Assembly: GCA_038087875.1 (NCBI GenBank) | Contig: JAXLNO010000796.1 | Location: forward strand, 1 to 64,000 | Length of the DNA stretch: 64,000 bases | Reading direction: 5' to 3' | From: Malacoraja senta | Lineage: Eukaryota | Part shown: positions 1-64,000 of the stretch, in pieces | Numbering within the stretch: the first letter of the stretch is position 1 | Layout of the letters: each line of letters opens with the position of its first letter | The notes under the pieces: generated by a model | Told to the model about the DNA's origin: nothing | Databases searched by the model: none | The model's input: the letters and a program-made list of their open reading frames with translations, nothing else | Translations under genes and position numbers: made by a program

Positions 1-917
1 GCGCTCAGAGGCGGGCGGGGATTTATTCATGAGCTGAAGCACTGAGGTGAGCGGATATTTCACCGCGCTCTTCACATGCTCCCTGAACTTGGACTGGGTC
101 ACCGCGTAAATAAATGTGTTGGTGCAGCAGCTGAGATTACTCAGCAACGTCCCGACGTTGCTAAAGATATATTGAGAATCATTCCGATTACCTCCAATTC
201 CTGTGATCTGATAATAGACGAAGTCTACAACCGCCGTCAGCCACAGGAGGATGAAGCTGCCGGAGATGGTGAAGAGTAAAACCATAGACCTCCTCCTGCT
301 CTCCATCTCCGGGTCACTGCGGTTCTCCCCCTTGCTCTCACCCCTCAGCCCCTTACGGACCCGACTGGCCACTAAAATGTGGCGGACTGTCAGAGCGTTG
401 AGCATCAGGATTACAGCGAAAGGGAGGAACGGAGTTAAAACCGTGTCGATCCAGTCAAATGCCACCCACCCGGGGTCAGTGAAATAACTGGCCACCGGGT
501 TACAGCCCCACGGGACATTGTCGATGATATGTCTGGATTCCACTGTGAAGTAGCGGGGAATGTTTTTCACACAGAACAGAATGCCGGCTGTTGCCAGAAC
601 CACAGCCGCAGTTTTCCCGGTGCAATATTTAGTTTTCAGCTTCTGGCAACAAATGGCGACAAAGCGATCAAAGGTGAAAGTGACGGTGAACCAGACAGAA
701 CAGTCTGTAGCTGCAAACCTCAGTACTTCGTTAACACTACACACAGGGGTGATGGACAGGAAACTCCAATTAAAGTAATGATGTCGGATCCAATACAAAA
801 TGACCCCGGTGATGAGGACCAGTAGATCAGCCGCTGCCATGGCCACCAGGTAGCGAGTGGTGCAGGTGGAGAGGCCACACTTTCCCCGGGACAGGATCAC
901 AATCGCCACTAAATTCA
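1..917 (-). CDS. GPR139/GPR142-like class A GPCR, exon 2 (TM1 end to C-terminal tail; runs off the window edge without a stop)
   Basis: Manual translation from acceptor tctttccgcAG (918-920) gives 305 open codons: NLVAIVILSRGKCGLSTCTTRYLVAMAAADLLVL...DCSVWFTVTFTFDRFVAICC...TPFLPFAVILMLNALTVRHILVASRVRKGLRG...SCCTNTFIYAVTQSKFRE. Shows the seven-TM pattern and a DRF motif. Not in the ORF track. Confidence 0.92.
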
Positions 918-1384
918 CTGCGGAAAGACAAGGGAACGGACACTGGGCATTTACTCAACACGGTCTCCGGGGCTGAACACCGGCTCGACTTTCAGCTCAA
1001 GATCAGGAGTGTTGGAGTCGGTGCGCGGCTGCTGCAAGTTTAACAATGTCAGAGCCGGCTCCGACTGTGCCCGACCTGCCTGCCTGCTTCAGGGGACAAG
1101 AGATAAGGTGACGGGCAGGTGGGGTAAAGGGCGGGGAGGGAACGAGCAGCCACCCACCCGCTACAATAGGCGTAATGGTCCTTTCTATAGTGAACCCTGC
1201 TGCTGCTCACAGTCTGTGATGGGGCCGCTTTCACAGACTTAACCGTGACCGGCCGGCCCCGTTTAACCAGGGCTCTGGGAACTCGGCATCTGATGGGGAC
1301 GGTGAGGGAGGCTTCCAGAGGGAAGGCAGGGACAACATGGAATCCGGCAGCAGAGTTGCTCCGTTAATGGATTCATTCCACAGT

Positions 1385-1615
1385 GAGTTCAGTAGACAAC
1401 AGGTGCAGGAGGAGGCCATTTGGCCCTTCGAGCCTACACCGCCATTCAATGTGTTCATGGCTGATCATCCCCAATCAGTACCCCGTTCCTGCCTTCTCCC
1501 CATATCCGCTGACTCCGCTATTTTTAAGAGCCCTATCTCCTCTCTTTTGAAAGCATCCGGAGAACCGGCCTCCACCGCCCTCTGAGAGAGAGAATTCCAC
1601 ACTCACCACTCATCA
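1385..1615 (-). mobile_element. CR1/HER1-type LINE 3' fragment
   Basis: Matches the 3' end of the CR1 copy at 15604-15850 (gtgcagga..ggccattcggcccttcgagcct..ccgccattcaat..atggctgatcatcc). Confidence 0.8.
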
Positions 1616-1764
1616 CTCTCAAGCTTCCACTGAGGTTATCCCAATGGCTTCTTGATGCAAACTACTTCACCTATTGCATTATCCCCAAACTCTGCCCTTC
1701 CAGAACCAGGTTAGCATTCAGCACAGATAAGGGAAATTATTCAGAAAGGACTTTACACAAGAGT

Positions 1765-1967
1765 AGACAAAATTGCTGGAGAAACTCAGCGGGTGAGGCA
1801 GCATCTATGGAACGAAGGAAACAGGTAACGTATCGGGCCGAAACCCTTCTTCAGACTGGAAATAGTTACCTATTTCCTTCGCTCCATAGATGCTGCCTCA
1901 CCCGCTGAGTTTCTCCAGCACTTTTGTCTACCTTCGATTTTCCAGCATCTGCAGTTCATTCTTAAAC
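1765..1967. mobile_element. Penelope-derived inverted-repeat (fold-back) element with a 15-bp TSD
   Basis: Arms of about 65 bp (1765-1830 and 1866-1930) are inverted. The element is flanked by the direct repeat ACTTTACACAAGAGT (1750-1764 and 1968-1982). The arm sequence matches the 3' UTR of the GIY-YIG element at 57562-58388. Confidence 0.8.
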
Positions 1968-1984
1968 ACTTTACACAAGAGTGC

Positions 1985-2245
1985 AGCTCGTAGGAGCAGA
2001 ATTAGGCCATTCGGCCCATCATGTCTACTCCGCCATTCAATCATGGCCGATCTATCTTTCCCTCTCAACCCCATTCTCTTGCCTTCTCCCCGTAACCCCC
2101 CGACACCCGCACTAAACAAGAATCTATCACTCTCCGCCTTAAAACTATCCATTGACTTGTCTTCCACCCCCGTCTGCGGCAATGAATTCCAAAGATTCAC
2201 CACCCTCTGTCTAAAGAAATTCCTCCTCATCTCCTTTCTAAAGGT
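1985..2245 (-). mobile_element. CR1/HER1-type LINE 3' fragment
   Basis: The reverse frame gives RNFFRQRVVNLWNSLP...SFKAESDRFL, the CR1 ORF2 C-terminus, followed by the CR1 3' UTR. Confidence 0.85.
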
Positions 2246-2409
2246 AAAGGTAAAGCTGGGGGAAGAACACATTACAATGGCCGCCATATCCAATATCCCT
2301 GATATTCCTCTTTCTTTCCCTCCCCACACAAGGTGCCCTTCACACTTCCCTCCTGAAGCAGAGGCCAATTGTTGCAAATGAGAATCCACCCCTTCTGGTC
2401 CAGACGGTC

Positions 2410-2600
2410 GACGCAGAAAGCGGAGTAACTCAGCGGGACAGGCAGCATCTCTGGAGAGAAGGAATGGGACTGAAGAAGGGTCTTGATCCGAAATGTCACC
2501 CATTCCTTCTCTCCAGAGATGCTGCCCATCCCGCTGAGTTACTCCAGCATTTTGTGTCTATCTTCGATTTAAACCAGCATCTGCAGTTCTTTCCCACACA
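2410..2600 (+). ncRNA. Penelope-derived fold-back repeat with a minimal hammerhead ribozyme core (2470-2498)
   Basis: CTGAAGA (2470-2476), A-GGGT-CTTG-ATCC stem II, GAAA (2490-2493), TG-TC. The core is closed by a long inverted repeat (gcagcatctctggagagaaggaatggg / cccattccttctctccagagatgctgc). Confidence 0.55.
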
Positions 2601-3290
2601 CGAAATCCAGACGGTGCCAGGAATGCAACCTATTATCCCCATGTATGGATGGTGTGGGATATATGTACCAAAGCACAGAGACAGGGGGGGGGGAGTTAGT
2701 CGGGTTAGTTTAGACATACAGCGGCTAATCTCAGCAGACTCAAGATGGTGCAGGTGAAGTAACAACACACACACACACACGCCGGTAGATCCGCGGCCAC
2801 TGGTCCAGGAGATGGATCCAATTATTGACCAACAGGCTGTGGGTGGAATCCGACTGTGACAGACAGACTCCACAGTGAAACACAGGGTCCACAGGAGCGG
2901 GTGTTCACTCTGATCAATAACTCAGACACAGTGAACTTCACAATGTGAACCCCTCTCTCCCAGTCACACCGTCCCAGAGAGCTGCCTGCCTACCTGCCTG
3001 TCCCGAGCACTGGGACAACTCTGGGCAAGGTCCCACTGAAGGCAAGAACAACATTCTAGTGGCTCCCGGCCGGCAGCAGTGAGATAAAAAGAGGGTTAGT
3101 TTCAGTTGTCTGAAAATAAGAAAAATCACAGCAGCGTTAATTCACAAATATTTCACTGAGAGGTTTGATATTCTTCACATATTCTTGTACAACGATCATC
3201 AGTTGGGAACTTGTAACATGATGAGAATCAGGTCAACACCAGTTAACACACGGATGGAGTTATAAAACTTGAATTGTTCTGCTCACTTAC

Positions 3291-3366
3291 CAGGGACTCC
3301 AACGGCAGCAATGATCACGTACAGGATTTTCTGCACACCCAAATATTCATAAAGCTTTTCCCACAT
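3291..3366 (-). CDS. GPR139/GPR142-like GPCR, coding exon 1
   Basis: ATG at 3366-3364 begins MWEKLYEYLGVQKILYVIIAAVGVP plus one G. Donor GTAAGT at 3290-3285. The phase-1 join to exon 2 restores GVP-V-NLVAIVIL (TM1). Confidence 0.88.
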
Positions 3367-4274
3367 TTTCTCTGCCCAGCGACGTGTCCCCGTGAGCTAC
3401 CGGTAATGTCTCGGAATGAAATGCTGGGACAGAACATTCCTCGAGATTTTATACCATTTTCCGTCTCCACCGGGACAGTGAAGTTTCAACAGAGTTTAAT
3501 AATAGAGATGTTGAAATGATTCACAAACAGATGACATCAGCCGAGTGAAATCCCTGCTGAGACAGGTTGTGATTTAATCAGGGAATTGATTGAGAAACTC
3601 CAAAGACTGGGAATTGTGATGATAGATACTGAGGGATGGAAATTGGGAGCGGCGGCATTGTTCCAGCAAAGGGGATATTGTTTCAAACTCCATCAGATCC
3701 AACTCTCCACCTCGTGTTGGTTGTCCGATTTCCTTCAATCCGTTTCACTCAGCAAGGCAATGCCAAATTCCAGGGACCCTCTCAGGGCTTCTGGTGCCCA
3801 GTTTGAAGGTGGACTGGACTGGGCGACCTTTGTCCACAGGTTGAGGAATTGGGGAGGAACGTCTATCCTTGCGTGGATCTCTGGAGCCCAAGTATGGGTG
3901 TTGTGGGCCGAAGGGGCTGGTTTCCAGAGGGATAGTATGGACAATGTGGACTGAATGGATTCTTGGACTTACAGTTCAGTGAAGTCACGACTGGTGGGCT
4001 GGCACTTCAGTCAATTACAGCTGGTGTGGTGGCAGTTCACTCAGTTACCCCTCCTCCCTTCACTCCACAACTGCTCCTTGCCATTCCCCTCCCCCCCACA
4101 CTCACATTCAGTCCATCTCCCCTCAACCTCCCCCCTCCCCCAGGCACTCTTAGTGGCTCTCCGACAGCGCAGGCATTCCTGCCTATTAGGTACCCATTGT
4201 GTTGAAGAACACGCAGACATGGCGAGTGGAAAAATGATTTATGAAAGTTTAAAATGTGAACGAGTCTTAAAACA

Positions 4275-5055
4275 TTGCAAGTCCAACACCACAGCACTCC
4301 AAGCAGAATGCAGGCTGCAAGTCCAACCTCACTCCAAGCAGAGTGGAGGCAGCAAGTCCAACACCACAGCACTCCAAGCAGAGTGCAGGCAGCAAATCCA
4401 ACCTCACTCCAAGCAGAGTGCAGGCAGCAAATCCAACCTCACTCCAAGCAGAGTGCAGGCAGCAAGTCCAACACCACAGCACTCCAAGCAGAGTGCAGGC
4501 AGCAAATCCAACCTCACTCCAAGCAGAGTGGAGGCAGCAAGTCCAACCTCACTCCAAGCAGAGTGCAGGCAGCAAATCCAACCTCACTCCAAGCAGAGTG
4601 CAGGCAGCAAATCCAACCTCACTCCAAGCAGAGTGCAGGCAGCAAGTCCAACCTCACAGCACTCCAAGCAGAGTGGAGGCAGCAAGTCCAACACCACAGC
4701 ACTCCAAGCAGAGTGCAGGCAGCAAATCCAACCTCACTCCAAGCAGAGTGTATGCAGCAAGTCCAACCTCACAGCACACCAAGCAGAGTGGTGGCTGCAA
4801 GTCCAACCTCACAGCACTCCAAGCAGAGTGCAGGCAGCAAATCCAACCTTACAGCACTCCAAGCAGAGTGGTGGCTGCAAATCCAACCTCACAGCTCTCC
4901 AAGCAGAGTGCAGGCAGCAAGTCTAACCAGACAGCAAGCAGAGTGCAGGCGGCAAATTCAACCTCACAGCACTCCAAGCAGAGTGCAGGCAGTAAGTGCA
5001 ACCCCACAGCACTCCAAGCAGGATGCGGGCAGCAACTCCAACCCCACGGCACTCC
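4275..5055. repeat. Minisatellite with 35-bp and 40-bp unit variants
   Basis: Units TCCAACCTC[ACAGC]ACTCCAAGCAGAGTGCAGGCAGCAAR, with and without the 5-bp block. The array runs into the N gap. Confidence 0.92.
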
Positions 5056-5387
5056 NNNNNNNNNNNNNNNNNNNNNNNNNNNNNNNNNNNNNNNNNNNNN
5101 NNNNNNNNNNNNNNNNNNNNNNNNNNNNNNNNNNNNNNNNNNNNNNNNNNNNNNNNNNNNNNNNNNNNNNNNNNNNNNNNNNNNNNNNNNNNNNNNNNNN
5201 NNNNNNNNNNNNNNNNNNNNNNNNNNNNNNNNNNNNNNNNNNNNNNNNNNNNNNNNNNNNNNNNNNNNNNNNNNNNNNNNNNNNNNNNNNNNNNNNNNNN
5301 NNNNNNNNNNNNNNNNNNNNNNNNNNNNNNNNNNNNNNNNNNNNNNNNNNNNNNNNNNNNNNNNNNNNNNNNNNNNNNNNNNNNNNN
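5056..5387. other. Assembly gap (N run)
   Basis: Run of N. Confidence 1.
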
Positions 5388-5895
5388 AATGCCAAATAAC
5401 TTCAGAATGTGGTAAGCAGACTGAATCCTGTTACTAACCATATATTCTATGTAAGTAATTTGAAAATAAGAACACAGATGTGTCTAAACCAAATGATTGA
5501 AATGTTTAAAGCCTTTTTTATTCTAAAACACTCCTCTCGAACTGCTGCTACTGCAAAAACGTGCTTTAAATAACTTTCAACAAACACACACACTCACCAT
5601 ATGTATGGCAGTGAGTTCTCTTGAATTACTCAAATGGTTCAGGGCGGCATCTCCACTTTGGCCCTTCTGCACTGAGCGCCAACTCTGAACTCACCGGAAA
5701 TGATGCAATCAGCACCATCTCTCCACTAAGCGGAACTCACGGAATGAGCGGCAATTTTGCATTGAACACAGTCGTGATCTAATAAAACGTTTATTCGCGG
5801 GTTTTCCTTCCAAAAACGGTTGCACAGCAAGCCACATTTAAAATTCAAGCTACATTTAAAAAGCAAAACACATATTAAAATATAGGCACAGTTTA

Positions 5896-6008
5896 GCGAC
5901 ACAGTCAAAAGGCACACGTTCAATTAGCGGCACAGTCAAAAGGCACACTTTTCAATTAGTGGCACAGTCAAAAGGCACACTTTTCAATTAGCGGCACAGT
6001 CAAAAGGC
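5896..6008. repeat. Short tandem repeat of about 32 bp, about 3.5 copies, inside a probable interspersed repeat (about 5400-6437)
   Basis: GCGGCACAGTCAAAAGGCACACTTTTCAATTA is repeated. Confidence 0.8.
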
Positions 6009-6437
6009 ATGTAAAACATTTATTCCTTCCAAACACAGTTCCAAATAAACCACATAAAAGCACATCAAACCACACTCACAGTTTAGTAGACATGTGTTCA
6101 GTGTTCAGTTTATTCACAGCTCAGACTGAGAGTCGTGACCTCTCCCTCGCAATCTACTAGCGACTGCGGAACGTCCACACTTCCGGGTTTATAGCCCCTC
6201 CCACTCCCAACGGATGGGGCGTGGCCTTCATGGTGTGATTGACAGGAGAGAGAATCTCAACATTTTTAAAACAGTAATAATTCTTTTATTTTTCATCGAT
6301 GGGAAAATTCCTCTGGCCCTGACAGCTGGAGGGGGACTCTGAGTAAGACGGCCAAAAATCCCAGCCGTAAAAGGTAGCGATTTTTCTAAAATCAATATAG
6401 AGTGCAAACAGGAAGTGGTCAAGATTTGACTTTTAAT

Positions 6438-9400
6438 CACTTGCCTTCGCATTTTCAAATCAACCACACTTGCCTTTGCATTTTCAAAACAACCGCACTT
6501 GCCTTTGCATTTCAAAGCAACCGCACATGCCTTTGCATTTTCAAAGTAAACCACCTTTCGCATTTTCAAAGCAAACCACCTTTTGCATTTTCAAAGCAAA
6601 CCATCTATTGCATTTTCAAACCAAATCTTTTTGCATTTTCAAAGCTAACCACCTTTTGCACTTTCAAAGCAAACCACCTTTTGCATTTTCAAAGCAAACC
6701 AACTTTTGCATTTTCAAAGCAAACCACCTTTTGCATGTTCAAAGCAAACCACCTTTTGCATGTTCAAAGCAAACCACCTTTTGCATTTTCAAAGCAAACC
6801 ACCTTTTGCATTTTCAAAGCAAACCACCTTTTGCATTTTCAAAGCGAACCACCTTTTCCATTCTCAAAGCAAACCACCATTTGCATTTTCAAAGCAAACA
6901 ACCTTTTGCATTTTCAAAGCAAACCACCTTTTGCATTTTCAAAGCAAACCACTTTTTGCAATCTCAAACCAATCCTTTTTGTATTTTCAAACCAAACTTT
7001 TTGCATTTTCAAACCAAACCACCATTTGCATTTTCAAACCAAACCAGCATTTGCATTTTTAAACCAAACCACCATTTGCATTTTCAAACCAAACCAGCAT
7101 TTGCATTTTCAAACCAAACCACCATTTTCTTTTTCAAACCAAACCTTCATTTGCACTTTCAAAGCAAACCTTTTGCATTTGCAAAGCAAACCTTTTGCAT
7201 ACTCAAACCAAACCACCATTTGCATTTTCAATGCAATCATTTTGCATTTTCATACCAAATCTTTTGCATTTTCAAACACAACCACCATTTGCATTTTCAA
7301 ACAAAACCACCATTTGCATTTTCAAACCAAACCACCATTTACATTTTCAAACCAATCCACCATTTGCATTTTCAAACCAAACCATCATTTGCATTTTCAA
7401 ACCAAACCACCATTTGCATTTTCAAACCAAACCTCCTTTTACATTTTCAAACCGAACAGCCTTTTGTATTTTCAAAGCAAACCGCCTTTTGCACTTTCAA
7501 AGCAAACCGCCTTTCGCATTTTCAAAGCAAACTGCCTTTTGCATTTTGAAAGCAAACCGCCTTTTGCATTTTGAAAGCAAACCACCTTTTGTATTTTCAA
7601 AGCAAACCACATGTTGCATTTTCAAAGCAAACAACATTTTGCATTTTCAAAGCAAACCACCTTTTGCATTTTGCAAAGCAAACCACCTTTTGTATGAAGC
7701 AAACCACATTTTGCATTTTCACAGCAAACAACTTTTGCATTTTCAAAGCAAAGCACCTTTGGCATTTTCAAAGCAAACCACCATTTGCATTTTCAAAGCG
7801 AACCTTTTGCATTTTCAAATCCATCCTTTTGCATTTTCAAAGCAAACCTTTTGTATTTTCAAAGCAAACCTTTTGCATTATCAAAGCAAAACACCATTTG
7901 CATTTTCAAAGCAAACCACCGTTAGCATTTTTAAAGCAAACCACCGTTTGCATTTTCAAAGCAAATTTGTTTTCCATTTTCGAAGCAAACCGCCATTTGC
8001 CTTTTCGAAGCAGACCGCCATTTGCATTTTCGAAGCAAACCATCTTTTGCATTTGCAAAGCAAACCACCTTTTGCATTTTCAAAGCAAACCACCTTTTGC
8101 ATTTTCAAAGCAAAACATTTTTCGCATTTTCAAAGCAAACCAACTTTTGCATTTTCAACCCAATCCTTTTGCATTTTCAAACCAAACCTTTAGCATTTTC
8201 GAACCAATCCACCATTTGAATTTTCAAACCAAACCAACATTTGCATTTTCAAACCAAACCATCATTTGCATTTTCAAACCAAACCACCATTTGCATTTTC
8301 AAACCAAACCACCGAACCCCCTTTTTCATTTTCAAGCGGAACCACCTTTTGCATTTTCAGGATACTTTTTGCATGTTCGAAGCAAACCTTTTGCATTTTC
8401 AAAGCAAATCTTTGCATTTTCAAAGCAAACCATTTGCATTTTCAAAGCAAACATTTTGCATTTTCAAAGCAAACCACCTTTTGCATTTTCAGACCAAACC
8501 ACCTTTTGCATTTTTAAAGCAAACCACCCTTTGTATTTTCAAAGCAAACCACATTTTGCATTTTCAAAGCATACTACCTTTTGTATTTTCAAAGCAAACC
8601 ACCATTATCATTTGCAAAGTAAACCTTTTGTATTTTCAAAGCAAACCTTTTGCATTTTCAAAGCAAAATACCATTTGCATTTTCAAAGCAATCCACCTTT
8701 AGCATTTTTAAAGCAAACCACCTTTTGCATTTTCAAAGCAAACCACCATTTGCATTTTCAAACAAAACTACCATTTGCATTTTCAAACCAAACCACCATT
8801 TACATTTTCAAACCAATCCACCATTTGCATTTTCAAACCAAACCATCATTTCCATTTTCAAACCAAAGCACAATTTGCATTTTCAAACCAAACCTCCTTT
8901 TACATTTTCAAACCGAACCCCCTTTTGCATTTTCAAACCGAACCTCCTTTTACATTTTCAAAGCAAACATTTTGCATTTTCAAAGTAAACCTTTTGCATT
9001 TTTAAAGCAAACATTTTGCATTTTGAAAACAAACCATTTGCATTTTCAAAGCAAACATTTTGCATTTTCAAAGCACCTTTTGAATTTTCAAAGCAAAGCA
9101 CCTTTTGCATTTTCAAACCAAACCACCTGTTGCACTTTCAAAGCAAACCGCCTTTCGCATTTTCAAAGCAAACAACGTTTTGCATTTTCAAAGCAAACCA
9201 CCTTTTGCATTTTGCAAAGCAAACCAACTTTTGTATGAAGCAAACCACCTTTTGCATTTTCACAGCAAACAACTTCTGCATTTTCAAAGCAAAGCACCTT
9301 TGGCATTTTCAAAGCAAACCACCATTTGCATTTTCAAAGCAAACCTTTTGTATTTTCAAAGCAAACCTTTTGCATTATCAAAGCAAAACACCATTTGCAT

Positions 9401-12400
9401 TTTCAAAGCAAACTACCGTTAGCATTTTTAAAGCAAAGCACCGTTTGCATTTTCAAAGCAAAAATGTTTTCCATTGTCGAAGCAAACCGCCATTTGCCTT
9501 TTCGAAGCAAACCGCCATTTGCATTTTAGAAGCAAACCATCTTTTGCATTTGCAAAGCAAACCACCTTTTGCATTTTCAAAGCAAACCACCTTTTGCATT
9601 TTCAAAGCAAAACATCTTTCGCATTTTCAAAGCAAACCAACTTTTGCATTTTCAACCCAATCCTTTTGCATTTTCAAACCAAAGCTTTAGCATTTTCGAA
9701 CCAATCCACCATTTGCATTTTCAAACCAAACCAGCATTTGCATTTTCAAACCAAACCATCATTTGCATTTTCAAACCAAACCATCATTTCCATTTTCAAA
9801 CCAAACCACCATTTCCATTTTCAAACCAAACCACCATTTGTATTTTCAAACCAAACCACCATTTGCATTTTCAAACCAAACCACCGAACCCCCTTTTTCA
9901 TTTTCAAACGGAACCACCTTTTGCATTTTCAGGATACTTTTTGCATTTTCGAAGCAAACCTTTTGCATTTTCAAAGCAAATCTTTGCATTTTCAAAGCAA
10001 ACCATTTGCATTTTCAAAGCAAACATTTTGCATTTTCAAAGCAAACCACCTTTTGCATTTTCAGACCAAACCACCTTTTGCATTTTTAAAGCAAACCACC
10101 CTTTGTATTTTCAAAGCAAACCGCATTTTGCATTTTCAAAGCATACTACCTTTTGTATTTTCAAAGCAAACCACCATTTGCATTTTCAAAGCAAACCTTT
10201 TGTATTTTCAAAGCAAATCTTTTGCATTTTCAATGCAAAACACCATTTGCATTTTCAAAGCAACCCACCTTTAGCATTTTTAAAGCAAACCACCTTTTGC
10301 ATTTTCAAAGCAAACCACCATTTGCATTTTCAAACAAAACCACCATTTGCATTTTCAAACCAAACCACCATTTACATATTCAAACCAATCCACCATTTGC
10401 ATTTTCAAACCAAACCTTTAGCATTTTCGAACCAATCCACCATTTGCATTTTCAAACCAAACCAGCATTTGCATTTTCAAACCAAACCATCATTTGCATT
10501 TTCAAACCAAACCATCATTTCCATTTTCAAACCAAACCACCATTTGCATTTTCAAACCAAACCACCATTTGCATTTTCAAACCAAACCACCATTTGCATT
10601 TTCAAACCAAACCACCGAACCCCCTTTTTCATTTTCAATCGGAACCACCTTTTGCATTTTCAGGATACTTTTTGCATTTTCGAAGCAAACCTTTTGCATT
10701 TTCAAAGCAAATCTTTGCATTTTCAAAGCAAACCATTTGCATTTTCAAAGCAAACATTTTGCATTTTCAAAGCAAACACCTTTTGCATTTTCAGACCAAA
10801 CCACCTTTTGCATTTTTAAAGCAAACCACCCTTTGTATTTTCAAAGCAAACTGCATTTAGCATTTTCAAAGCATACTACCTTTTGTATTTTCAAAGCCAA
10901 CCACCATTTGCATTTTCAAACCAAACCAGCATTTGCATTTTCAAACCAAACCATCATTTGCATTTTCAAACCAAACCATCATTTCCATTTTCTAACCAAA
11001 CCACCATTTGCATTTTCAAAGCAAACCTTTTGTATTTTCAAAGCAAATCTTTTGCATTTTCAATGCAAAACACCATTTGCATTTTCAAAGCAACCCACCT
11101 TTAGTATTTTTAAAGCAAACCACCTTTTGCATTTTCAAAGCAAACCACCATTTGCATTTTCAAACAAAACCACCATTTGCATTTTCAAACCAAACCACCA
11201 TTTACATATTCAAACCAATCCACCATTTGCATTTTCAAACCAAACCTTTAGCATTTTCGAACCAATCCACCATTTGCATTTTCAAACCAAACCAGCATTT
11301 GCATTTTCAAACCAAACCATCATTTGCATTTTCAAACCAAACCATCATTTCCATTTTCAAACCAAACCACCATTTGCATTTTCAAACCAAACCACCATTT
11401 GCATTTTCAAACCAAACCACCATTTGCATTTTCAAACCAAACCACCGAACCCCCTTTTTCATTTTCAATCGGAACCACCTTTTGCATTTTCAGGATACTT
11501 TTTGCATTTTCGAAGCAAACCTTTTGCATTTTCAAAGTAAATCTTTGCATTTTCAAAGCAAACCATTTGCATTTTCAAAGCAAACATTTTGCATTTTCAA
11601 AGCAAACACCTTTTGCATTTTCAGACCAAACCACCTTTTGCATTTTTAAAGTAAACCACCCTTTGTATTTTCAAAGCAAACTGCATTTTGCATTTTCAAA
11701 GCATACTACCTTTTGTATTTTCAAAGCCAACCACCATTTGCATTTTCAAACCAAACCAGCATTTGCATTTTCAAACCAAACCATCATTTGCATTTTCAAA
11801 CCAAACCATCATTTCCATTTTCTAACCAAACCACCATTTGCATTTTCAAAGCAAACCTTTTGTATTTTCAAAGCAAATCTTTTGCATTTTCAATGCAAAA
11901 CACCATTTGCATTTTCAAAGCAACCCACCTTTAGCATTTTTAAAGCAAACCACCTTTTGCATTTTCAAAGCAAACCACCATTTGCATTTTCAAACAAAAC
12001 CACCATTTGCATTTTCAAACCAAACCACCATTTACATATTCAAACCAATCCACCATTTGCATTTTCAAACCAAACCTTTAGCATTTTCGAACCAATCCAC
12101 CATTTGCATTTTCAAACCAAACCAGCATTTGCATTTTCAAACCAAACCATCATTTGCATTTTCAAACCAAACCATCATTTCCATTTTCAAACCAAACCAC
12201 CATTTGCATTTTCAAACCAAACCACCATTTGCATTTTCAAACCAAACCACCATTTGCATTTTCAAACCAAACCACCGAACCCCCTTTTTCATTTTCAATC
12301 GGAACCACCTTTTGCATTTTCAGGATACTTTTTGCATTTTCGAAGCAAACCTTTTGCATTTTCAAAGCAAATCTTTGCATTTTCAAAGCAAACCATTTGC

Positions 12401-15400
12401 ATTTTCAAAGCAAACATTTTGCATTTTCAAAGCAAACACCTTTTGCATTTTCAGACCAAACCACCTTTTGCATTTTTAAAGCAAACCACCCTTTGTATTT
12501 TCAAAGCAAACTGCATTTTGCATTTTCAAAGCATACTACCTTTTGTATTTTCAAAGCCAACCACCATTTGCATTTTCAAACCAAACCAGCATTTGCATTT
12601 TCAAACCAAACCATCATTTGCATTTTCAAACCAAACCATCATTTCCATTTTCAAACCAAACCACCATTTGCATTTTCAAACCAAACCACCATTTGCATTT
12701 TCAAACCAAACCACCATTTGCATTTTCAAACCAAACCACCGAACCCCCTTTTTCATTTTCAATCGGAACCACCTTTTGCATTTTCAGGATACTTTTTGCA
12801 TTTTCGAAGCAAACCTTTTGCATTTTCAAAGCAAATCTTTGCATTTTCAAAGCAAACCATTTGCATTTTCAAAGCAAACATTTTGCATTTTCAAAGCAAA
12901 CACCTTTTGCATTTTCAGACCAAACCACCTTTTGCATTTTTAAAGCAAACCACCCTTTGTATTTTCAAAGCAAACTGCATTTTGCATTTTCAAAGCATAC
13001 TACCTTTTGTATTTTCAAAGCCAACCACCATTTGCATTTTCAAAGCAAACCTTTTGTATTTTCAAAGCAAACCTTTTGCATTTTCAAAGCAAAACACCAT
13101 TTGCATTTTCAAAGCAAACCACCTTTAGCATTTTTAAAGCAAACCACCTTTTGCATTTTCAAAGCAAACCACCATTTGCATTTTCAAACAAAACCACCAT
13201 TTGAATTTTCAAACCAAACCACCATTTACATTTTCAAACCAATCCACCATTTGCATTTTCAAACCAAACCATCATTTGCATTTTCAAACCAAAGCACCAT
13301 TTGCATTTTCAAACCAAACCTCCTTTTACATTTTCAAACCGAACCCCCTTTTGCATTTTCAAACCGAACCTCCTTTTACATTTTCAAAGCAAACATTTTG
13401 CATTTTCAAAGTAAACCTTTTGCATTTTAAAGCAAACATTTGCATTTTGAAAACAAACCATTTGCATTTTCAAAGCACACATTTTGCATTTTCAAAGCAC
13501 CTTTTGAATTTTCAAAGCAAACCGCCTTTCGCATTTTCAAAGCAAACTGCCTTTTGCATTTTCAAAGCAAACAGCCTTTTGCATTTTCAAAGCAAACCGC
13601 CTTTTGCATTTTCAAAGCAAACCACCTTTTGTATTTTCAAAGCAAACCACATGTTGCATTTTCAAAGCAAACAACATTTTGCATTTTCAAAGCAAACCAC
13701 CTTTTGCATTTTGCAAAGCAAACCACCTTTTGTATGAAGCAAACCACCTTTTGCATTTTCACAGCAAACAACTTTTGCATTTTCAAAGCAAAGCACCTTT
13801 GGCATTTTCAAAGCAAACCACCATTTGCATTATCAAAGCGAACCTTTTGCATTTTCAAATCCATCCTTTTGCATTTTCAAAGCAAACCTTTTGTATTTTC
13901 AAAGCAAATCTTTTGCATTATCAAAGCAAAACACCATTTGCATTTTCAAAGCAAACCACCGTTAGCATTTTTAAAGCAAACCACCGTTTGCATTTTCAAA
14001 GCAAATTTGTTTTCCATTTTCGAAGCAAACCGCCATTTGCCTTTTCGAAGCAGACCGCCATTTGCATTTTCGAAGCAAACCATCTTTTGCATTTGCAAAG
14101 CAAACCACCTTTTGCATTTTCAAAGCAAACCACCTTTTGCATTTTCAAAGCAAAACATTTTTCGCATTTTCAAAGCAAACCAACTTTTGCATTTTCAACC
14201 CAATCCTTTTGCATTTTCAAACCAAACCTTTAGCATTTCGAAACAATCCACCATTTGCATTTTCAAACCAAACCAGCATTTGCATTTTCAAACCAAACCA
14301 TCATTTGCATTTTCAAACCAAACCACCATTTGCATTTTCTAACCAAACCACCGAACCCCCTTTTTCCTTTTCAAACGGAACCACCTTTTGCATTTTCAGG
14401 ATACTTTTTGCATTTTCGAAGCAAACCTTTTGCATTTTCAAAGCAAATCTTTGCATTTTCAAAGCAAATCTTTGCATTTTCAAAGCAAACCATTTGCATT
14501 TTCAAAGCAAACATTTTGCATTTTCAAAGCAAACCTTTTGCATTTTCAAAGCAAAATACCATTTGCATTTTCAAAGCAATCCACCTTTAGCATTTTTAAA
14601 GCAAACCACCTTTTGCATTTTCAAAGTAAACCACTATTTGCATTTTCAAACAAAACTACCATTTGCATTTTCAAACCAAACCACCATTTACATTTTCAAA
14701 CCAATCCACCATTTGCATTTTCAAACCAAACCATCATTTCCATTTTCAAACCAAAGCACCATTTGCATTTTCAAACCAAACCTCCTTTTACATTTTCAAA
14801 CCGAACCCCCTTTTGCATTTTCAAACCGAACCTCCTTTTACATTTTCAAAGCAAACACTTTGCATTTTCAAAGTAAACCTTTTGCATTTTTAAAGCAAAC
14901 ATTTGCATTTTGAAAACAAACCATTTGCATTTTCAAAGCAAACATTTTGCATTTTCAAAGCACCTTTTGAATTTTCAAAGCAAAGCACCTTTTGCATTTT
15001 CAAACCAAACCACCTGTTGCACTTTCAAAGCAAACCACCTTTCGCATTTTCAAAGCAAACAACGTTTTGCATTTTCAAAGCAAACCACCTTTTGCATTTT
15101 GCAAAGCAAACCACCTTTTGTATGAAGCAAACCACCTTTTGCATTTTCACATCAAACAACTTTTGCATTTTCAAAGCAAAGCACCTTTGGCATTTTCAAA
15201 GCAAACCACCATTTGCATTTTCAAAGCAAACCAGCGTTAGCATTTTTAAAGCAAAGCACCGTTTGCATTTTCAAAGCAAAAATGTTTTCCATTGTCGAAG
15301 CAAACCGCCATTTGCCTTTTCGAAGCAAACCGCCATTTGCATTTTCGAAGCAAACCATCTTTTGCATTTGCAAAGCAAACCACCTTTTGCATTTTCAAAG

Positions 15401-18400
15401 CAAACCACCTTTTGCATTTTCAAAGCAAAACATCTTTCGCATTTTCAAAGCAAACCAACTTTTGCATTTTCAACGCAATCCTTTTGCATTTTCAAACCAA
15501 AGCTTTAGCATTTTCGAACCAATCCACCATTTGCATTTTCAAACCAAACCAGCATTTGCATTTTCAAACCAAACCATCATTTGCATTTTCAAACCAAACC
15601 ATCATAGATACATAGATACATAGAAAATAGGTGCAGGAGTAGGCCATTCGGCCCTTCGAGCCTGCACCGCCATTCAATATGATCATGGCTGATCATCCAA
15701 CTCAGTATCCCGTACCTGCCTTCTCTCCATACCCCCTGATCCCTTTAACCACAAGGGCCACATCTAACTCCCTCTTAAATATAGCCAATGAACTGGCCTC
15801 AACTACCCTCTGTGGCAGAGAGTTCCAGAGATTCACCACTCTCTGTGTGAAAAAGTTTTTCCTCATCTCGGTCTTAAAGGATTTCCCCCTTATCCTTAAG
15901 CTGTGACCCCTTGTCCTGGACTTCCCCAACATCGGGAACAATCTTCCTGCATCTAGCCTGTCCAACCCCATAAGAATTTTGTACGTTTCTATAAGATCCC
16001 CTCTCAATCTCCTAAATTCCAGCGAGTATAAGCCAAGTCTATCCAGTCTTTCTTCATATGAAAGTCCTGACATCCCAGGAATCAGTCTGGTGAACCTTCT
16101 CTGCACTCCCTCTATGGCTATAATGTCCTTCCTCAGATTTGGAGACCAAAACTGTACGCAATACTCCAGGTGTGGTCTCACCAAGACCCTGTACAACTGC
16201 AGTAGAACCTCCCTGCTCCTATACTCAAATCCTCTTGCTATGAAGGCCAACATACCATTCGCTTTCTTCACTGCCTGCTGCACCTGCATGCCTACTTTCA
16301 ATGACTGGTGTACCATGACACCCAGGTCTCGCTGCACCTCCCCATTTCCTAATCGGCCACCATTTAGATAATAGTCTGCCTTCCCGTTTTTGCCACCAAA
16401 GTGGATAACCTCACATTTATCCACATTATACTGCATCTGCCAAACATTTGCCCACTCACCCAGCCTATCCAAGTCACCTTGCAGTCTCCTAGCATCCTCC
16501 TCACAGCTAACACTGCCCCCCATCTTAGTGTCATCCGCAAACTTGGAGATGTTGCTTTCAATTCCCTCGTCCAGATCATTAATATAAATTGTAAATAGCT
16601 GGGGTCCCAGCACTGAGCCTTGCGGTACCCCACTAGTCACTGCCTGCCATTGTGAAAAGGACCAGTTTTCAAACCAAACCACCATTTCCATTTTCAAACC
16701 AAACCACCATTTGCATTTTCAAACCAAACCACCATTTGCATTTTCAAACCAAACCACCGAACCCCCTTTTTCATTTTCAAACGGAACCACCTTTTGCATT
16801 TTCAGGATACTTTTTGCATTTTCGAAGCAAACCTTTTGCATTTTGAAAGCAAATCTTTGCATTTTCAAAGCAAACCATTTGCATTTTCAAAGCAAACATT
16901 TTGCATTTTCAAAGCAAACCACCTTTTGCATTTTCAGACCAAACCACCTTTTGCATTTTTAAAGCAAACCACCCTTTGTATTTTCAAAGCAAACCGCATT
17001 TTGCATTTTCAAAGCATACTACCTTTTGTATTTTCAAAGCAAACCACCATTTGCATTTTGAAAGCAAACCTTTTGTATTTTCAAAGCAAACCTTTTGCAT
17101 TTTCAAAGCAAAACACCATTTGCATTTTCAAAGCAACCCACCTTTAGCATTTTTAAAGCAAACCACCTTTTGCATTTTCAAAGCACCCCACCATTTGCAT
17201 TTTCAAACAAAACCACCATTTGCATTTTCAAACCAAACCACCATTTACATATTCAAACCAATCCACCATTTGCATTTTCAAACCATACCTTTAGCATTTT
17301 CGAACGAATCCACCATTTGCATTTTCAAACCAAACCAGCATTTGCATTTTCAAACCAAACCATCATTTGCATTTTCAAACCAAACCATCATTTCCATTTT
17401 CAAACCAAACCACCATTTGCATTTTCAAACCAAACCACCATTTGCATTTTCAAACCAAACTACCGAACCCCCTTTTTCATTTTCAATCGGAACCACCTTT
17501 TGCATTTTCAGGATACTTTTTGCATTTTCGAAGCAAACTTTTTGCATTTTCAAAGCAAATCTTTGCATTTTCAAAGCAAACCATTTGCATTTTCAAAGCA
17601 AACATTTTGCATTTTCAAAGCAAACACCTTTTGCATTTTCAGACCAAACCACCTTTTGCATTTTTAAGGCACCCTTTGTATTTTCAAAGCAAACTGCATT
17701 TTGCATTTTCAAAGCATACTACCTTTCGTATTTTCAAAGCAAACCACCATTTGCATTTTCAAAGCAAAGCTTTTGTATTTTCAAAGCAAACCTTTTGCAT
17801 TTTCAAAGCAAAACACCATTTGCATTTTCAAAGCAAACCACCTTTAGCATTTTTAAAGCAAACCACCTTTTGCATTTTTAAAGCAAACCACCATTTCCAT
17901 TTTGCAACAAAACCACCATTTGCATTTTCAAACCAAACCACCATTTACATTTTCAAACCAATCCACCATTTGCATTTTCAAACCAAACCATCATTTGCAT
18001 TTTCAAACCAAAGCACCATTTGCATTTTCAAACCAAACCTCCTTTTACATTTTCAAACCGAACCCCCTTCTGCATTTTCAAACCGAACCTCCTTTTACAT
18101 TTTCAAAGCAAACATTTTGCATTTTCAAAGTAAACCTTTTGCATTTTTAAAGCAAACATTTGCATTTTGAAAACAAACCATTTGCATTTACAAAGCACAC
18201 ATTTTGCATTTTCAAAGCACCTTTTGAATTTTCAAAGCAAACCGCCTTTCGCATTTTCAAAGCAAACTGCCTTTTGCATTTTCAAAGCAAACAGCCTTTT
18301 GTATTTTCAAAGCAAACCGCCTTTTGCATTTTCAAAGCAAACCACCTTTTGTATTTTCAAAGCAAACCACATGTTGCATTTTCAAAGCAAACAACATTTT

Positions 18401-20380
18401 GCATTTTCAAAGCAAACCACCTTTTGCATTTTGCAAAGCAAACCACCTTTTGTATGAAGCAAACCACCTTTTGCATTTTCACAGCAAACAACTTTTGCAT
18501 TTTCAAAGCAAAGCACCTTTGGCATTTTCAAAGCAAACCTTTTGTATTTTCAAAGCAAACCTGTTGCATTATCAAAGCAAAACACCATTTGCATTTTCAA
18601 AGCAAACTTCCGTTAGCATTTTTAAAGCAAACCACCTTTTGCATTTTCAACCCAATCCTTTTGCATTTTGAAACCAAACCTTTAGCATTTTCGAACCAAT
18701 CCACCATTTGCATTTTCAAACCAAACCAGCATTTGCATTTTCAAACCAAACCATCATTTGCATTTTCAAACCAAACCACCATTTCCATTTTCAAACCAAA
18801 CCACCATTTGCATTTTCAAACCAAACCATCATTTCCATTTTCAAACCAAACCACCATTTGCATTTTCAAACCAAACCACCATTTGCATTTTCAGACAAAA
18901 CCACCTTTTGCATTTTCAAAGCAAACCATCATTTGCATTTTCAAACCAAACCACCATTTGCATTTTCAAACCAAACCACCGAACCCCCTTTTTCATTTTC
19001 AAATGGAACCACCTTTTGCATTTTCAGGATACTTTTTGCATTTTCGAAGCAAACGTTTTGCATTTTCAAAGCAAATCTTTGCATTTTCAAAGCAAATCTT
19101 TGCATTTTCAAAGCAAACCATTTGCATTTTCAAAGCAAACATTTTGCATTTTCAAAGCAAACCACCTTTTGCATTTTCAGACCAAACCACCTTTTGCATT
19201 TTTAAAGCAAACCACCCTTTGTATTTTCAAAGCAAACCACATTTTGCATTTTCAAAGCATACTACCTTTTGTATTTTCAAAGCAAACCACCATTATCATT
19301 TTCAAAGTAAACCTTTTGTATTTTCAAAGCAAACCTTTTGCATTTTCAAAGCAAAATACCATTTGCATTTTCAAAGCAAACCACCTTTTGCATTTTCAAA
19401 GCAAACCACCATTTGCATTTTCAAACAAAAGTACCATTTGCATTTTCAAACCAAACCACCATTTACATTTTCAAACCAATCCACCATTTGCATTTTCAAA
19501 CCAAACCATCATTTCCATTTTCAAACCAAAGCACTATTTGCATTTTAAAACCGAACCTCCTTTTACATTTTCAAAGCAAACATTTTGCATTTTCAAAGTA
19601 AACCTTTTGCATTTTTAAAGCAAACATTTGCATTTTGAAAAAAAACCATTTGCATTTTCAAAGCAAACATTTTGCATTTTCAAAGCACCTTTTGAATTTT
19701 CAAAGCAAAGCACCTTTTGCATTTTCAAACCAAACCACCTGTTCCACTTTGAAAGCAAACCGCCTATCGCATTTTCAAAGCAAACAACGTTTTGCATTTT
19801 CAAAGCAAACCACCTTTTGCATTTTGCAAAGCAAACCACCTTTTGTATGAAGCAAACCACCTTTTGCATTTTCACAGCAAACAACTTTTGCATTTTCAAA
19901 GCAAAGCACCTCTGGCATTTTCAAAGCAAACCACCATTTGCATTTTCAAAGCAAACCTTTTGCATTATCAAAGCAAAACACCATTTGCATTTTCAAAGCA
20001 AACTACCGTTAGCATTTTTAAAGCAAAGCACCGTTTGCATTTTCAAAGCAAAAATGTTTTCCATTGTCGAAGCAAACCGCCATTTGCCTTTTCGAAGCAA
20101 ACCGCCATTTGCATTTTCGAAGCAAACCATCTTTTGCATTTGCGAAGCAAACCACCTTTTGCATTTTCAAAGCAAACCACCTTTTGCATTTTCAAAGCAA
20201 AACATCTTTCGCATTTTCAAAGCAAACCAACTTTTGCATTTTCAACCCAATCCTTTTGCATTTTCGAACCAATCCACCATTTGCATTTTCAAACCAAACC
20301 ACCATTTCCATTTTCAAACCAAACCACATTTTGCATTTTCAAAGCAAACCCCCTTTAGCATTTTTAAAGCAAACCACAAT
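6438..20380. repeat. Satellite DNA array of about 14 kb; 25-bp monomer with 22-bp and 29-bp variants and higher-order structure
   Basis: Monomers GCATTTTCAAAGCAAACCACCTTTT and GCATTTTCAAACCAAACCACCATTT. Rare landmark variants recur at fixed spacings (830 bp and about 1.4-1.55 kb). The array ends in an N gap. Confidence 0.97.
15604..16665 (-). mobile_element. 5'-truncated CR1/HER1 LINE inserted in the satellite (RT C-terminal half, uninterrupted frame)
   Basis: ORF 15702-16697: GVPQGSVLGPQLF...FADDTK...LVRPHLEYCVQFWSP...FFTQRVVNLWNSLP. The 3' tail is (TATCTATG)n at about 15604-15625. Confidence 0.96.
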
Positions 20381-20753
20381 NNNNNNNNNNNNNNNNNNNN
20401 NNNNNNNNNNNNNNNNNNNNNNNNNNNNNNNNNNNNNNNNNNNNNNNNNNNNNNNNNNNNNNNNNNNNNNNNNNNNNNNNNNNNNNNNNNNNNNNNNNNN
20501 NNNNNNNNNNNNNNNNNNNNNNNNNNNNNNNNNNNNNNNNNNNNNNNNNNNNNNNNNNNNNNNNNNNNNNNNNNNNNNNNNNNNNNNNNNNNNNNNNNNN
20601 NNNNNNNNNNNNNNNNNNNNNNNNNNNNNNNNNNNNNNNNNNNNNNNNNNNNNNNNNNNNNNNNNNNNNNNNNNNNNNNNNNNNNNNNNNNNNNNNNNNN
20701 NNNNNNNNNNNNNNNNNNNNNNNNNNNNNNNNNNNNNNNNNNNNNNNNNNNNN
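20381..20753. other. Assembly gap (N run)
   Basis: Run of N. Confidence 1.
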
Positions 20754-20813
20754 GAGAAAAGCAGGGAGAGAGAGAGAGGGAGAGAGAAGTATCCACCTCT
20801 CCCTCCCTCTCTG

Positions 20814-21130
20814 GTCGTCACGGTGACCCAGCGGTAGAGTTGCCACCTCACGGCGCCAGAGACCCCAGTTCCATCCCGACCACGGGTGCTGTCTGTGCGG
20901 TGTTTGCACGTTCTCTCCCCGTGACCTGCGTGGGATTTCTCCGGGCGCTCTGGTTTCCTATCACACTCCAAAGATGTGCAGGTTTGTAGGTTAATTGGCT
21001 TCTGGTAAAGATTGTAAATTGTCCCCTAGTGTGTGTGTAGGATAGTGTTAGTGTGCGGGGATCGCTGGTCGGCACGGACTCGGTGGGGCCGAAGGGCCTG
21101 TTTCCGTGCTGTATCTCTAAACTAAACTAG
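20814..21130 (+). mobile_element. HE1-type tRNA-derived SINE
   Basis: tRNA-like head (cagcggtagagttg...gacccc.gttccatccc), central gtgcaggtttgtaggttaattggc, and 3' gggccgaagggcctgtttccgtgctgtatctctaaactaaac. At least eight homologous copies occur in the window. Confidence 0.85.
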
Positions 21131-21182
21131 AATTCCACCAGCTTGACTGTGTGGTCATTAAATAATCTGAATCTGAATCTGA

Positions 21183-21488
21183 ATAACAAGAAGAGTTGAG
21201 TATAGGAGCAAAGAGGTCCTTCTCCAGTTGTACAGGGCCCTGGTGAGAACACACCTGGAGTATTGTGTGCAGTTTTGGCCTGTTGGCCTTTATAACAAGA
21301 GGAGTTGAGTATAGGAGGAAACATGTCCCTCTGCAGTTGTACAGGGCCCTGGTGAGACCAGACCTGGAGTATTGTGTGCAGTTTTGGCCTGTTGGCCTTT
21401 ATAACAAGAGGAGTTGAGTATAGGAGCAAAGAGGTCCTTCTGCAGTTGTACAGAGCCCTGGTGAGACCACACCTGAAGTATTGTGTGC
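21183..21488 (+). repeat. Tandem triplication of a 109-bp CR1 RT fragment
   Basis: Units start at 21183, 21292 and 21401. They encode ITRGVEYRSKEVLLQLYRALVRPHLEYCV-like CR1 sequence. Confidence 0.88.
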
Positions 21489-21532
21489 CCGCACACATGC
21501 ACGCCCTCCACGCGCGCGTGTGTGAACGGGCG

Positions 21533-22239
21533 ATTCATCCCCAACAACACTGGTCCGGATGGGTCAGTGTCAAGAGCCCTAGCAGGTCTCACCTCTCTGA
21601 CTATCGAATCGGCTGAGAACTCTGGAGTAGACAACTCCTGGACTGGGTTTCTAGACTCCTGGTTTGGGAAATGGAAGCACATCTTTACCTCAGCTCTAAC
21701 ATCAGTTGCAGTCATGGTGGGGTTACTGTGTTTGTTCGGATGTTGTATCATTCCCTGCGTACGGGGATTGGCTCAGCGATTGATAGAAACAGCCCTGACA
21801 AAGAACAGCGCCGCCACCATGATGGCTTTCAGAACACAGTATAACCAACGAGAGGGGGATAGGGAGGCAAAGAATCTGCTGCTAGCATTAGAAAGGAGGA
21901 TATAGTATAAATCAAAGGTTGCGTAGCAAAAAAGAAAAGGGTGGATTGTGAGGAAAGAGTTAACAGACATAGTTGATTTAGACTAGGGATAGAAAAATGG
22001 CTTGTGGTGTCAGCAGAAGCCAGACTGCTGGTAAAATAGAAAATAATGACATATAGAACAGAGGGAGAAATTCTAGATAAAAAGTAGCAAATTCAGCAGA
22101 AGATTTGAGAAGTAAGTAGAAAGGGAGAAAGTACATAAGGTCAAACATATCTGCGCATGCCTAATGAACTTACATGAATATGTACACACACCCACTATGA
22201 CAAGATGCCTAATTTAAATGCACATGCGATGCATGATAT
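21533..22239 (+). mobile_element. env: Endogenous retrovirus copy A: env TM C-terminus, PPT and partial LTR (U3, 21947-22239)
   Basis: FIPNNTGPDGSVSRALAGL...CCIIPCVRGL is near-identical to 24060-24765. PPT AAGAAAAGGGTGGAT is followed by TGTGAG at 21947. Confidence 0.92.
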
Positions 22240-22549
22240 AGAACTAAAAATTAAAGGATTGCTGGCCCAGAGCCCACCACTGGACTTCCCGATACACTCA
22301 GTCAAGGCTGGAGACTGGGTATTAATAAAAATGTGGAAAGAAGAAAAGCTGCAACCTAAGTGGACTGGACCCTACCTGGTGTTACTAATCACCGAGACGG
22401 CAGTACGAACAAAAGAGAAAGGGTGGACACACGCAAGTCGAGTTAAGGGTCCTGTGGAGGCCCCACCAGACAATATCAGCCCGTGGACTGTGCGCAAAGG
22501 AGAGGAACCATTGACTTTAATATTTACCAAGAACCCGCGGGAAAAATGA
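22240..22549 (+). pseudogene. pol: ERV copy B pol, integrase C-terminal remnant
   Basis: IHSVKAGDWVLIKMWKEEKLQPKWTGPYLVLLITETAVRTKEKGWTHASRVK matches the retroviral integrase C-terminal W.GPY.V motif. The stop TGA overlaps the env ATG. Confidence 0.88.
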
Positions 22550-24438
22550 AGATTTCGTGTTGGTGGGTCGTGTGTTGGGTGGTTACCCAACTCGTGAGTA
22601 ATATAACATGCATAAAAATCACAATACCACAGAATAGAAGGTCCACCACCATCCCGTTTAATGTATGTAAAGGAAAATGGTGGTGTGGCTATAGAATGTA
22701 TGTATGCACCCATCCCTGTAGAAATTGGCACGCGGTGTTCACTTCATCAAGAGAAGGGTGGCATCAGCCCACCTATCAAACTGATAGGTGGAAAGTACAT
22801 CAAAACCCAAACGAGAAATTGCCAGGACGTATATATGTGAGCATACAGAATGTTCAAATGCAGGAAAGTGGTAGGTATTGGATATGTGCAGATAGAACAG
22901 GGAAGGACACATGTCTGAAGTTTGAGATAGAAGTGAAGCGGGATGGGGAGATGGTAAGATAAGAGAATAGGGGAAAGGTGTTCAAGATAGATGACAGTCA
23001 GAATAGGGATCCCGGGGCAACACCAGCACCACCAGTAGTCAGCAAAGTCACCAGGGAGAATGAGTCTAAGGATCTGAATATAATGATAGTAGAAGGAGAA
23101 ACAGGATTAATGCAGTTATATGAGAAGGGAATACCAACAGGGGGAAAAGGAGCCAACACCTGGCTTGCCTGGATGATGTACACAGCCAGAAGTATGCAAT
23201 GAACCAATTGTTACACCTGCGCCGGAGCTAGGCCTCAGCTGGTCCCAGTACCATTTCCCCTGAATTGGAATAGAACACCTAGGGCTATGTCATGTATACT
23301 ACAGCTATTCACGAATCCCCTCTTACCAAAGAATGTGATATGCCAGAATTATCATTACCTATTTCCGACCAGCAACAACAATACGAAGGGCCGATCCTCG
23401 ACCTCCTCCATTTACCAGTCCTCTTGGGGAGGAGGGGTTTGAGTGCTATACAAGAAATAACCCAGAGGGACAGGATATGGGGAAGGTGCTCAACTGCAAT
23501 CAGACGTATAACATAACGGCTGAGGAACAGGGACCACTGTTCAATAGCTCCTGGCTGAAAAAGCAGATAGTCAGTAGAGCCGATGTCTGGTGGTGGTGCG
23601 GGGAGAATACCCTGTGGCCCCGGTTACCTGGACGGGAACCTGTACCCTCACACAACTGATGATGCCCTTCACCATAGCAGTAGAACATGCTGTAGAACTC
23701 AATGAAGGAAGCCAACGACAAAAGAGAGGGGTGAAAGGATCATTCGACACACACATATATATAGATGCGATAGGGGTGACAAGAGGGGTACCCGATGAAT
23801 TCAAAGCCAGAAACCAGATAGCTGCGGGCTTTGAGTCCATGATCTTCTGGTGGTCCACAATTAATAAAAATGTGGACTGGATCAACTACCTATACTACAA
23901 TCAACAACGCTTTATAAATTACACTCGAGATGCAGTTGAAGGATTAGCGGAACAACTGACAGCTACCAGCCAAATGGCCTGGCAAAATCGCATGGCCTTG
24001 GACATGCTACTGGCTGAGAAGGGAGGGGTATGTGTAATGTTTGGCGAACAATGTTGCACATTCATCCCCAACAACACTGCTCCGGATGGGTCAGTGTCAA
24101 GAGCCCTAGCAGGTCTCACCTCTCTGACTATCGAATTGGCTGAGAACTCTGGAGTAGACAACTCCTGCACTGGGTTTCTAGAATCCTGGTTTGGGAAATG
24201 GAAGCACATCTTTACCTCAGCTCTAACATCAGTTGTAGTCATGGTGGGGTTACTGTGTTTGTTCGGATGTTGTATCATTCCCTGCATACGGGGATTGGCT
24301 CAGCGATTGATAGAAACAGCCCTGACAAAGAACAGCGCCGCCACCATGATGGCCTTCAGAACACAGTATAACCTACGAGAGGGGGATAGGGAGGCGAAGA
24401 AGCTGCTGCTAGCATTAGAAAAGGAAGATATAGTATAA
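22546..24438 (+). pseudogene. env: ERV copy B gamma-type env, full span but disrupted (stops at 22960 and 23200, about three frameshifts in SU)
   Basis: Signal peptide MKISCWWVVCWVV; CXXC (CYTC, 23209-23220); furin site RQKR (23716-23727); immunosuppressive domain QNRMALDMLLAEKGGVC; CX6CC (CVMFGEQCC); hydrophobic TM anchor. Confidence 0.93.
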
Positions 24439-24474
24439 ATCAAAGGTTGCGTAGCAAAAAAGAAAAGGGTGGAT

Positions 24475-25030
24475 TGTGAGGAAAGAGTTAACAGACATAG
24501 TTGATTTAGACTAGGGATAGAAAAATGGCTTGGGGTGTCAGCAGAAGCCAGACTGCTGGTAAAATAGAAAATAACGATATATAGAACAGAGAGAAATTCT
24601 AGATAAAAAGTAGCAAATTCAGCAGAAGATTTGAGAAATAAGTAGAAAGGGAGAAAGTACATAAGGTCAAACATATCTGTGCATGCCTAATGAACTTACA
24701 TGAATATGTACACACACCCACTAAGACAAGATGTCCCATTTAAATGCACATGCGATGCATGATATGGGAGGTGTCTTTGACGTCGGGTGGACGTTCCAGG
24801 ACGTTCTCGTGGGAATGTGGGCTTTATGTTATGATTGGAAGAAGCACAATGGGGAGGGATGAGGGTGTGACAATGATACCCATGAAATGTATAAAGATAG
24901 AAGACATCCCGATCCTCGGTGTGCCTCTATGGGACATCAGAGGAGGCACCTATTCTGCAGAATATGATTTAAATAAAAAGCTTCTTTGCCGACTTTGTCT
25001 CTAAAAGCGTTTGTGATTTTGCATCTCACA
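24475..25030 (+). mobile_element. ERV 3' LTR (556 bp)
   Basis: Follows the PPT. It has TGTGAG...CTCACA inverted termini, a TATA-like TATAAAG at 24890-24896 and AATAAA at 24972-24977. Confidence 0.88.
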
Positions 25031-25961
25031 CTTATGTATGGCTTAATTGTATTCATGCATAGTATGATTTGGCTGAATACCACGCAAAGGGGTTTTCACT
25101 GTATCTAGTTACCCGTGTCAATAATAAACCAACACGTTGTATCTATCGATTGCAACACCCAGTGTTTATTTTAAGCAGGTAGCAAGGTTGTATTAACATT
25201 TCCTTTTTGCCTTTGACTACGTGGTGAATGTAAAGATGGGTCATAATGCACTGTATCTTTACTACTGTTTATTGCTGCCCTAGCTGTCCGTGGTCTGTCA
25301 CTGGAACCAGAGAGAGAGAGAACTGGGTGGGAAGGTTGTAATTATACCAGTGATGTGGGGAGTGGTTAGTAGTGGTGAGGTCACTATGTTAAAGGTACAT
25401 GCACATTTCATCTACAGTGAAGAGCCATCTTTTTTTCCACCGCTGAAGACCTCCTGGCGCCAGTACAATATTCTGTCGGCGTGGGGCGATTCGGCATTTG
25501 CAATACTGAGGATCAGGACATATTTCCAAATCAGAATGGCGGTCAATTTGGATCTTGATCTGCAGGTGCTATTTTTACACGGTAGATTTCAAAGGGAGAA
25601 CAGCACTAATTGCCCGCTTGGAAAGCGAAAGGGTGTTGATTCCACCGTCCAGAGGAAAATGATTATAATCTTCCATTCAGTGGCCAAAAGTAACACCAGT
25701 CCAAATTAGTCATTTTCCCTGCAGCTTCCAAGTTCACGCGAGTCCTACTGTCTGGTCAAAAAGACGGTGATTCAATTATTATTTGAACAGAGATTGATGG
25801 CGGAGGAGTTAGCTTGGTAATGTTATTGAATGTCAAGGCAGTTTACATCTTGCCTAATACTACACCTGCAAACAACTTTGCTGACATTCACACATTTCCT
25901 AAATATGGAACTCATATCTATACCAACATCTTTGATTTAAATCAGAAAATACAAACAAAAT

Positions 25962-26133
25962 TCGCAGCAGTCGAACGGATGCCTCGCAGCGTCAGAGACC
26001 CGGGTTTGATCCCGACTACGGACGCTGTCTGTGTGAACGTCGTACGTGGGTTTTCTCCGGGCGCTGGTCTCCACCCACATTCCAAACTCGTGCAGGTTTA
26101 TCGGTTAATTGCCCCCTGTAAATTGCCCCTAGT
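25962..26133 (+). mobile_element. HE1-type SINE, partial
   Basis: cagagacccgggtttgatcccgactacgg...gtaaattgcccctagt is homologous to 20814-21130. Confidence 0.7.
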
Positions 26134-26149
26134 AAGACTGCGTCGAAAC

Positions 26150-26500
26150 GGGCTTTTTGGCACAGCATGCCCCATCTACATTAGTCCCAACTCCCCACGC
26201 TTGGCTCATAACCCTCTAAACCTATCCTATGCATGTACCTGTCCAATTGTCTATTTATTGTTATGATAGTACCTGTCTCAACCGCCTCCTCTGGCAGCTC
26301 GTTCCATATACCCACCACTCTTTGTGTAAAAATGTTATCCCCAGGTTCCTATTAAATCTCCACACTCACCCACCTCTCACCGTAAATCTATATCCTCTGG
26401 TTCTCGAGTCCCCTATTGTGGGCAAAAAACTCAAGCGCATTTACCTGATTGATTGCTCACATAATTTTGTAAACCTCTTTCAGATCACCCCATCCTTTTG
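26150..26500 (-). mobile_element. CR1-type LINE 3' fragment
   Basis: Homologous to the 3' part of the CR1 at 31293-31700 (tccctctggcagctcgttcca...cccaggttcctattaaatct). Confidence 0.65.
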
Positions 26501-26514
26501 CACTCTAAGGAATG

Positions 26515-26825
26515 AAATCCAGAACCAGGGGCCACATTTCCAGAACCAGGGACCACAGTTTAAGAATAAGGAGTAAGCCATTTAGAACGGAGACGAGGAA
26601 ACACTTTTTCTCACAGAGAGTGGTGAGTCTGTGAAATTCTCTGCCTCAGAGGGCAGTGGATGCTTTCAAGAGAGAGCTAGATAGGGCTCTTAAAAATAGC
26701 GGAGTCAGGGGATATGGGGAGAAGGCAGGAACGGGATACTGATTGGGGATGATCAGCCATGATCACATTGAATGGCGGTGCTGGCTCGAAGGATCGAATG
26801 GCCCACTCCTGCACCTATTTTCTAT
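26515..26825 (+). mobile_element. CR1/HER1 LINE 3' end
   Basis: agaaccaggggccaca...gagagtggtgagtctgtg.aattctctgcctcagagggcagtgga...gatcagccatgatcacattgaatggcgg. Starts with a small internal duplication (agaaccaggg twice). Confidence 0.8.
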
Positions 26826-29800
26826 TGAAATCAGATCCTTCTCAACCTCACCCTCCCTGAACATAGACTCAGTGACTTGCAGAACAGTTCAGCATTGGAA
26901 CAGGCCCTTGGGGCCACACCTTCTGTTCCAAACGTGATGCCAAGTTGAACTACTCTCCTCCACCAACACATGTTCCATATCCCTCCTTTCCCTGCATATC
27001 TATGCCTTTCTAAAGACTTCAAATGCCACTATCAAGTCTCCTTGTAAATCTTCTCTGGACTCTTTCCAGCTGGTATGTTAAAAACAAAGTGCATGAACAA
27101 TTCAGTGTGTCAGGCAGCATCTGTGGTGGGAATCGACTGACAACGTTTTGAAGTCACCAGTCTGAACAAGAGTTCCAGCCTGAAATGTCGTTGGTTCATT
27201 CCATCCCACAGATGTTGCCTGACCCACTGTGTTCCTCCAACAGTTTTGCTCAACGAACCAACATCTACAGTTTCTAGTATCCCCAGAGATCTGTTAACTG
27301 TCACCATTTAATTGCCCTATTTTATTTCATTTTGTATTACATTTCTGTTAAATTATGTTGCAGTCTTGGAAATGTTTTCACCTCAGCTGCGAACCTGCAT
27401 TCCTAGTGTACATTGCTACTTTAATCATGCTAAATTATGATCACTGCCATCAAAACACCTCATCACTACTCTACAATACTACTCCCATCTTGCAGCCAAT
27501 ACCCACCATTTTATATACAGTCACCTTAATACTATTTCTTAAATGAATTTGAGAACCTCTGCACTCTGCTTCAGTGACAGATAATATTAAGTGTAAATTC
27601 ACAACTATTTATTGTTCTGGGGTGGGTTATTTTGCACCATATAAACAGGCCAAAATATTTCTCCTTCCGTATCGCTAAGTTTATTTGATATACGATGATG
27701 AATACAAATCAATGGATCATTTAAATGTGCTGATGGGGACCATTCATCCTATCAGGCCAATGCCACCTCTCTACTGGAGAAAATCACTTGTTCAACCCCA
27801 GCCCTTAAACTGTAGTTTTGCGTGTTTTTGCTCACAATTAGTTTATCCAATTTTCTCTTTGTGATGAAACATAAATAGGATTCGGATCAATGAACGGAGA
27901 AAGAAAATTTCAAGGGTACAAATGACTATCTTTATTATGTCAAATTACAAGATAAAGCATTAAAAAAGCAATAAATCTCATGGCTTTCAGCTCAATGTGT
28001 TAAATGATAGAAGCCATGGCAAATACCATCAAGTCTCACAGTCTTCTGCCCATTGGAGACTCCTATTTATGATGGCTGGTGTGGAGATCTTGCGGGCCCA
28101 GCCAATGTCCTTCAAAGATTCTGCATTAAATCAAGCACCGAGCTATTCTTCCATGTCTCGGAGAAAAGAAAGGTTTAACTTATCCTTTAGCTACACTAAA
28201 TATCCTTGTAGGCTGCTCCATAATTTCCCAATTATTCTAAGTGAGCCCTCAATCATCTAATTGTTTCCCAAAGCCAGCCTACTTGCTTACCATAAAGTGC
28301 AGTTAGCAGAAAATGTAATCTTAGGTGAAAACCCCGTTTACCTTTTCCAATGCACTAAGGGCATAATGGAGCCAATTACACAACATCTACATGCCATACA
28401 CTTGACATTCCAAACGCACGTTGCATAGAATTCCTTGTCCACTCTCAAACCCTCCAGCAAAGTGATCAGCCTCCCTATCCATTCTTCCCATCAAAGATTG
28501 ATAATTTTCCAGAGCTCCAAGAACTTAATATGTGATTCACCACCCTCTGACTAGGGATTCCTCCTTATCCCTTTCTAAAGCGACTTTGAGTCCTGAAAAG
28601 CGCTATATAAATAAAATCTATTATTATTATTATTATCATGTTATTCTGAGAAATGTGCTTGCCAATACCAGGGCATCTGCAGTTTTAGTCTCCTGATCTT
28701 AGGAAGAATGTTCTTGTTATGGAGGGAGTGCTGTGAAGATTCATCAGATTTCAGGGATGGGAGGACGAATGTATGAAGGGCGATTTGGGCGATTAGTTTT
28801 ACATTGTGATTAGGACCATTCAAAATCAACTACAACATTCTTATGGGTCTGTACAGGTTCAAGAGAGTCAAGAGTGTTTTATTGTCATATGTCCCAGATA
28901 GTACAATGAAATTCTTACTCACTGCAGCACAATGGAATATGTAAACATAGTACATGGTAAACAATATGAAAAACGAGAAAGAGAAAAACAAAATCAGTGT
29001 GCACATATATATATATATACACACATACTCACAGGTACACACACACACACACATATATGTGTATATTTGTACGTATACATATATTTAAGAGGGAAATCCG
29101 GTCAGTTCAGGTCACAATCTGATGATAAGGCTTCAAGTTGAGATGAAGAGCGATTACTTCTCGCACAGAATGATGAACGTGTGGAATGTTACACCACTGG
29201 AAGCAGTTGAACACAGATCATTGAATTTATACAAGGAGTTATATGTTATTTGTATGGTCAAAGGATCAGAGAAATAAAAGGAACAAGGTATACATTTTAG
29301 GTCACAATTGATCACATGGAATAATAGTTGAGGCTCAAATGCCTGAATTCCTATTACTTTTATATTCTGCATTTCAACATGTTTGTATTTATCATGGCCA
29401 CATTTCCTCTGCATCGAAGAACATGATAACTGGGATGCTTAAAAGGAACCTAGACCCTGGTGCCAATGCCTTTTTGCAGATAAGACAGATGCATACATTG
29501 GTTTGGTGTTCACAAAGCGAGGACAAATCAGAAATAATTTTCTGAACACGCCATCCATTTCTATTTCAATGTGCTTACCCAAGATACAAAAAAATAATAC
29601 TATATTAATTTATATTTAAAAATGTTTGGATAAAATAAACAAAACACGGTCATCGAATGTCCCTGGGTAAGTCGTTCACACCCTGCCCTCCACCCCTTTG
29701 AGAAGTGGCTGAAGGGTGATATTAAAATACATAAAGCTTTTAAATGAATCACTATGGTGAAAACATTTCCACCATAAAATCCAGCAGGGAATTCGACAGA

Positions 29801-31292
29801 GAATGCTCCCTCTCCTCCCCTCCCACCCAATACTGGTGAGAATGAGGATCCAGATCAATGAATTGCATTTAGGGGAAGGCTGGGCAAACACAAAAGAGAA
29901 AAGAACAGTCGGTTCTACATTGGAGAATCCAGCACAGACTTGCCAACCATGTTGCAGATCGCATAAGGTGGGAAGAGGCTCATGTGGACTATATTCGCCA
30001 GTATTGGCAGGATCGGCAGAGTGGCCTGTTCCTACACACTTGTGTCCTCTACAACCTTGTATTACTTTGACTGCCAATTCATTTTTGATAATTTTGTTCC
30101 CATTCATTCTTTAAAAAATACAAAATCAACTTTGACGTAAGATAACTGTGATTGATGCTGTTGCAAATAAATGGAGGCCTTACATTTTCTTAACAACAAT
30201 TTAATTTTGTGCCTTGCATATTATATCTTTCATATTATATCTTGCATATTCCATATATCTTGCCTTTACTTCGCAACATGAAGCCACTATAAAACAGGGT
30301 GCAATCCAATGTGTTTACTTGGATTTCATGCCAATCTATTTCCAAAAATCTTATACTCAATGGTCTATTCATCAAGCACATTCTACAGGCAACTATTATT
30401 AGGTGAAATCTCAAGAGCAGAACTTGTACCAAATGAGCCACATAAAATGAACTTGATCTCTGTACCACCAGTCACCGTGGATAATTTTATATTCTTATGG
30501 ATGATAAATTCTTTGCATTAGATTAGAAATGTACAAAGTACAAACAATCAAGACTTTTGACATCATCAAATAACCAAGCGTTATGTAACAACATTTATTG
30601 GTGCTGTGTCTCAGACTAAATGCAGTGTTAAAACAAAATATATTCTATCCAATAATGACTGTAGCTAATGGAATCTGCAACTAAAAACAGAAGACTGAAA
30701 GCATTCAATGGCTCAAGCAAAATTATTGGGACAAATGGTTGATGTCACAAATAGGGTCAAGAACCTGCACCAGGCCTGTGAGGGAAGAGGATGGATTGCC
30801 AATATATAGCAATCAGGGAGGAATAGGACAGAGGCTGGTAGATCAAACGTAGAACCAGGTGGGGAGAGGATAATGGGTAGATGGAAACAGGTAGGAGAGG
30901 AGGAGGAAGAGGTGAACAACAGGAGAATAATCTGTTCAAATGAGACAGAGGTTCACTTGCACCTCTTTCAACTTTCTATACTGCATTCATTGCTCACACT
31001 GTGGAGAAACTAGCTTAGATGTCAACCATTTTGTACAGCACATCCCTTTGAAGTAAAGATCATCCTGAGATCTGTTGTATGGTATTTTAATACCCCTTCC
31101 CACTCACACACTGACCCATCTGTCGTTAACCTTGGGCACAGAAAGTTTTAAGTAAAATATCTGATAATCCACCTGGGTAACTTACAAGCCGATGGTATGA
31201 ATATAAAGTTTTCACATTTCAGCTTATCCATACCACTGGTGTTCATTTGTTCTCCCACAACCACCCATACACCAACTTTGCTCCATCTGCCC

Positions 31293-31359
31293 ATCATATA
31301 ACCATAACAGCATGGAAACAGGCCATCTTGGCCCTTCAAGTCCGTGCCGAACATTTAAA

Positions 31360-31390
<31 letters not shown>

Positions 31391-34300
31391 AAATAAAATA
31401 CTTCCCCCTAGTCCCATCTACCTGCACTCAGACCATAACCCTCCATTCCTTTCCCGTCCATATACCCATCCAATCTATTTTTAAAGGATAACATCGAACC
31501 TGCCTCCACCACTTCCACTGGAAGCTCATTCCACACAGCTACCACTCTCTGAGTAAAGAAGTTCCCCCTAATGTTCCCCCTAAACTTCTGTCCCTTAATT
31601 CTCAAGTCATGTCCCCTTGTTTGAATCTTCCCTACTCTCAATGGGAAAAGCTTATCCACGTCCACTCTGTCTAACCCGCTCATAATTTTAAAGACCTCTA
31701 TCAAGTCCCCTCTTAACCTTCTGCGCTCCAAAGAATAAAGACCTAACTTGTTCAACCTTTCTCTGTAACTTAGTTGCTGAAACCCAGGCAACATTCTAGT
31801 AAATCTCCTCTGTACTCTCTCTATTTTGTTGACATCCTTCCTATAATTAGGCGACCAAAACTGTACTCCATACTCCAGAATTGGCCTCACCAATGCCTTG
31901 TACAATTTTAACATTACATCCCAACTTCTATATTCAATGCTCTGATTTATAAAGGCCAGCACACCAAAAGCTTTCTTTACCACCCTATCTACATGAGATT
32001 CCACCTTCAGGGAACTATGCACAGTTATTCCTAGATCCCTCTGTTCAACTGCATTCCTCAAATCGCTACCATTTACCATGTACGTCCTATTTTGATTTGT
32101 CCTGCCGAGATGTAGCACCTCACATTTGTCAGCATTAAACTCCATCTGCCATCTTTCAGCCCACTCTTCCAAATGGCCTAAATCTCTCTGTAGACTTTGA
32201 AAATCTACTTCATTATCCACAACACCACATATCTTAGTATCATCTGCATACTTACTAATCCAATTTTCCACACCTTCATCCAGATCATTGATGTACATGA
32301 CAAACAACAGTGGACCCAACACAGACCCCCTGAGGCACCCCACTAGTCACCGGCCTCCAACCTGACAAACAGCCATCCACCATTACTCTCTGGCATCTCC
32401 CATTCAGCCACTGTTGAATCCATCTTGCTACTCCACCATTAATACCCAACAATTGAATCTTCTTAACCAACCTTCCATGAGGAACCTTGTCAAAGGCCTT
32501 ACTGAAGTCCATATAGACAACATCCACTGCTTTACCCTCATCAATTTCCCTAGTAACCTCTTCGAAAAATTCAAGAAGATTAGTCAAGCATGACCTTCCA
32601 GGCACAAATCCACGTTGACTGTTCCTAATCAGACCCTGCTTATCCAGATGCTTATATATATTATCTTTAAGTATCCTTTCCATTAATTTGCCCACCACTG
32701 ACGTCAAACTAACAGGTCTATAATTGCTAGGTTTACTCTTCGAACCCTTTTTAAACAACGGAACAACATGCGCAGTACGCCAATCCTCCGGCACTATTCC
32801 CGTTTCTAATGACATTTGAAATATTTCTGTCATAGCCCCTGCTATTTCTACACTAACTTCCCTCAATGTCCTAGGAAATATCCTGTCAGGACCTGGAGAC
32901 TTATCCGTTTTCATATTTTTCAAAAGTGTCCGCACCTCCTCTTCTTTGAATATCACAGTTTCCATTGCTACTCTGCTCGTTTCCCTTACCTCACATAATT
33001 CCATATCCTTCTCCTTCGTGAATACCGAAGAAAAGAAATTGTTCAATATCTCCCCCATCTCTTTTGGCTCTGCAGATAGCTGTCCACTCTGACTCTCTAA
33101 TGGACCGATTTTATTCCTTGTTATCCTTTTGCTATTAATATAGCTGTAGAAACCCTTTGGATTTACTTTCACCTTACTTGCCAAAGCAACCTCATATCTT
33201 CTTTTAGCTTTTCTAATTTCTTTCTTAATATTCTTTTTACATTCTTTATACTCCTCAAGCACCTCATTTACTCCATGCTGCCTATAATTATTGTAGATCT
33301 CTCTCTTTTTCCGAACCAAGTGTCCAATTTCCCTTGAAAACCATGGCTCTTTCCATTTTTTACTATTTCCTTTCAACCGAACAGGGACATAAAGATTCTG
33401 TACTCTTAAAATTTCACCCTTAAATGTCCTCCATTTTTCTTCTACATCCTTCCCATAAAACAACATGTCCCAATTCACTCCTTTTAAATCCTTTCGCATC
33501 TCCTCAAAGTTAGCCTTTCTCCAAACAAAAATCTCAACCCTAGGTCCAGTTCTGACCCTCTCCATAATTATATTGAAACTAATGGTATTGTGATCACTGG
33601 ACCCGAAGTGCTCCCCGACGCATACCTCCGCCACTTGCCCCGTCTCATTTCCTAACAGGAGGTCCAGCACTGCCCCTTCTCTAGTAGGTACCTCTATGTA
33701 TTGCTGCAAAAAACTATCTTGCACACATTTTACAAACTCCAAACCATCCAGCCCTTTTACAGAATGTGTTTCCCAGTCTATGTGTGGAAAATTGAAATCT
33801 CCCACAATCACTACCTTGTGCTTACTACTAATATCTGCTATCTCCTTACATATTTGCTCTTCCAATTCTCGCTCCCCATTTGGCGGTCTATAATACACCC
33901 CTATAAGTGTTGCTACACCTTTCCCAATTCTCAGTTCCACCCAAATAGCCTCCCTAGACGAGCCCTCTAATCTATCCTGCCAAAGCCCTGCTGTAATATC
34001 TTCCTTGACAAGCAATGCAACACCCCCACCTCTTGCCCCTCCAATTCTATCACCCCTGAAGCAACGAAATCCTGGAATATTTATTTGCCAATCACAGCCC
34101 TCCTGCAACCATGTTTCACTGATCGCCACAACATCATACTTCCAGGTGTCAATCCAGGCTCTAAGCTCATCCACCTTTCTTACAATGCTCCTAGCATTAA
34201 AATATACACATTTAAGAAACCCACCACCACTTATTCTCTGTTTATTATCTTTTTCTTCTTTCTCTCCTACATTTTGGGTCCGAGTGCTTCCCTTCTCTGC

Positions 34301-34590
34301 CTCCTGCCTCCCACATTTTCCACTAGCTTTCTCTATTTGAGTCCCTCCCCCCAACCGTTCTAGTTTAAAGTCTCCCCAGTAGCCTTTGCAAATCTCCCCG
34401 CCAGGATATTGGTGCCCCTCGGGTTCAAGTGCAACCCGTCCTTTCTGTACAGGTCACTCCTTCCCCAAAAGAAATCCCAATGATCCAGAAATTTGAATCC
34501 CTGCCCGCTGCACCAGTTCCTCAGCCACGCATTTATCCTCCACCTCACTCCATTCCTACTCTCACCGTCACGTGGCACAGGTAGTAATCC
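31293..34590 (-). mobile_element. CR1 LINE, truncated within ORF1, with an essentially complete ORF2 (APE endonuclease + RT) broken by one +1 frameshift
   Basis: ORF1 esterase-like C-terminus 34578-34360 (AWLRNWC...FLDHW...YRKDGLHL). ORF2 runs 34354-32285 (YFNARSI, SETWL, GDFNFP, SDHN, DKSPGPD, YRPVSL, YMDFSKAFDKV) and 32343-31408 (SVLGP, YADDTK). 3' tail cataaccata near 31293. Confidence 0.97.
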
Positions 34591-34849
34591 TGAGATTCAT
34601 CCCCTCCCCAGCTGATTCCACCTGCCACTTACCAGCCTCTGCCCCATTCCTCCTTCAAACTGTTAGAATCTTCCCATCCTCTCCTTCAATTCTAATGCAG
34701 TGCCTTGACTTGAAATGTTGGTATATGTCATTTGCCTCCACAGATGCTGTTTGACCAAGTACTTCCACTGGCCTTTCTTTAGTCTAAAATTCTTGTTGGA
34801 AATAACCACAAAGTCTTACTCTATCTATAATTGAAACCATTTAATTGGT

Positions 34850-35830
34850 GCTTAGAGAGCTTTCTAAAATCATGAGGGCGATTGATCAGGATTTATTTTA
34901 CCCAGGGTAGGGTAATCAAGAACCAGCAAAAACAGGTTTAAGCAGTGTTCAATGCTAATTGTTTAGGTGTCGGAGCTGTCAAACAGGGGCATTTCAGATT
35001 TTGCTTGGGGGGGGGGAGGCAAGCTAGTCTCCCTAGAGGGTCAAACAAGATTATAGCCTATTACTACATCCCAGTGTATAGCTAGTACATTAAAACATAT
35101 AATACTTAATTTAATTATGACAAAATATTGCACGGTTGCACTCACTGATTATCATGAAATATAATTATGAAGCAAGTAAAGAAAAATACGGTTATCATGT
35201 ATTTTTACAGAGGTGCCGGCAAGACACCGACTCGCCCTGGCTATCCTGCAGCTCTGGGCCTTCACACACACACTCTCACCCTCACACCCATTCACCTACA
35301 CACACACCCACCCACTCACCCACCCACCAGAGTTCCAGGCTCAGCTCCAGGCCCACAACCACAAACTATGCACACATCACATGGTCTGTCTCTGCTGCAT
35401 CATAGTGTTCCCCCCTCCTACAGGGAACCTCAGTAGTGATGGGTCTTCCCCTTACCCCTCTTTTAATCAGGTTACCCCGACCACACATCCGCTAGTTAAA
35501 ATTCCACGCTGTTTATTTTTTCTTTAACAGAGGTGCCGGATCGGTGCTCAGGTGAGCTCCGGCAGCACTGCACCCCTGGGTTTAAGGTGAGGAGGAAGAT
35601 TTAGTAGGAACCTGAGAGGCAACCTTTTCTACTAAGAGGTTACTGGGTGTGTGGAATGAGCTGCCAGCGAAGGTAGAATAACAACATTGAAAAGACACTT
35701 GGACAGGTACATGGATAGAACATGTTGAGAGGAAAGTGGGCCAAACGCTGGCAAATGTGACTAACCTAAATGTAGCATCTTGTTCAGCTTGGAGCATTAG
35801 GCTGAAGTACCTACTTCCATGCTATATGGC
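34850..35830 (+). mobile_element. Degraded CR1 3' fragment split by a hAT-type insertion
   Basis: aacaggtttaag|gtgaggaggaagatttagtagg rejoins as CR1 3' sequence once 34943-35586 is removed. Confidence 0.7.
34943..35578. mobile_element. Non-autonomous hAT-type DNA transposon with an 8-bp TSD
   Basis: Perfect flanking direct repeat GGTTTAAG (34935-34942 and 35579-35586). Termini are CAG...CTG with imperfect TIRs (CAGTGTTCAATGCT / CAGGGGTGCAGTGCT). Confidence 0.75.
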
Positions 35831-36553
35831 TCTATGACTCTTTGTTAGATGAACATAAACATGGCAAATGGAGTTTAAGAATGGAAAATATGTGCTCACA
35901 CACTCTGGTAAGATCAATTAAAAGAAGCTATTATCTAAATGGAGTGAGATTGCAAATGAGTGGAGTACAAGAGATTCAAGTGCTTAAAGTGCAAACAAAA
36001 AGCCAGCAGGTAGATGCAGCACACAACGCAGAATGTGATTAGCATTCAAAGTAGGTTACTATTGTAATTATGGTACATGATGTTGCTAAGGAGATATCAG
36101 GACCACTGTGCACAGCTTGGTCCTCAAATTTAAGAAAGGATATATTAATATTGGATATCAGCTAGAAGAGATTTCTGGAATAAGCAAGTGTTGCCTAACC
36201 ATGAATGGCTGAAATCACTGGTTCTGTGTCCCTTGGAGATGACAAGAAACAGAGTTAACCTTATGAATGTATTAAAGAGGCATGATGTGCTGGTGAATTG
36301 ATGGATAATGCGTGGATATATTCTAAAAGAACAGGGAATTGTGTCTTATGTGGAATAAGCACAGTAAAGGAGTTGAGGCCTCAGTCATATCAGTTGTTAT
36401 CAACATAAATTGCTAGATAGCTCTAATTTGTACAAATGCAGGGCAGTCTATTGAGAATTTCTGTCATGTTTGATAAACTTAATTTAACCCTTTCCATTTA
36501 TTTCAGTTCCTGCATTTTAATCACATCCATGAAATCTTCTACTCAGCGATTGG

Positions 36554-36594
36554 TTAGCAGTGCACGTTCTGCTTTGGTTGAATATTTTGATAAT
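36554..36594 (-). CDS. MHC class I-like gene, probable terminal cytoplasmic exon: (D)YQNIQPKQNVHC*
   Basis: Strong acceptor tttaatttccctcctCAG (CAG at 36597-36595). The phase-1 join to the TM exon is in frame. TAA at 36556-36554, followed by AATAAA at 36502-36497 on the minus strand. Confidence 0.65.
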
Positions 36595-36721
36595 CTGAGG
36601 AGGGAAATTAAATATTAGACAACAAAGAAATGGCATAGCAGAGAACAGAACTCAGAAAGATGCAACGACTTTATTCGCTTTAACTGTTGATTCATCCCAC
36701 ATAACATCTTCCTTCCAGATA

Positions 36722-36965
36722 TAAAGGCACAGCGCCAGACACCTGGGTTTGATCCTGACCATGGGTGATGTCTGTATGGAATTTGTACCTTCTCCCTGTG
36801 ACTGCATAGGTTTTCTCCAGGTGCTCCAGTTTCCTCCCACATTCCAAAGACAGATGTGCAGGTTTGTAGGTTAATTGACTTGTGTCCCTAGCTTATGTGG
36901 GTGATCGTTGGTTGGTGCGGACTCATGTTCAGCACAAACGTTGTTGGACAAAGGACCTGTTCCTC
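36722..36965 (+). mobile_element. HE1-type SINE
   Basis: ggcacagcgccagacacctgggtttgatcctgacc...gtgcaggtttgtaggttaattg...ggacctgttcc. Confidence 0.75.
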
Positions 36966-37511
36966 TATTACAGGGGCATTCCCATTCACCGTAAAATTCA
37001 GCGAACTCAGCACCATTGGGTCACTGGAAATATTCCCTGCCTGACCATCAGATCCCTCCAGATCAGTCGGACAGACACCAGTTAGGCAGCATCTGCCTGC
37101 AAATGATTCATGTCCCTCAAACCCCTGCATCTCCATGCACCCACGAAGGTGCACGCCAGATGCCACCATCCCTGGCAGTGCTTTCCAGGCACACACCACA
37201 TAGTATGTAATAAAAACTTGCCCTTTTTAAAAAACTGCAGCTTCTACGCTGCACTGAATATAATGCAATAATTTAAATGCCATAGTAGGCATTTAGTTAA
37301 TTGGGATAATTTTAGTCAATTGGGAGGTGTGATTGCAAATCTTGTACAATATCATAAACCAAGTAAAATGTGACAAAGTCAAAATGGCCAGGCACAAAGA
37401 ACAGAATAATCATGAACATCAATAACATGTCAATAACTAGACTCTCCTTGTGGCAGCATGCTGTAAGGTTGCAAACTCATTTGCTCCCTTAACTTTTAAC
37501 TTCCACTGACC

Positions 37512-38088
37512 ACTCTTTCATTCAATCAATCATTCAATCAACTTTTATTGTCATCTTGCAAGCAACAGTTGTACAGTGCAAAATGAAAAGATGTTTCCCA
37601 GGGAATACCGGAGCATCGCACATGAAATTTAAAACATTTCACACATAATAACACTAAAAACAATCCAGTCCCTGATGGAACAGTATAAATAGTTAAAAAG
37701 TAGGTAAAACATCAACGTTAAAATACAGTAAAACCAATCATAAACATGTCCGGGGCAGCTGATTTGAGTGGCCAGTGCCAGTTATTGAAGTGGCCAGTGC
37801 CAGTTATTAAAGTGTCCGTGCCAAGCCGCAGAATCAGGTGACTGTGAGTACAGAGTGGCTGTTTAGCAGCCTCACAGCATATGGCAGGAAGCTGTTTAGC
37901 AGTCTTGTGGTCCGGGCTTTGATGCTGCGATATCTCTTGCCTGATGGCAGGAGATCCAGGTGTATGTGGAGGGGGTGCAGTTTGTCCTTAGCAATTCTCT
38001 GAGCTTTTTTCAGACAGCGGCTCTGGAACAGTTCTTGTACCCAGGGTAGGGAGACGCCAATGATCCTCTCTGCTCCCCTCACTACCCT
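37512..38088 (-). mobile_element. Rex1/Babar-type non-LTR retrotransposon 3' end
   Basis: ORF 37834-38082 encodes LLPSGKRYRSIKARTTRLLNSFLPYAVRLLN. The 3' end has AATAAA and a (TGAT/TGAA)n tail. Confidence 0.75.
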
Positions 38089-41000
38089 TTCAATGTTACT
38101 GGTGACTATTTGACTTCAAGACACCGTCTAACTGTTCATAAAGTGTTGATAACACTTTTACACGCCTTAATCGTGAAAAGGATGGAGACAAGAAGGAAAG
38201 GAGGATCCCCAAAGAAGGAACTGGGGAAAGCCACCACCACAGCTGCAGCTTCTGATTCCAGCATCATAGAAGCAATATCGAAAAATGAATGATGAATTGA
38301 ACAATGAGCTGAAAAATGAAATGAAAACAAGATTTGGCAGTTTGGAAGAAATGGTGAAAGGAGTTTCGACCAAATTGAAGGAAGTCCAAGGAAAACTGTC
38401 TTTGTTACAAGATGAACTTCGTGAACAAACGGATCAAATTGATATCTTGCGCACCCTGGGACAGGAGAGAGATTTGAAGATTGAAAAATTGGAACGGAGA
38501 ATGAATGAAAACACTTCAGCAATACAAGTCTAAAAATATGGACTTAGAAAACAGAAGCCGTGGTTTGAATTGACGAATTGTTGGTTTGCCGGAAGGCCAA
38601 GAAGGAGATAACGTTATAAAATATGCTTCTAAAATGATAAAGGAAACATTCAACATTGAGCAGAATGAAAACCTTCCGTTCCTGGATAAGGCACACAGGA
38701 TTGGGAAGAGATCCGGTAATAAACCGAGACACTTGATCATACGGTTTCATTTTTTTCAAATGAAGGAGAATATTCTCCAGGCAGCAAAAAAGTTTGGTGT
38801 GGTTGAATATGAAGGATGTAAGTTTCGATTTGTCCCTGATTATAGTTACGAGCTTTTGGAAATAAGAAAGACTTTTTATAATGTAATGTCTGATTTGTAT
38901 AAGAAAAACTGCGCCCAGCTTTATTATCACCAGCTAGATTGTGTATTCGGCTTTTCAATGGTAACTTTCGATTTTTTAACAGTCCTCAAGACGTCTCCAG
39001 CTTTCTGAAGAGCTACGACGAGGAAGGGGAGTAATTGATAGCTGATTAAGTTATAATTGGAGATTTACTGTTCCTATTTTGACAACATTTTGTTTGGTAA
39101 TGATTAAGAATTTAACTGGACGAGTTGTTTTTCTTTTATATATATTCTTTTAAGAATTTCTTTGTTAATTCGTGTTCCCCTGTCGTTAGACAAACTAAGA
39201 GAATGCAGTTCTTGTTTTTCATATCTTGACCTTGGATAATAATAAGCCGCATTCCATGCCAGTCTGTATTTTTTTCTTCTTCTCTCTTAAAGAATGTGTT
39301 ATGACGTAGTGGTTAAATATTATTCTTTTTATGCTGAGCGCTGTTACTGGGAGAGATGGGATTGGGGAGGGGATTAGGTAGTTTGCTGACTGTCTTTTGG
39401 TCAGTTTGGGGTTCTACAGGGGTGGGAGGGGGTGGGTCGGGGTGGGAGGGGGTGGGAGGGGGGAAGGGGGAGGGGTCTTTTTTTCAAACTACCTGATTCC
39501 AAGTTTAGTGCTAAACAATGGCGATTTAATGCTACTTTGCTTCAAGACTTAAACTTTATTAAGTTTATGAAAGATCAGATTGCTTTTTACTTCTTGACAA
39601 ACTCTAATGAAGAGATATCCTATGGTATAGTTTGGGATGCTTTTAAGGCATATATTCGTGGACAAATTATTTCATACTCCGCGGGATTAAAAAAACAAAC
39701 ACAAAATGAAATACGCACATTGGCTGACGAGATTAAAGAAATTGATTAAAAATATTCAAAAGCTCCTAGTTTAGAGCTCTATAAGAATAGAGTTGAACTT
39801 CAATTGAGATATGATTTGTTATTAGTATCACCGATTGAGAACCAGTTACTTAAAACCAAAAGTTAATTTTATATAAATGGCGAAAAATCTGGTAAATTAC
39901 TTGTTAATCAATTGAAAGCAGTATCGGCCAAGCGTCAGAAGTGAGTAAACGGGCTGGTACAGTAACTGACGAAATTAATAAATCCTTTCAGCAATTTTAT
40001 ACCTCCCTATACCAATCAGATTTTCCTAATGATTCCAATATAATGCATGAGTTTTTACAGAAACTGAACTTACCAAATTTACCATACAATTTACCATCTG
40101 TTGTTAGATGAACCCATCACGGAAGAAGAAATACAGAAAGCAATTTTTTCAATGAATTCTGGTAAAGCTCCCGGTTTAGATGGATTTACAGTAGAATTTT
40201 TAAAGTATTTCTCAAATGTATTGTCTCCATGGCTATGCAAGGTATTTAAAGAAGCCTTTTTAAGGAATAGATTACCACAATCTTTTTATGAAGCTTCTAT
40301 TTCTTTAATTTTAAAAAAAGATAAAGACCCTACTGAAGTGACATCATATAGACCTATATCAATGTTAAGTGTAGATTTTAAAATTCTTTCAAAAATATTA
40401 CCTATGAGATTGGAAAAGATTTTACCGCAAATTATCTCTGAAGATCAGACAGGTTTTATTAAAAATCGTTACTCATTCTTTAATGTTAGGAGATTAATAA
40501 ATATTGTATATACAGCGTCTAATAAAACCCCAGAATGTGTCATCTCACTTGATGCCGAGAAGGCTATTGATAGAGTAGAATGGAATACTTATTCAATATA
40601 CTTGAAAAAGTTAAGATTGGTCCAAAATTTATCTCTTGGATCAAACTGCTATATCTTATACCTCAGGCTTCTGTATTTACTGATAATCAGAGATCCCCTT
40701 TTTCAGGCTCTTTCAAGGTACTAGACAGGGCTGTCCCTTAAGTCCTTTACTATTTGATATTGCTTTGGAAACTTTAGCCACTGCTATTAGGGAATCCCCT
40801 AATATTTTTGGTATTGTCCGCGGGATTAAGACACATAAGCTATCTCTTTATGCAGATGATCTGTTATTATTTATTTCTAACCCTGAGAAATCTATTCCAG
40901 CAATAGTAGCATTACTTAATCAATTCAGTAGTTTTTCTGGTTATAAACTAAATCTTAGTAAGGGTGAGCTTTCCCATTAAATAATTTTGTTTCGAGTTAT

Positions 41001-41982
41001 GGACAGTTTCCATTTAGATTGACTACCGAAAGTTTTACTTATTTAGGTATTAAGATCACCAAGAAACACAAGGATTTATTTAAAGCTAATTTTATTCCTT
41101 TAATTGACCATATTAAACATCAGTTCACTAAATGGTTACCAATGTCCTTATCCTTAATTGGCCGAATCAATGCTATTAAAATGTTCATTTTACCTAAATT
41201 TCTGTATTTATTCAGACGATACCAATTTTTATTGCCAAATCTTTCTTTGATATTATAGACTCTAAAATTTCTTCATATATATGGCAGAATAAAAATCCCA
41301 GACTAGGTAAAAAATACCTACAGAAATCCAAAAAAGTTGGTGGTTTGGCATTGCCGAACCTTAAACTCTACTATTGGGCAGTCAATGTTCGTTATTTAAC
41401 ATTTTGGACAAAAGATTTAGAAGATACCCAATGCCCTGGATGGATAAACCTAGAATGTGATTCCTTACAAGGGCTATAATTGGCTTCTATTCTAGGGACC
41501 TCGTTACCTTTTACAATTACGAGATTGAATAAATATATGACGAACCCAATAATAAGACATACGTTCCGAATACGGTTTCAATTTCGTACGTTTTTTGGAC
41601 TATCTGATTTTATCCAAATTTCTCTTCCAACCATCTAGTACTGATTAAGTTTTTTTGTTATGGAAGAGGAAGGGATTAGTAGCTTTTCGTGATTTGTTTT
41701 TGGAGGGTTGTTTTATGTCTTTCGAACAACTCTCCAATAAATATAACTTACCTAATTCACACTTTTTTAGATATTTACAAATTAGACAAAAGGAACTACC
41801 CCTTTTTCCGCTACCACATCAACCCGAAATTTTGGATTTTTTTTTACAGTTGAACCCTTATCAGAAAGGATTAATAACAACTATTCATGAGTTGATTTTA
41901 AAATTACAAATTTGATAAAATTAAGAATGACTGGGAAAGAGAACTCCAAATGTCTTTATCTATAGAGAAATGGGAGAGGATC

Positions 41983-42229
41983 TGCAACGACCAGGTTCAG
42001 GAACAGCTACTTCCCCACAGCCATCAGGCTATTAAACCTGGCTCGGACATAACACTGAACTTTACTAGCCAATACTGTTATTTGCACTTTATCAGTATAT
42101 TGACCATTGTGTATATATTTATAGAATGCCTTGTAGTAAATGCCTACTATGTTCTGTTGTGCTCAAGCAAAGCAAGAATGTCATTGTCCTACCAGGGACA
42201 CATGACAATAAACTCACTTGACTTGACTT
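41983..42229 (+). mobile_element. Rex1/Babar-type 3' fragment inserted in L1 ORF2, 5-bp TSD GGATC
   Basis: Encodes TTRFRNSYFPTAIRLLN, with a (GACTT)n tail. GGATC occurs at 41978-41982 and 42230-42234. Removing the insert restores WERILQLVN. Confidence 0.8.
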
Positions 42230-42852
42230 GGATCCTTCAATTAGTTAATACCTCTTCAATGTGTGCAAGACACGCTCTGATACAATTCAAGGTGGTTCAC
42301 AGAGCTCATATGTCAAAAGATAAGTTAGCTCGTTTTTATGGTCATATAAATCCTACCTGTGACAGATGTAACTCTGAAGTGGCATCACTGACCCATATGT
42401 TTTGGTCCTGCCCCCTTTTGGAAAAATATTGGAAATAAATTTTTGATACTATTTCGGTAGTCTTAGGTATAGATTTACAACCTCATCCTATTACTGCAAT
42501 TTTTGGGTTACCAATGTTAGATTCTATTCATTTGTCCCACTCCGCCCATCGGTTGATTGCTTTTACCACATTAATTGCCAGAAGATTTATTTTCTTTAAA
42601 TGGAAAGATTCCAACCCTCCGACCACACTCCAGTGGTATTCTGAAATGATATCATGTTTAAATTTAGAAAAAATCAGAAGTGACATTGTTGAACCCTTGG
42701 TTAAATTTGATAAAGACTTGGGGAATATTTATTGAACACTTTCATACAACATAAATTGATCGCTCTTTAACCATTATAAAAATTATTTTACTTTCATAGG
42801 GTGGAACGGACTTGACGACAAACAGACTTAAATTGTTGAATTTCTCAGTTCA

Positions 42853-42989
42853 NNNNNNNNNNNNNNNNNNNNNNNNNNNNNNNNNNNNNNNNNNNNNNNN
42901 NNNNNNNNNNNNNNNNNNNNNNNNNNNNNNNNNNNNNNNNNNNNNNNNNNNNNNNNNNNNNNNNNNNNNNNNNNNNNNNNNNNNNNNNN
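42853..42989. other. Assembly gap (N run)
   Basis: Run of N. Confidence 1.
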
Positions 42990-43224
42990 TTTTTTTTACA
43001 TTTATGTTTCCTTTTAAAGATTTAACTATATTTACATAGGTCTATATTCATGTGTATTTTGACACTGGTCTCATATTAGGTTATACCTGTTATTAATGTA
43101 ATCCTGATCCCTATGTATCAATACCATTGTTATATTTATCATTATTCTTTTTGCTCTGTTTTTTATGTTTTATTTTTGTTTTTGTTTTTTGGAAAAAAAA
43201 CAATAAAAAGATTTTAAAAGAAAG

Positions 43225-43760
43225 GTACTGAATGAAAAAGTTGGGATGTTCTGCTACAGTTGTACAAGATGTTGGTGAGGTCACATTTGGAGTATTGTGT
43301 TAAGTTTTGGTCACTCCACTATCAGAAGGATGTCATTAACAGGGCCTGCGATTCAGGGAGAGGATGACAATGCTTGGACTTTAGTCCTTGGCACGCAAGA
43401 GGCTGAGGGGTGATCTTATAGAAGTTTATAAAATCAAGGAGCATAGATAGATTGAATGCACAGAATCTTTCAACCAGCCTTATGTAATCAAGAACCAGAG
43501 GACTTAGGTTTAAGGTGAGAAGGAAACGAGTTACTCGGAACCAGAGGAAGTGGAAATATGGAAGAACATTCCAGGGGAAGGAGTTGAGGCAGGTATTAAA
43601 ACACATTTAGAACACACTTGGACAGGTACATACTGTAGATAGGAAAGGTTCAGTGAGATATAGGTCAATTGCAGGAAAATTGTAGTTTAAATATGGCATC
43701 TTGGTTGGCATGGCCAAGTTGAGGCAAAGGGCCCATTTCCATGCCGTATGACTCTATGGC
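43225..43760 (+). mobile_element. Degraded CR1 3' fragment
   Basis: gttggtgaggtcacatttggagtattgtgt...ggacttaggtttaaggtgagaagg...gggcccatttccatgccgtatgactctatg. Confidence 0.7.
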
Positions 43761-44475
43761 TCCGTGGGCTTGAAAAGCCAATTCTTTTCCGTTTCCCTGC
43801 TAAATGATAGTTAATCACCCTCACTAATAGTGACCACAATGGCAGACCCATGACCATGACTGGCTTACAGTGATAATAAGCTAACCATTGCCTCAGTTCA
43901 AATATGCATGTCGTTGATGTTCAATGACTAAATTGTTGCTGCATTCTTAGTTTTGGCAAGGTTCTGATCTGGGTGCTGGAGCTGTTAGACATCTTGATAC
44001 CATGAAAGCAGAATCTCAATTTCAGGAAATATACTTGCTGAATGGTGTCTCAGACCAGCAATGCCAGGGAACATTGTATTTTGAAGAGGAAATATTACTC
44101 AACCAAGGCCAAGTGCTCGAGAAAGCAGCACGTCTGTTATTTCAATGAAAACTCTGCTCTTCATCCATCTTGTCATTTTGATCACCCAGTTTAGTTTATA
44201 ATATTGTATAACATTTGCAATCAATTCTCACAGTTTATGACATTTACAGCTGGCGTGAAGATGCATCAGTCAATACCTTCTGTCTTCCAATTTAGTTTAT
44301 TTAATTGAAAGATAGAAACATTAAAAAATAGGTGCAGGAATAGGCTATTCGGCCCTTTGAGCCATACATGGCTGATCATCCAAAATTAATACTCCGATCT
44401 AGCTTTTTCCCCATATCCCTTCACTCCCTTAGCCCTAAGAGCTAAATCTAACTCTCTCTTGAAAACAGTGATACA

Positions 44476-44760
44476 GTGTGTAAACAGGCCATTTGTGCCA
44501 CCAAATCCATACTAACCAGCAATCACCCATTCATAATAGATTTCCCATCCACCCCTACACTATCAGGGTGTCTTAACAAGGATGATTACCTGCACACCTG
44601 CTCATCTTTGGGATATGGGAGGAAACCAGAGCTCCCTGAGGAAGCCCACATAGTCACAAGAGAATGTGCAAACTCCACGTAGACAGTACCCGAGGTCCAG
44701 ATTGAACCTGGGTCTCTGGCGTTGTGAGGCAGCAGTTCTACCAGCTGCACTACCATGCTG
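44476..44760 (-). mobile_element. HE1-type SINE, degraded
   Basis: The reverse complement contains cagctggtagaactgctgcctcacaacgccagagacccaggttcaatc. Confidence 0.7.
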
Positions 44761-45084
44761 CATTACGTACAAACTCTAAATCCTACACTGACTTTCCCTT
44801 CCACTTGTTATATTCAACACAATAACTCCGTTACACAGGAGGAAAGTGAACTGCAATTCATCACCAGAATATATCTTACAAGTGTGATCACAGGCAAGAA
44901 ACCAGTGATATAGATAATAATACACTAAAACCCTGATCATCCAGCTCTCTTGGGATTTGGGAAATGGTAGATTTTAAGGACTGCTGCATGTTACTCCAAA
45001 CATACTTTAATTCAACTAATTTAAGCACTTATTGAGCAGGTCAGTGGTTGAGGTGCATCTGTACACTACTATCAGACTTAAGCG

Positions 45085-45477
45085 TAAAAAAAAAAAAACT
45101 GAGGTCAGGTAAAGGGTGATGATAGCTGGAAAGTTGGTATGTCCCATTTGCGTAATGCTCATAAAAACTATTTGTTTTTCTCTTTCTCCTCTTTCTCTTT
45201 CTCCTTCTTTTCTAGGGTCTATTTCTTAACTCTTTTTCTATTGTTTTTAATTTTGTTCTTATAGGGTCTTTGTTTTGTCTTGTTGTCACATTTTCTACAC
45301 TTTCACTTTTTCCTTCACTTTCTTCTTTCTTTCAATCTTATCCTTTCCTTTTACTAGTGTAAAAAATAAACGGAGTACATTAATTGTAAGAAGATATAAG
45401 TGACGAGTACTAATGTATGTAGTTGTAATGTAATGTACTTCTAATAAATAAAAAAAAATTTAAAAAAAGAAAAAAAA
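45085..45477 (+). mobile_element. Poly(A)-tailed retro-insertion (L1-like 3' UTR only) with an 11-bp TSD
   Basis: AGACTTAAGCG at 45074-45084 and 45478-45488. The insert has a pyrimidine-rich body, AATAAA and an A-rich tail. Confidence 0.7.
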
Positions 45478-45532
45478 AGACTTAAGCGGAGGAATACCCA
45501 TTGTAATTTGCCTGAAGAGTCTCGAACCAGAT

Positions 45533-45890
45533 TAATAATAATAATAATAATGGATTATATTTATATAGCGCCTTTCTAATACTCAAGGCGCTTTACATCG
45601 CATTATTCATTCACTCCTCAGTCACACTCGGTGGTGAGCTACTTCTGTAGCCACAGCTGCCCTGGGGCAGACTGACGGAAGCGTGGCTGCTAATTTGCGC
45701 CTACAGCCCCTCCGACCACCACCAATCACTCACACACATTCACACACATCCACACACATTCACACGCAGGCAAAGGTGGGTGAAGTGTCTTGCCCAAGGA
45801 CACAACGACAGTATGCACTCCAAGCGGGATTCGAACCGGCTACCTTCCGGTTGCCAGCCGAACACTTAGCCCATTGCGCCATCTGTCGCC
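45533..45890 (-). mobile_element. tRNA-derived CORE-type SINE with an L2-like tail, resembling teleost AFC-type SINEs
   Basis: Reverse complement: ggcgacagatggcgcaatggg (A box)...ggttcgaatccc (B box)...tgtgtccttgggcaagacacttcaccc (CORE)...aaaggcgctatataaat...(TTA)n. Confidence 0.75.
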
Positions 45891-46409
45891 TATCCATGGT
45901 CTCCAGGGATGTTGCCTGACCTGCTGAGTTACTATAGCACTGTCCCTCACAGTCTTTCCCAATCTTATAAATCAAAAATAGTCAGCATCTTTCTACATCA
46001 AAAAGAGTCATGGAAATATGCAGCATACAAATATGGCCTTTGTCCCACTGACCTGCACCAACCATTCATGTACACTAATCCTATATTTGTCCCACATTCT
46101 CATCAGCTCTCCCCACATTGTATCATGCACAATCTAGGGGACAACTAACCTACCAAACAATGTTTTGGGGATGTGGGAGGAAACCAGAGCACCTGGGGAA
46201 ACCCACATGGTCACAGGAACAACATGCAAACCCTACAGATACAACAGCCAATGTCGGTATTTAATTCAGGTCTCTGGCTCTGTGATGTCCTGTTTCACAT
46301 TGTAGTCCACCTGTCATGTTGTTGCTCATTCATTCGGCTTTCCACCTTGAACCATTTCTCCCACTACTCACATTCCCACTTAATTTGGAGTTTTCCAGCA
46401 ACAGCGGCC

Positions 46410-46712
46410 TTGGTGGCAGCTACTGTGTGCAGCGGTAGAGTTGCTGCCTTACAGTGCTTGCAGCACCGGAGACCCGGGTTCGATCCCGACTACTGATGCT
46501 GTCTGTACAAAGTTTGTACGTTCTCCCCGTGACCGCGTGTGTTTTCTCCGAGATCTAAGGTTTCCTCCCACACTCCAAAGACGTACAGGTATGTAGGTTA
46601 ATTGGCTTGGTGTGGTGTATAGGATAGTGTTAATGTGCGGGGATCGCTGGTCAGCGCAGACTCGGTGGGCCTAAGGACCTGTTTCGTCACTGTATCTCTA
46701 AATTAAACTAAA
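46410..46712 (+). mobile_element. HE1-type SINE
   Basis: gcagcggtagagttgctgccttacag...gagacccgggttcgatcccgactac...tgtatctctaaattaaactaaac. Confidence 0.85.
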
Positions 46713-46792
46713 CAAAACTAGTAAATGTTAAACTGCAACCAATCTGCCTCATAGCTGACTTGGATCATGAACAGTGCGAGCCCCCAACAGAG

Positions 46793-47105
46793 CAGCACAG
46801 TGTCACAACTCATAGAGCTGCTGCCTCACAGCGACACAGACCCGGGTTCAATTTTGACCTTGAGTGCCATCTATGTGGAGTTTGCACGTTCTCCATGTAA
46901 CCGAATTGGATCCCTCCAGGGGCTCCGGTTTCCTCACACATGCTAAGATGTGTCAGTTTATAGTTTAATTGGCCACTGTAAATTGCCCCTAGTGGGTGGG
47001 TGACTGGATGAGAAGATGCAATGAGATAGAATTCATGAGAACAGGTGGTTGGTGGTTGGCATGGACACGGTGGGCCGAAAGGACTGCCCCCATGCTGTAC
47101 CTTTT
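46793..47105 (+). mobile_element. HE1-type SINE
   Basis: atagagctgctgcctcacagcgacacagacccgggttcaa...gtgggccgaaaggactgccccca. Confidence 0.75.
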
Positions 47106-47354
47106 AATGACTCATTGATATTTCTTGGATTTGGTGCAGTGAATCCATAATGTATAACATGTTTTCACACTGAATTCACAATTTTTAAATATCTGATTAT
47201 CAGAAACATTTAACAACAGCACAAAGGCTAGTTGACAGTGGTGACTGTCGAGGCATTTCAGGTGTAGCTGCTGCCTTATCCTACTTGAGATCGATCATTT
47301 CTTCAAGCCCAATACCTTTACTAGCAACAGTGCATCACAATTTTTCCATCTTAC

Positions 47355-47462
47355 CTCTCCTCTTTTTTCTCCACCAAACAATTACTGCCAAGACAATAGC
47401 CAGCAATATCAGCACACACACGGCAATAAGGCCTATGTGCCTGTCTTTCTTCCTATTTCCTT
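47355..47462 (-). CDS. MHC class I-like gene, connecting peptide/TM exon
   Basis: Acceptor cttatttttCAG and donor GTAAGA. The 108-bp phase 1-1 exon encodes (E)GNRKKDRHIGLIAVCVLILLAIVLAVIVWWRKKRR, a hydrophobic helix with a basic stop-transfer sequence. Confidence 0.9.
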
Positions 47463-50140
47463 CTGAAAAATAAGAATGCATAATTTTACAAATCAATTGT
47501 TAAGCTGTGCAGCTAAATAGATGGGCACTGTCTGAAGACTTCAGAGTGAAGAAGGGTCTCGACCCGAAATGCCACCTATTCCTTTTCTCCAGAGATGTTA
47601 CCTGACCCGCTGAGTTACTCCAGCATTTTGTGTCTATTTTTGGGGCTTTTCAAGGTATATAAGATGATATGGTGTTTTGAATCACGGAGTTCTGCAGCAT
47701 GACAAAGGGACAATATATGTTCTGTACAACTCTATGATCCATGGCACCATCACAGCCACAACTTAATTCAAGAAAGAAGGTGAATTGGAAGCAGAAAGCT
47801 TTAACCCTATATAAACTAACATTTGTTTTGGGGAAAATGCTGGATTCCTTTCAATAATGGCAGAACATTTAAATAATAACAAAACAATAAAGTGCATTAT
47901 CAGGGCATTAACAGGAAAATTGTAGAAAGAAAGAGATGCAGATACTGATTTACACAAAAGCTTTAGTTGAGTTTATTGTCACATGTATTGAGGTACAGTG
48001 AAAAGCTTTTGTTACGTGCTAATCAGTCAGTGGAAAGAATATACATAATAGACACAAAATGCTGGAGTAACTGAGCGGAACAGGCAGCATCTCTGGCGAA
48101 CATGGATTCATCACCTATTCCTTTTCTCCAGAGATGCTGGCTGACCAGCTGAGTTATTCCAGCAATTTGTGTCCATCTTCGGTGTAAACCAGCATTTGCA
48201 GTTTCTTCTTACACATGGACAGGTGACGTTTCGTTTTGGGACCCTTCTTCAAACTTTGTTTGAGAAATTGATTAGAATTCTTTGAAAATGCAACAGGAAC
48301 CCGTAGACAATGTATATTCGAGCAGCAGGTGTGCACAGTCTAAAATTCAAAAACAAAATGATGGAAAAGCAGAATAGGTAACAAAATTGGAATGAGAAAC
48401 AAAAGAAATACAATATATTGTAGAGATCCAAACATCGTGAACAAATCAATGTTTTTTTTAAAGAAATACAGTTTTGGCACATTCATGTTTAGTAAGGACT
48501 TGAGCAAAGTTCCTGCCGTTGTAATCGGGCACACCAGTTGACTGGCGACTGATTCATCACCAACTCCCACCAAAACCCTGTCATGTGATAGTCCCAGCTC
48601 CCCTGACGAGGGTTCTAGCAATAAGTGGCCTGACCACCAGATGTCGCACAATATCTGGATTTTCATAAGATATCAATCTAGTGATGCAAAGGCTTATGAC
48701 ATTGGGGGTAATAATTAGCATGAATGGAAAAAACAATTTAGAGCAAGCAGAGAGTTGTCTTAAAGGAGTGTTCAGGTTGGGAAACTGCAACTGCAGGTTG
48801 GGAATTAATGCAAGAAAGTGAACTACTTATCGTTGGTATTAAGAGCAGATGAAGGGACTGATGGTGCTGTAGCCTAGATTGCTGATGATACATAGATAGG
48901 TTGGAAATTAAGTTCTGGAGTATGTCAACAGTCTTCAGAGTGAACTATCAGATTCCTTAGTTGTGCATTGTTCGAGGGAATCTTCAAAAGTGAGCATTTG
49001 TGTAGGTTAGTGCAGCATACTTGGAATCAAACTACTATGATCGCTGTTGGTCAGGCAGTTATATATTTCGTTGCTGAAGCTGTAACTTGTGTCATGGAAC
49101 TTACTTCATTAGGTTTACTTTTATTAATGCTAGATGTTTCAAAATACAGAGCAAAGGTTTGTTTTGTATGCTATCCAAACAAATTATAAGACTATACATA
49201 AATACAAACTCAAAAACAATAGATAGAGCAAAGAGGAGGATACAGAGTACAGAATATCATTCTCAACATTGTAACACATCAGTTCCATAGACAATGTTCA
49301 ATGTGCAATGAGGTTGAGGTAAATCGGGCATTAAACCTACATTATGGAAGGACCCTTCTGAAGCCTGTTAACAGGTGGAAAAGGGGTGTTCCTGAGTCTG
49401 GCAGTGTATACTTTCAACTTTCTGTACCTATTGCCTGTTGGGAGCAGGAAGGAGGAATGACCGGGGTGGGATAAGTCTCGTTTTCCAAGGCAACCTGGTG
49501 TAGACTGAATCAATAGTGGGAAGTCTGGCCTGTGTGGTGATCTTTAGCTCTTTGTATATTCTTGCAGTCTTGAGCAGTGCAGTTCCCAAATCAAGATGTG
49601 ATGCAACCCAACAACATGCTTTCTCTAGCAGCATCTATAGATGTTTGCTAGAGTCACCAGAGACATGATGAATATTCTCAGTCTCCTGAGGTGTTGGTGT
49701 GCCCCCTTGGCTATGTGGCCAGTCCATGACAGAATATTGGATATATTCATGCCAAGGAACATGAAGCTCTCAATCATTTCCACTTCGGACCGTTGATTCA
49801 GATTGGGGCATGTACTCCCCCAGTGCCTTGCTGTTAATCACATCATGAGGAAAGATTCATTTTTTATTTAAACATACCTTTCATGGATTTCAGTTCCACC
49901 ACTGAGAATCCCAAATACTCCTTCCTTGTATATTAGTTATTTATTTACTTTTGATAAATTTTCTGTTGACAAAGTCTTCTGCTCATGTGGAGAGTGGGTG
50001 CTGATTACGTGATTACTTAGAGCAACACCACTAAACAAAGAAAGTTTAAGCATCTAGGAATATGGGATGTAGTCACAATGATTAAAATGGAAACAACAGA
50101 AGATAATGATTATCTATGAAAGAATATTTAATGTTCTTAC

Positions 50141-50407
50141 CCCAGATGATGGTCTTCCCACCGGGCAGGCTGCTGTGATCGACATGACAGGAATACTGTT
50201 TCCCATCATACGGATCATACTGAAGGACAGACTTTAGATGATATGTTCCATCGTTGTTGGGTATGACCCCAGAAGATTTGGTCTCAGAGACATGTTGACC
50301 ATTCTGCAACCAGCTGACATTAATGGCCGGTGGGTAAAATCCAAACACAGTGCAGTACAGGACTGAATGATCATCAGGGCGGGCAGCGAGAGTGACCTCA
50401 GGGGAAA
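50141..50407 (-). CDS. MHC class I-like gene, alpha3 (Ig C1) exon
   Basis: Acceptor tcttgTAG and donor GTAAGA. The 267-bp phase 1-1 exon encodes SPEVTLAARPDDHSVLYCTVFGFYPPAINVSWLQNG...PNNDGTYHLKSVL...YSCHVDHSSLPGGKTIIW. Confidence 0.95.
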
Positions 50408-51664
50408 CTACAAGACAGTAAGATGGTTATTTTCATCTTCAGTAAAACTTGCACAGTCACCCACCACAAAATATTCTTCAGTCTACAACAACCAAGTTAC
50501 TGTCCACATCTGCCCCATTTTGCCTCTTTCGTCCCATCAACCAACCACGTGGTTTAAAAGGGATCGTACCCTCCCTGTTAAGACAGTACACAAGAAAGTT
50601 TGAAAGTACGTACCATTAAATTCAGGAACAGCTTCTTCCCCACTGTTATTGGACTACTGAATGGTTCTCATGTAAGATAAGATGTTGTCCTGATCTTCCA
50701 ACCAATCTCATTGTGATCCTTGCAACTCTTTTTGATCTGCACTTTCTCTGTAACTGTAATGCTATGATATTGTAAACCGATATTCTGCACTCTGAGTAGT
50801 TTTCTCTTTGCACTGATCTACTTGTGGATGGCTTGATTGAACATGTGTAGTATGATCTGATTGGATAACACACAGAAAAAACTTTTGACTATATCACAGT
50901 TCACGTGACAATAATAAACTAATACCAACGGCAAATCTTTTCACTAGGGCATATTATTGACAATAATAAATAATTGACAAGTTACAAAATGAGGGTCAAT
51001 TGGGGAGGTGACAAGCTTAAAATTGGCAGTATTTTCACTCCTCTTCAATAAGAGATAAAAGAGACCAGTCATTTGTTTACAAAATCTCTTTTTGCAGAGT
51101 GTGGTCATTCTCTGGCGCCAGAGATTTGTGAAGACAAAATCATTGGAAGTATTTAATATGGCGGTAGTTAAACTTTTGAAAGATTGGAGAATTGAGTGCA
51201 ATGAGGAACTGGCACCGAACAGGAGTTGATGCCTGAGGAACGTCAGCCATGGTCATATTGAATGGTGGGCAGGTTAGAGGACCAAATGGCTTACTTGATA
51301 ACTGAGGAGAAAATCAGGCTTCTGAATGATCGTTCCATAAGCTAGGGTTCTGTCCAATTGACCACTACCCCATTACAGACAGTGGACTTTGTTTATGGAA
51401 CTATGCAGGAAGGAACTGTAGATGCTGGTTTAAACCGCAGATAGACACAAAATGCTAGAGTAACTCAACGGGTCAGGCAGCATCTCTGGAGAGAAGGAAT
51501 GTGTCACGTTTTGTGTCGAAACCCTTATCTAATGGAACTGGTGTGCTACATTGCTGAGAACTATATGCCACACTATGTACCTTCCCCTTTGCTCTACCTT
51601 CAGTACTTGAGTTGACTTGATCATATATATGTATGTTGTTATCTCATCCAATTGGATAGCATGC

Positions 51665-51950
51665 AACTGTACCTGGAAAGTTGCTGCCTTACAGTACCAC
51701 AGACCAAAGTTCAATCCTGACAATGGGTGCTGTCTATATAGAGTTCATATATTCTCCCTGTGACCATGTGAGTTATCTCCGGGTGCTACAGTTCCGTCAC
51801 ATTCAAAGACGTGCAGGTTTGTAAGTTTTTTGGCTTCTGTAAATTGTCCCTAGTGTGTAGGATAGAACTAATATTTGGGTGGTCGTTAGTCAGCACAGGT
51901 TCAGTGGGCCAAAAGGCCTATTTCAATGCTGTACCTCGAAACTAAACGTG
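51665..51950 (+). mobile_element. HE1-type SINE
   Basis: gttgctgccttacagtaccacagaccaaagttcaatcctgac...gacgtgcaggtttgtaag...aaactaaac. Confidence 0.75.
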
Positions 51951-53649
51951 ACAATAATAATCCGAAACTTATCCCTGTGCCTATCTGTAGATTAGTGTCA
52001 CTCATACTGTGGCTCCGCCCACAGGCTTATTAGACAGCTCTCTCTCTGGTAGACTGGTAGTAAGCATGCTGAGAAGAAAGCACCTTGTGTTTCCTCTGCA
52101 AAGTTACTAATAACCACTATGTGTGAGTTTGATCATTCTTCCAACACTATCTCTTGTGTTGTTACGTCTCTGGAACTAAGTGGTAGCTGCGCTTAACTTT
52201 GTTGTAGCATAACTGTTTATGCTGAACAATTCATGAAAAAAGTCTAAAAAGGATTTTAAAAAAGTGATTCCAGCATGTTGAAAGATAATTGGGACTGATA
52301 CGTAATGGGTGGCACTGCGGCACAGTTCCAGTGACGAGGGTTCGGTCACAATCTTGAAACAGAAAAACTTAAACTGAGGCAGGTGCCTCAACTTCATCAA
52401 TCCAGTGCTGTTATGACACTGGGCCTTAACATGAGAAAATTAGAAATTGGGTATTTCCTTAGGGCAAAATCAGACTTCTCAGAGACTTGAAAGCTGCAAG
52501 ATAGTACTGGAATGTGGTGGATCTCTGCGTGCTGTTCCAGAAGTGGACGTATTGTACTCATGTACAGTATGACTTGACTGGGGAGAATGCAGAACAACCA
52601 TTTCACTGCAGATAGACACAAAAAACTGGAGTAATTCAGCGGGACAGGCAGCATCTCTGGAGAGAAGGGACGGGGTGTCCAGCATCTGCTGTTCCATCCA
52701 AACCATTTCACTGCATCTCTGCATGCATGAAACTAAACAGAGTTATATAAAATGCAGCACATACTGCAGTACTCAAGTAGGTCAGGCTGTCCTGATTTTG
52801 CTGGTGGATAACTTTACTGTAATTTAAAAACACTCAAAAACGTGCAGGTGTAACTCAGTGGCTCAGGCAGCATCTGGAAGACAAGGTTATGTAATCCTTC
52901 AGCTTGGGATCCTGCTTCATACTTCTTGCATCTGTTCTTTTTGACTTCAACTTAACAGTTGAAATGACCAGTTCTTTTATCGACAGGGAATGCAACTCGT
53001 TGAATGTGGAATTGAGTTTGAAAGGCTGCAACATGTCCAGACAGAAGCTGAGTTTTTGGTCCTCAAGGTTACTTTCACCCTTGTTATCCTAGTGTAAGAG
53101 GTACAGATGGATGGATCATGGTGGGTGTTGAATGGAGAATTAGAGTGGCAGGAATTAGGAATCTTAGAAAGTCCCATGGATTGAATGGATTCTCCAGAAA
53201 GCAGCCATTCTATTTGTTTCATTGATGCAATGTGGAAGATTACGTCATGAAAACTAAATGCAGTAGATTTGACTGGAAGTGCTAGTGTTTCACGCTGTTT
53301 CACTTTGAAGAACTACCTGGTTCTTGGAGGTAAATGGATAGATGTTGCTTGCACCAAGACAGGAAAGTAGAGGAAAGTTGTGGGGATAGTAGACAGACCA
53401 GGGAGCGAAAAAGGGAATGACTACTTCAAGATATAGAATGGGGATTAGGGCAGGAGGAGAGGGAGAAATGGATTGACTAATTGAATCAGATTTAAACTGG
53501 GAGTAAGTATTCAACATGGAGGCTGGAGGAGTGGAAAACATATCCCTGCCCTGTCTAATGAGAATATATAGAACATAGAACAGTACAAGAACAGGACTTT
53601 CAGCCTGCAATGTCCATGTGGAACAGGATACCAAGTTAAACTAAGGCAA

Positions 53650-53945
53650 AACAGTGGCACAGTGATAGAGTGGCTGTCTTACAGCATTAGAGACCCGGGT
53701 TCGATCCTGACTAGAGTGCTGTCTGGACAGAGTTTGTACGTTCTCTCTGTCACCCTGTGGGTTTTCTCTGGGGGCTCCGGTTTCCTCCCAAATACAAAAG
53801 ACGTGCAGGTTTGTAGGTTAATTGGCTTCTGTAAATTGTCCCTAGCTTGTAGGACAAAAATAGTGAATGGGCAATTGCTGGTCAGTGCAGACTCAGTGAC
53901 CCAAAGATCCTGTTTCCATACTCTATCTCTAAACTAAACCAAAAC
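53650..53945 (+). mobile_element. HE1-type SINE
   Basis: gtggcacagtgatagagtggctgtcttacagcattagagacccgggttcgatcc...ctatctctaaactaaacc. Confidence 0.85.
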
Positions 53946-54254
53946 TAATTTCCACAGCCTGCATGTGATCCATATCCTTGTATTCGCTGCACATTCACAA
54001 GCCTGTCCAAAACCTTCTTAAGCACCGTTATCATGTCCTCCTCTACCACCACTCCTGGTAGCGCATTCTAGGTATCAAGCTCTCTCTGTGCAAAAAAACA
54101 CTTGACCTGCACAACTCGTGTAAATTTTGCCCTTCCAAGCTTAACGCTGTGCTCTTTTGAGATGTGTGATAGACATGCAATCCCATTAGGGGCTGTCAAC
54201 TGTGGTCAAGAAAATCCATGGTTAACTAATATGAAAGACATCAATTACACTTTC

Positions 54255-56230
54255 TCCCTGTCAAACAGGGATGTAATGCTGAGGTTCTATAAGGCGCCGG
54301 TCAAGCCACATTTGGAGCATTGTGAGCAATTTTGGGCATCATATCTGAGGAAGGATGTGCTGGCTCTGGAGAGGGTCCAGAGGAGGTGTACAAGAATGAT
54401 CCCAGGAATGAATGGGTTAACATATGATGACCATTTGATGGCAGTGGGCCTGTACTTGCTGGAGTTTAGAAGAATAAGGGGGGATCTCATTGAATCATAC
54501 AAAATAGTGAAAGACTGTTTGCCTTTTGAAATTGGTTCGATTATGTTTGCTCCCACAAAATTGCATTAAAAAACCTATAGTGAAAATCCTATAATATATA
54601 GTGGTATACGAATTTGGAAACAATTAAAAAAGACTTTAAAATTGGATAATTTATCACTCTGTCTCCCCATTATAAACAACCCTTTATTCAAACCTTCCAT
54701 GTTGGATAAAGGCTTTACACAATGGAAAAATTATGGAATTAAAAAGATGGGACATCTTTATAGGAAAGGCACTTTTCTTTCAGTTCAGGAGTTACAACAG
54801 ATTTACGGACTACACTCAAATAACTTTTTCAGATATTTACAACTTAAAGATTACATTAAATGAAATACACAAGATTACAGAACTAGGGAACCAGAAATCG
54901 TTGATGAATGTTTGAATAAACATCCTAATACAGAAAAATTAATATCTCATATTTATAATACCCTCTTAGATAGTGAGGTCCTGCCAACGGATTTATATAG
55001 ACACACATGGGAAAATGAATTAGGCCAACCCTTAACGAAAGATATTTGGGACGAAAGTCTACAATATATACATCAATGCTCGTTAAATGCCAGACATGCC
55101 TTAATACAATTTAAAGTATTACATAGATTACATTATTCTTAAACAAAATTAAATAGAATCTTCCCACATATCTCTCCTATTTGTGATAAATGCCAGCATT
55201 TAGAGGCTAACCTTTGTAAATTGTATAAAAATCAAAAATTTCTGGAAGGACATTTTCAGAATAATTTCTGAAGTAGTCAATACCCAATTGGATCCCGACT
55301 CAAAACTAATAATATTAGGAATATCAGAACAAAGCCTAAGACTTACAATAAACCAAAGAAGCTTTCTTGATTATAGTATAATAATTGGGAAAAAATTAAT
55401 ATTAAAATTTTGGAAAGGTCCTATAAACCCCACAATTAAAATGTGGATTATGGAAATGTCAGAGACCTTACATTTGGAAAGAACTAGACTTGTCTTAATT
55501 GACAAACATGAATTATTTAATGGAATATGGTCTCCATGTATTGATTTTTTGAAAGGGTAAATTGGTTCAGCACGGGAATCTGACTGAAATCCAAGCTCAG
55601 GATTAGATGAATAGTTATGCTTTATAACCTACGGACCTATCTCCAAAGTTGTATTATTGGTAAATTATTCCATTCTTCTTTATCATGCTTTTAAATTTCT
55701 CACTTTCTATCTATAAAACAAAACTAAATAGAAGCTGATTTAATATACAATTGATAAAGGAGGACCACTATTATTTTGATAGCTGGACTCCCACCTATTA
55801 GCAAAGTAGGATTGATATATAAGAAATGTTTGTATTATGATATGCACATGCTTCTAATAAAAATATTTAAAATAAATTTTAAAAATAGTGAAAGGCTTGG
55901 ATAGATGTGGATGTGGAGAGGATGTCTCCAATGGTGGGAGAGTCTACGACGAGAGGTCATAGTCTCAATATTAAAGGACATTCCTTTAGGAAAGAGATGA
56001 GGAGGAATTTATTTTGTCAGAGGGTGGTGATTCTGTGGAATTATTTGCCACAGAAGGCTGTGGAGTCCGTCAATGGATATTTTGAATTCTTGATTAGTAT
56101 GTACGTCAGGGGTTATGGGGAGAAGGCAGGAGAATGGGGTTAGGAGGGAGAGATAGATCAGCCATGATTGACGGGCGAAGTCGACTTGATGGGCCGAATG
56201 TTCTAATGCTGCACCCATCACTTATGACCT
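54255..56230 (+). mobile_element. CR1 3' fragment split by an L1 insertion
   Basis: Encodes VKPHLEHCEQFWASYLRKDVLALERVQRRCTRMIPG (54255-54513) and resumes at 55882 with TRGHSLNIKGHSFRKEMRRN. Confidence 0.85.
54514..55881 (+). mobile_element. 5'-truncated L1-clade LINE with a 13-bp TSD
   Basis: L1 ORF2 C-terminal motifs FFRYLQL, ARHALIQFKVLHRL and CDKC. AATAAA and an A-rich tail. TSD AAAATAGTGAAAG at 54501-54513 and 55882-55894. Confidence 0.88.
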
Positions 56231-56548
56231 TATGACTCAGTTGGCTTCCTCCATGTGCTCCAGTTTTGTCCCATATACCAAAGACGTGCCAGTGAGTTAG
56301 TTGGACATTGCAAATTATCCGTCGTGGAGCTGAATGTAAGGAGAATCCGAGGGAGCTGAGTGCAAGTTGTGAGAGAGAGCAGTGGAACGGTTTGTCGACA
56401 TTGCATAGAAAACTAGCATAGAATCAATGGGCCGAATGACCTTTCCCTCTGTCATGATTGGGTCAGAGATAATATGACTCATTGCCTCAGAGTGAAATAT
56501 TACTCATTGCCTACCATCACAAAACAACATCCTTTGTTCTGAACTCAC

Positions 56549-56824
56549 CTTTTCTGGTCATGTATGTCTTTCCAATTGCATAGTATGTAAGCCATAGATC
56601 CACACAGTCATGTTCTAACAAGCTCTTGAAATAACGGTTCATTTTTTCATTCTTGTCCCATTTCTCTTTGAAGGGCTCAGCTATTGGATCATGCACCGTC
56701 CACTTTAGTTTGTCCTTATCAAAACTAAATGCATATCTTCCATCAAAAGCCAACTTCAATATCCCTACAGTGGGACTGTGATCGTCCACCTCACAACCAA
56801 ACTGTCCTTGAACGTAGTGATAAT
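56549..56824 (-). CDS. MHC class I-like gene, alpha2 exon (non-classical)
   Basis: Acceptor ttattttCAG and donor GTGAGT. The 276-bp phase 1-1 exon encodes (D)YHYVQGQFGCEVDD...LAFDGRYAFSFDKDKLKW...FKEKWD...LLEHDCVDLWLTYYAIGKTYMTRK, with both alpha2 cysteines present. Confidence 0.95.
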
Positions 56825-56979
56825 CTGAAATAAAAATAAAAATCATTATTTGATTAATTGTTATGACTGGGTAATTTCTGAACACCAGGGTACAAGTTAT
56901 TTATATATGTCACAAGTAGCAAGGGTCACAGCATAGATCCCTGTGACAACTCTACTTGTCACTGAACTACAGCCTGAAT

Positions 56980-57440
56980 ATTTGGCCTTCCGTACAACTG
57001 TAGAGACCATATTATTGTATGGGTGTGATGCATGGACTCTCACTCCAGCACTGTCCTAGTCTCTTGATGGTACCTACACCCGAATGCTCGGAAAAGTTTA
57101 AAATGTCAGATGGAGGGACCACATCACCAACGCCCAGCTCTATGGGGAGAATCCACCTCTGACCGAGAAGATCACGTTGAGAAGGATGAGGCTCGCAGGT
57201 CACTGGCTCCGTTACCCAGAAATGCCAGCGAACAAGGTTGTGCTGTGGGAACCCACCCATGGAAGACTTGACCCAGGATGGCCAATCAAGATGATGGTGA
57301 AGACGTTGATGGAAGACGCATGTGTAGAGATAAAAAAGGCGCTTGCCAGTTGCATGAAGGAGAGATGTGTGGTGCATCCGTCACCGTGCCCGTCGGAAAC
57401 CAGCACGGCACTAATGTTTTCAATGATTATTATTATCATC
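56980..57440 (+). mobile_element. RTE-clade LINE 3' end
   Basis: Encodes FRTTVETILLYGCDAWTLT...YTRML...RRMRLAGHWLR...WEPTHGR, with an (ATT)n tail. Confidence 0.75.
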
Positions 57441-57561
57441 CACTACACCCCTCTGTCCTGAGGATTTATCCACATTTCTCTTCAAGTGATCCAACATCTC
57501 CTTCTTGCTTAACTTCAAAGTGTCCCTGCATGTTAGCATTCTCCACATTGATTCTCCATGT

Positions 57562-58388
57562 GTAAGAAAGAACTGCAGATGCTGCAGATGTTAAAATCGA
57601 AGAGAGACACAAAATGCTGGCGTAACTCAGCGGGTCAGGCAGCTTCCCTGGAGAGATGGAATGGGCATCGTTTTGGGTCGAGACCCTTCTTCATACTGAT
57701 GTCAGGGGAGGGACAAAGATAGAATGTCGGCGGAGACAGTAAGACTGGTGGGAGAATTGGGAAGGGGGAGGGGATGGAGAGAGAAATCAAGGGCTATCGA
57801 AAGTTATAGAAGTCAATGTTCATACCGCTGGAGTATAGACTACCCAAGCGAAATATGAGGTGCTGTTCCTCCAATTTGTGCTGGGCCACACTCTGACAAT
57901 GGAGGAGGCCCAGAACAGAAAGGTCAGATTGGGAATGGGAGGGGGAGTTGAAGTGCTGAGCCACCGGGAGATCGGGTAGGGTAAGACGGACTGAGGGGAA
58001 GTGTTCAGCAAAACGATCGCCGAGCCTGCGCTTGGTCTCACTGATGTAGAGAAGTTGACAACTGAAACAGTGGATACAGTAGATGAGGTTGGAAGAGGTG
58101 CAAGTGAACTTCTGCCTCACCTGGAAAGACTTTTGGTCCTTGGACGGAGTCGAGGGGGGACGTAAAGGGACAGGTGTTGCATCTCCGGCGGTTGCAGGGG
58201 AAAGTAGCCGGGGAGCGGGTGGTTTGGGTGTGAAGGGACAAGTTGACCAGGGAGTTTCGGAGGGAACGGTCTCTGCGGAAAGCAGAAAGGGGTGGAGATG
58301 GGAAGATGTGATCAGTAGTGGGATCCCGTTGGAGGTGGCAAAAATGATGGAGGATTTTATGATGTACGTACTATTAATAGTCCTTACT
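57562..58388 (-). mobile_element. Penelope-like element 3' portion (GIY-YIG endonuclease plus 3' UTR with a decayed hammerhead), inserted in a CR1 fragment with an 11-bp TSD
   Basis: FTCTSSNLIYCIHC...LYISETKRRLGDRFAEH...HFN...EQHLIFRLGSL..GMN. TSD ATTCTCCATGT at 57551-57561 and 58389-58399. The flanks translate as CR1 ORF2. Confidence 0.9.
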
Positions 58389-58519
58389 ATTCTCCATGTC
58401 TTCCTTGGTGAAACCAAACCTTGCCTATATCCACAAACTCCAAGCACATATTCCCTTCTATATCCTTAAGCAATCCACCTTTTGCTGCAATGGTTGCCTC
58501 GCCAACAGTATGTCTGTCC

Positions 58520-59170
58520 CTTCCTTCTTTGTGTCCATTTTGTATGTGTTAAATGTATATTCTTTCGTGTTCTTTTGCTTGTTTTGGGGGGGGGGGGGTT
58601 GGGGGAGTTGTGGGAAACTTTTCCTAATCTCTTACCTCGACGTTGATGCGATATTTTTTGTATCGTATCTCCGTCCACAATGCGGCCTAACATTGAGGAA
58701 TGGCGGCCTTTGCTAGAGATCGACCGGGAGATCCATCGCAGGAGCCTGTGGACTTACCATCATGGAGCTCGTGATCCCTGTCGGGGATCGACTTTAGGGC
58801 TCCAACTGTGAGAGCCTGCAAGACTTTAACATCGCGGAGCCCGCGGTCCCAGGTCGAGACCGACATCCGGGACCTCCAAGCCGCAGGAGTTTCGACCGCT
58901 CCGACCGCTCCGATGTGGGAGTTTCGATTCCCCAATGGGGGTTTCGACCACCGACTGCAGATTGTTTGACTGCCCCGACCGCAGGAGATAAAGAGGAAGG
59001 AGATTAGACTTTATTGCCTTCTATCACAGTGAGGAACGTGCGGGCTCCTCTGTTGTGGATGTTTATGTTAACTTTTATGTTATTGTGTGTCTTGTTGCTT
59101 TTTTTAGTATGGTGTATGGTAGTCTGCATTTCAATGTACCTTAATTGGTATATGTGACAATAAACTAACC
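58520..59170 (+). mobile_element. Unclassified GC-rich interspersed repeat with a LINE-like tail; a related copy lies at 61770-62240
   Basis: Shared motifs gggacctccaagccgcag, ggagga..att.gact..ttgccttc.a.cacagtga and a tgtgacaataaa/tgtgatgaataaa tail in both copies. Confidence 0.55.
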
Positions 59171-61190
59171 ATGAAACCTTGAAAAAGATGTGGGATTTTC
59201 TGTAATCCGACTCACTAAAGCCACTTTGTGGCCTTTATTAGCCCCTTTAATTTTAAGCTTTAGAGCAGTTGTTCTTAATCTTTTTGGCCCCACGACCCCA
59301 TCGGGCATTCTTGATCAGTACCATGACCTCTGAAACAAAATTTGAAAAAAAACAGCCCGATTTATTAAAACATGTCTGCCATTGCTCAGTCAATGGGATG
59401 GCTGAAATTGCTTCGCAGTCATCACGCAATCAAAACGAGCACGAATGCTCGACAGGCAGCATCTCATGTCAGTGTCGATCACAAGCCTATTGCGTACCTT
59501 CGTTTTCAGAGTTACCATAGTGGAGAATCCACCCTCACAGTGAGAGGTTGAGGGGGACTGGACCAATAGGGTCAGGGCCCTCTTTGAAAGAGCAGGACAG
59601 TCCTTCACTTTCAGCCAAAACGTGGCGAGCTCTTGTTCCATGAAGTCACTCTTGAGTTGCGCATCTTCACAAATTCGGTAAAATTCAACCTTCGCAGTCA
59701 CGTCAGTATCACTGATGGCACCGCCTTCAACGGAAAAGGGTCGGAAGATCCACTGATCACGAGAGCGGTCGTCCAGTCTGGGGAAGTAACATTCGATGGC
59801 TTCACTAATTGCCAGAAGGTGGGTTGAGATCTCCTCATGGAAGTGGCATTCAGCATCAGGCGTAGCATGGAGGAGAGTCGTCATCTCAGGGAAGATAGTT
59901 GAGTCACCGTCCTGGACTCTTCTCTGGTAAAGATTCCTCCTGAATGCTGCCACTTTGCCATTGGGAGGTTTCCTTGAAGTGACAGGTTCAAGGAATTCAC
60001 CTCGGTGAAGAAGTCAGCCAAGTAAGCAACCTTCATCACGAACAGTTCAACCTGCATCTTTTCATGAAGCGGATTCTCCTTCTCAGTACCCCTTCTCTCC
60101 AAGAACAGCGCTATTTCCTCTCAACGTTGAATCACATGATTGAGAAATTTACCAGTGCGAAAGCCAGCGCACTTCTGTGTGGAATAACAGAATAGTGAAA
60201 TCGGCGCCCATTTCTTCACACATCGCTTTGAAGATTCTTGAGTTTGTTGCACTCTCTCGGATGTGGTTCACAATCTTCACCACATCTGAAAGCACTTCTC
60301 GAAGACCAAGAGGGAGAGTCTTCATCACTAAAGCATGGTGATGTATCATGCAGTGGGTGAAGGAGACATGGGGAGCGACATCCTTCACGAAGGCTTGGAA
60401 ACCGGATCTGCAGCTGACCATGGAAGGTGCCCCAACTGTACACATCCCGACAAGGCATTCCCACCAAGCTCATGTTTGATGAGGAAGGCTTCCAGCATTC
60501 TGAACACATCTTCTCCCCGAGTGGTAGTAGCCAATGGGTCCGAGAACAGGTACTCCTCCACATGGCTTCTCCATTGAGGTAATGAACGTAGACTAGCAGT
60601 TGGGAACATGAGGCAACATCTGTTGACTCTCCCAGTTGCAGTGAATACACTGGACTGCTCGTCACAGCCCTCACTACTTGCAGCAGAATATCATTACTCA
60701 TATCCGAGATTCAACTTTTGACTGTGTCATTCAAAAGGGAAATCTGCCTGAACTTGTTTGACTGCTCTTCCCCCAGCACCAACTTCGCTGTTTCGAGAAG
60801 GCGTGGCTTGATAAGCTCTTCACCGATGCTGTGAGGTTTCTTAGTCTGTGCGATTCGATAAGCAATCCGGTATGAAGCCTCCAACGCTGCTTCATTTTGA
60901 TGAGCACAGTTACCCATTGAATAGATGCGGGATCCCTTGAGTACGGCTTCTTTTCGTTTGAAATAGTCCCCGCTCTTCCCCGCCAGGTTACTGTGACAAG
61001 ACTCCAAATGGATCTTCAGTTTGCTGGGCTTCATGCTCTCGTGACTCAAAACCTTGGCACAGAGAACACATCGCGGCTTGACCACGGATTTTGAACAATG
61101 CTTGTGAAGCCCAACTTGAGAAATGTTTCACTATACGTGCGCGTCTTGGAAGACATGGTTCACAACACACACTGTTTGTGCGTGTATACG

Positions 61191-63424
61191 CAGGGCCTGA
61201 GAGGAATTTTATCAGTGGGTACAACGTTTATTTTGGGCCTCATTCCCTTCTCCATTAGTCATCCTGTTTTTATCCACTATGCTACAGTTTTATGCCATGA
61301 GCTGGAGACTGCACGGCAAAAAGGGGTATGGAAGATGAGAGAGGGGTGGGATGGGGCGCTCTGTTGATTTTCTGCATTTGAGGCCTTATGTCCCTATACA
61401 CCCTCCATGATAAATATAAATAAGTATAAATAAAATAAAAGGATCAGAAAGCTCATTGGTTTTCCTTCACTCTATTGATGCTGCCTCACCCGTTGAGTTT
61501 CTCCAGCATTTAATCTAGCTTTGTTTTGAACATCTTTGTTTATGCTACAATACAGATAAGGAGAAAGAATTCACATTGAAACATCTTTTTATGTTTCAAT
61601 GCAGTTCATATCATCAAAAGACATAATTATTTGTAAAAAGTAAAAGATTTATTATATAAATTTATTTTATATAAAGAGGTTTCCTGGCCTTTTTTTGTGA
61701 AAAATGTCAAATCACAGCATAAAAATGTATTGTTCTGGCAATGTATGATTCAATACTATTGATTCAATACGTTGACACCGTGGAGCTGTGGTCTGCGGAG
61801 CTTCTAACCGCGGGCGTGGCGTGGACTTACCATCCGGATCCTGGGATCCCTCGCCGGGGATCACCAGAGACGAGCTCGAACCGCTGGCTCACATCCTGAA
61901 GCTGCGGTCTCCAGCAGGAAAGTGCCGAGTCGGGACCTCCAAGCCGCAGAGTGTGTTTGTCCGTCCCAACGTCGGAGTTTGGATCATCCCGACGAGAGGG
62001 CCTTGTACATCGGGCCGTCCCTGGATGCGACTACGGAGGGGTTATGGCTCCGAACACGGGTGAACAAAGGAGGAAGACTGGCTGAAACTTGTTGCCTTCT
62101 ACCACAGTGAAAAATGCTGTAGTGGATGTTTGTGTTCAATTTTATTGTGTATTGTGTGTTCTTTTTACGTGTATCACTGCTGGCAAATTCACTTCACTGC
62201 ACCTTCGGGTGTATGTGATGAATAAAACTGACTTTAACTTTGAATACTTAGCCTGGCCAAATCCACAAGACGATCATGAGACATTGTCGACCTTAATCAG
62301 CTTGAGTTTGCTAAATGACCTCTCTGCAGAAGCTACTGTTGCTGGAATTGTTAATAGTATTCTGAAGCTAACACAAACATTTGGAAACAGGTTACCAAGT
62401 CAATAGTCTGTTAACAAGTTCAACAGATCTAATGGTTTTAACTTCATTTATAAAATTCACCCTCCCACTAACACACACATACACTCAGACACACACTCAC
62501 TCACCTACTCACATACACCCACACACATACACACACCCTCACCCACGCACTCAGCCACACACATCCACACACATACACACACCCTCACCCACTCACTCAC
62601 ACACACCCATCCACACACTGACCCAAACCCAGGCCCGGACCACTGAAACAGACGCGGCTGCCGACTCTCACCACCACCCCGGGCGAGGCCACCGCAGCCA
62701 CTGTCGCCGACCTTCACTGTCTTCAGAAAGCCAATGATGCTGCTGCCCATATCTCTACTCCAGCTCCCCACGGGCCTCCACCAGCGACTCTGCCGACCCT
62801 CGCCTCTCCACCGGCCACCAGCGGGCCAGACCCGTCACCTCACCAGAGTTCCCAGCATAGCACCAGGCCCACAACCTAAACCATGCAGACAGCACATGGT
62901 CTGATTGCTGGCTCCTAGTGCTCCCCCCCTCCCTCCTACAGGGAAGACCCATCAATAGTGATGACTCTGCTGGGTCCTAGTGCTCTCCCCCCTCCTTCTC
63001 CTACAGGGAAGATCCATCAGTAGTGATGACTCTGCTGGGTCCTAGTGCTCTCCCCCCTCCTTGTCCTACAGGGAAGATCCATCAGTAGTGATGACTCTGT
63101 TGGGTCCTAGTGCTCTCCCTCCTCCTACAGGGAAGACCCATGAGTAGTGATGGTTCTTCCCCTTCCCCCTCTTTTAATCAGGTTACCCCGACCACACACC
63201 CGCCAGTTAAAATTCCCTGCTATATTATGGATCACAATTTCTACGAATTACGATATATAAAACTCTGAAGGCACAAAATGTGAATGCTAGTCTTCACAAA
63301 ATATATGCAAACATTTTCTGAGATTTCACGAAATTCACACCCCCCCTCCTTCAGCTCCCGGGCTCCTATTGGACTCTGGGCCCGGGTACGATGTACCCCC
63401 TGCACCCCCCTCTCATAGGCCCTG
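61191..63424 (-). mobile_element. Second hAT element, internally deleted, nested in the first
   Basis: TIRs CAGGGCCTGAGAGG / CAGGGCCTATGAGAGG and perfect TSD TGTATACG (61183-61190 and 63425-63432). A hAT dimerisation-domain remnant LFPNVCVSFRILLTIPATVASAERSFSKLKLIK lies at about 62245-62400. Confidence 0.9.
62930..63160. repeat. Tandem repeat of about 58-61 bp, four copies
   Basis: CTACAGGGAAGATCCATCAGTAGTGATGACTCTGCTGGGTCCTAGTGCTCTCCCCCCTCC is repeated. Confidence 0.85.
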
Positions 63425-63599
63425 TGTATACGTACGCGCATTCGTGAACAAAATACTGTGTGTGGTATGTACCTTTGTTAGGTTCCTCAAAATAGGCTCA
63501 ACAAATTGATGTTCTTTACAACCCCTTCATGACCCCCGGAAAAACCCCAAGTGACCCCCATGGGGGTCATGACCCCCAGGTTAAGAACCACTGCTTTGG

Positions 63600-63795
63600 A
63601 GATACATTGCTGAAACAGGCCCTTCAGCCCATACTAGGGACAATTTACAATTATACCAAGCCAATTTACCTACATCTCAGAGAAAAGTCACACAGGTTAC
63701 GGGGAGAACATGCAAACTCCGTACAGTCACCACTCGTAGTCAGGTTCAAACCCGGGTCTCAGGTGCTGCAAGGCAGCAACTCGTGTAAGGCCACG
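63600..63795 (-). mobile_element. HE1-type SINE, internally deleted
   Basis: The reverse complement contains gagttgctgccttgcagcacctgagacccgggtttgaacctgactacga...gtaaattgtccctagt. Confidence 0.7.
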
Positions 63796-64000
63796 ATCTC
63801 TTGGCTTTGCTTATAATTATTATCATGTTTTATCTTCTATTGTCTTCTTTTTGCTTATTGCATATAAACAAATGTAAAGCTGCACATAAGGTTGGATCTT
63901 TTCGAGGCCCGAGCTGCCCCATCTATTACCACAAAAGTGCTTCCTATATTTAGAGAAACATAGATATAATAAGGCTCACCCCTCATGGGCATTGAAGGCT

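Follow-up and report, generated by a model that had tools for sequence, protein, structure and literature searches.

The window analysed here, one whole 64-kb contig of a 1.94 Gb genome, contains a retroviral env gene whose N-terminal head domain we interpret, with a probability of about 0.7, as a compact member of the RBD-C class of receptor-binding domains (RBDs), with a predicted IgV fold and a likely role in receptor binding, which likely preserves traits of an ancient CD300/pIgR-like donor of the whole family. The domain lies at the position of an RBD, carries the RBD-C motifs, is homologous to RBD-C and is conserved across copies in the genome, and we place it in RBD-C (EnvP(b)1/ZFERV branch) with high confidence. 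The initial annotation had described the start of this Env as a CD300/pIgR-like immunoglobulin V domain, possibly captured from a host immune receptor. The V fold was recovered, as was the likeness to CD300/pIgR; the notion of an extra module captured by this virus was not, since the head is an ordinary RBD-C domain and that class is itself IgV-like. The annotation had also counted best structural matches to ordinary retroviral RBDs, and not to host V-set domains, as evidence against its reading, and this case applies by half, as the head is RBD-C and RBD-C is IgV-like. Any capture is ancient and common to the whole RBD-C class.

The head domain sits inside env, between pol and the LTR, and is not part of a host gene with its own membrane anchor and signalling tail. 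The features of the locus are as follows:

21533..22239, plus strand: partial tandem duplicate comprising the 3' end of env and the start of the LTR (96.8% to 24060-24765)
22240..22549, plus strand: pol 3' tail, integrase C-terminal domain (MLVIN_C, E=4.6e-11)
22546..22611, plus strand: env start (ATG at 22546) and likely signal peptide, assigned by eye
22612..22941, plus strand: compact RBD with predicted IgV fold (RBD-C class, CD300/pIgR-like), env residues 23-132
22960..22962, plus strand: premature stop at env codon 139, six codons past the head domain
23011..23034, plus strand: short proline-rich linker motif
23200, plus strand: second premature stop, env codon 219, just ahead of the CXXC
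23209..23220, plus strand: SU CXXC motif
23716..24438, plus strand: TM subunit carrying CX6CC (Pfam TLV_coat, E=1.8e-12), preceded by the furin site at 23716-23727
24475..25033 (about), plus strand: 3' LTR, with bounds set by comparison with the two LTRs of another natural copy

The start of env at 22546 overlaps the end of the integrase C-terminal domain, and the residues quoted for the V domain in the annotation are present in the frame opened by this ATG (22612-22941), with the proline-rich motif and then the CXXC downstream, as had been described. The hallmarks of a gamma-type Env (CXXC in SU, CX6CC in TM and a furin site) are present in a copy interrupted by stops and frameshifts, of which those between about 23390 and 23630 further break the SU core, and this copy makes no full Env. 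The TM part and, despite the broken copy, the head domain itself are open frames, the latter with six cysteines and the marker residues Y52, W61, W72 and D121 (env numbering). The first stop spares the signal peptide and the entire domain (22546-22962), and by analogy the window copy, if expressed, would yield a secreted RBD-only product resembling FeLIX. The 171-codon frame length is the same in one other copy among those listed, and the stop giving the RBD-only frame is probably a chance mutation. The duplicate at 21533-22239 is joined directly to the pol tail, on its 5' side. Elsewhere in the window there is a 14-kb array of a 25-bp satellite (6475-20377) with a LINE-like fragment inside (15702-16718), a 109-bp LINE-derived piece in triplicate (21183-21488), and a long minus-strand frame that is LINE-like (31408-34453) and possibly of the CR1 type.

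The env family is young and abundant. All 150 scored candidates, out of 372 in the genome, matched the domain (73-100% identity), giving a family of at least 150 copies, and 14 of them keep an open frame no shorter than 657 codons; assembly duplication may account for some of the copies. In ten copies that were retrieved the frames have 630-634 residues, and pairwise pN/pS over these ten, which were chosen for their open frames and are not independent, was 0.36 in the head domain, 0.33 in the SU core and 0.24 in TM. The marker Tyr, Cys, Cys, Trp, Trp, Gly and Asp residues and all six cysteines were invariant in 39/39 counted copies, and in one deleted copy (L055) the LTRs are 99.0% identical. 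Tandem arrays of the env family occur at several places in the genome. Two loci (L051 and L052) have a 394-codon frame over the SU core and TM, with no Ig-domain match in the fetched stretch, and represent a subfamily with another RBD or none.

The models indicate that the head domain is an Ig V fold. As a single sequence it fell short of the cut-off in the Pfam V-set search (E=0.049), and had no sequence match under E 0.01 in PDB, while in the ESM Atlas all ten of the ten best matches belonged to the V-set clan (top 0.90), with an FcalphamuR-like protein at rank 2. AlphaFold gave a pLDDT of 62 for the sequence alone and of 85 with a 6-row alignment, in which five related Env heads were added. 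The first of these models, mediocre at pLDDT 62, had no retroviral RBD among its top 50 structure matches; for the better model, Foldseek placed pIgR at 8/10 top rows together with CD300lf, and 6W5Y (EnvP(b)1) was absent from the Foldseek top 50 but listed by VIA-align. In the latter comparison the predicted model reached Z about 11 with host V domains, the 11.4 obtained for pIgR D2 being tied with Siglec, butyrophilin and CD300lf. The best match in the viral library, an entry without a name, is 201 aa long, the length of the 6W5Y chain. The annotation had also remarked on the replaced or shifted canonical B-F cysteines, and these are indeed missing, with Ile at the F-strand position and, by spacing, Phe at the B-strand position. 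Three disulfides are predicted (BC loop, C-C' and F-G hairpin), with the pairing taken from spacing.

That leukaemia-virus RBDs have an IgV-like fold is long established. RBD-C domains are described, in the portions available of three sources, as modified IgV domains without the B-F disulfide (PMC7683403, PMC12051499, bioRxiv 2024.03.17.585361), and the last of these describes a conserved tetrad (MLV Tyr119, Trp144, Trp154 and Asp217, beside Cys121-Cys141) that is not a general IgV feature. The head domain likewise has an IgV fold without B-F disulfide and lies upstream of linker and CXXC, and alignment identified counterparts of MLV Tyr119, Trp144, Asp217 and Cys121-Cys141 (Y52, W61, D121, C54 and C58), with W72 matched to Trp154 by spacing. 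A first homologue search for the head domain returned a single same-family fragment only. A search with TM gave 341 Envs; the best 120 of them cover sharks, teleosts, frogs, birds and primates, with gibbon EnvP(b)1 among them, and have heads with the same series of motifs and longer loops. The shark proteins near the top of this search, together with the types of repeat in the window, suggest that the host may be a cartilaginous fish. A profile of 42 such long-loop RBDs, picked by motif alone, scored 19.7 bits against the head domain, compared to at most 10.3 for 1000 shuffles. An 18-row profile made from a subset of these, which matches EnvP(b)1 (6W5Y, by construction) and the FeLV RBD (E=3.2e-6), aligned to the head domain in HHalign at 94.9% over 99 columns. 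With VIA-align all 110 residues (110/110) superposed on EnvP(b)1 6W5Y (Z 10.1, rmsd 2.8, 19% identity), and the window domain formed one clade with EnvP(b)1 in a domain tree of 55 rows (95/91) and in one of 46 rows (98/99), the latter made without six teleost domains and the three Envs that have canonical cysteines.

Within RBD-C, the head domain shares with the Pb(1) type (EnvP(b)1 6W5Y and ZFERV; also the MLV/FeLV RBDs 1AOL and 1LCS) the N-terminal position before a proline-rich linker and CXXC, the IgV topology lacking the B-F disulfide and having the C-C' disulfide, the Tyr/Trp/Asp markers, an F-G loop of 8 residues and a related TM. It differs in its length (110 residues vs about 150), in its C-x3-C, in keeping E-x-G-x-Y and in having two additional, paired cysteines in its F-G hairpin. 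As the VRA helix and the expanded VRA, VRB and VRC loops of the Pb(1) type are absent, we class the head as an RBD-C variant rather than a typical member of the Pb(1) type. The Fc type (BabFc env) is described as being without discernible VRA and VRB, as in the head domain, but by description it does not have the tetrad, which the head domain does.

The likeness to CD300/pIgR was apparent from a protein search, the compact-RBD profile, Foldseek, the alignment of strands and HHalign of the long-loop profile. Among 1.84 billion proteins the sole match outside the family came from a wrasse, in a protein that carries five V domains (27% identity, summed E=4.6e-11). A 6-row profile of compact RBDs, hand-picked and including two canonical-Cys Envs (P0032 and P0063), had pIgR and CD300f at ranks 1-12 in PDB; without these two rows there was no PDB match at E 0.001, and CD300, pIgR or FcmuR accounted for 8/28 weak matches. 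The long-loop RBD profile, built without regard to CD300, had nine sub-threshold matches in PDB, all V domains, with CD300lf or teleost pIgR in 4/9. In HHalign, this profile gave 33% with the CD300-like set of the same genome and 57% with the teleost set, the latter biased upward as these proteins came from env-query matches, vs at most 4.8% for five other V sets. The window domain gave 1.4% with the host's own CD300-like set, and is 20% identical to the host's own CD300-like domain. Against V domains of the same genome, the single sequence scored CD300-like and other sets alike (p=0.09) and a 4-row profile gave p=0.06 with a light-chain V as top score, both values overstating independence as the CD300-like set is mostly one tandem cluster. 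Host V exons of the CD300/pIgR-like kind, many of them near-identical, form a large tandem cluster at G000:C5:0.87-1.77 Mb of the host genome (loci L031-L050, L066 and several of L083-L097).

At the level of individual residues, the V-set fold of the head domain includes a C-C' cysteine pair (bond predicted) as in CD300/pIgR, its E-to-G strands align with CD300 free of gaps, G-x-D included, and its F-G loop length and G-x-D equal those of human CD300f and mouse CD300lf. Compared with CD300/CMRF35-like and pIgR V domains (CD300lf 6C74, CD300f 2NMS, pIgR 1XED/5F1S), fold (Z about 11), C-C' cysteines, F-G loop and pocket residues agree, but identity is 16-20%, the B-F disulfide is lacking, and the domain is part of a viral Env and not of a host receptor with its exon, TM and signalling tail. 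In trees with host V domains sampled from one genome plus two proteins, the branch parting other V domains from RBD-C and CD300/pIgR was supported at 86/89 and 80/88, and AU tests rejected neither alternative (p=0.26 and 0.12); on these sequences, the trees favour CD300/pIgR ancestry without proving it.

These same data allow a different reading, in which the head is an ordinary RBD-C domain that has lost its loops; its CD300 likeness would be generic V-fold similarity together with a C-C' disulfide that arose by convergence, and would point to no donor. The AU results fit it, as do the absence of a family preference from the single sequence, structure Z-scores tied across CD300, pIgR, TREM2, Siglec and butyrophilin, and the presence of a long-loop RBD (P0043) among the nearest TM neighbours. 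It is nevertheless unlikely in our estimation, as profiles of long-loop RBDs also prefer the CD300-like sets, and Y-x-C, the second Cys and the Asp at F-Cys+7/+8 co-occur only in CD300-like host domains, the Asp being found in 10/16 same-genome CD300-like domains vs 0/22 other V domains.

The lipid cleft of CD300lf is described, in the part available of PMC6166816, as formed by Cys36-Cys44, Tyr34, Trp89, Met100, Gln41 and Arg42, and Lys94, Gly96 and Asp98 as holding the Ca2+; lipid binding by CD300 is also treated in PMC12570474. Alignment places identical counterparts of Tyr34, Cys36, Cys44, Trp89, Gly96 and Asp98 of this pocket in the head domain, and these include the Tyr, Asp and disulfide of RBD-C. 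It could be supposed that the head domain is still a CD300-like Ca2+/phospholipid or Ig binder, which would serve lipid-mediated attachment or immune interference and not protein-receptor binding. The pocket floor and metal-binding Asp are identical and invariant in the counted copies, as this would predict, but the C-C' loop is only three residues long and so leaves no counterparts of Gln41 and Arg42, the cleft would probably be occupied by Trp61, and in RBD-C the Trp residues are reported to pack over the Tyr (bioRxiv 2024.03.17.585361). With the loop thus shortened and the Trp over the Tyr, retained lipid binding is less likely, and we regard it as improbable.

The canonical-type cysteines survive in the heads of three other Envs, P0032 (residues 20-127), P0063 and P0142 (both about 73-195), which have the F-strand and B-strand Cys and V-set scores; the P0032 head passes the Pfam V-set cut-off, and the first PDB match of the P0063 head is pIgR. 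These Envs fall in two separate TM clades, and their heads are either repeat captures or a retained ancestral state. On the TM tree, a quick version of 122 rows that is poorly resolved and gives no order of compact vs long-loop forms, the compact RBDs are not one clade, and the scatter of compact and canonical heads fits RBD exchange in either direction.

A host IgV-type domain at the RBD position is also found in the SIRP-like Env-Dbi (Hotzel 2024), a recent capture with canonical disulfide, clear host similarity and an alpha-like Env, none of which applies to the head domain. A recent, lineage-specific replacement of the RBD by a host CD300/pIgR exon would have this precedent (bioRxiv 2024.03.17.585361) and a potential source in the host CD300-like cluster, and P0032 and P0063/P0142 may be such cases, but for the window domain we reject it as very improbable, given the 20% host identity, the missing B-F disulfide, the F-D/N-x-C, C-x-x-W and second Trp common to the head domain and RBD-C, and the 98/99 clade with EnvP(b)1.

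We return to the compact RBD-C domain with CD300/pIgR-like traits. Gamma-type Envs undergo signal and furin cleavage, after which SU is tied to TM by CXXC/CX6CC, and receptor binding by the RBD triggers CXXC/CX6CC isomerisation and TM-driven fusion. The gamma-type receptors listed in the available part of PMC9967133 are mostly solute carriers, and by analogy the head domain would bind a protein on the host cell surface, a multi-pass transporter being most likely, and would thereby trigger TM-driven fusion. With regard to its history, a host V exon may have been captured once; the B-F disulfide would then have been lost, a pair of Trp residues would have come to cover the former ligand cleft, and the VRA, VRB and VRC loops would have grown long in most lineages. 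We consider the odds slightly better than even that the RBDs of MLV, FeLV, EnvP(b)1 and their kin descend from a captured V domain of the CD300/pIgR family, that their conserved Tyr/Cys-Cys/Asp cluster is a relic of the CD300 lipid/metal pocket, and that compact fish/shark-type Envs and canonical-Cys Envs are surviving intermediates or repeat captures.

The available text of the Hotzel 2024 preprint (bioRxiv 2024.03.17.585361) treats a host origin of RBD-C as unproven and the donor as not identified, and the words 'CD300', 'fish' and 'shark' are absent from its main text. Full-text literature searches, with subscription journals largely outside their reach, gave no paper linking RBD-C to CD300/pIgR, and a term search of bioRxiv 2021.11.23.469661, PMC12813294, PMC13709493 and bioRxiv 2023.10.07.561363 gave no mention of immunoglobulin. 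That RBD-C is IgV-like is already published; what appears to be new is that a loop-minimal form and a few relatives keep a sequence likeness to CD300/pIgR, and that the residues marking RBD-C fall, by alignment, on the lipid/metal pocket of CD300lf (Tyr34, Cys36-Cys44, Asp98). The class as a whole likely came from a CD300/pIgR-like host gene long ago. The head domain is detectably similar to both RBD-C and CD300/pIgR. This points to a candidate family for the donor, offers an origin for the tetrad, and brings the question of where RBD-C came from within direct reach of phylogeny and of structural work on small soluble domains.

Follow-up and report, generated by a model that had tools for sequence, protein, structure and literature searches.

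CD1 sorting motifs direct endosomal localisation; CD1b and mouse CD1d need AP-3, whereas human CD1d has a YxxPhi motif and yet does not need this adaptor (PMC2194227). The tails of human CD1B, CD1C and CD1D are very short and have YQNI, YQDI and YQGV, respectively, close to their ends; a short cytoplasmic tail with a recycling motif is among the criteria listed for CD1 (PMC5002281). UGA and UFA are described as CD1-like lipid-binding lineages, and UGA as single- or low-copy (PMC12562908). UGA belongs to the nonclassical MHC class I-like molecules of sharks and rays and is of the beta2m type. Its ectodomain structure is in the PDB as 9CH4 (title "shark nonclassical MHC class I, UGA"; released 2026-03-18), from a crystallised construct that ends after alpha-3 and lacks the tail. 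A literature search for trafficking or adaptor-binding data found none for any UGA protein. The LAMP-1-type lysosomal signal is GYQTI, located at the C-terminus.

We analysed a stretch of 64,000 nucleotides from the skate Malacoraja senta, referred to as the window, which contains the four 3'-terminal exons of a UGA copy. We estimate a probability of about 0.75 that this is a UGA gene with intact exons whose Y-x-x-[I/V] tail would act as a sorting signal read by clathrin adaptors, a reading that draws on sequence comparison and on analogy with known systems.

Assignment of the gene to the UGA lineage

The alpha-2 domain found its best PDB match in 9CH4 (E 1e-34, about 60% identity), followed by MR1, ZAG and classical class I at 1e-11. 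Likewise, the Amblyraja orthologue matched 9CH4 with an E value of 9e-118, with MR1 next at 4e-48, and a family member from the zebra shark is about 88% identical to 9CH4. In a quick maximum-likelihood tree of 38 rows (23 of them from the family; SH-aLRT support), for which unnamed representatives and no named UFA sequence served as outgroups, the window row fell into a skate clade (100), nested within a batoid clade (99) and a family clade (99). The topology within the family follows the species tree, the window row being 93% identical to its Amblyraja orthologue, and a profile search added one further cluster only. The gene, which the initial annotation had considered unassignable to a lineage, is thus placed by the alpha-2 match and the tree in UGA and not in UFA.

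By sequence it is not CD1 either. The best 60 PDB sequence matches included no CD1 chain, MR1, classical class I and ZAG all ranking higher; in a structural comparison chicken CD1-1 appeared at rank 36, the query being a poor AlphaFold model of the Amblyraja orthologue (15-row alignment, pLDDT 64, pTM 0.46) that was used just to retrieve PDB titles. The UGA family is, in its sequence, closer to MR1 and classical class I than to CD1. MR1 is the next-best solved relative after UGA, with only about 25-27% identity, and we know of no tail motif common to the two. The earlier proposal of a CD1-like class I molecule in a cartilaginous fish therefore holds in the functional sense, UGA being reported as lipid-binding (PMC12562908), and fails in the sequence sense.

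The family as such is already known: orthologues with the same tail are annotated in public genomes, besides the ectodomain structure in the PDB. The window gene has the domain order and exon structure of the UGA family, and all full-length models share the short basic anchor and the Y-x-x-[I/V] tail, to which batoid members add a 9-residue extension ending in Cys.

Gene model and tail exon

The features of the locus are collected in Table 1. Pfam recognised MHC_I in the alpha-2 exon (4e-13) and C1-set in the alpha-3 exon (5e-20), and the joining of the transmembrane exon to the last exon in phase 1 gives ..VIVWW RKKRR D YQNI QPKQNVHC followed by the stop.

Table 1. Features of the UGA copy and its last intron in the window; the four exons were read from the DNA.
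Feature	Position	Strand	Details
alpha-2 exon	56549..56824	-	276 nt, phase 1; acceptor tttcag, donor gtgagt
alpha-3 exon	50141..50407	-	267 nt, Ig C1-set with its two Cys
Connecting peptide, transmembrane helix and basic anchor exon	47355..47462	-	EGNRKKDRH / IGLIAVCVLILLAIVLAVIVWW / RKKRR; 108 nt (47462-47355), acceptor cag, end ..agg aga g, donor gtaag
Last exon, coding part	36554..36594	-	(D)YQNIQPKQNVHC + TAA; 41 nt; ..ccctcctcag precedes the start at 36594; stop at 36556-36554; (g)at tat caa aat att caa cca aag cag aac gtg cac tgc taa
YxxPhi motif	36581..36592	-	tat caa aat att = Y Q N I; Tyr at cytosolic position 7, counted from the end of the hydrophobic span
Start of 3'UTR	36314..36553	-	includes AATAAA at 36502-36497
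Degenerate L1-type LINE in last intron	37431..43222	+	antisense to the gene; holds assembly gap 42853-42989

A spliced RNA-seq contig (L003), which comes from a sister skate species and not from the genome of the window, aligns to all four exons with exact borders, including the 47355/36594 junction. Its nucleotide identity amounts to 94% for the alpha-2 exon (L003 417-690) and to 95% for both the alpha-3 exon (689-957) and the transmembrane exon (957-1065). The predicted in-phase joining of the transmembrane exon to 36594-36554, and with it the membrane-proximal YxxPhi, is borne out by the DNA and by this contig. The 276/267/108/41-nt exon set with AG/GT borders also occurs in Rhinoraja and Amblyraja, where the 41-nt coding segment has orthologues at L001 34023-34063 and L004 80708-80748, respectively.

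Taken by itself, the motif could have arisen by chance. A scan of 17 kb 3' of the transmembrane donor gave six pseudo-exons that are AG-bounded, in phase 1 and preceded by a fair pyrimidine tract, and that likewise begin with YxxPhi, so the argument for the exon rests on homology. If the 41-nt segment were merely a chance open frame after a chance AG, neither the junction in the sister-skate RNA nor the shared skate exon sets would be expected, nor the orthologous ends annotated in 20 species. The acceptor, the coding part and the first ~90 nt of the 3'UTR moreover align with sawfish. We consider a chance frame ruled out for practical purposes; on homology the tail exon is real.

The last intron, between the transmembrane and tail exons, spans 10.8 kb, and additional small exons had been allowed for within it. 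None is present in the orthologous mRNA and proteins. The intron carries an L1 insertion, recognised by Pfam matches to Transposase_22, RVT_1 and zf-RVT in plus-strand ORFs and by an A-rich 3' end at about 43200-43222; the assembly gap is intronic and lies between the ORF2 zf-RVT region and this end. The entire block (about 37431-43222) is missing from the orthologous introns of Rhinoraja (L001 32795->32842) and Amblyraja (L004 79554->79587), in both of which its flanks are collinear, indicating that the gap lies outside the coding sequence. Since the joined protein aligns collinearly with 334-aa orthologues and lacks no residue, we conclude that the gap hides no coding exon.

Downstream of the stop, segments of L003 (1064-1347, 1555-2310, 2303-2656 and 2661-3455) match the window at 36596-36314, 36315-35579, 34942-34597 and 31249-30486, respectively. 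The 3'UTR is thus collinear with the sister-skate mRNA, with window-specific insertions, down to about 30486, and this mRNA extends at least 2.3 kb beyond the stop. The AATAAA that had been cited in favour of the exon is present, but the hexamer at this site is ATATAT in Rhinoraja, Pristis and L003; we therefore rejected it as a conserved poly(A) signal and regard it as species-specific. Some Gnomon isoforms have alternative 3' ends, including fusions in Leucoraja to a downstream GPCR; the GPR139-like GPCR fused into these Leucoraja gene models is also the downstream neighbour in the window. As to linkage with the MHC class Ib cluster (UDA and UEA), MHC marker genes were not found within the 64-kb window. 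The outcome is a correct 3' gene model for the skate UGA copy, comprising the transmembrane exon, the 10.8-kb intron and the tail exon.

Copy number and intactness

A single Rhinoraja longicauda chromosome encodes at least 10 different proteins that fall into one 90% cluster, and 3 occur in Pristis; the published description of UGA as single- or low-copy does not hold in skates and rays. The multicopy state is a property of these animals and provides no ground for excluding the gene from UGA.

With at least ten paralogues on one chromosome of a related skate, and with large transposable element insertions in its introns, the window copy could be a pseudogene or a truncated duplicate whose tail exon is conserved only through the youth of the copy. 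Alpha-1 and leader exons were not found in 56900-64000, either in stop-free frames or in tblastn searches (three orthologues as queries, word size 2), and large minus-strand ORFs at 57797-61127 gave no Pfam matches. In Amblyraja, however, the alpha-1/alpha-2 intron measures 11.3 kb, so alpha-1 is expected past coordinate 64000. A match to L001 at 59183-58487, from the region upstream of the Rhinoraja alpha-1, was considered as a sign of alpha-1 deletion and rejected, the match being weak and of TE-like identity (78%). All four window exons are open, with canonical splice sites and with both the Ig and the alpha-2 cysteines kept. Their dN/dS against three skates is 0.42-0.55, and they are 94-95% identical to the sister mRNA versus 84-91% for introns and UTR. 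These observations make a pseudogene unlikely.

Tail motif and predicted sorting route

Annotated orthologues from three further skates, five further batoids and 12 sharks end in Y-x-x-[I/V], 5-8 residues past the membrane anchor; shark proteins terminate with the motif itself, and in batoids it is followed by the Cys-ending extension. These 20 other elasmobranch species all keep the Y and have I or V as Phi, whereas the x positions vary (QN, QT, EN, ES, NV, NT, NA, NI, SV and SF). The motifs read DYQNI and DYQTI in skates, AYENI in sawfish, DYESI and DYENI in stingrays and mantas, and GYNVI, DYNTV, DYNIV, DYNVV, EYNAV, AYNAV, DYSVV and DYSFV in sharks. Exceptions are a degenerate YSLT in the whale shark and Pristiophorus models that lack the motif and seem mis-predicted. 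As a control, 0 of 22 other MHC-I-like tails contained any YxxPhi.

YQNI conforms to the consensus for a tyrosine sorting signal (Y-x-x-bulky hydrophobic, cytosolic and near the membrane), and the constraint on Y and Phi with free x residues among the orthologues is the pattern of YxxPhi sorting signals. The reading of the YQNI tail as a tyrosine-based endocytic/endosomal signal is well supported by this conservation. We propose that clathrin adaptors would recognise the motif through their mu subunits, with AP-2 doing so at the plasma membrane and AP-3 or AP-1 possibly on endosomes. UGA might then be internalised and recycle via endosomal or lysosomal compartments, where lipid ligands could be exchanged, as for CD1b, CD1c and CD1d.

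The tail RKKRR-D-YQNI-QPKQNVHC agrees with the CD1 criterion of a short cytoplasmic tail with a recycling motif. It resembles the tails of CD1b, CD1c and CD1d in being very short, with a basic stop-transfer and then YxxPhi near the C-terminus, below an ectodomain reported as lipid-binding (PMC12562908); it differs in that, beyond the MHC-I fold, there is no kinship at the sequence level, and YQNI is not kept even among skates. In the initial annotation the motif was of CD1b type. Its four residues are indeed identical to human CD1b YQNI (PMC5002281), but with only Y and I/V fixed this identity is coincidental, and we rejected the CD1b-type reading since the x residues vary among orthologues. 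For the same reason, the free variation of the two middle residues, a specifically CD1b-like AP-3/lysosomal route is not supported. Nor does YxxPhi alone predict AP-3 use, because human CD1d has YxxPhi and does not need AP-3 (PMC2194227); the AP-3/lysosomal routing that had been read from the motif does not follow from it.

The motif could accordingly be an AP-2 endocytosis and recycling signal acting via early or sorting endosomes, as in CD1c and human CD1d, instead of serving a CD1b-like AP-3 route. The human CD1d precedent, unlike CD1b and mouse CD1d, and the unconserved match to CD1b both speak for such a signal. A lysosomal-type layout is, on the other hand, conserved in the family: the motif is located within ~6-9 residues of the membrane and at, or close to, the C-terminus, and Y-1 or Y+1 is Gly or acidic. 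Such a layout, as Bonifacino and Traub are said to have noted in 2003, goes with lysosomal delivery (LAMP-1 GYQTI, CD63 GYEVM). The likeness to LAMP-1 extends to the tyrosine 6-9 residues from the membrane, to the extreme C-terminal position in sharks, and to Rhinoraja DYQTI, which differs from the LAMP-1 signal at Y-1 only; in contrast to LAMP-1, Y-1 is mostly Asp in UGA, with Gly only in Stegostoma and Rhincodon, and in batoids an extension follows. We regard restriction to AP-2 as possible, and as the less likely outcome.

Alternatively, the tyrosine could be a phosphotyrosine docking site for reverse signalling (Grb2-type pYxN or ITIM/ITSM-like) and not a sorting signal. A pYxN reading fits YQNI and YENI, and retrograde signalling has been linked to CD1d tails (PMC11481681). 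The N at Y+2 is, however, unconserved (YQTI and YESI in batoids; YNVI, YNTV and YSVV in sharks), Y-2 is basic and not I/V/L/S/T as in ITIM or ITSM, and what is conserved is exactly Y and a bulky aliphatic residue at Y+3. Docking is therefore improbable, and a sorting signal remains the preferred reading.

Sharks and rays separated on the order of 300 million years ago. It is tentatively suggested that their common ancestor already combined a lipid-binding class I-like ectodomain with a short, endosome-targeting YxxPhi tail in fixed form and that this pairing has persisted since, and, as part of the same tentative scheme, that skates expanded the gene with all copies keeping the tail while batoids added the conserved Cys-terminated extension. 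As UGA and CD1 are not related by sequence, the shared arrangement would represent either a very old common design or a trafficking solution reached by convergence. If this scheme is true, and if the tail has not been analysed in the primary UGA/UFA work, it would be an unreported point. The result reveals no new gene family. The endocytic tyrosine motif appears as a lineage-wide, constrained feature of UGA, and its conservation supports the view that a class I-like molecule may serve sharks and rays in sampling endosomal lipids, in the way that CD1 serves mammals.

Exon structure and splicing of the window gene

By direct reading of the DNA, four exons of the UGA gene were called on the minus strand (table below), with phase 1 at every junction; in Pfam the alpha-2 exon matched MHC_I (4e-13) and the alpha-3 exon C1-set (5e-20). 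Joining the transmembrane (TM) and last exons gives the C-terminus IGLIAVCVLILLAIVLAVIVWW-RKKRR-D-YQNI-QPKQNVHC, followed by a stop, with the Tyr of YQNI as cytosolic residue 7, exactly the tail proposed in the initial annotation. The 47355-36594 splice that produces it was present in the sister-skate RNA contig L003 (SRR11241640_23228, Logan RNA-seq, 3455 nt), in which nucleotides 417-690, 689-957, 957-1065, and 1064-1347 correspond to window 56822-56549, 50409-50141, 47463-47355, and 36596-36314, respectively, at 94-95% identity over coding exons and with the junction AGGAGAG/ATTATCAAAATATTC. In three Logan RNA-seq contigs, the 334-aa Leucoraja-type protein is encoded without interruption. 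The 276-, 267-, 108-, and 41-nt segments and their AG/GT borders are common to the Rhinoraja (L001) and Amblyraja (L004) orthologue loci, the dN/dS of the window against three skates is 0.42-0.55, and the acceptor, coding part, and ~90 nt of 3'UTR of the last exon are recognisably conserved to sawfish. The extra small exons allowed for between the TM and tail exons have no coding counterpart in any orthologue.

Features of the window (exons by DNA reading)
Feature	Positions	Strand	Remarks
alpha-2 exon	56824-56549	-	276 nt, tttcag/ ... /gtgagt
alpha-3 exon	50407-50141	-	267 nt
connecting-peptide/TM/basic-anchor exon	47462-47355	-	108 nt, end agg aga g/gtaag
last exon, coding part	36594-36554	-	acceptor ccctcctcag/
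batoid-only extension	36580-36557	-	9 residues, directly following YxxPhi
alpha-3 donor read-through	50140-50085	-	GKNIKYSFIDNHYLLLFPF, then stop
stop-free frame	57797-58465	-	alpha-1/alpha-2 intron
stop-free frames	59393-61127	-	alpha-1/alpha-2 intron
Transposase_22	38574-39005	+	in L1-type block
RVT_1	40068-40977	+	in L1-type block
zf-RVT	41902-42435	+	in L1-type block
assembly gap	42853-42989		intronic
A-rich end with AATAAA	~43200-43222	+	3' end of L1-type block
GPCR open frame	1-954	-	318 aa, past window start
40/75-nt array	4277-5055		separate array
assembly gap	5056-5387		bounds satellite
tandem satellite	6475-20377	+	13.9 kb, 25-nt unit, ~572 copies, 78% matches
RT-bearing insertion	15705-16718	-	interrupts satellite
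assembly gap	20381-20753		bounds satellite

The 41-bp exon described initially is correct as a coding part, but since the sister-skate mRNA runs at least 2.3 kb beyond the stop, collinear with the window to ~30486, it makes up only the initial, coding portion of a last exon that is longer. Likewise, the nearby AATAAA is present (36502-36497) but specific to the window genome, its position reading ATATAT in Rhinoraja, Pristis, and Leucoraja mRNA. The alpha-1 and leader exons were not found within the window and are expected beyond 64000, because the alpha-1/alpha-2 intron of Amblyraja spans 11.3 kb. Large stop-free frames in this intron (223 aa and several of 100-207 aa), with no Pfam match, look like transposon remnants.

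The TM-tail intron measures 10.8 kb in the window versus 4.4 kb in Rhinoraja. The extra length is due to a block at ~37431-43222, a decayed L1-type LINE antisense to the UGA gene, which has no counterpart in Rhinoraja (L001 32795 to 32842) or Amblyraja (L004 79554 to 79587), while the flanks on either side are collinear at 82-88%. The gap within it does not affect the UGA reading frame, and since it lies between ORF2 and the A-rich 3' end, the sequence on its two sides comes from a single element in a single orientation.

Soluble UGA isoforms are possible. A read-through ending after alpha-3 also closes annotated models of Leucoraja (311 aa) and Rhinoraja (298 aa, diverged), and in Scyliorhinus and Cetorhinus there are isoforms that omit the TM exon and join alpha-3 straight to the DYNxV exon; conservation of the window's read-through segment is not above intron background.

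The open frame at the window start encodes a rhodopsin-type GPCR domain (7tm_1, 6e-22), and its relative in Leucoraja carries the annotation 'probable G-protein coupled receptor 139'. In Gnomon isoforms X1-X5 of Leucoraja LOC129716032, the UGA exons are spliced, by way of the TM-exon donor, into the GPCR; therefore, the two genes are same-strand neighbours in both skates. The 25-nt satellite has a strong C-over-G skew.

Lineage identity

The best solved relative of the alpha-2 exon was 9CH4 chain A (E 1e-34, ~60% identity), titled 'Crystal structure of shark nonclassical MHC CLASS I, UGA' (release 2026-03-18), the next PDB matches being MR1, ZAG, and classical chains at 1e-11. The Amblyraja orthologue scored 9e-118 against 9CH4 and 4e-48 against MR1, and a zebra-shark family member is ~88% identical to 9CH4 over 268 residues. 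A quick ML tree with 38 rows gave SH-aLRT support of 99 for the UGA family, 99 for batoids, and 100 for skates, each as one clade; the window row fell within the skate clade, with 93% identity to Amblyraja. The 9CH4 match and this placement identify the gene, as judged from its sequence, as a skate UGA, so that a lineage initially considered unassignable can be assigned. It is accordingly not UFA and, by sequence, not CD1. It adds a skate member to a described lineage, and public genomes already include annotated orthologues that have this tail. The literature describes UFA and UGA as CD1-like and linked to the MHC, with lipid binding indicated by crystal structure and mass spectrometry (PMC10751288; PMC12562908).

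UGA is described in the literature as single- or low-copy, whereas the family is expanded in batoids: on Rhinoraja longicauda chromosome CM130181.1, one 90% cluster comprises at least 10 different proteins, full or partial, nearly all with a DYQTI tail. Pristis CM019888.1 carries three diverged UGA paralogues, the models of two lacking the motif.

Conservation of the tail motif

Of the 1119 AG sites within 17 kb on the 3' side of the TM donor, six open pseudo-exons that are in phase 1, follow a reasonable pyrimidine tract, and encode a YxxPhi in their first 15 residues; the motif alone is therefore not beyond chance, and homology decides. A phmmer scan with alpha-2, followed by a word-indexed search, recovered a compact elasmobranch protein family, from whose cluster members tails were taken.

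C-terminal tails of UGA-family members
Taxon	Tail or tail end
Amblyraja radiata	RKKRR-DYQNIPPNQNVPC
Leucoraja erinacea isoform X6	RKNRR-DYQNIQPNQNVPC
Rhinoraja longicauda, at least 10 paralogues	RKKR[KR]-DYQTI[QP]PN[QR]N[MR]RC
Pristis	AYENIRANQNLRC
Hemitrygon and Hypanus	DYESIRAHRRVNC
Mobula	DYENI[PR]AHRNVNC
Stegostoma (end)	GYNVI
Scyliorhinus (ends)	DYNTV/DYNIV
Cetorhinus (end)	DYNVV
Carcharodon (end)	DYNIV
Mustelus (end)	EYNAV
Heterodontus (end)	AYNAV
Chiloscyllium and Hemiscyllium (ends)	DYSVV/DYSFV
Heptranchias (end)	DYNIV

The Y and the I/V are invariant and the two middle residues variable; the whale shark (YSLT) is an exception, as are three UniRef models of Pristiophorus, which look mis-predicted. 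At the sequence level, a fixed Y and I/V with free middle residues is the pattern expected of a YxxPhi under constraint. None of 22 other MHC-I-like representatives, each having a C-terminal TM that could be recognised and a tail between 4 and 70 residues long, carried a YxxPhi anywhere in the tail. The Rhincodon typus orthologue (P0188, P0192) is the sole clear Phi loss among well-formed UGA models, one isoform having a degenerate GYSLT and another ending GRQVFL.

In shark proteins the motif is the protein end. Batoids, unlike sharks, add a 9-residue extension in which Cys is always last (..QNVHC, ..QNVPC, ..QNRRC, ..QNLRC, ..RRVNC, ..RNVNC), and a role in lipidation or a disulfide would be a guess.

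Predicted trafficking

The tail is intact and places a conserved YxxPhi 5-8 residues beyond the membrane, and in this it resembles the tails of CD1b, CD1c, and CD1d. Lysosomal signals are typically membrane-proximal and C-terminal in position, with a Gly or acidic residue beside the Tyr; such features in the UGA tail hint, as a lead, at a lysosomal route. The CD1 tails are very short, with the motifs (CD1B YQNI, CD1C YQDI, CD1D YQGV) close to their ends (PMC5002281), and these motifs confer endosomal localisation (PMC5002281; PMC2194227). Lysosomal delivery needs AP-3 for CD1b and mouse CD1d, yet human CD1d, which has its own YxxPhi, does not require it (PMC2194227). Because of this and the free x positions among UGA orthologues, the evidence does not establish a lysosomal route of the CD1b type, and that label was overstated. 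The broader proposal of a CD1-like, endosome-sampling class I molecule was largely right in kind, although its particulars (CD1b-type, lysosomal, nearby poly(A) signal) went too far. By analogy with CD1, clathrin-adaptor mu subunits would recognise the UGA tail, and the molecule would be internalised and pass through endosomal compartments, where lipid cargo may be exchanged.
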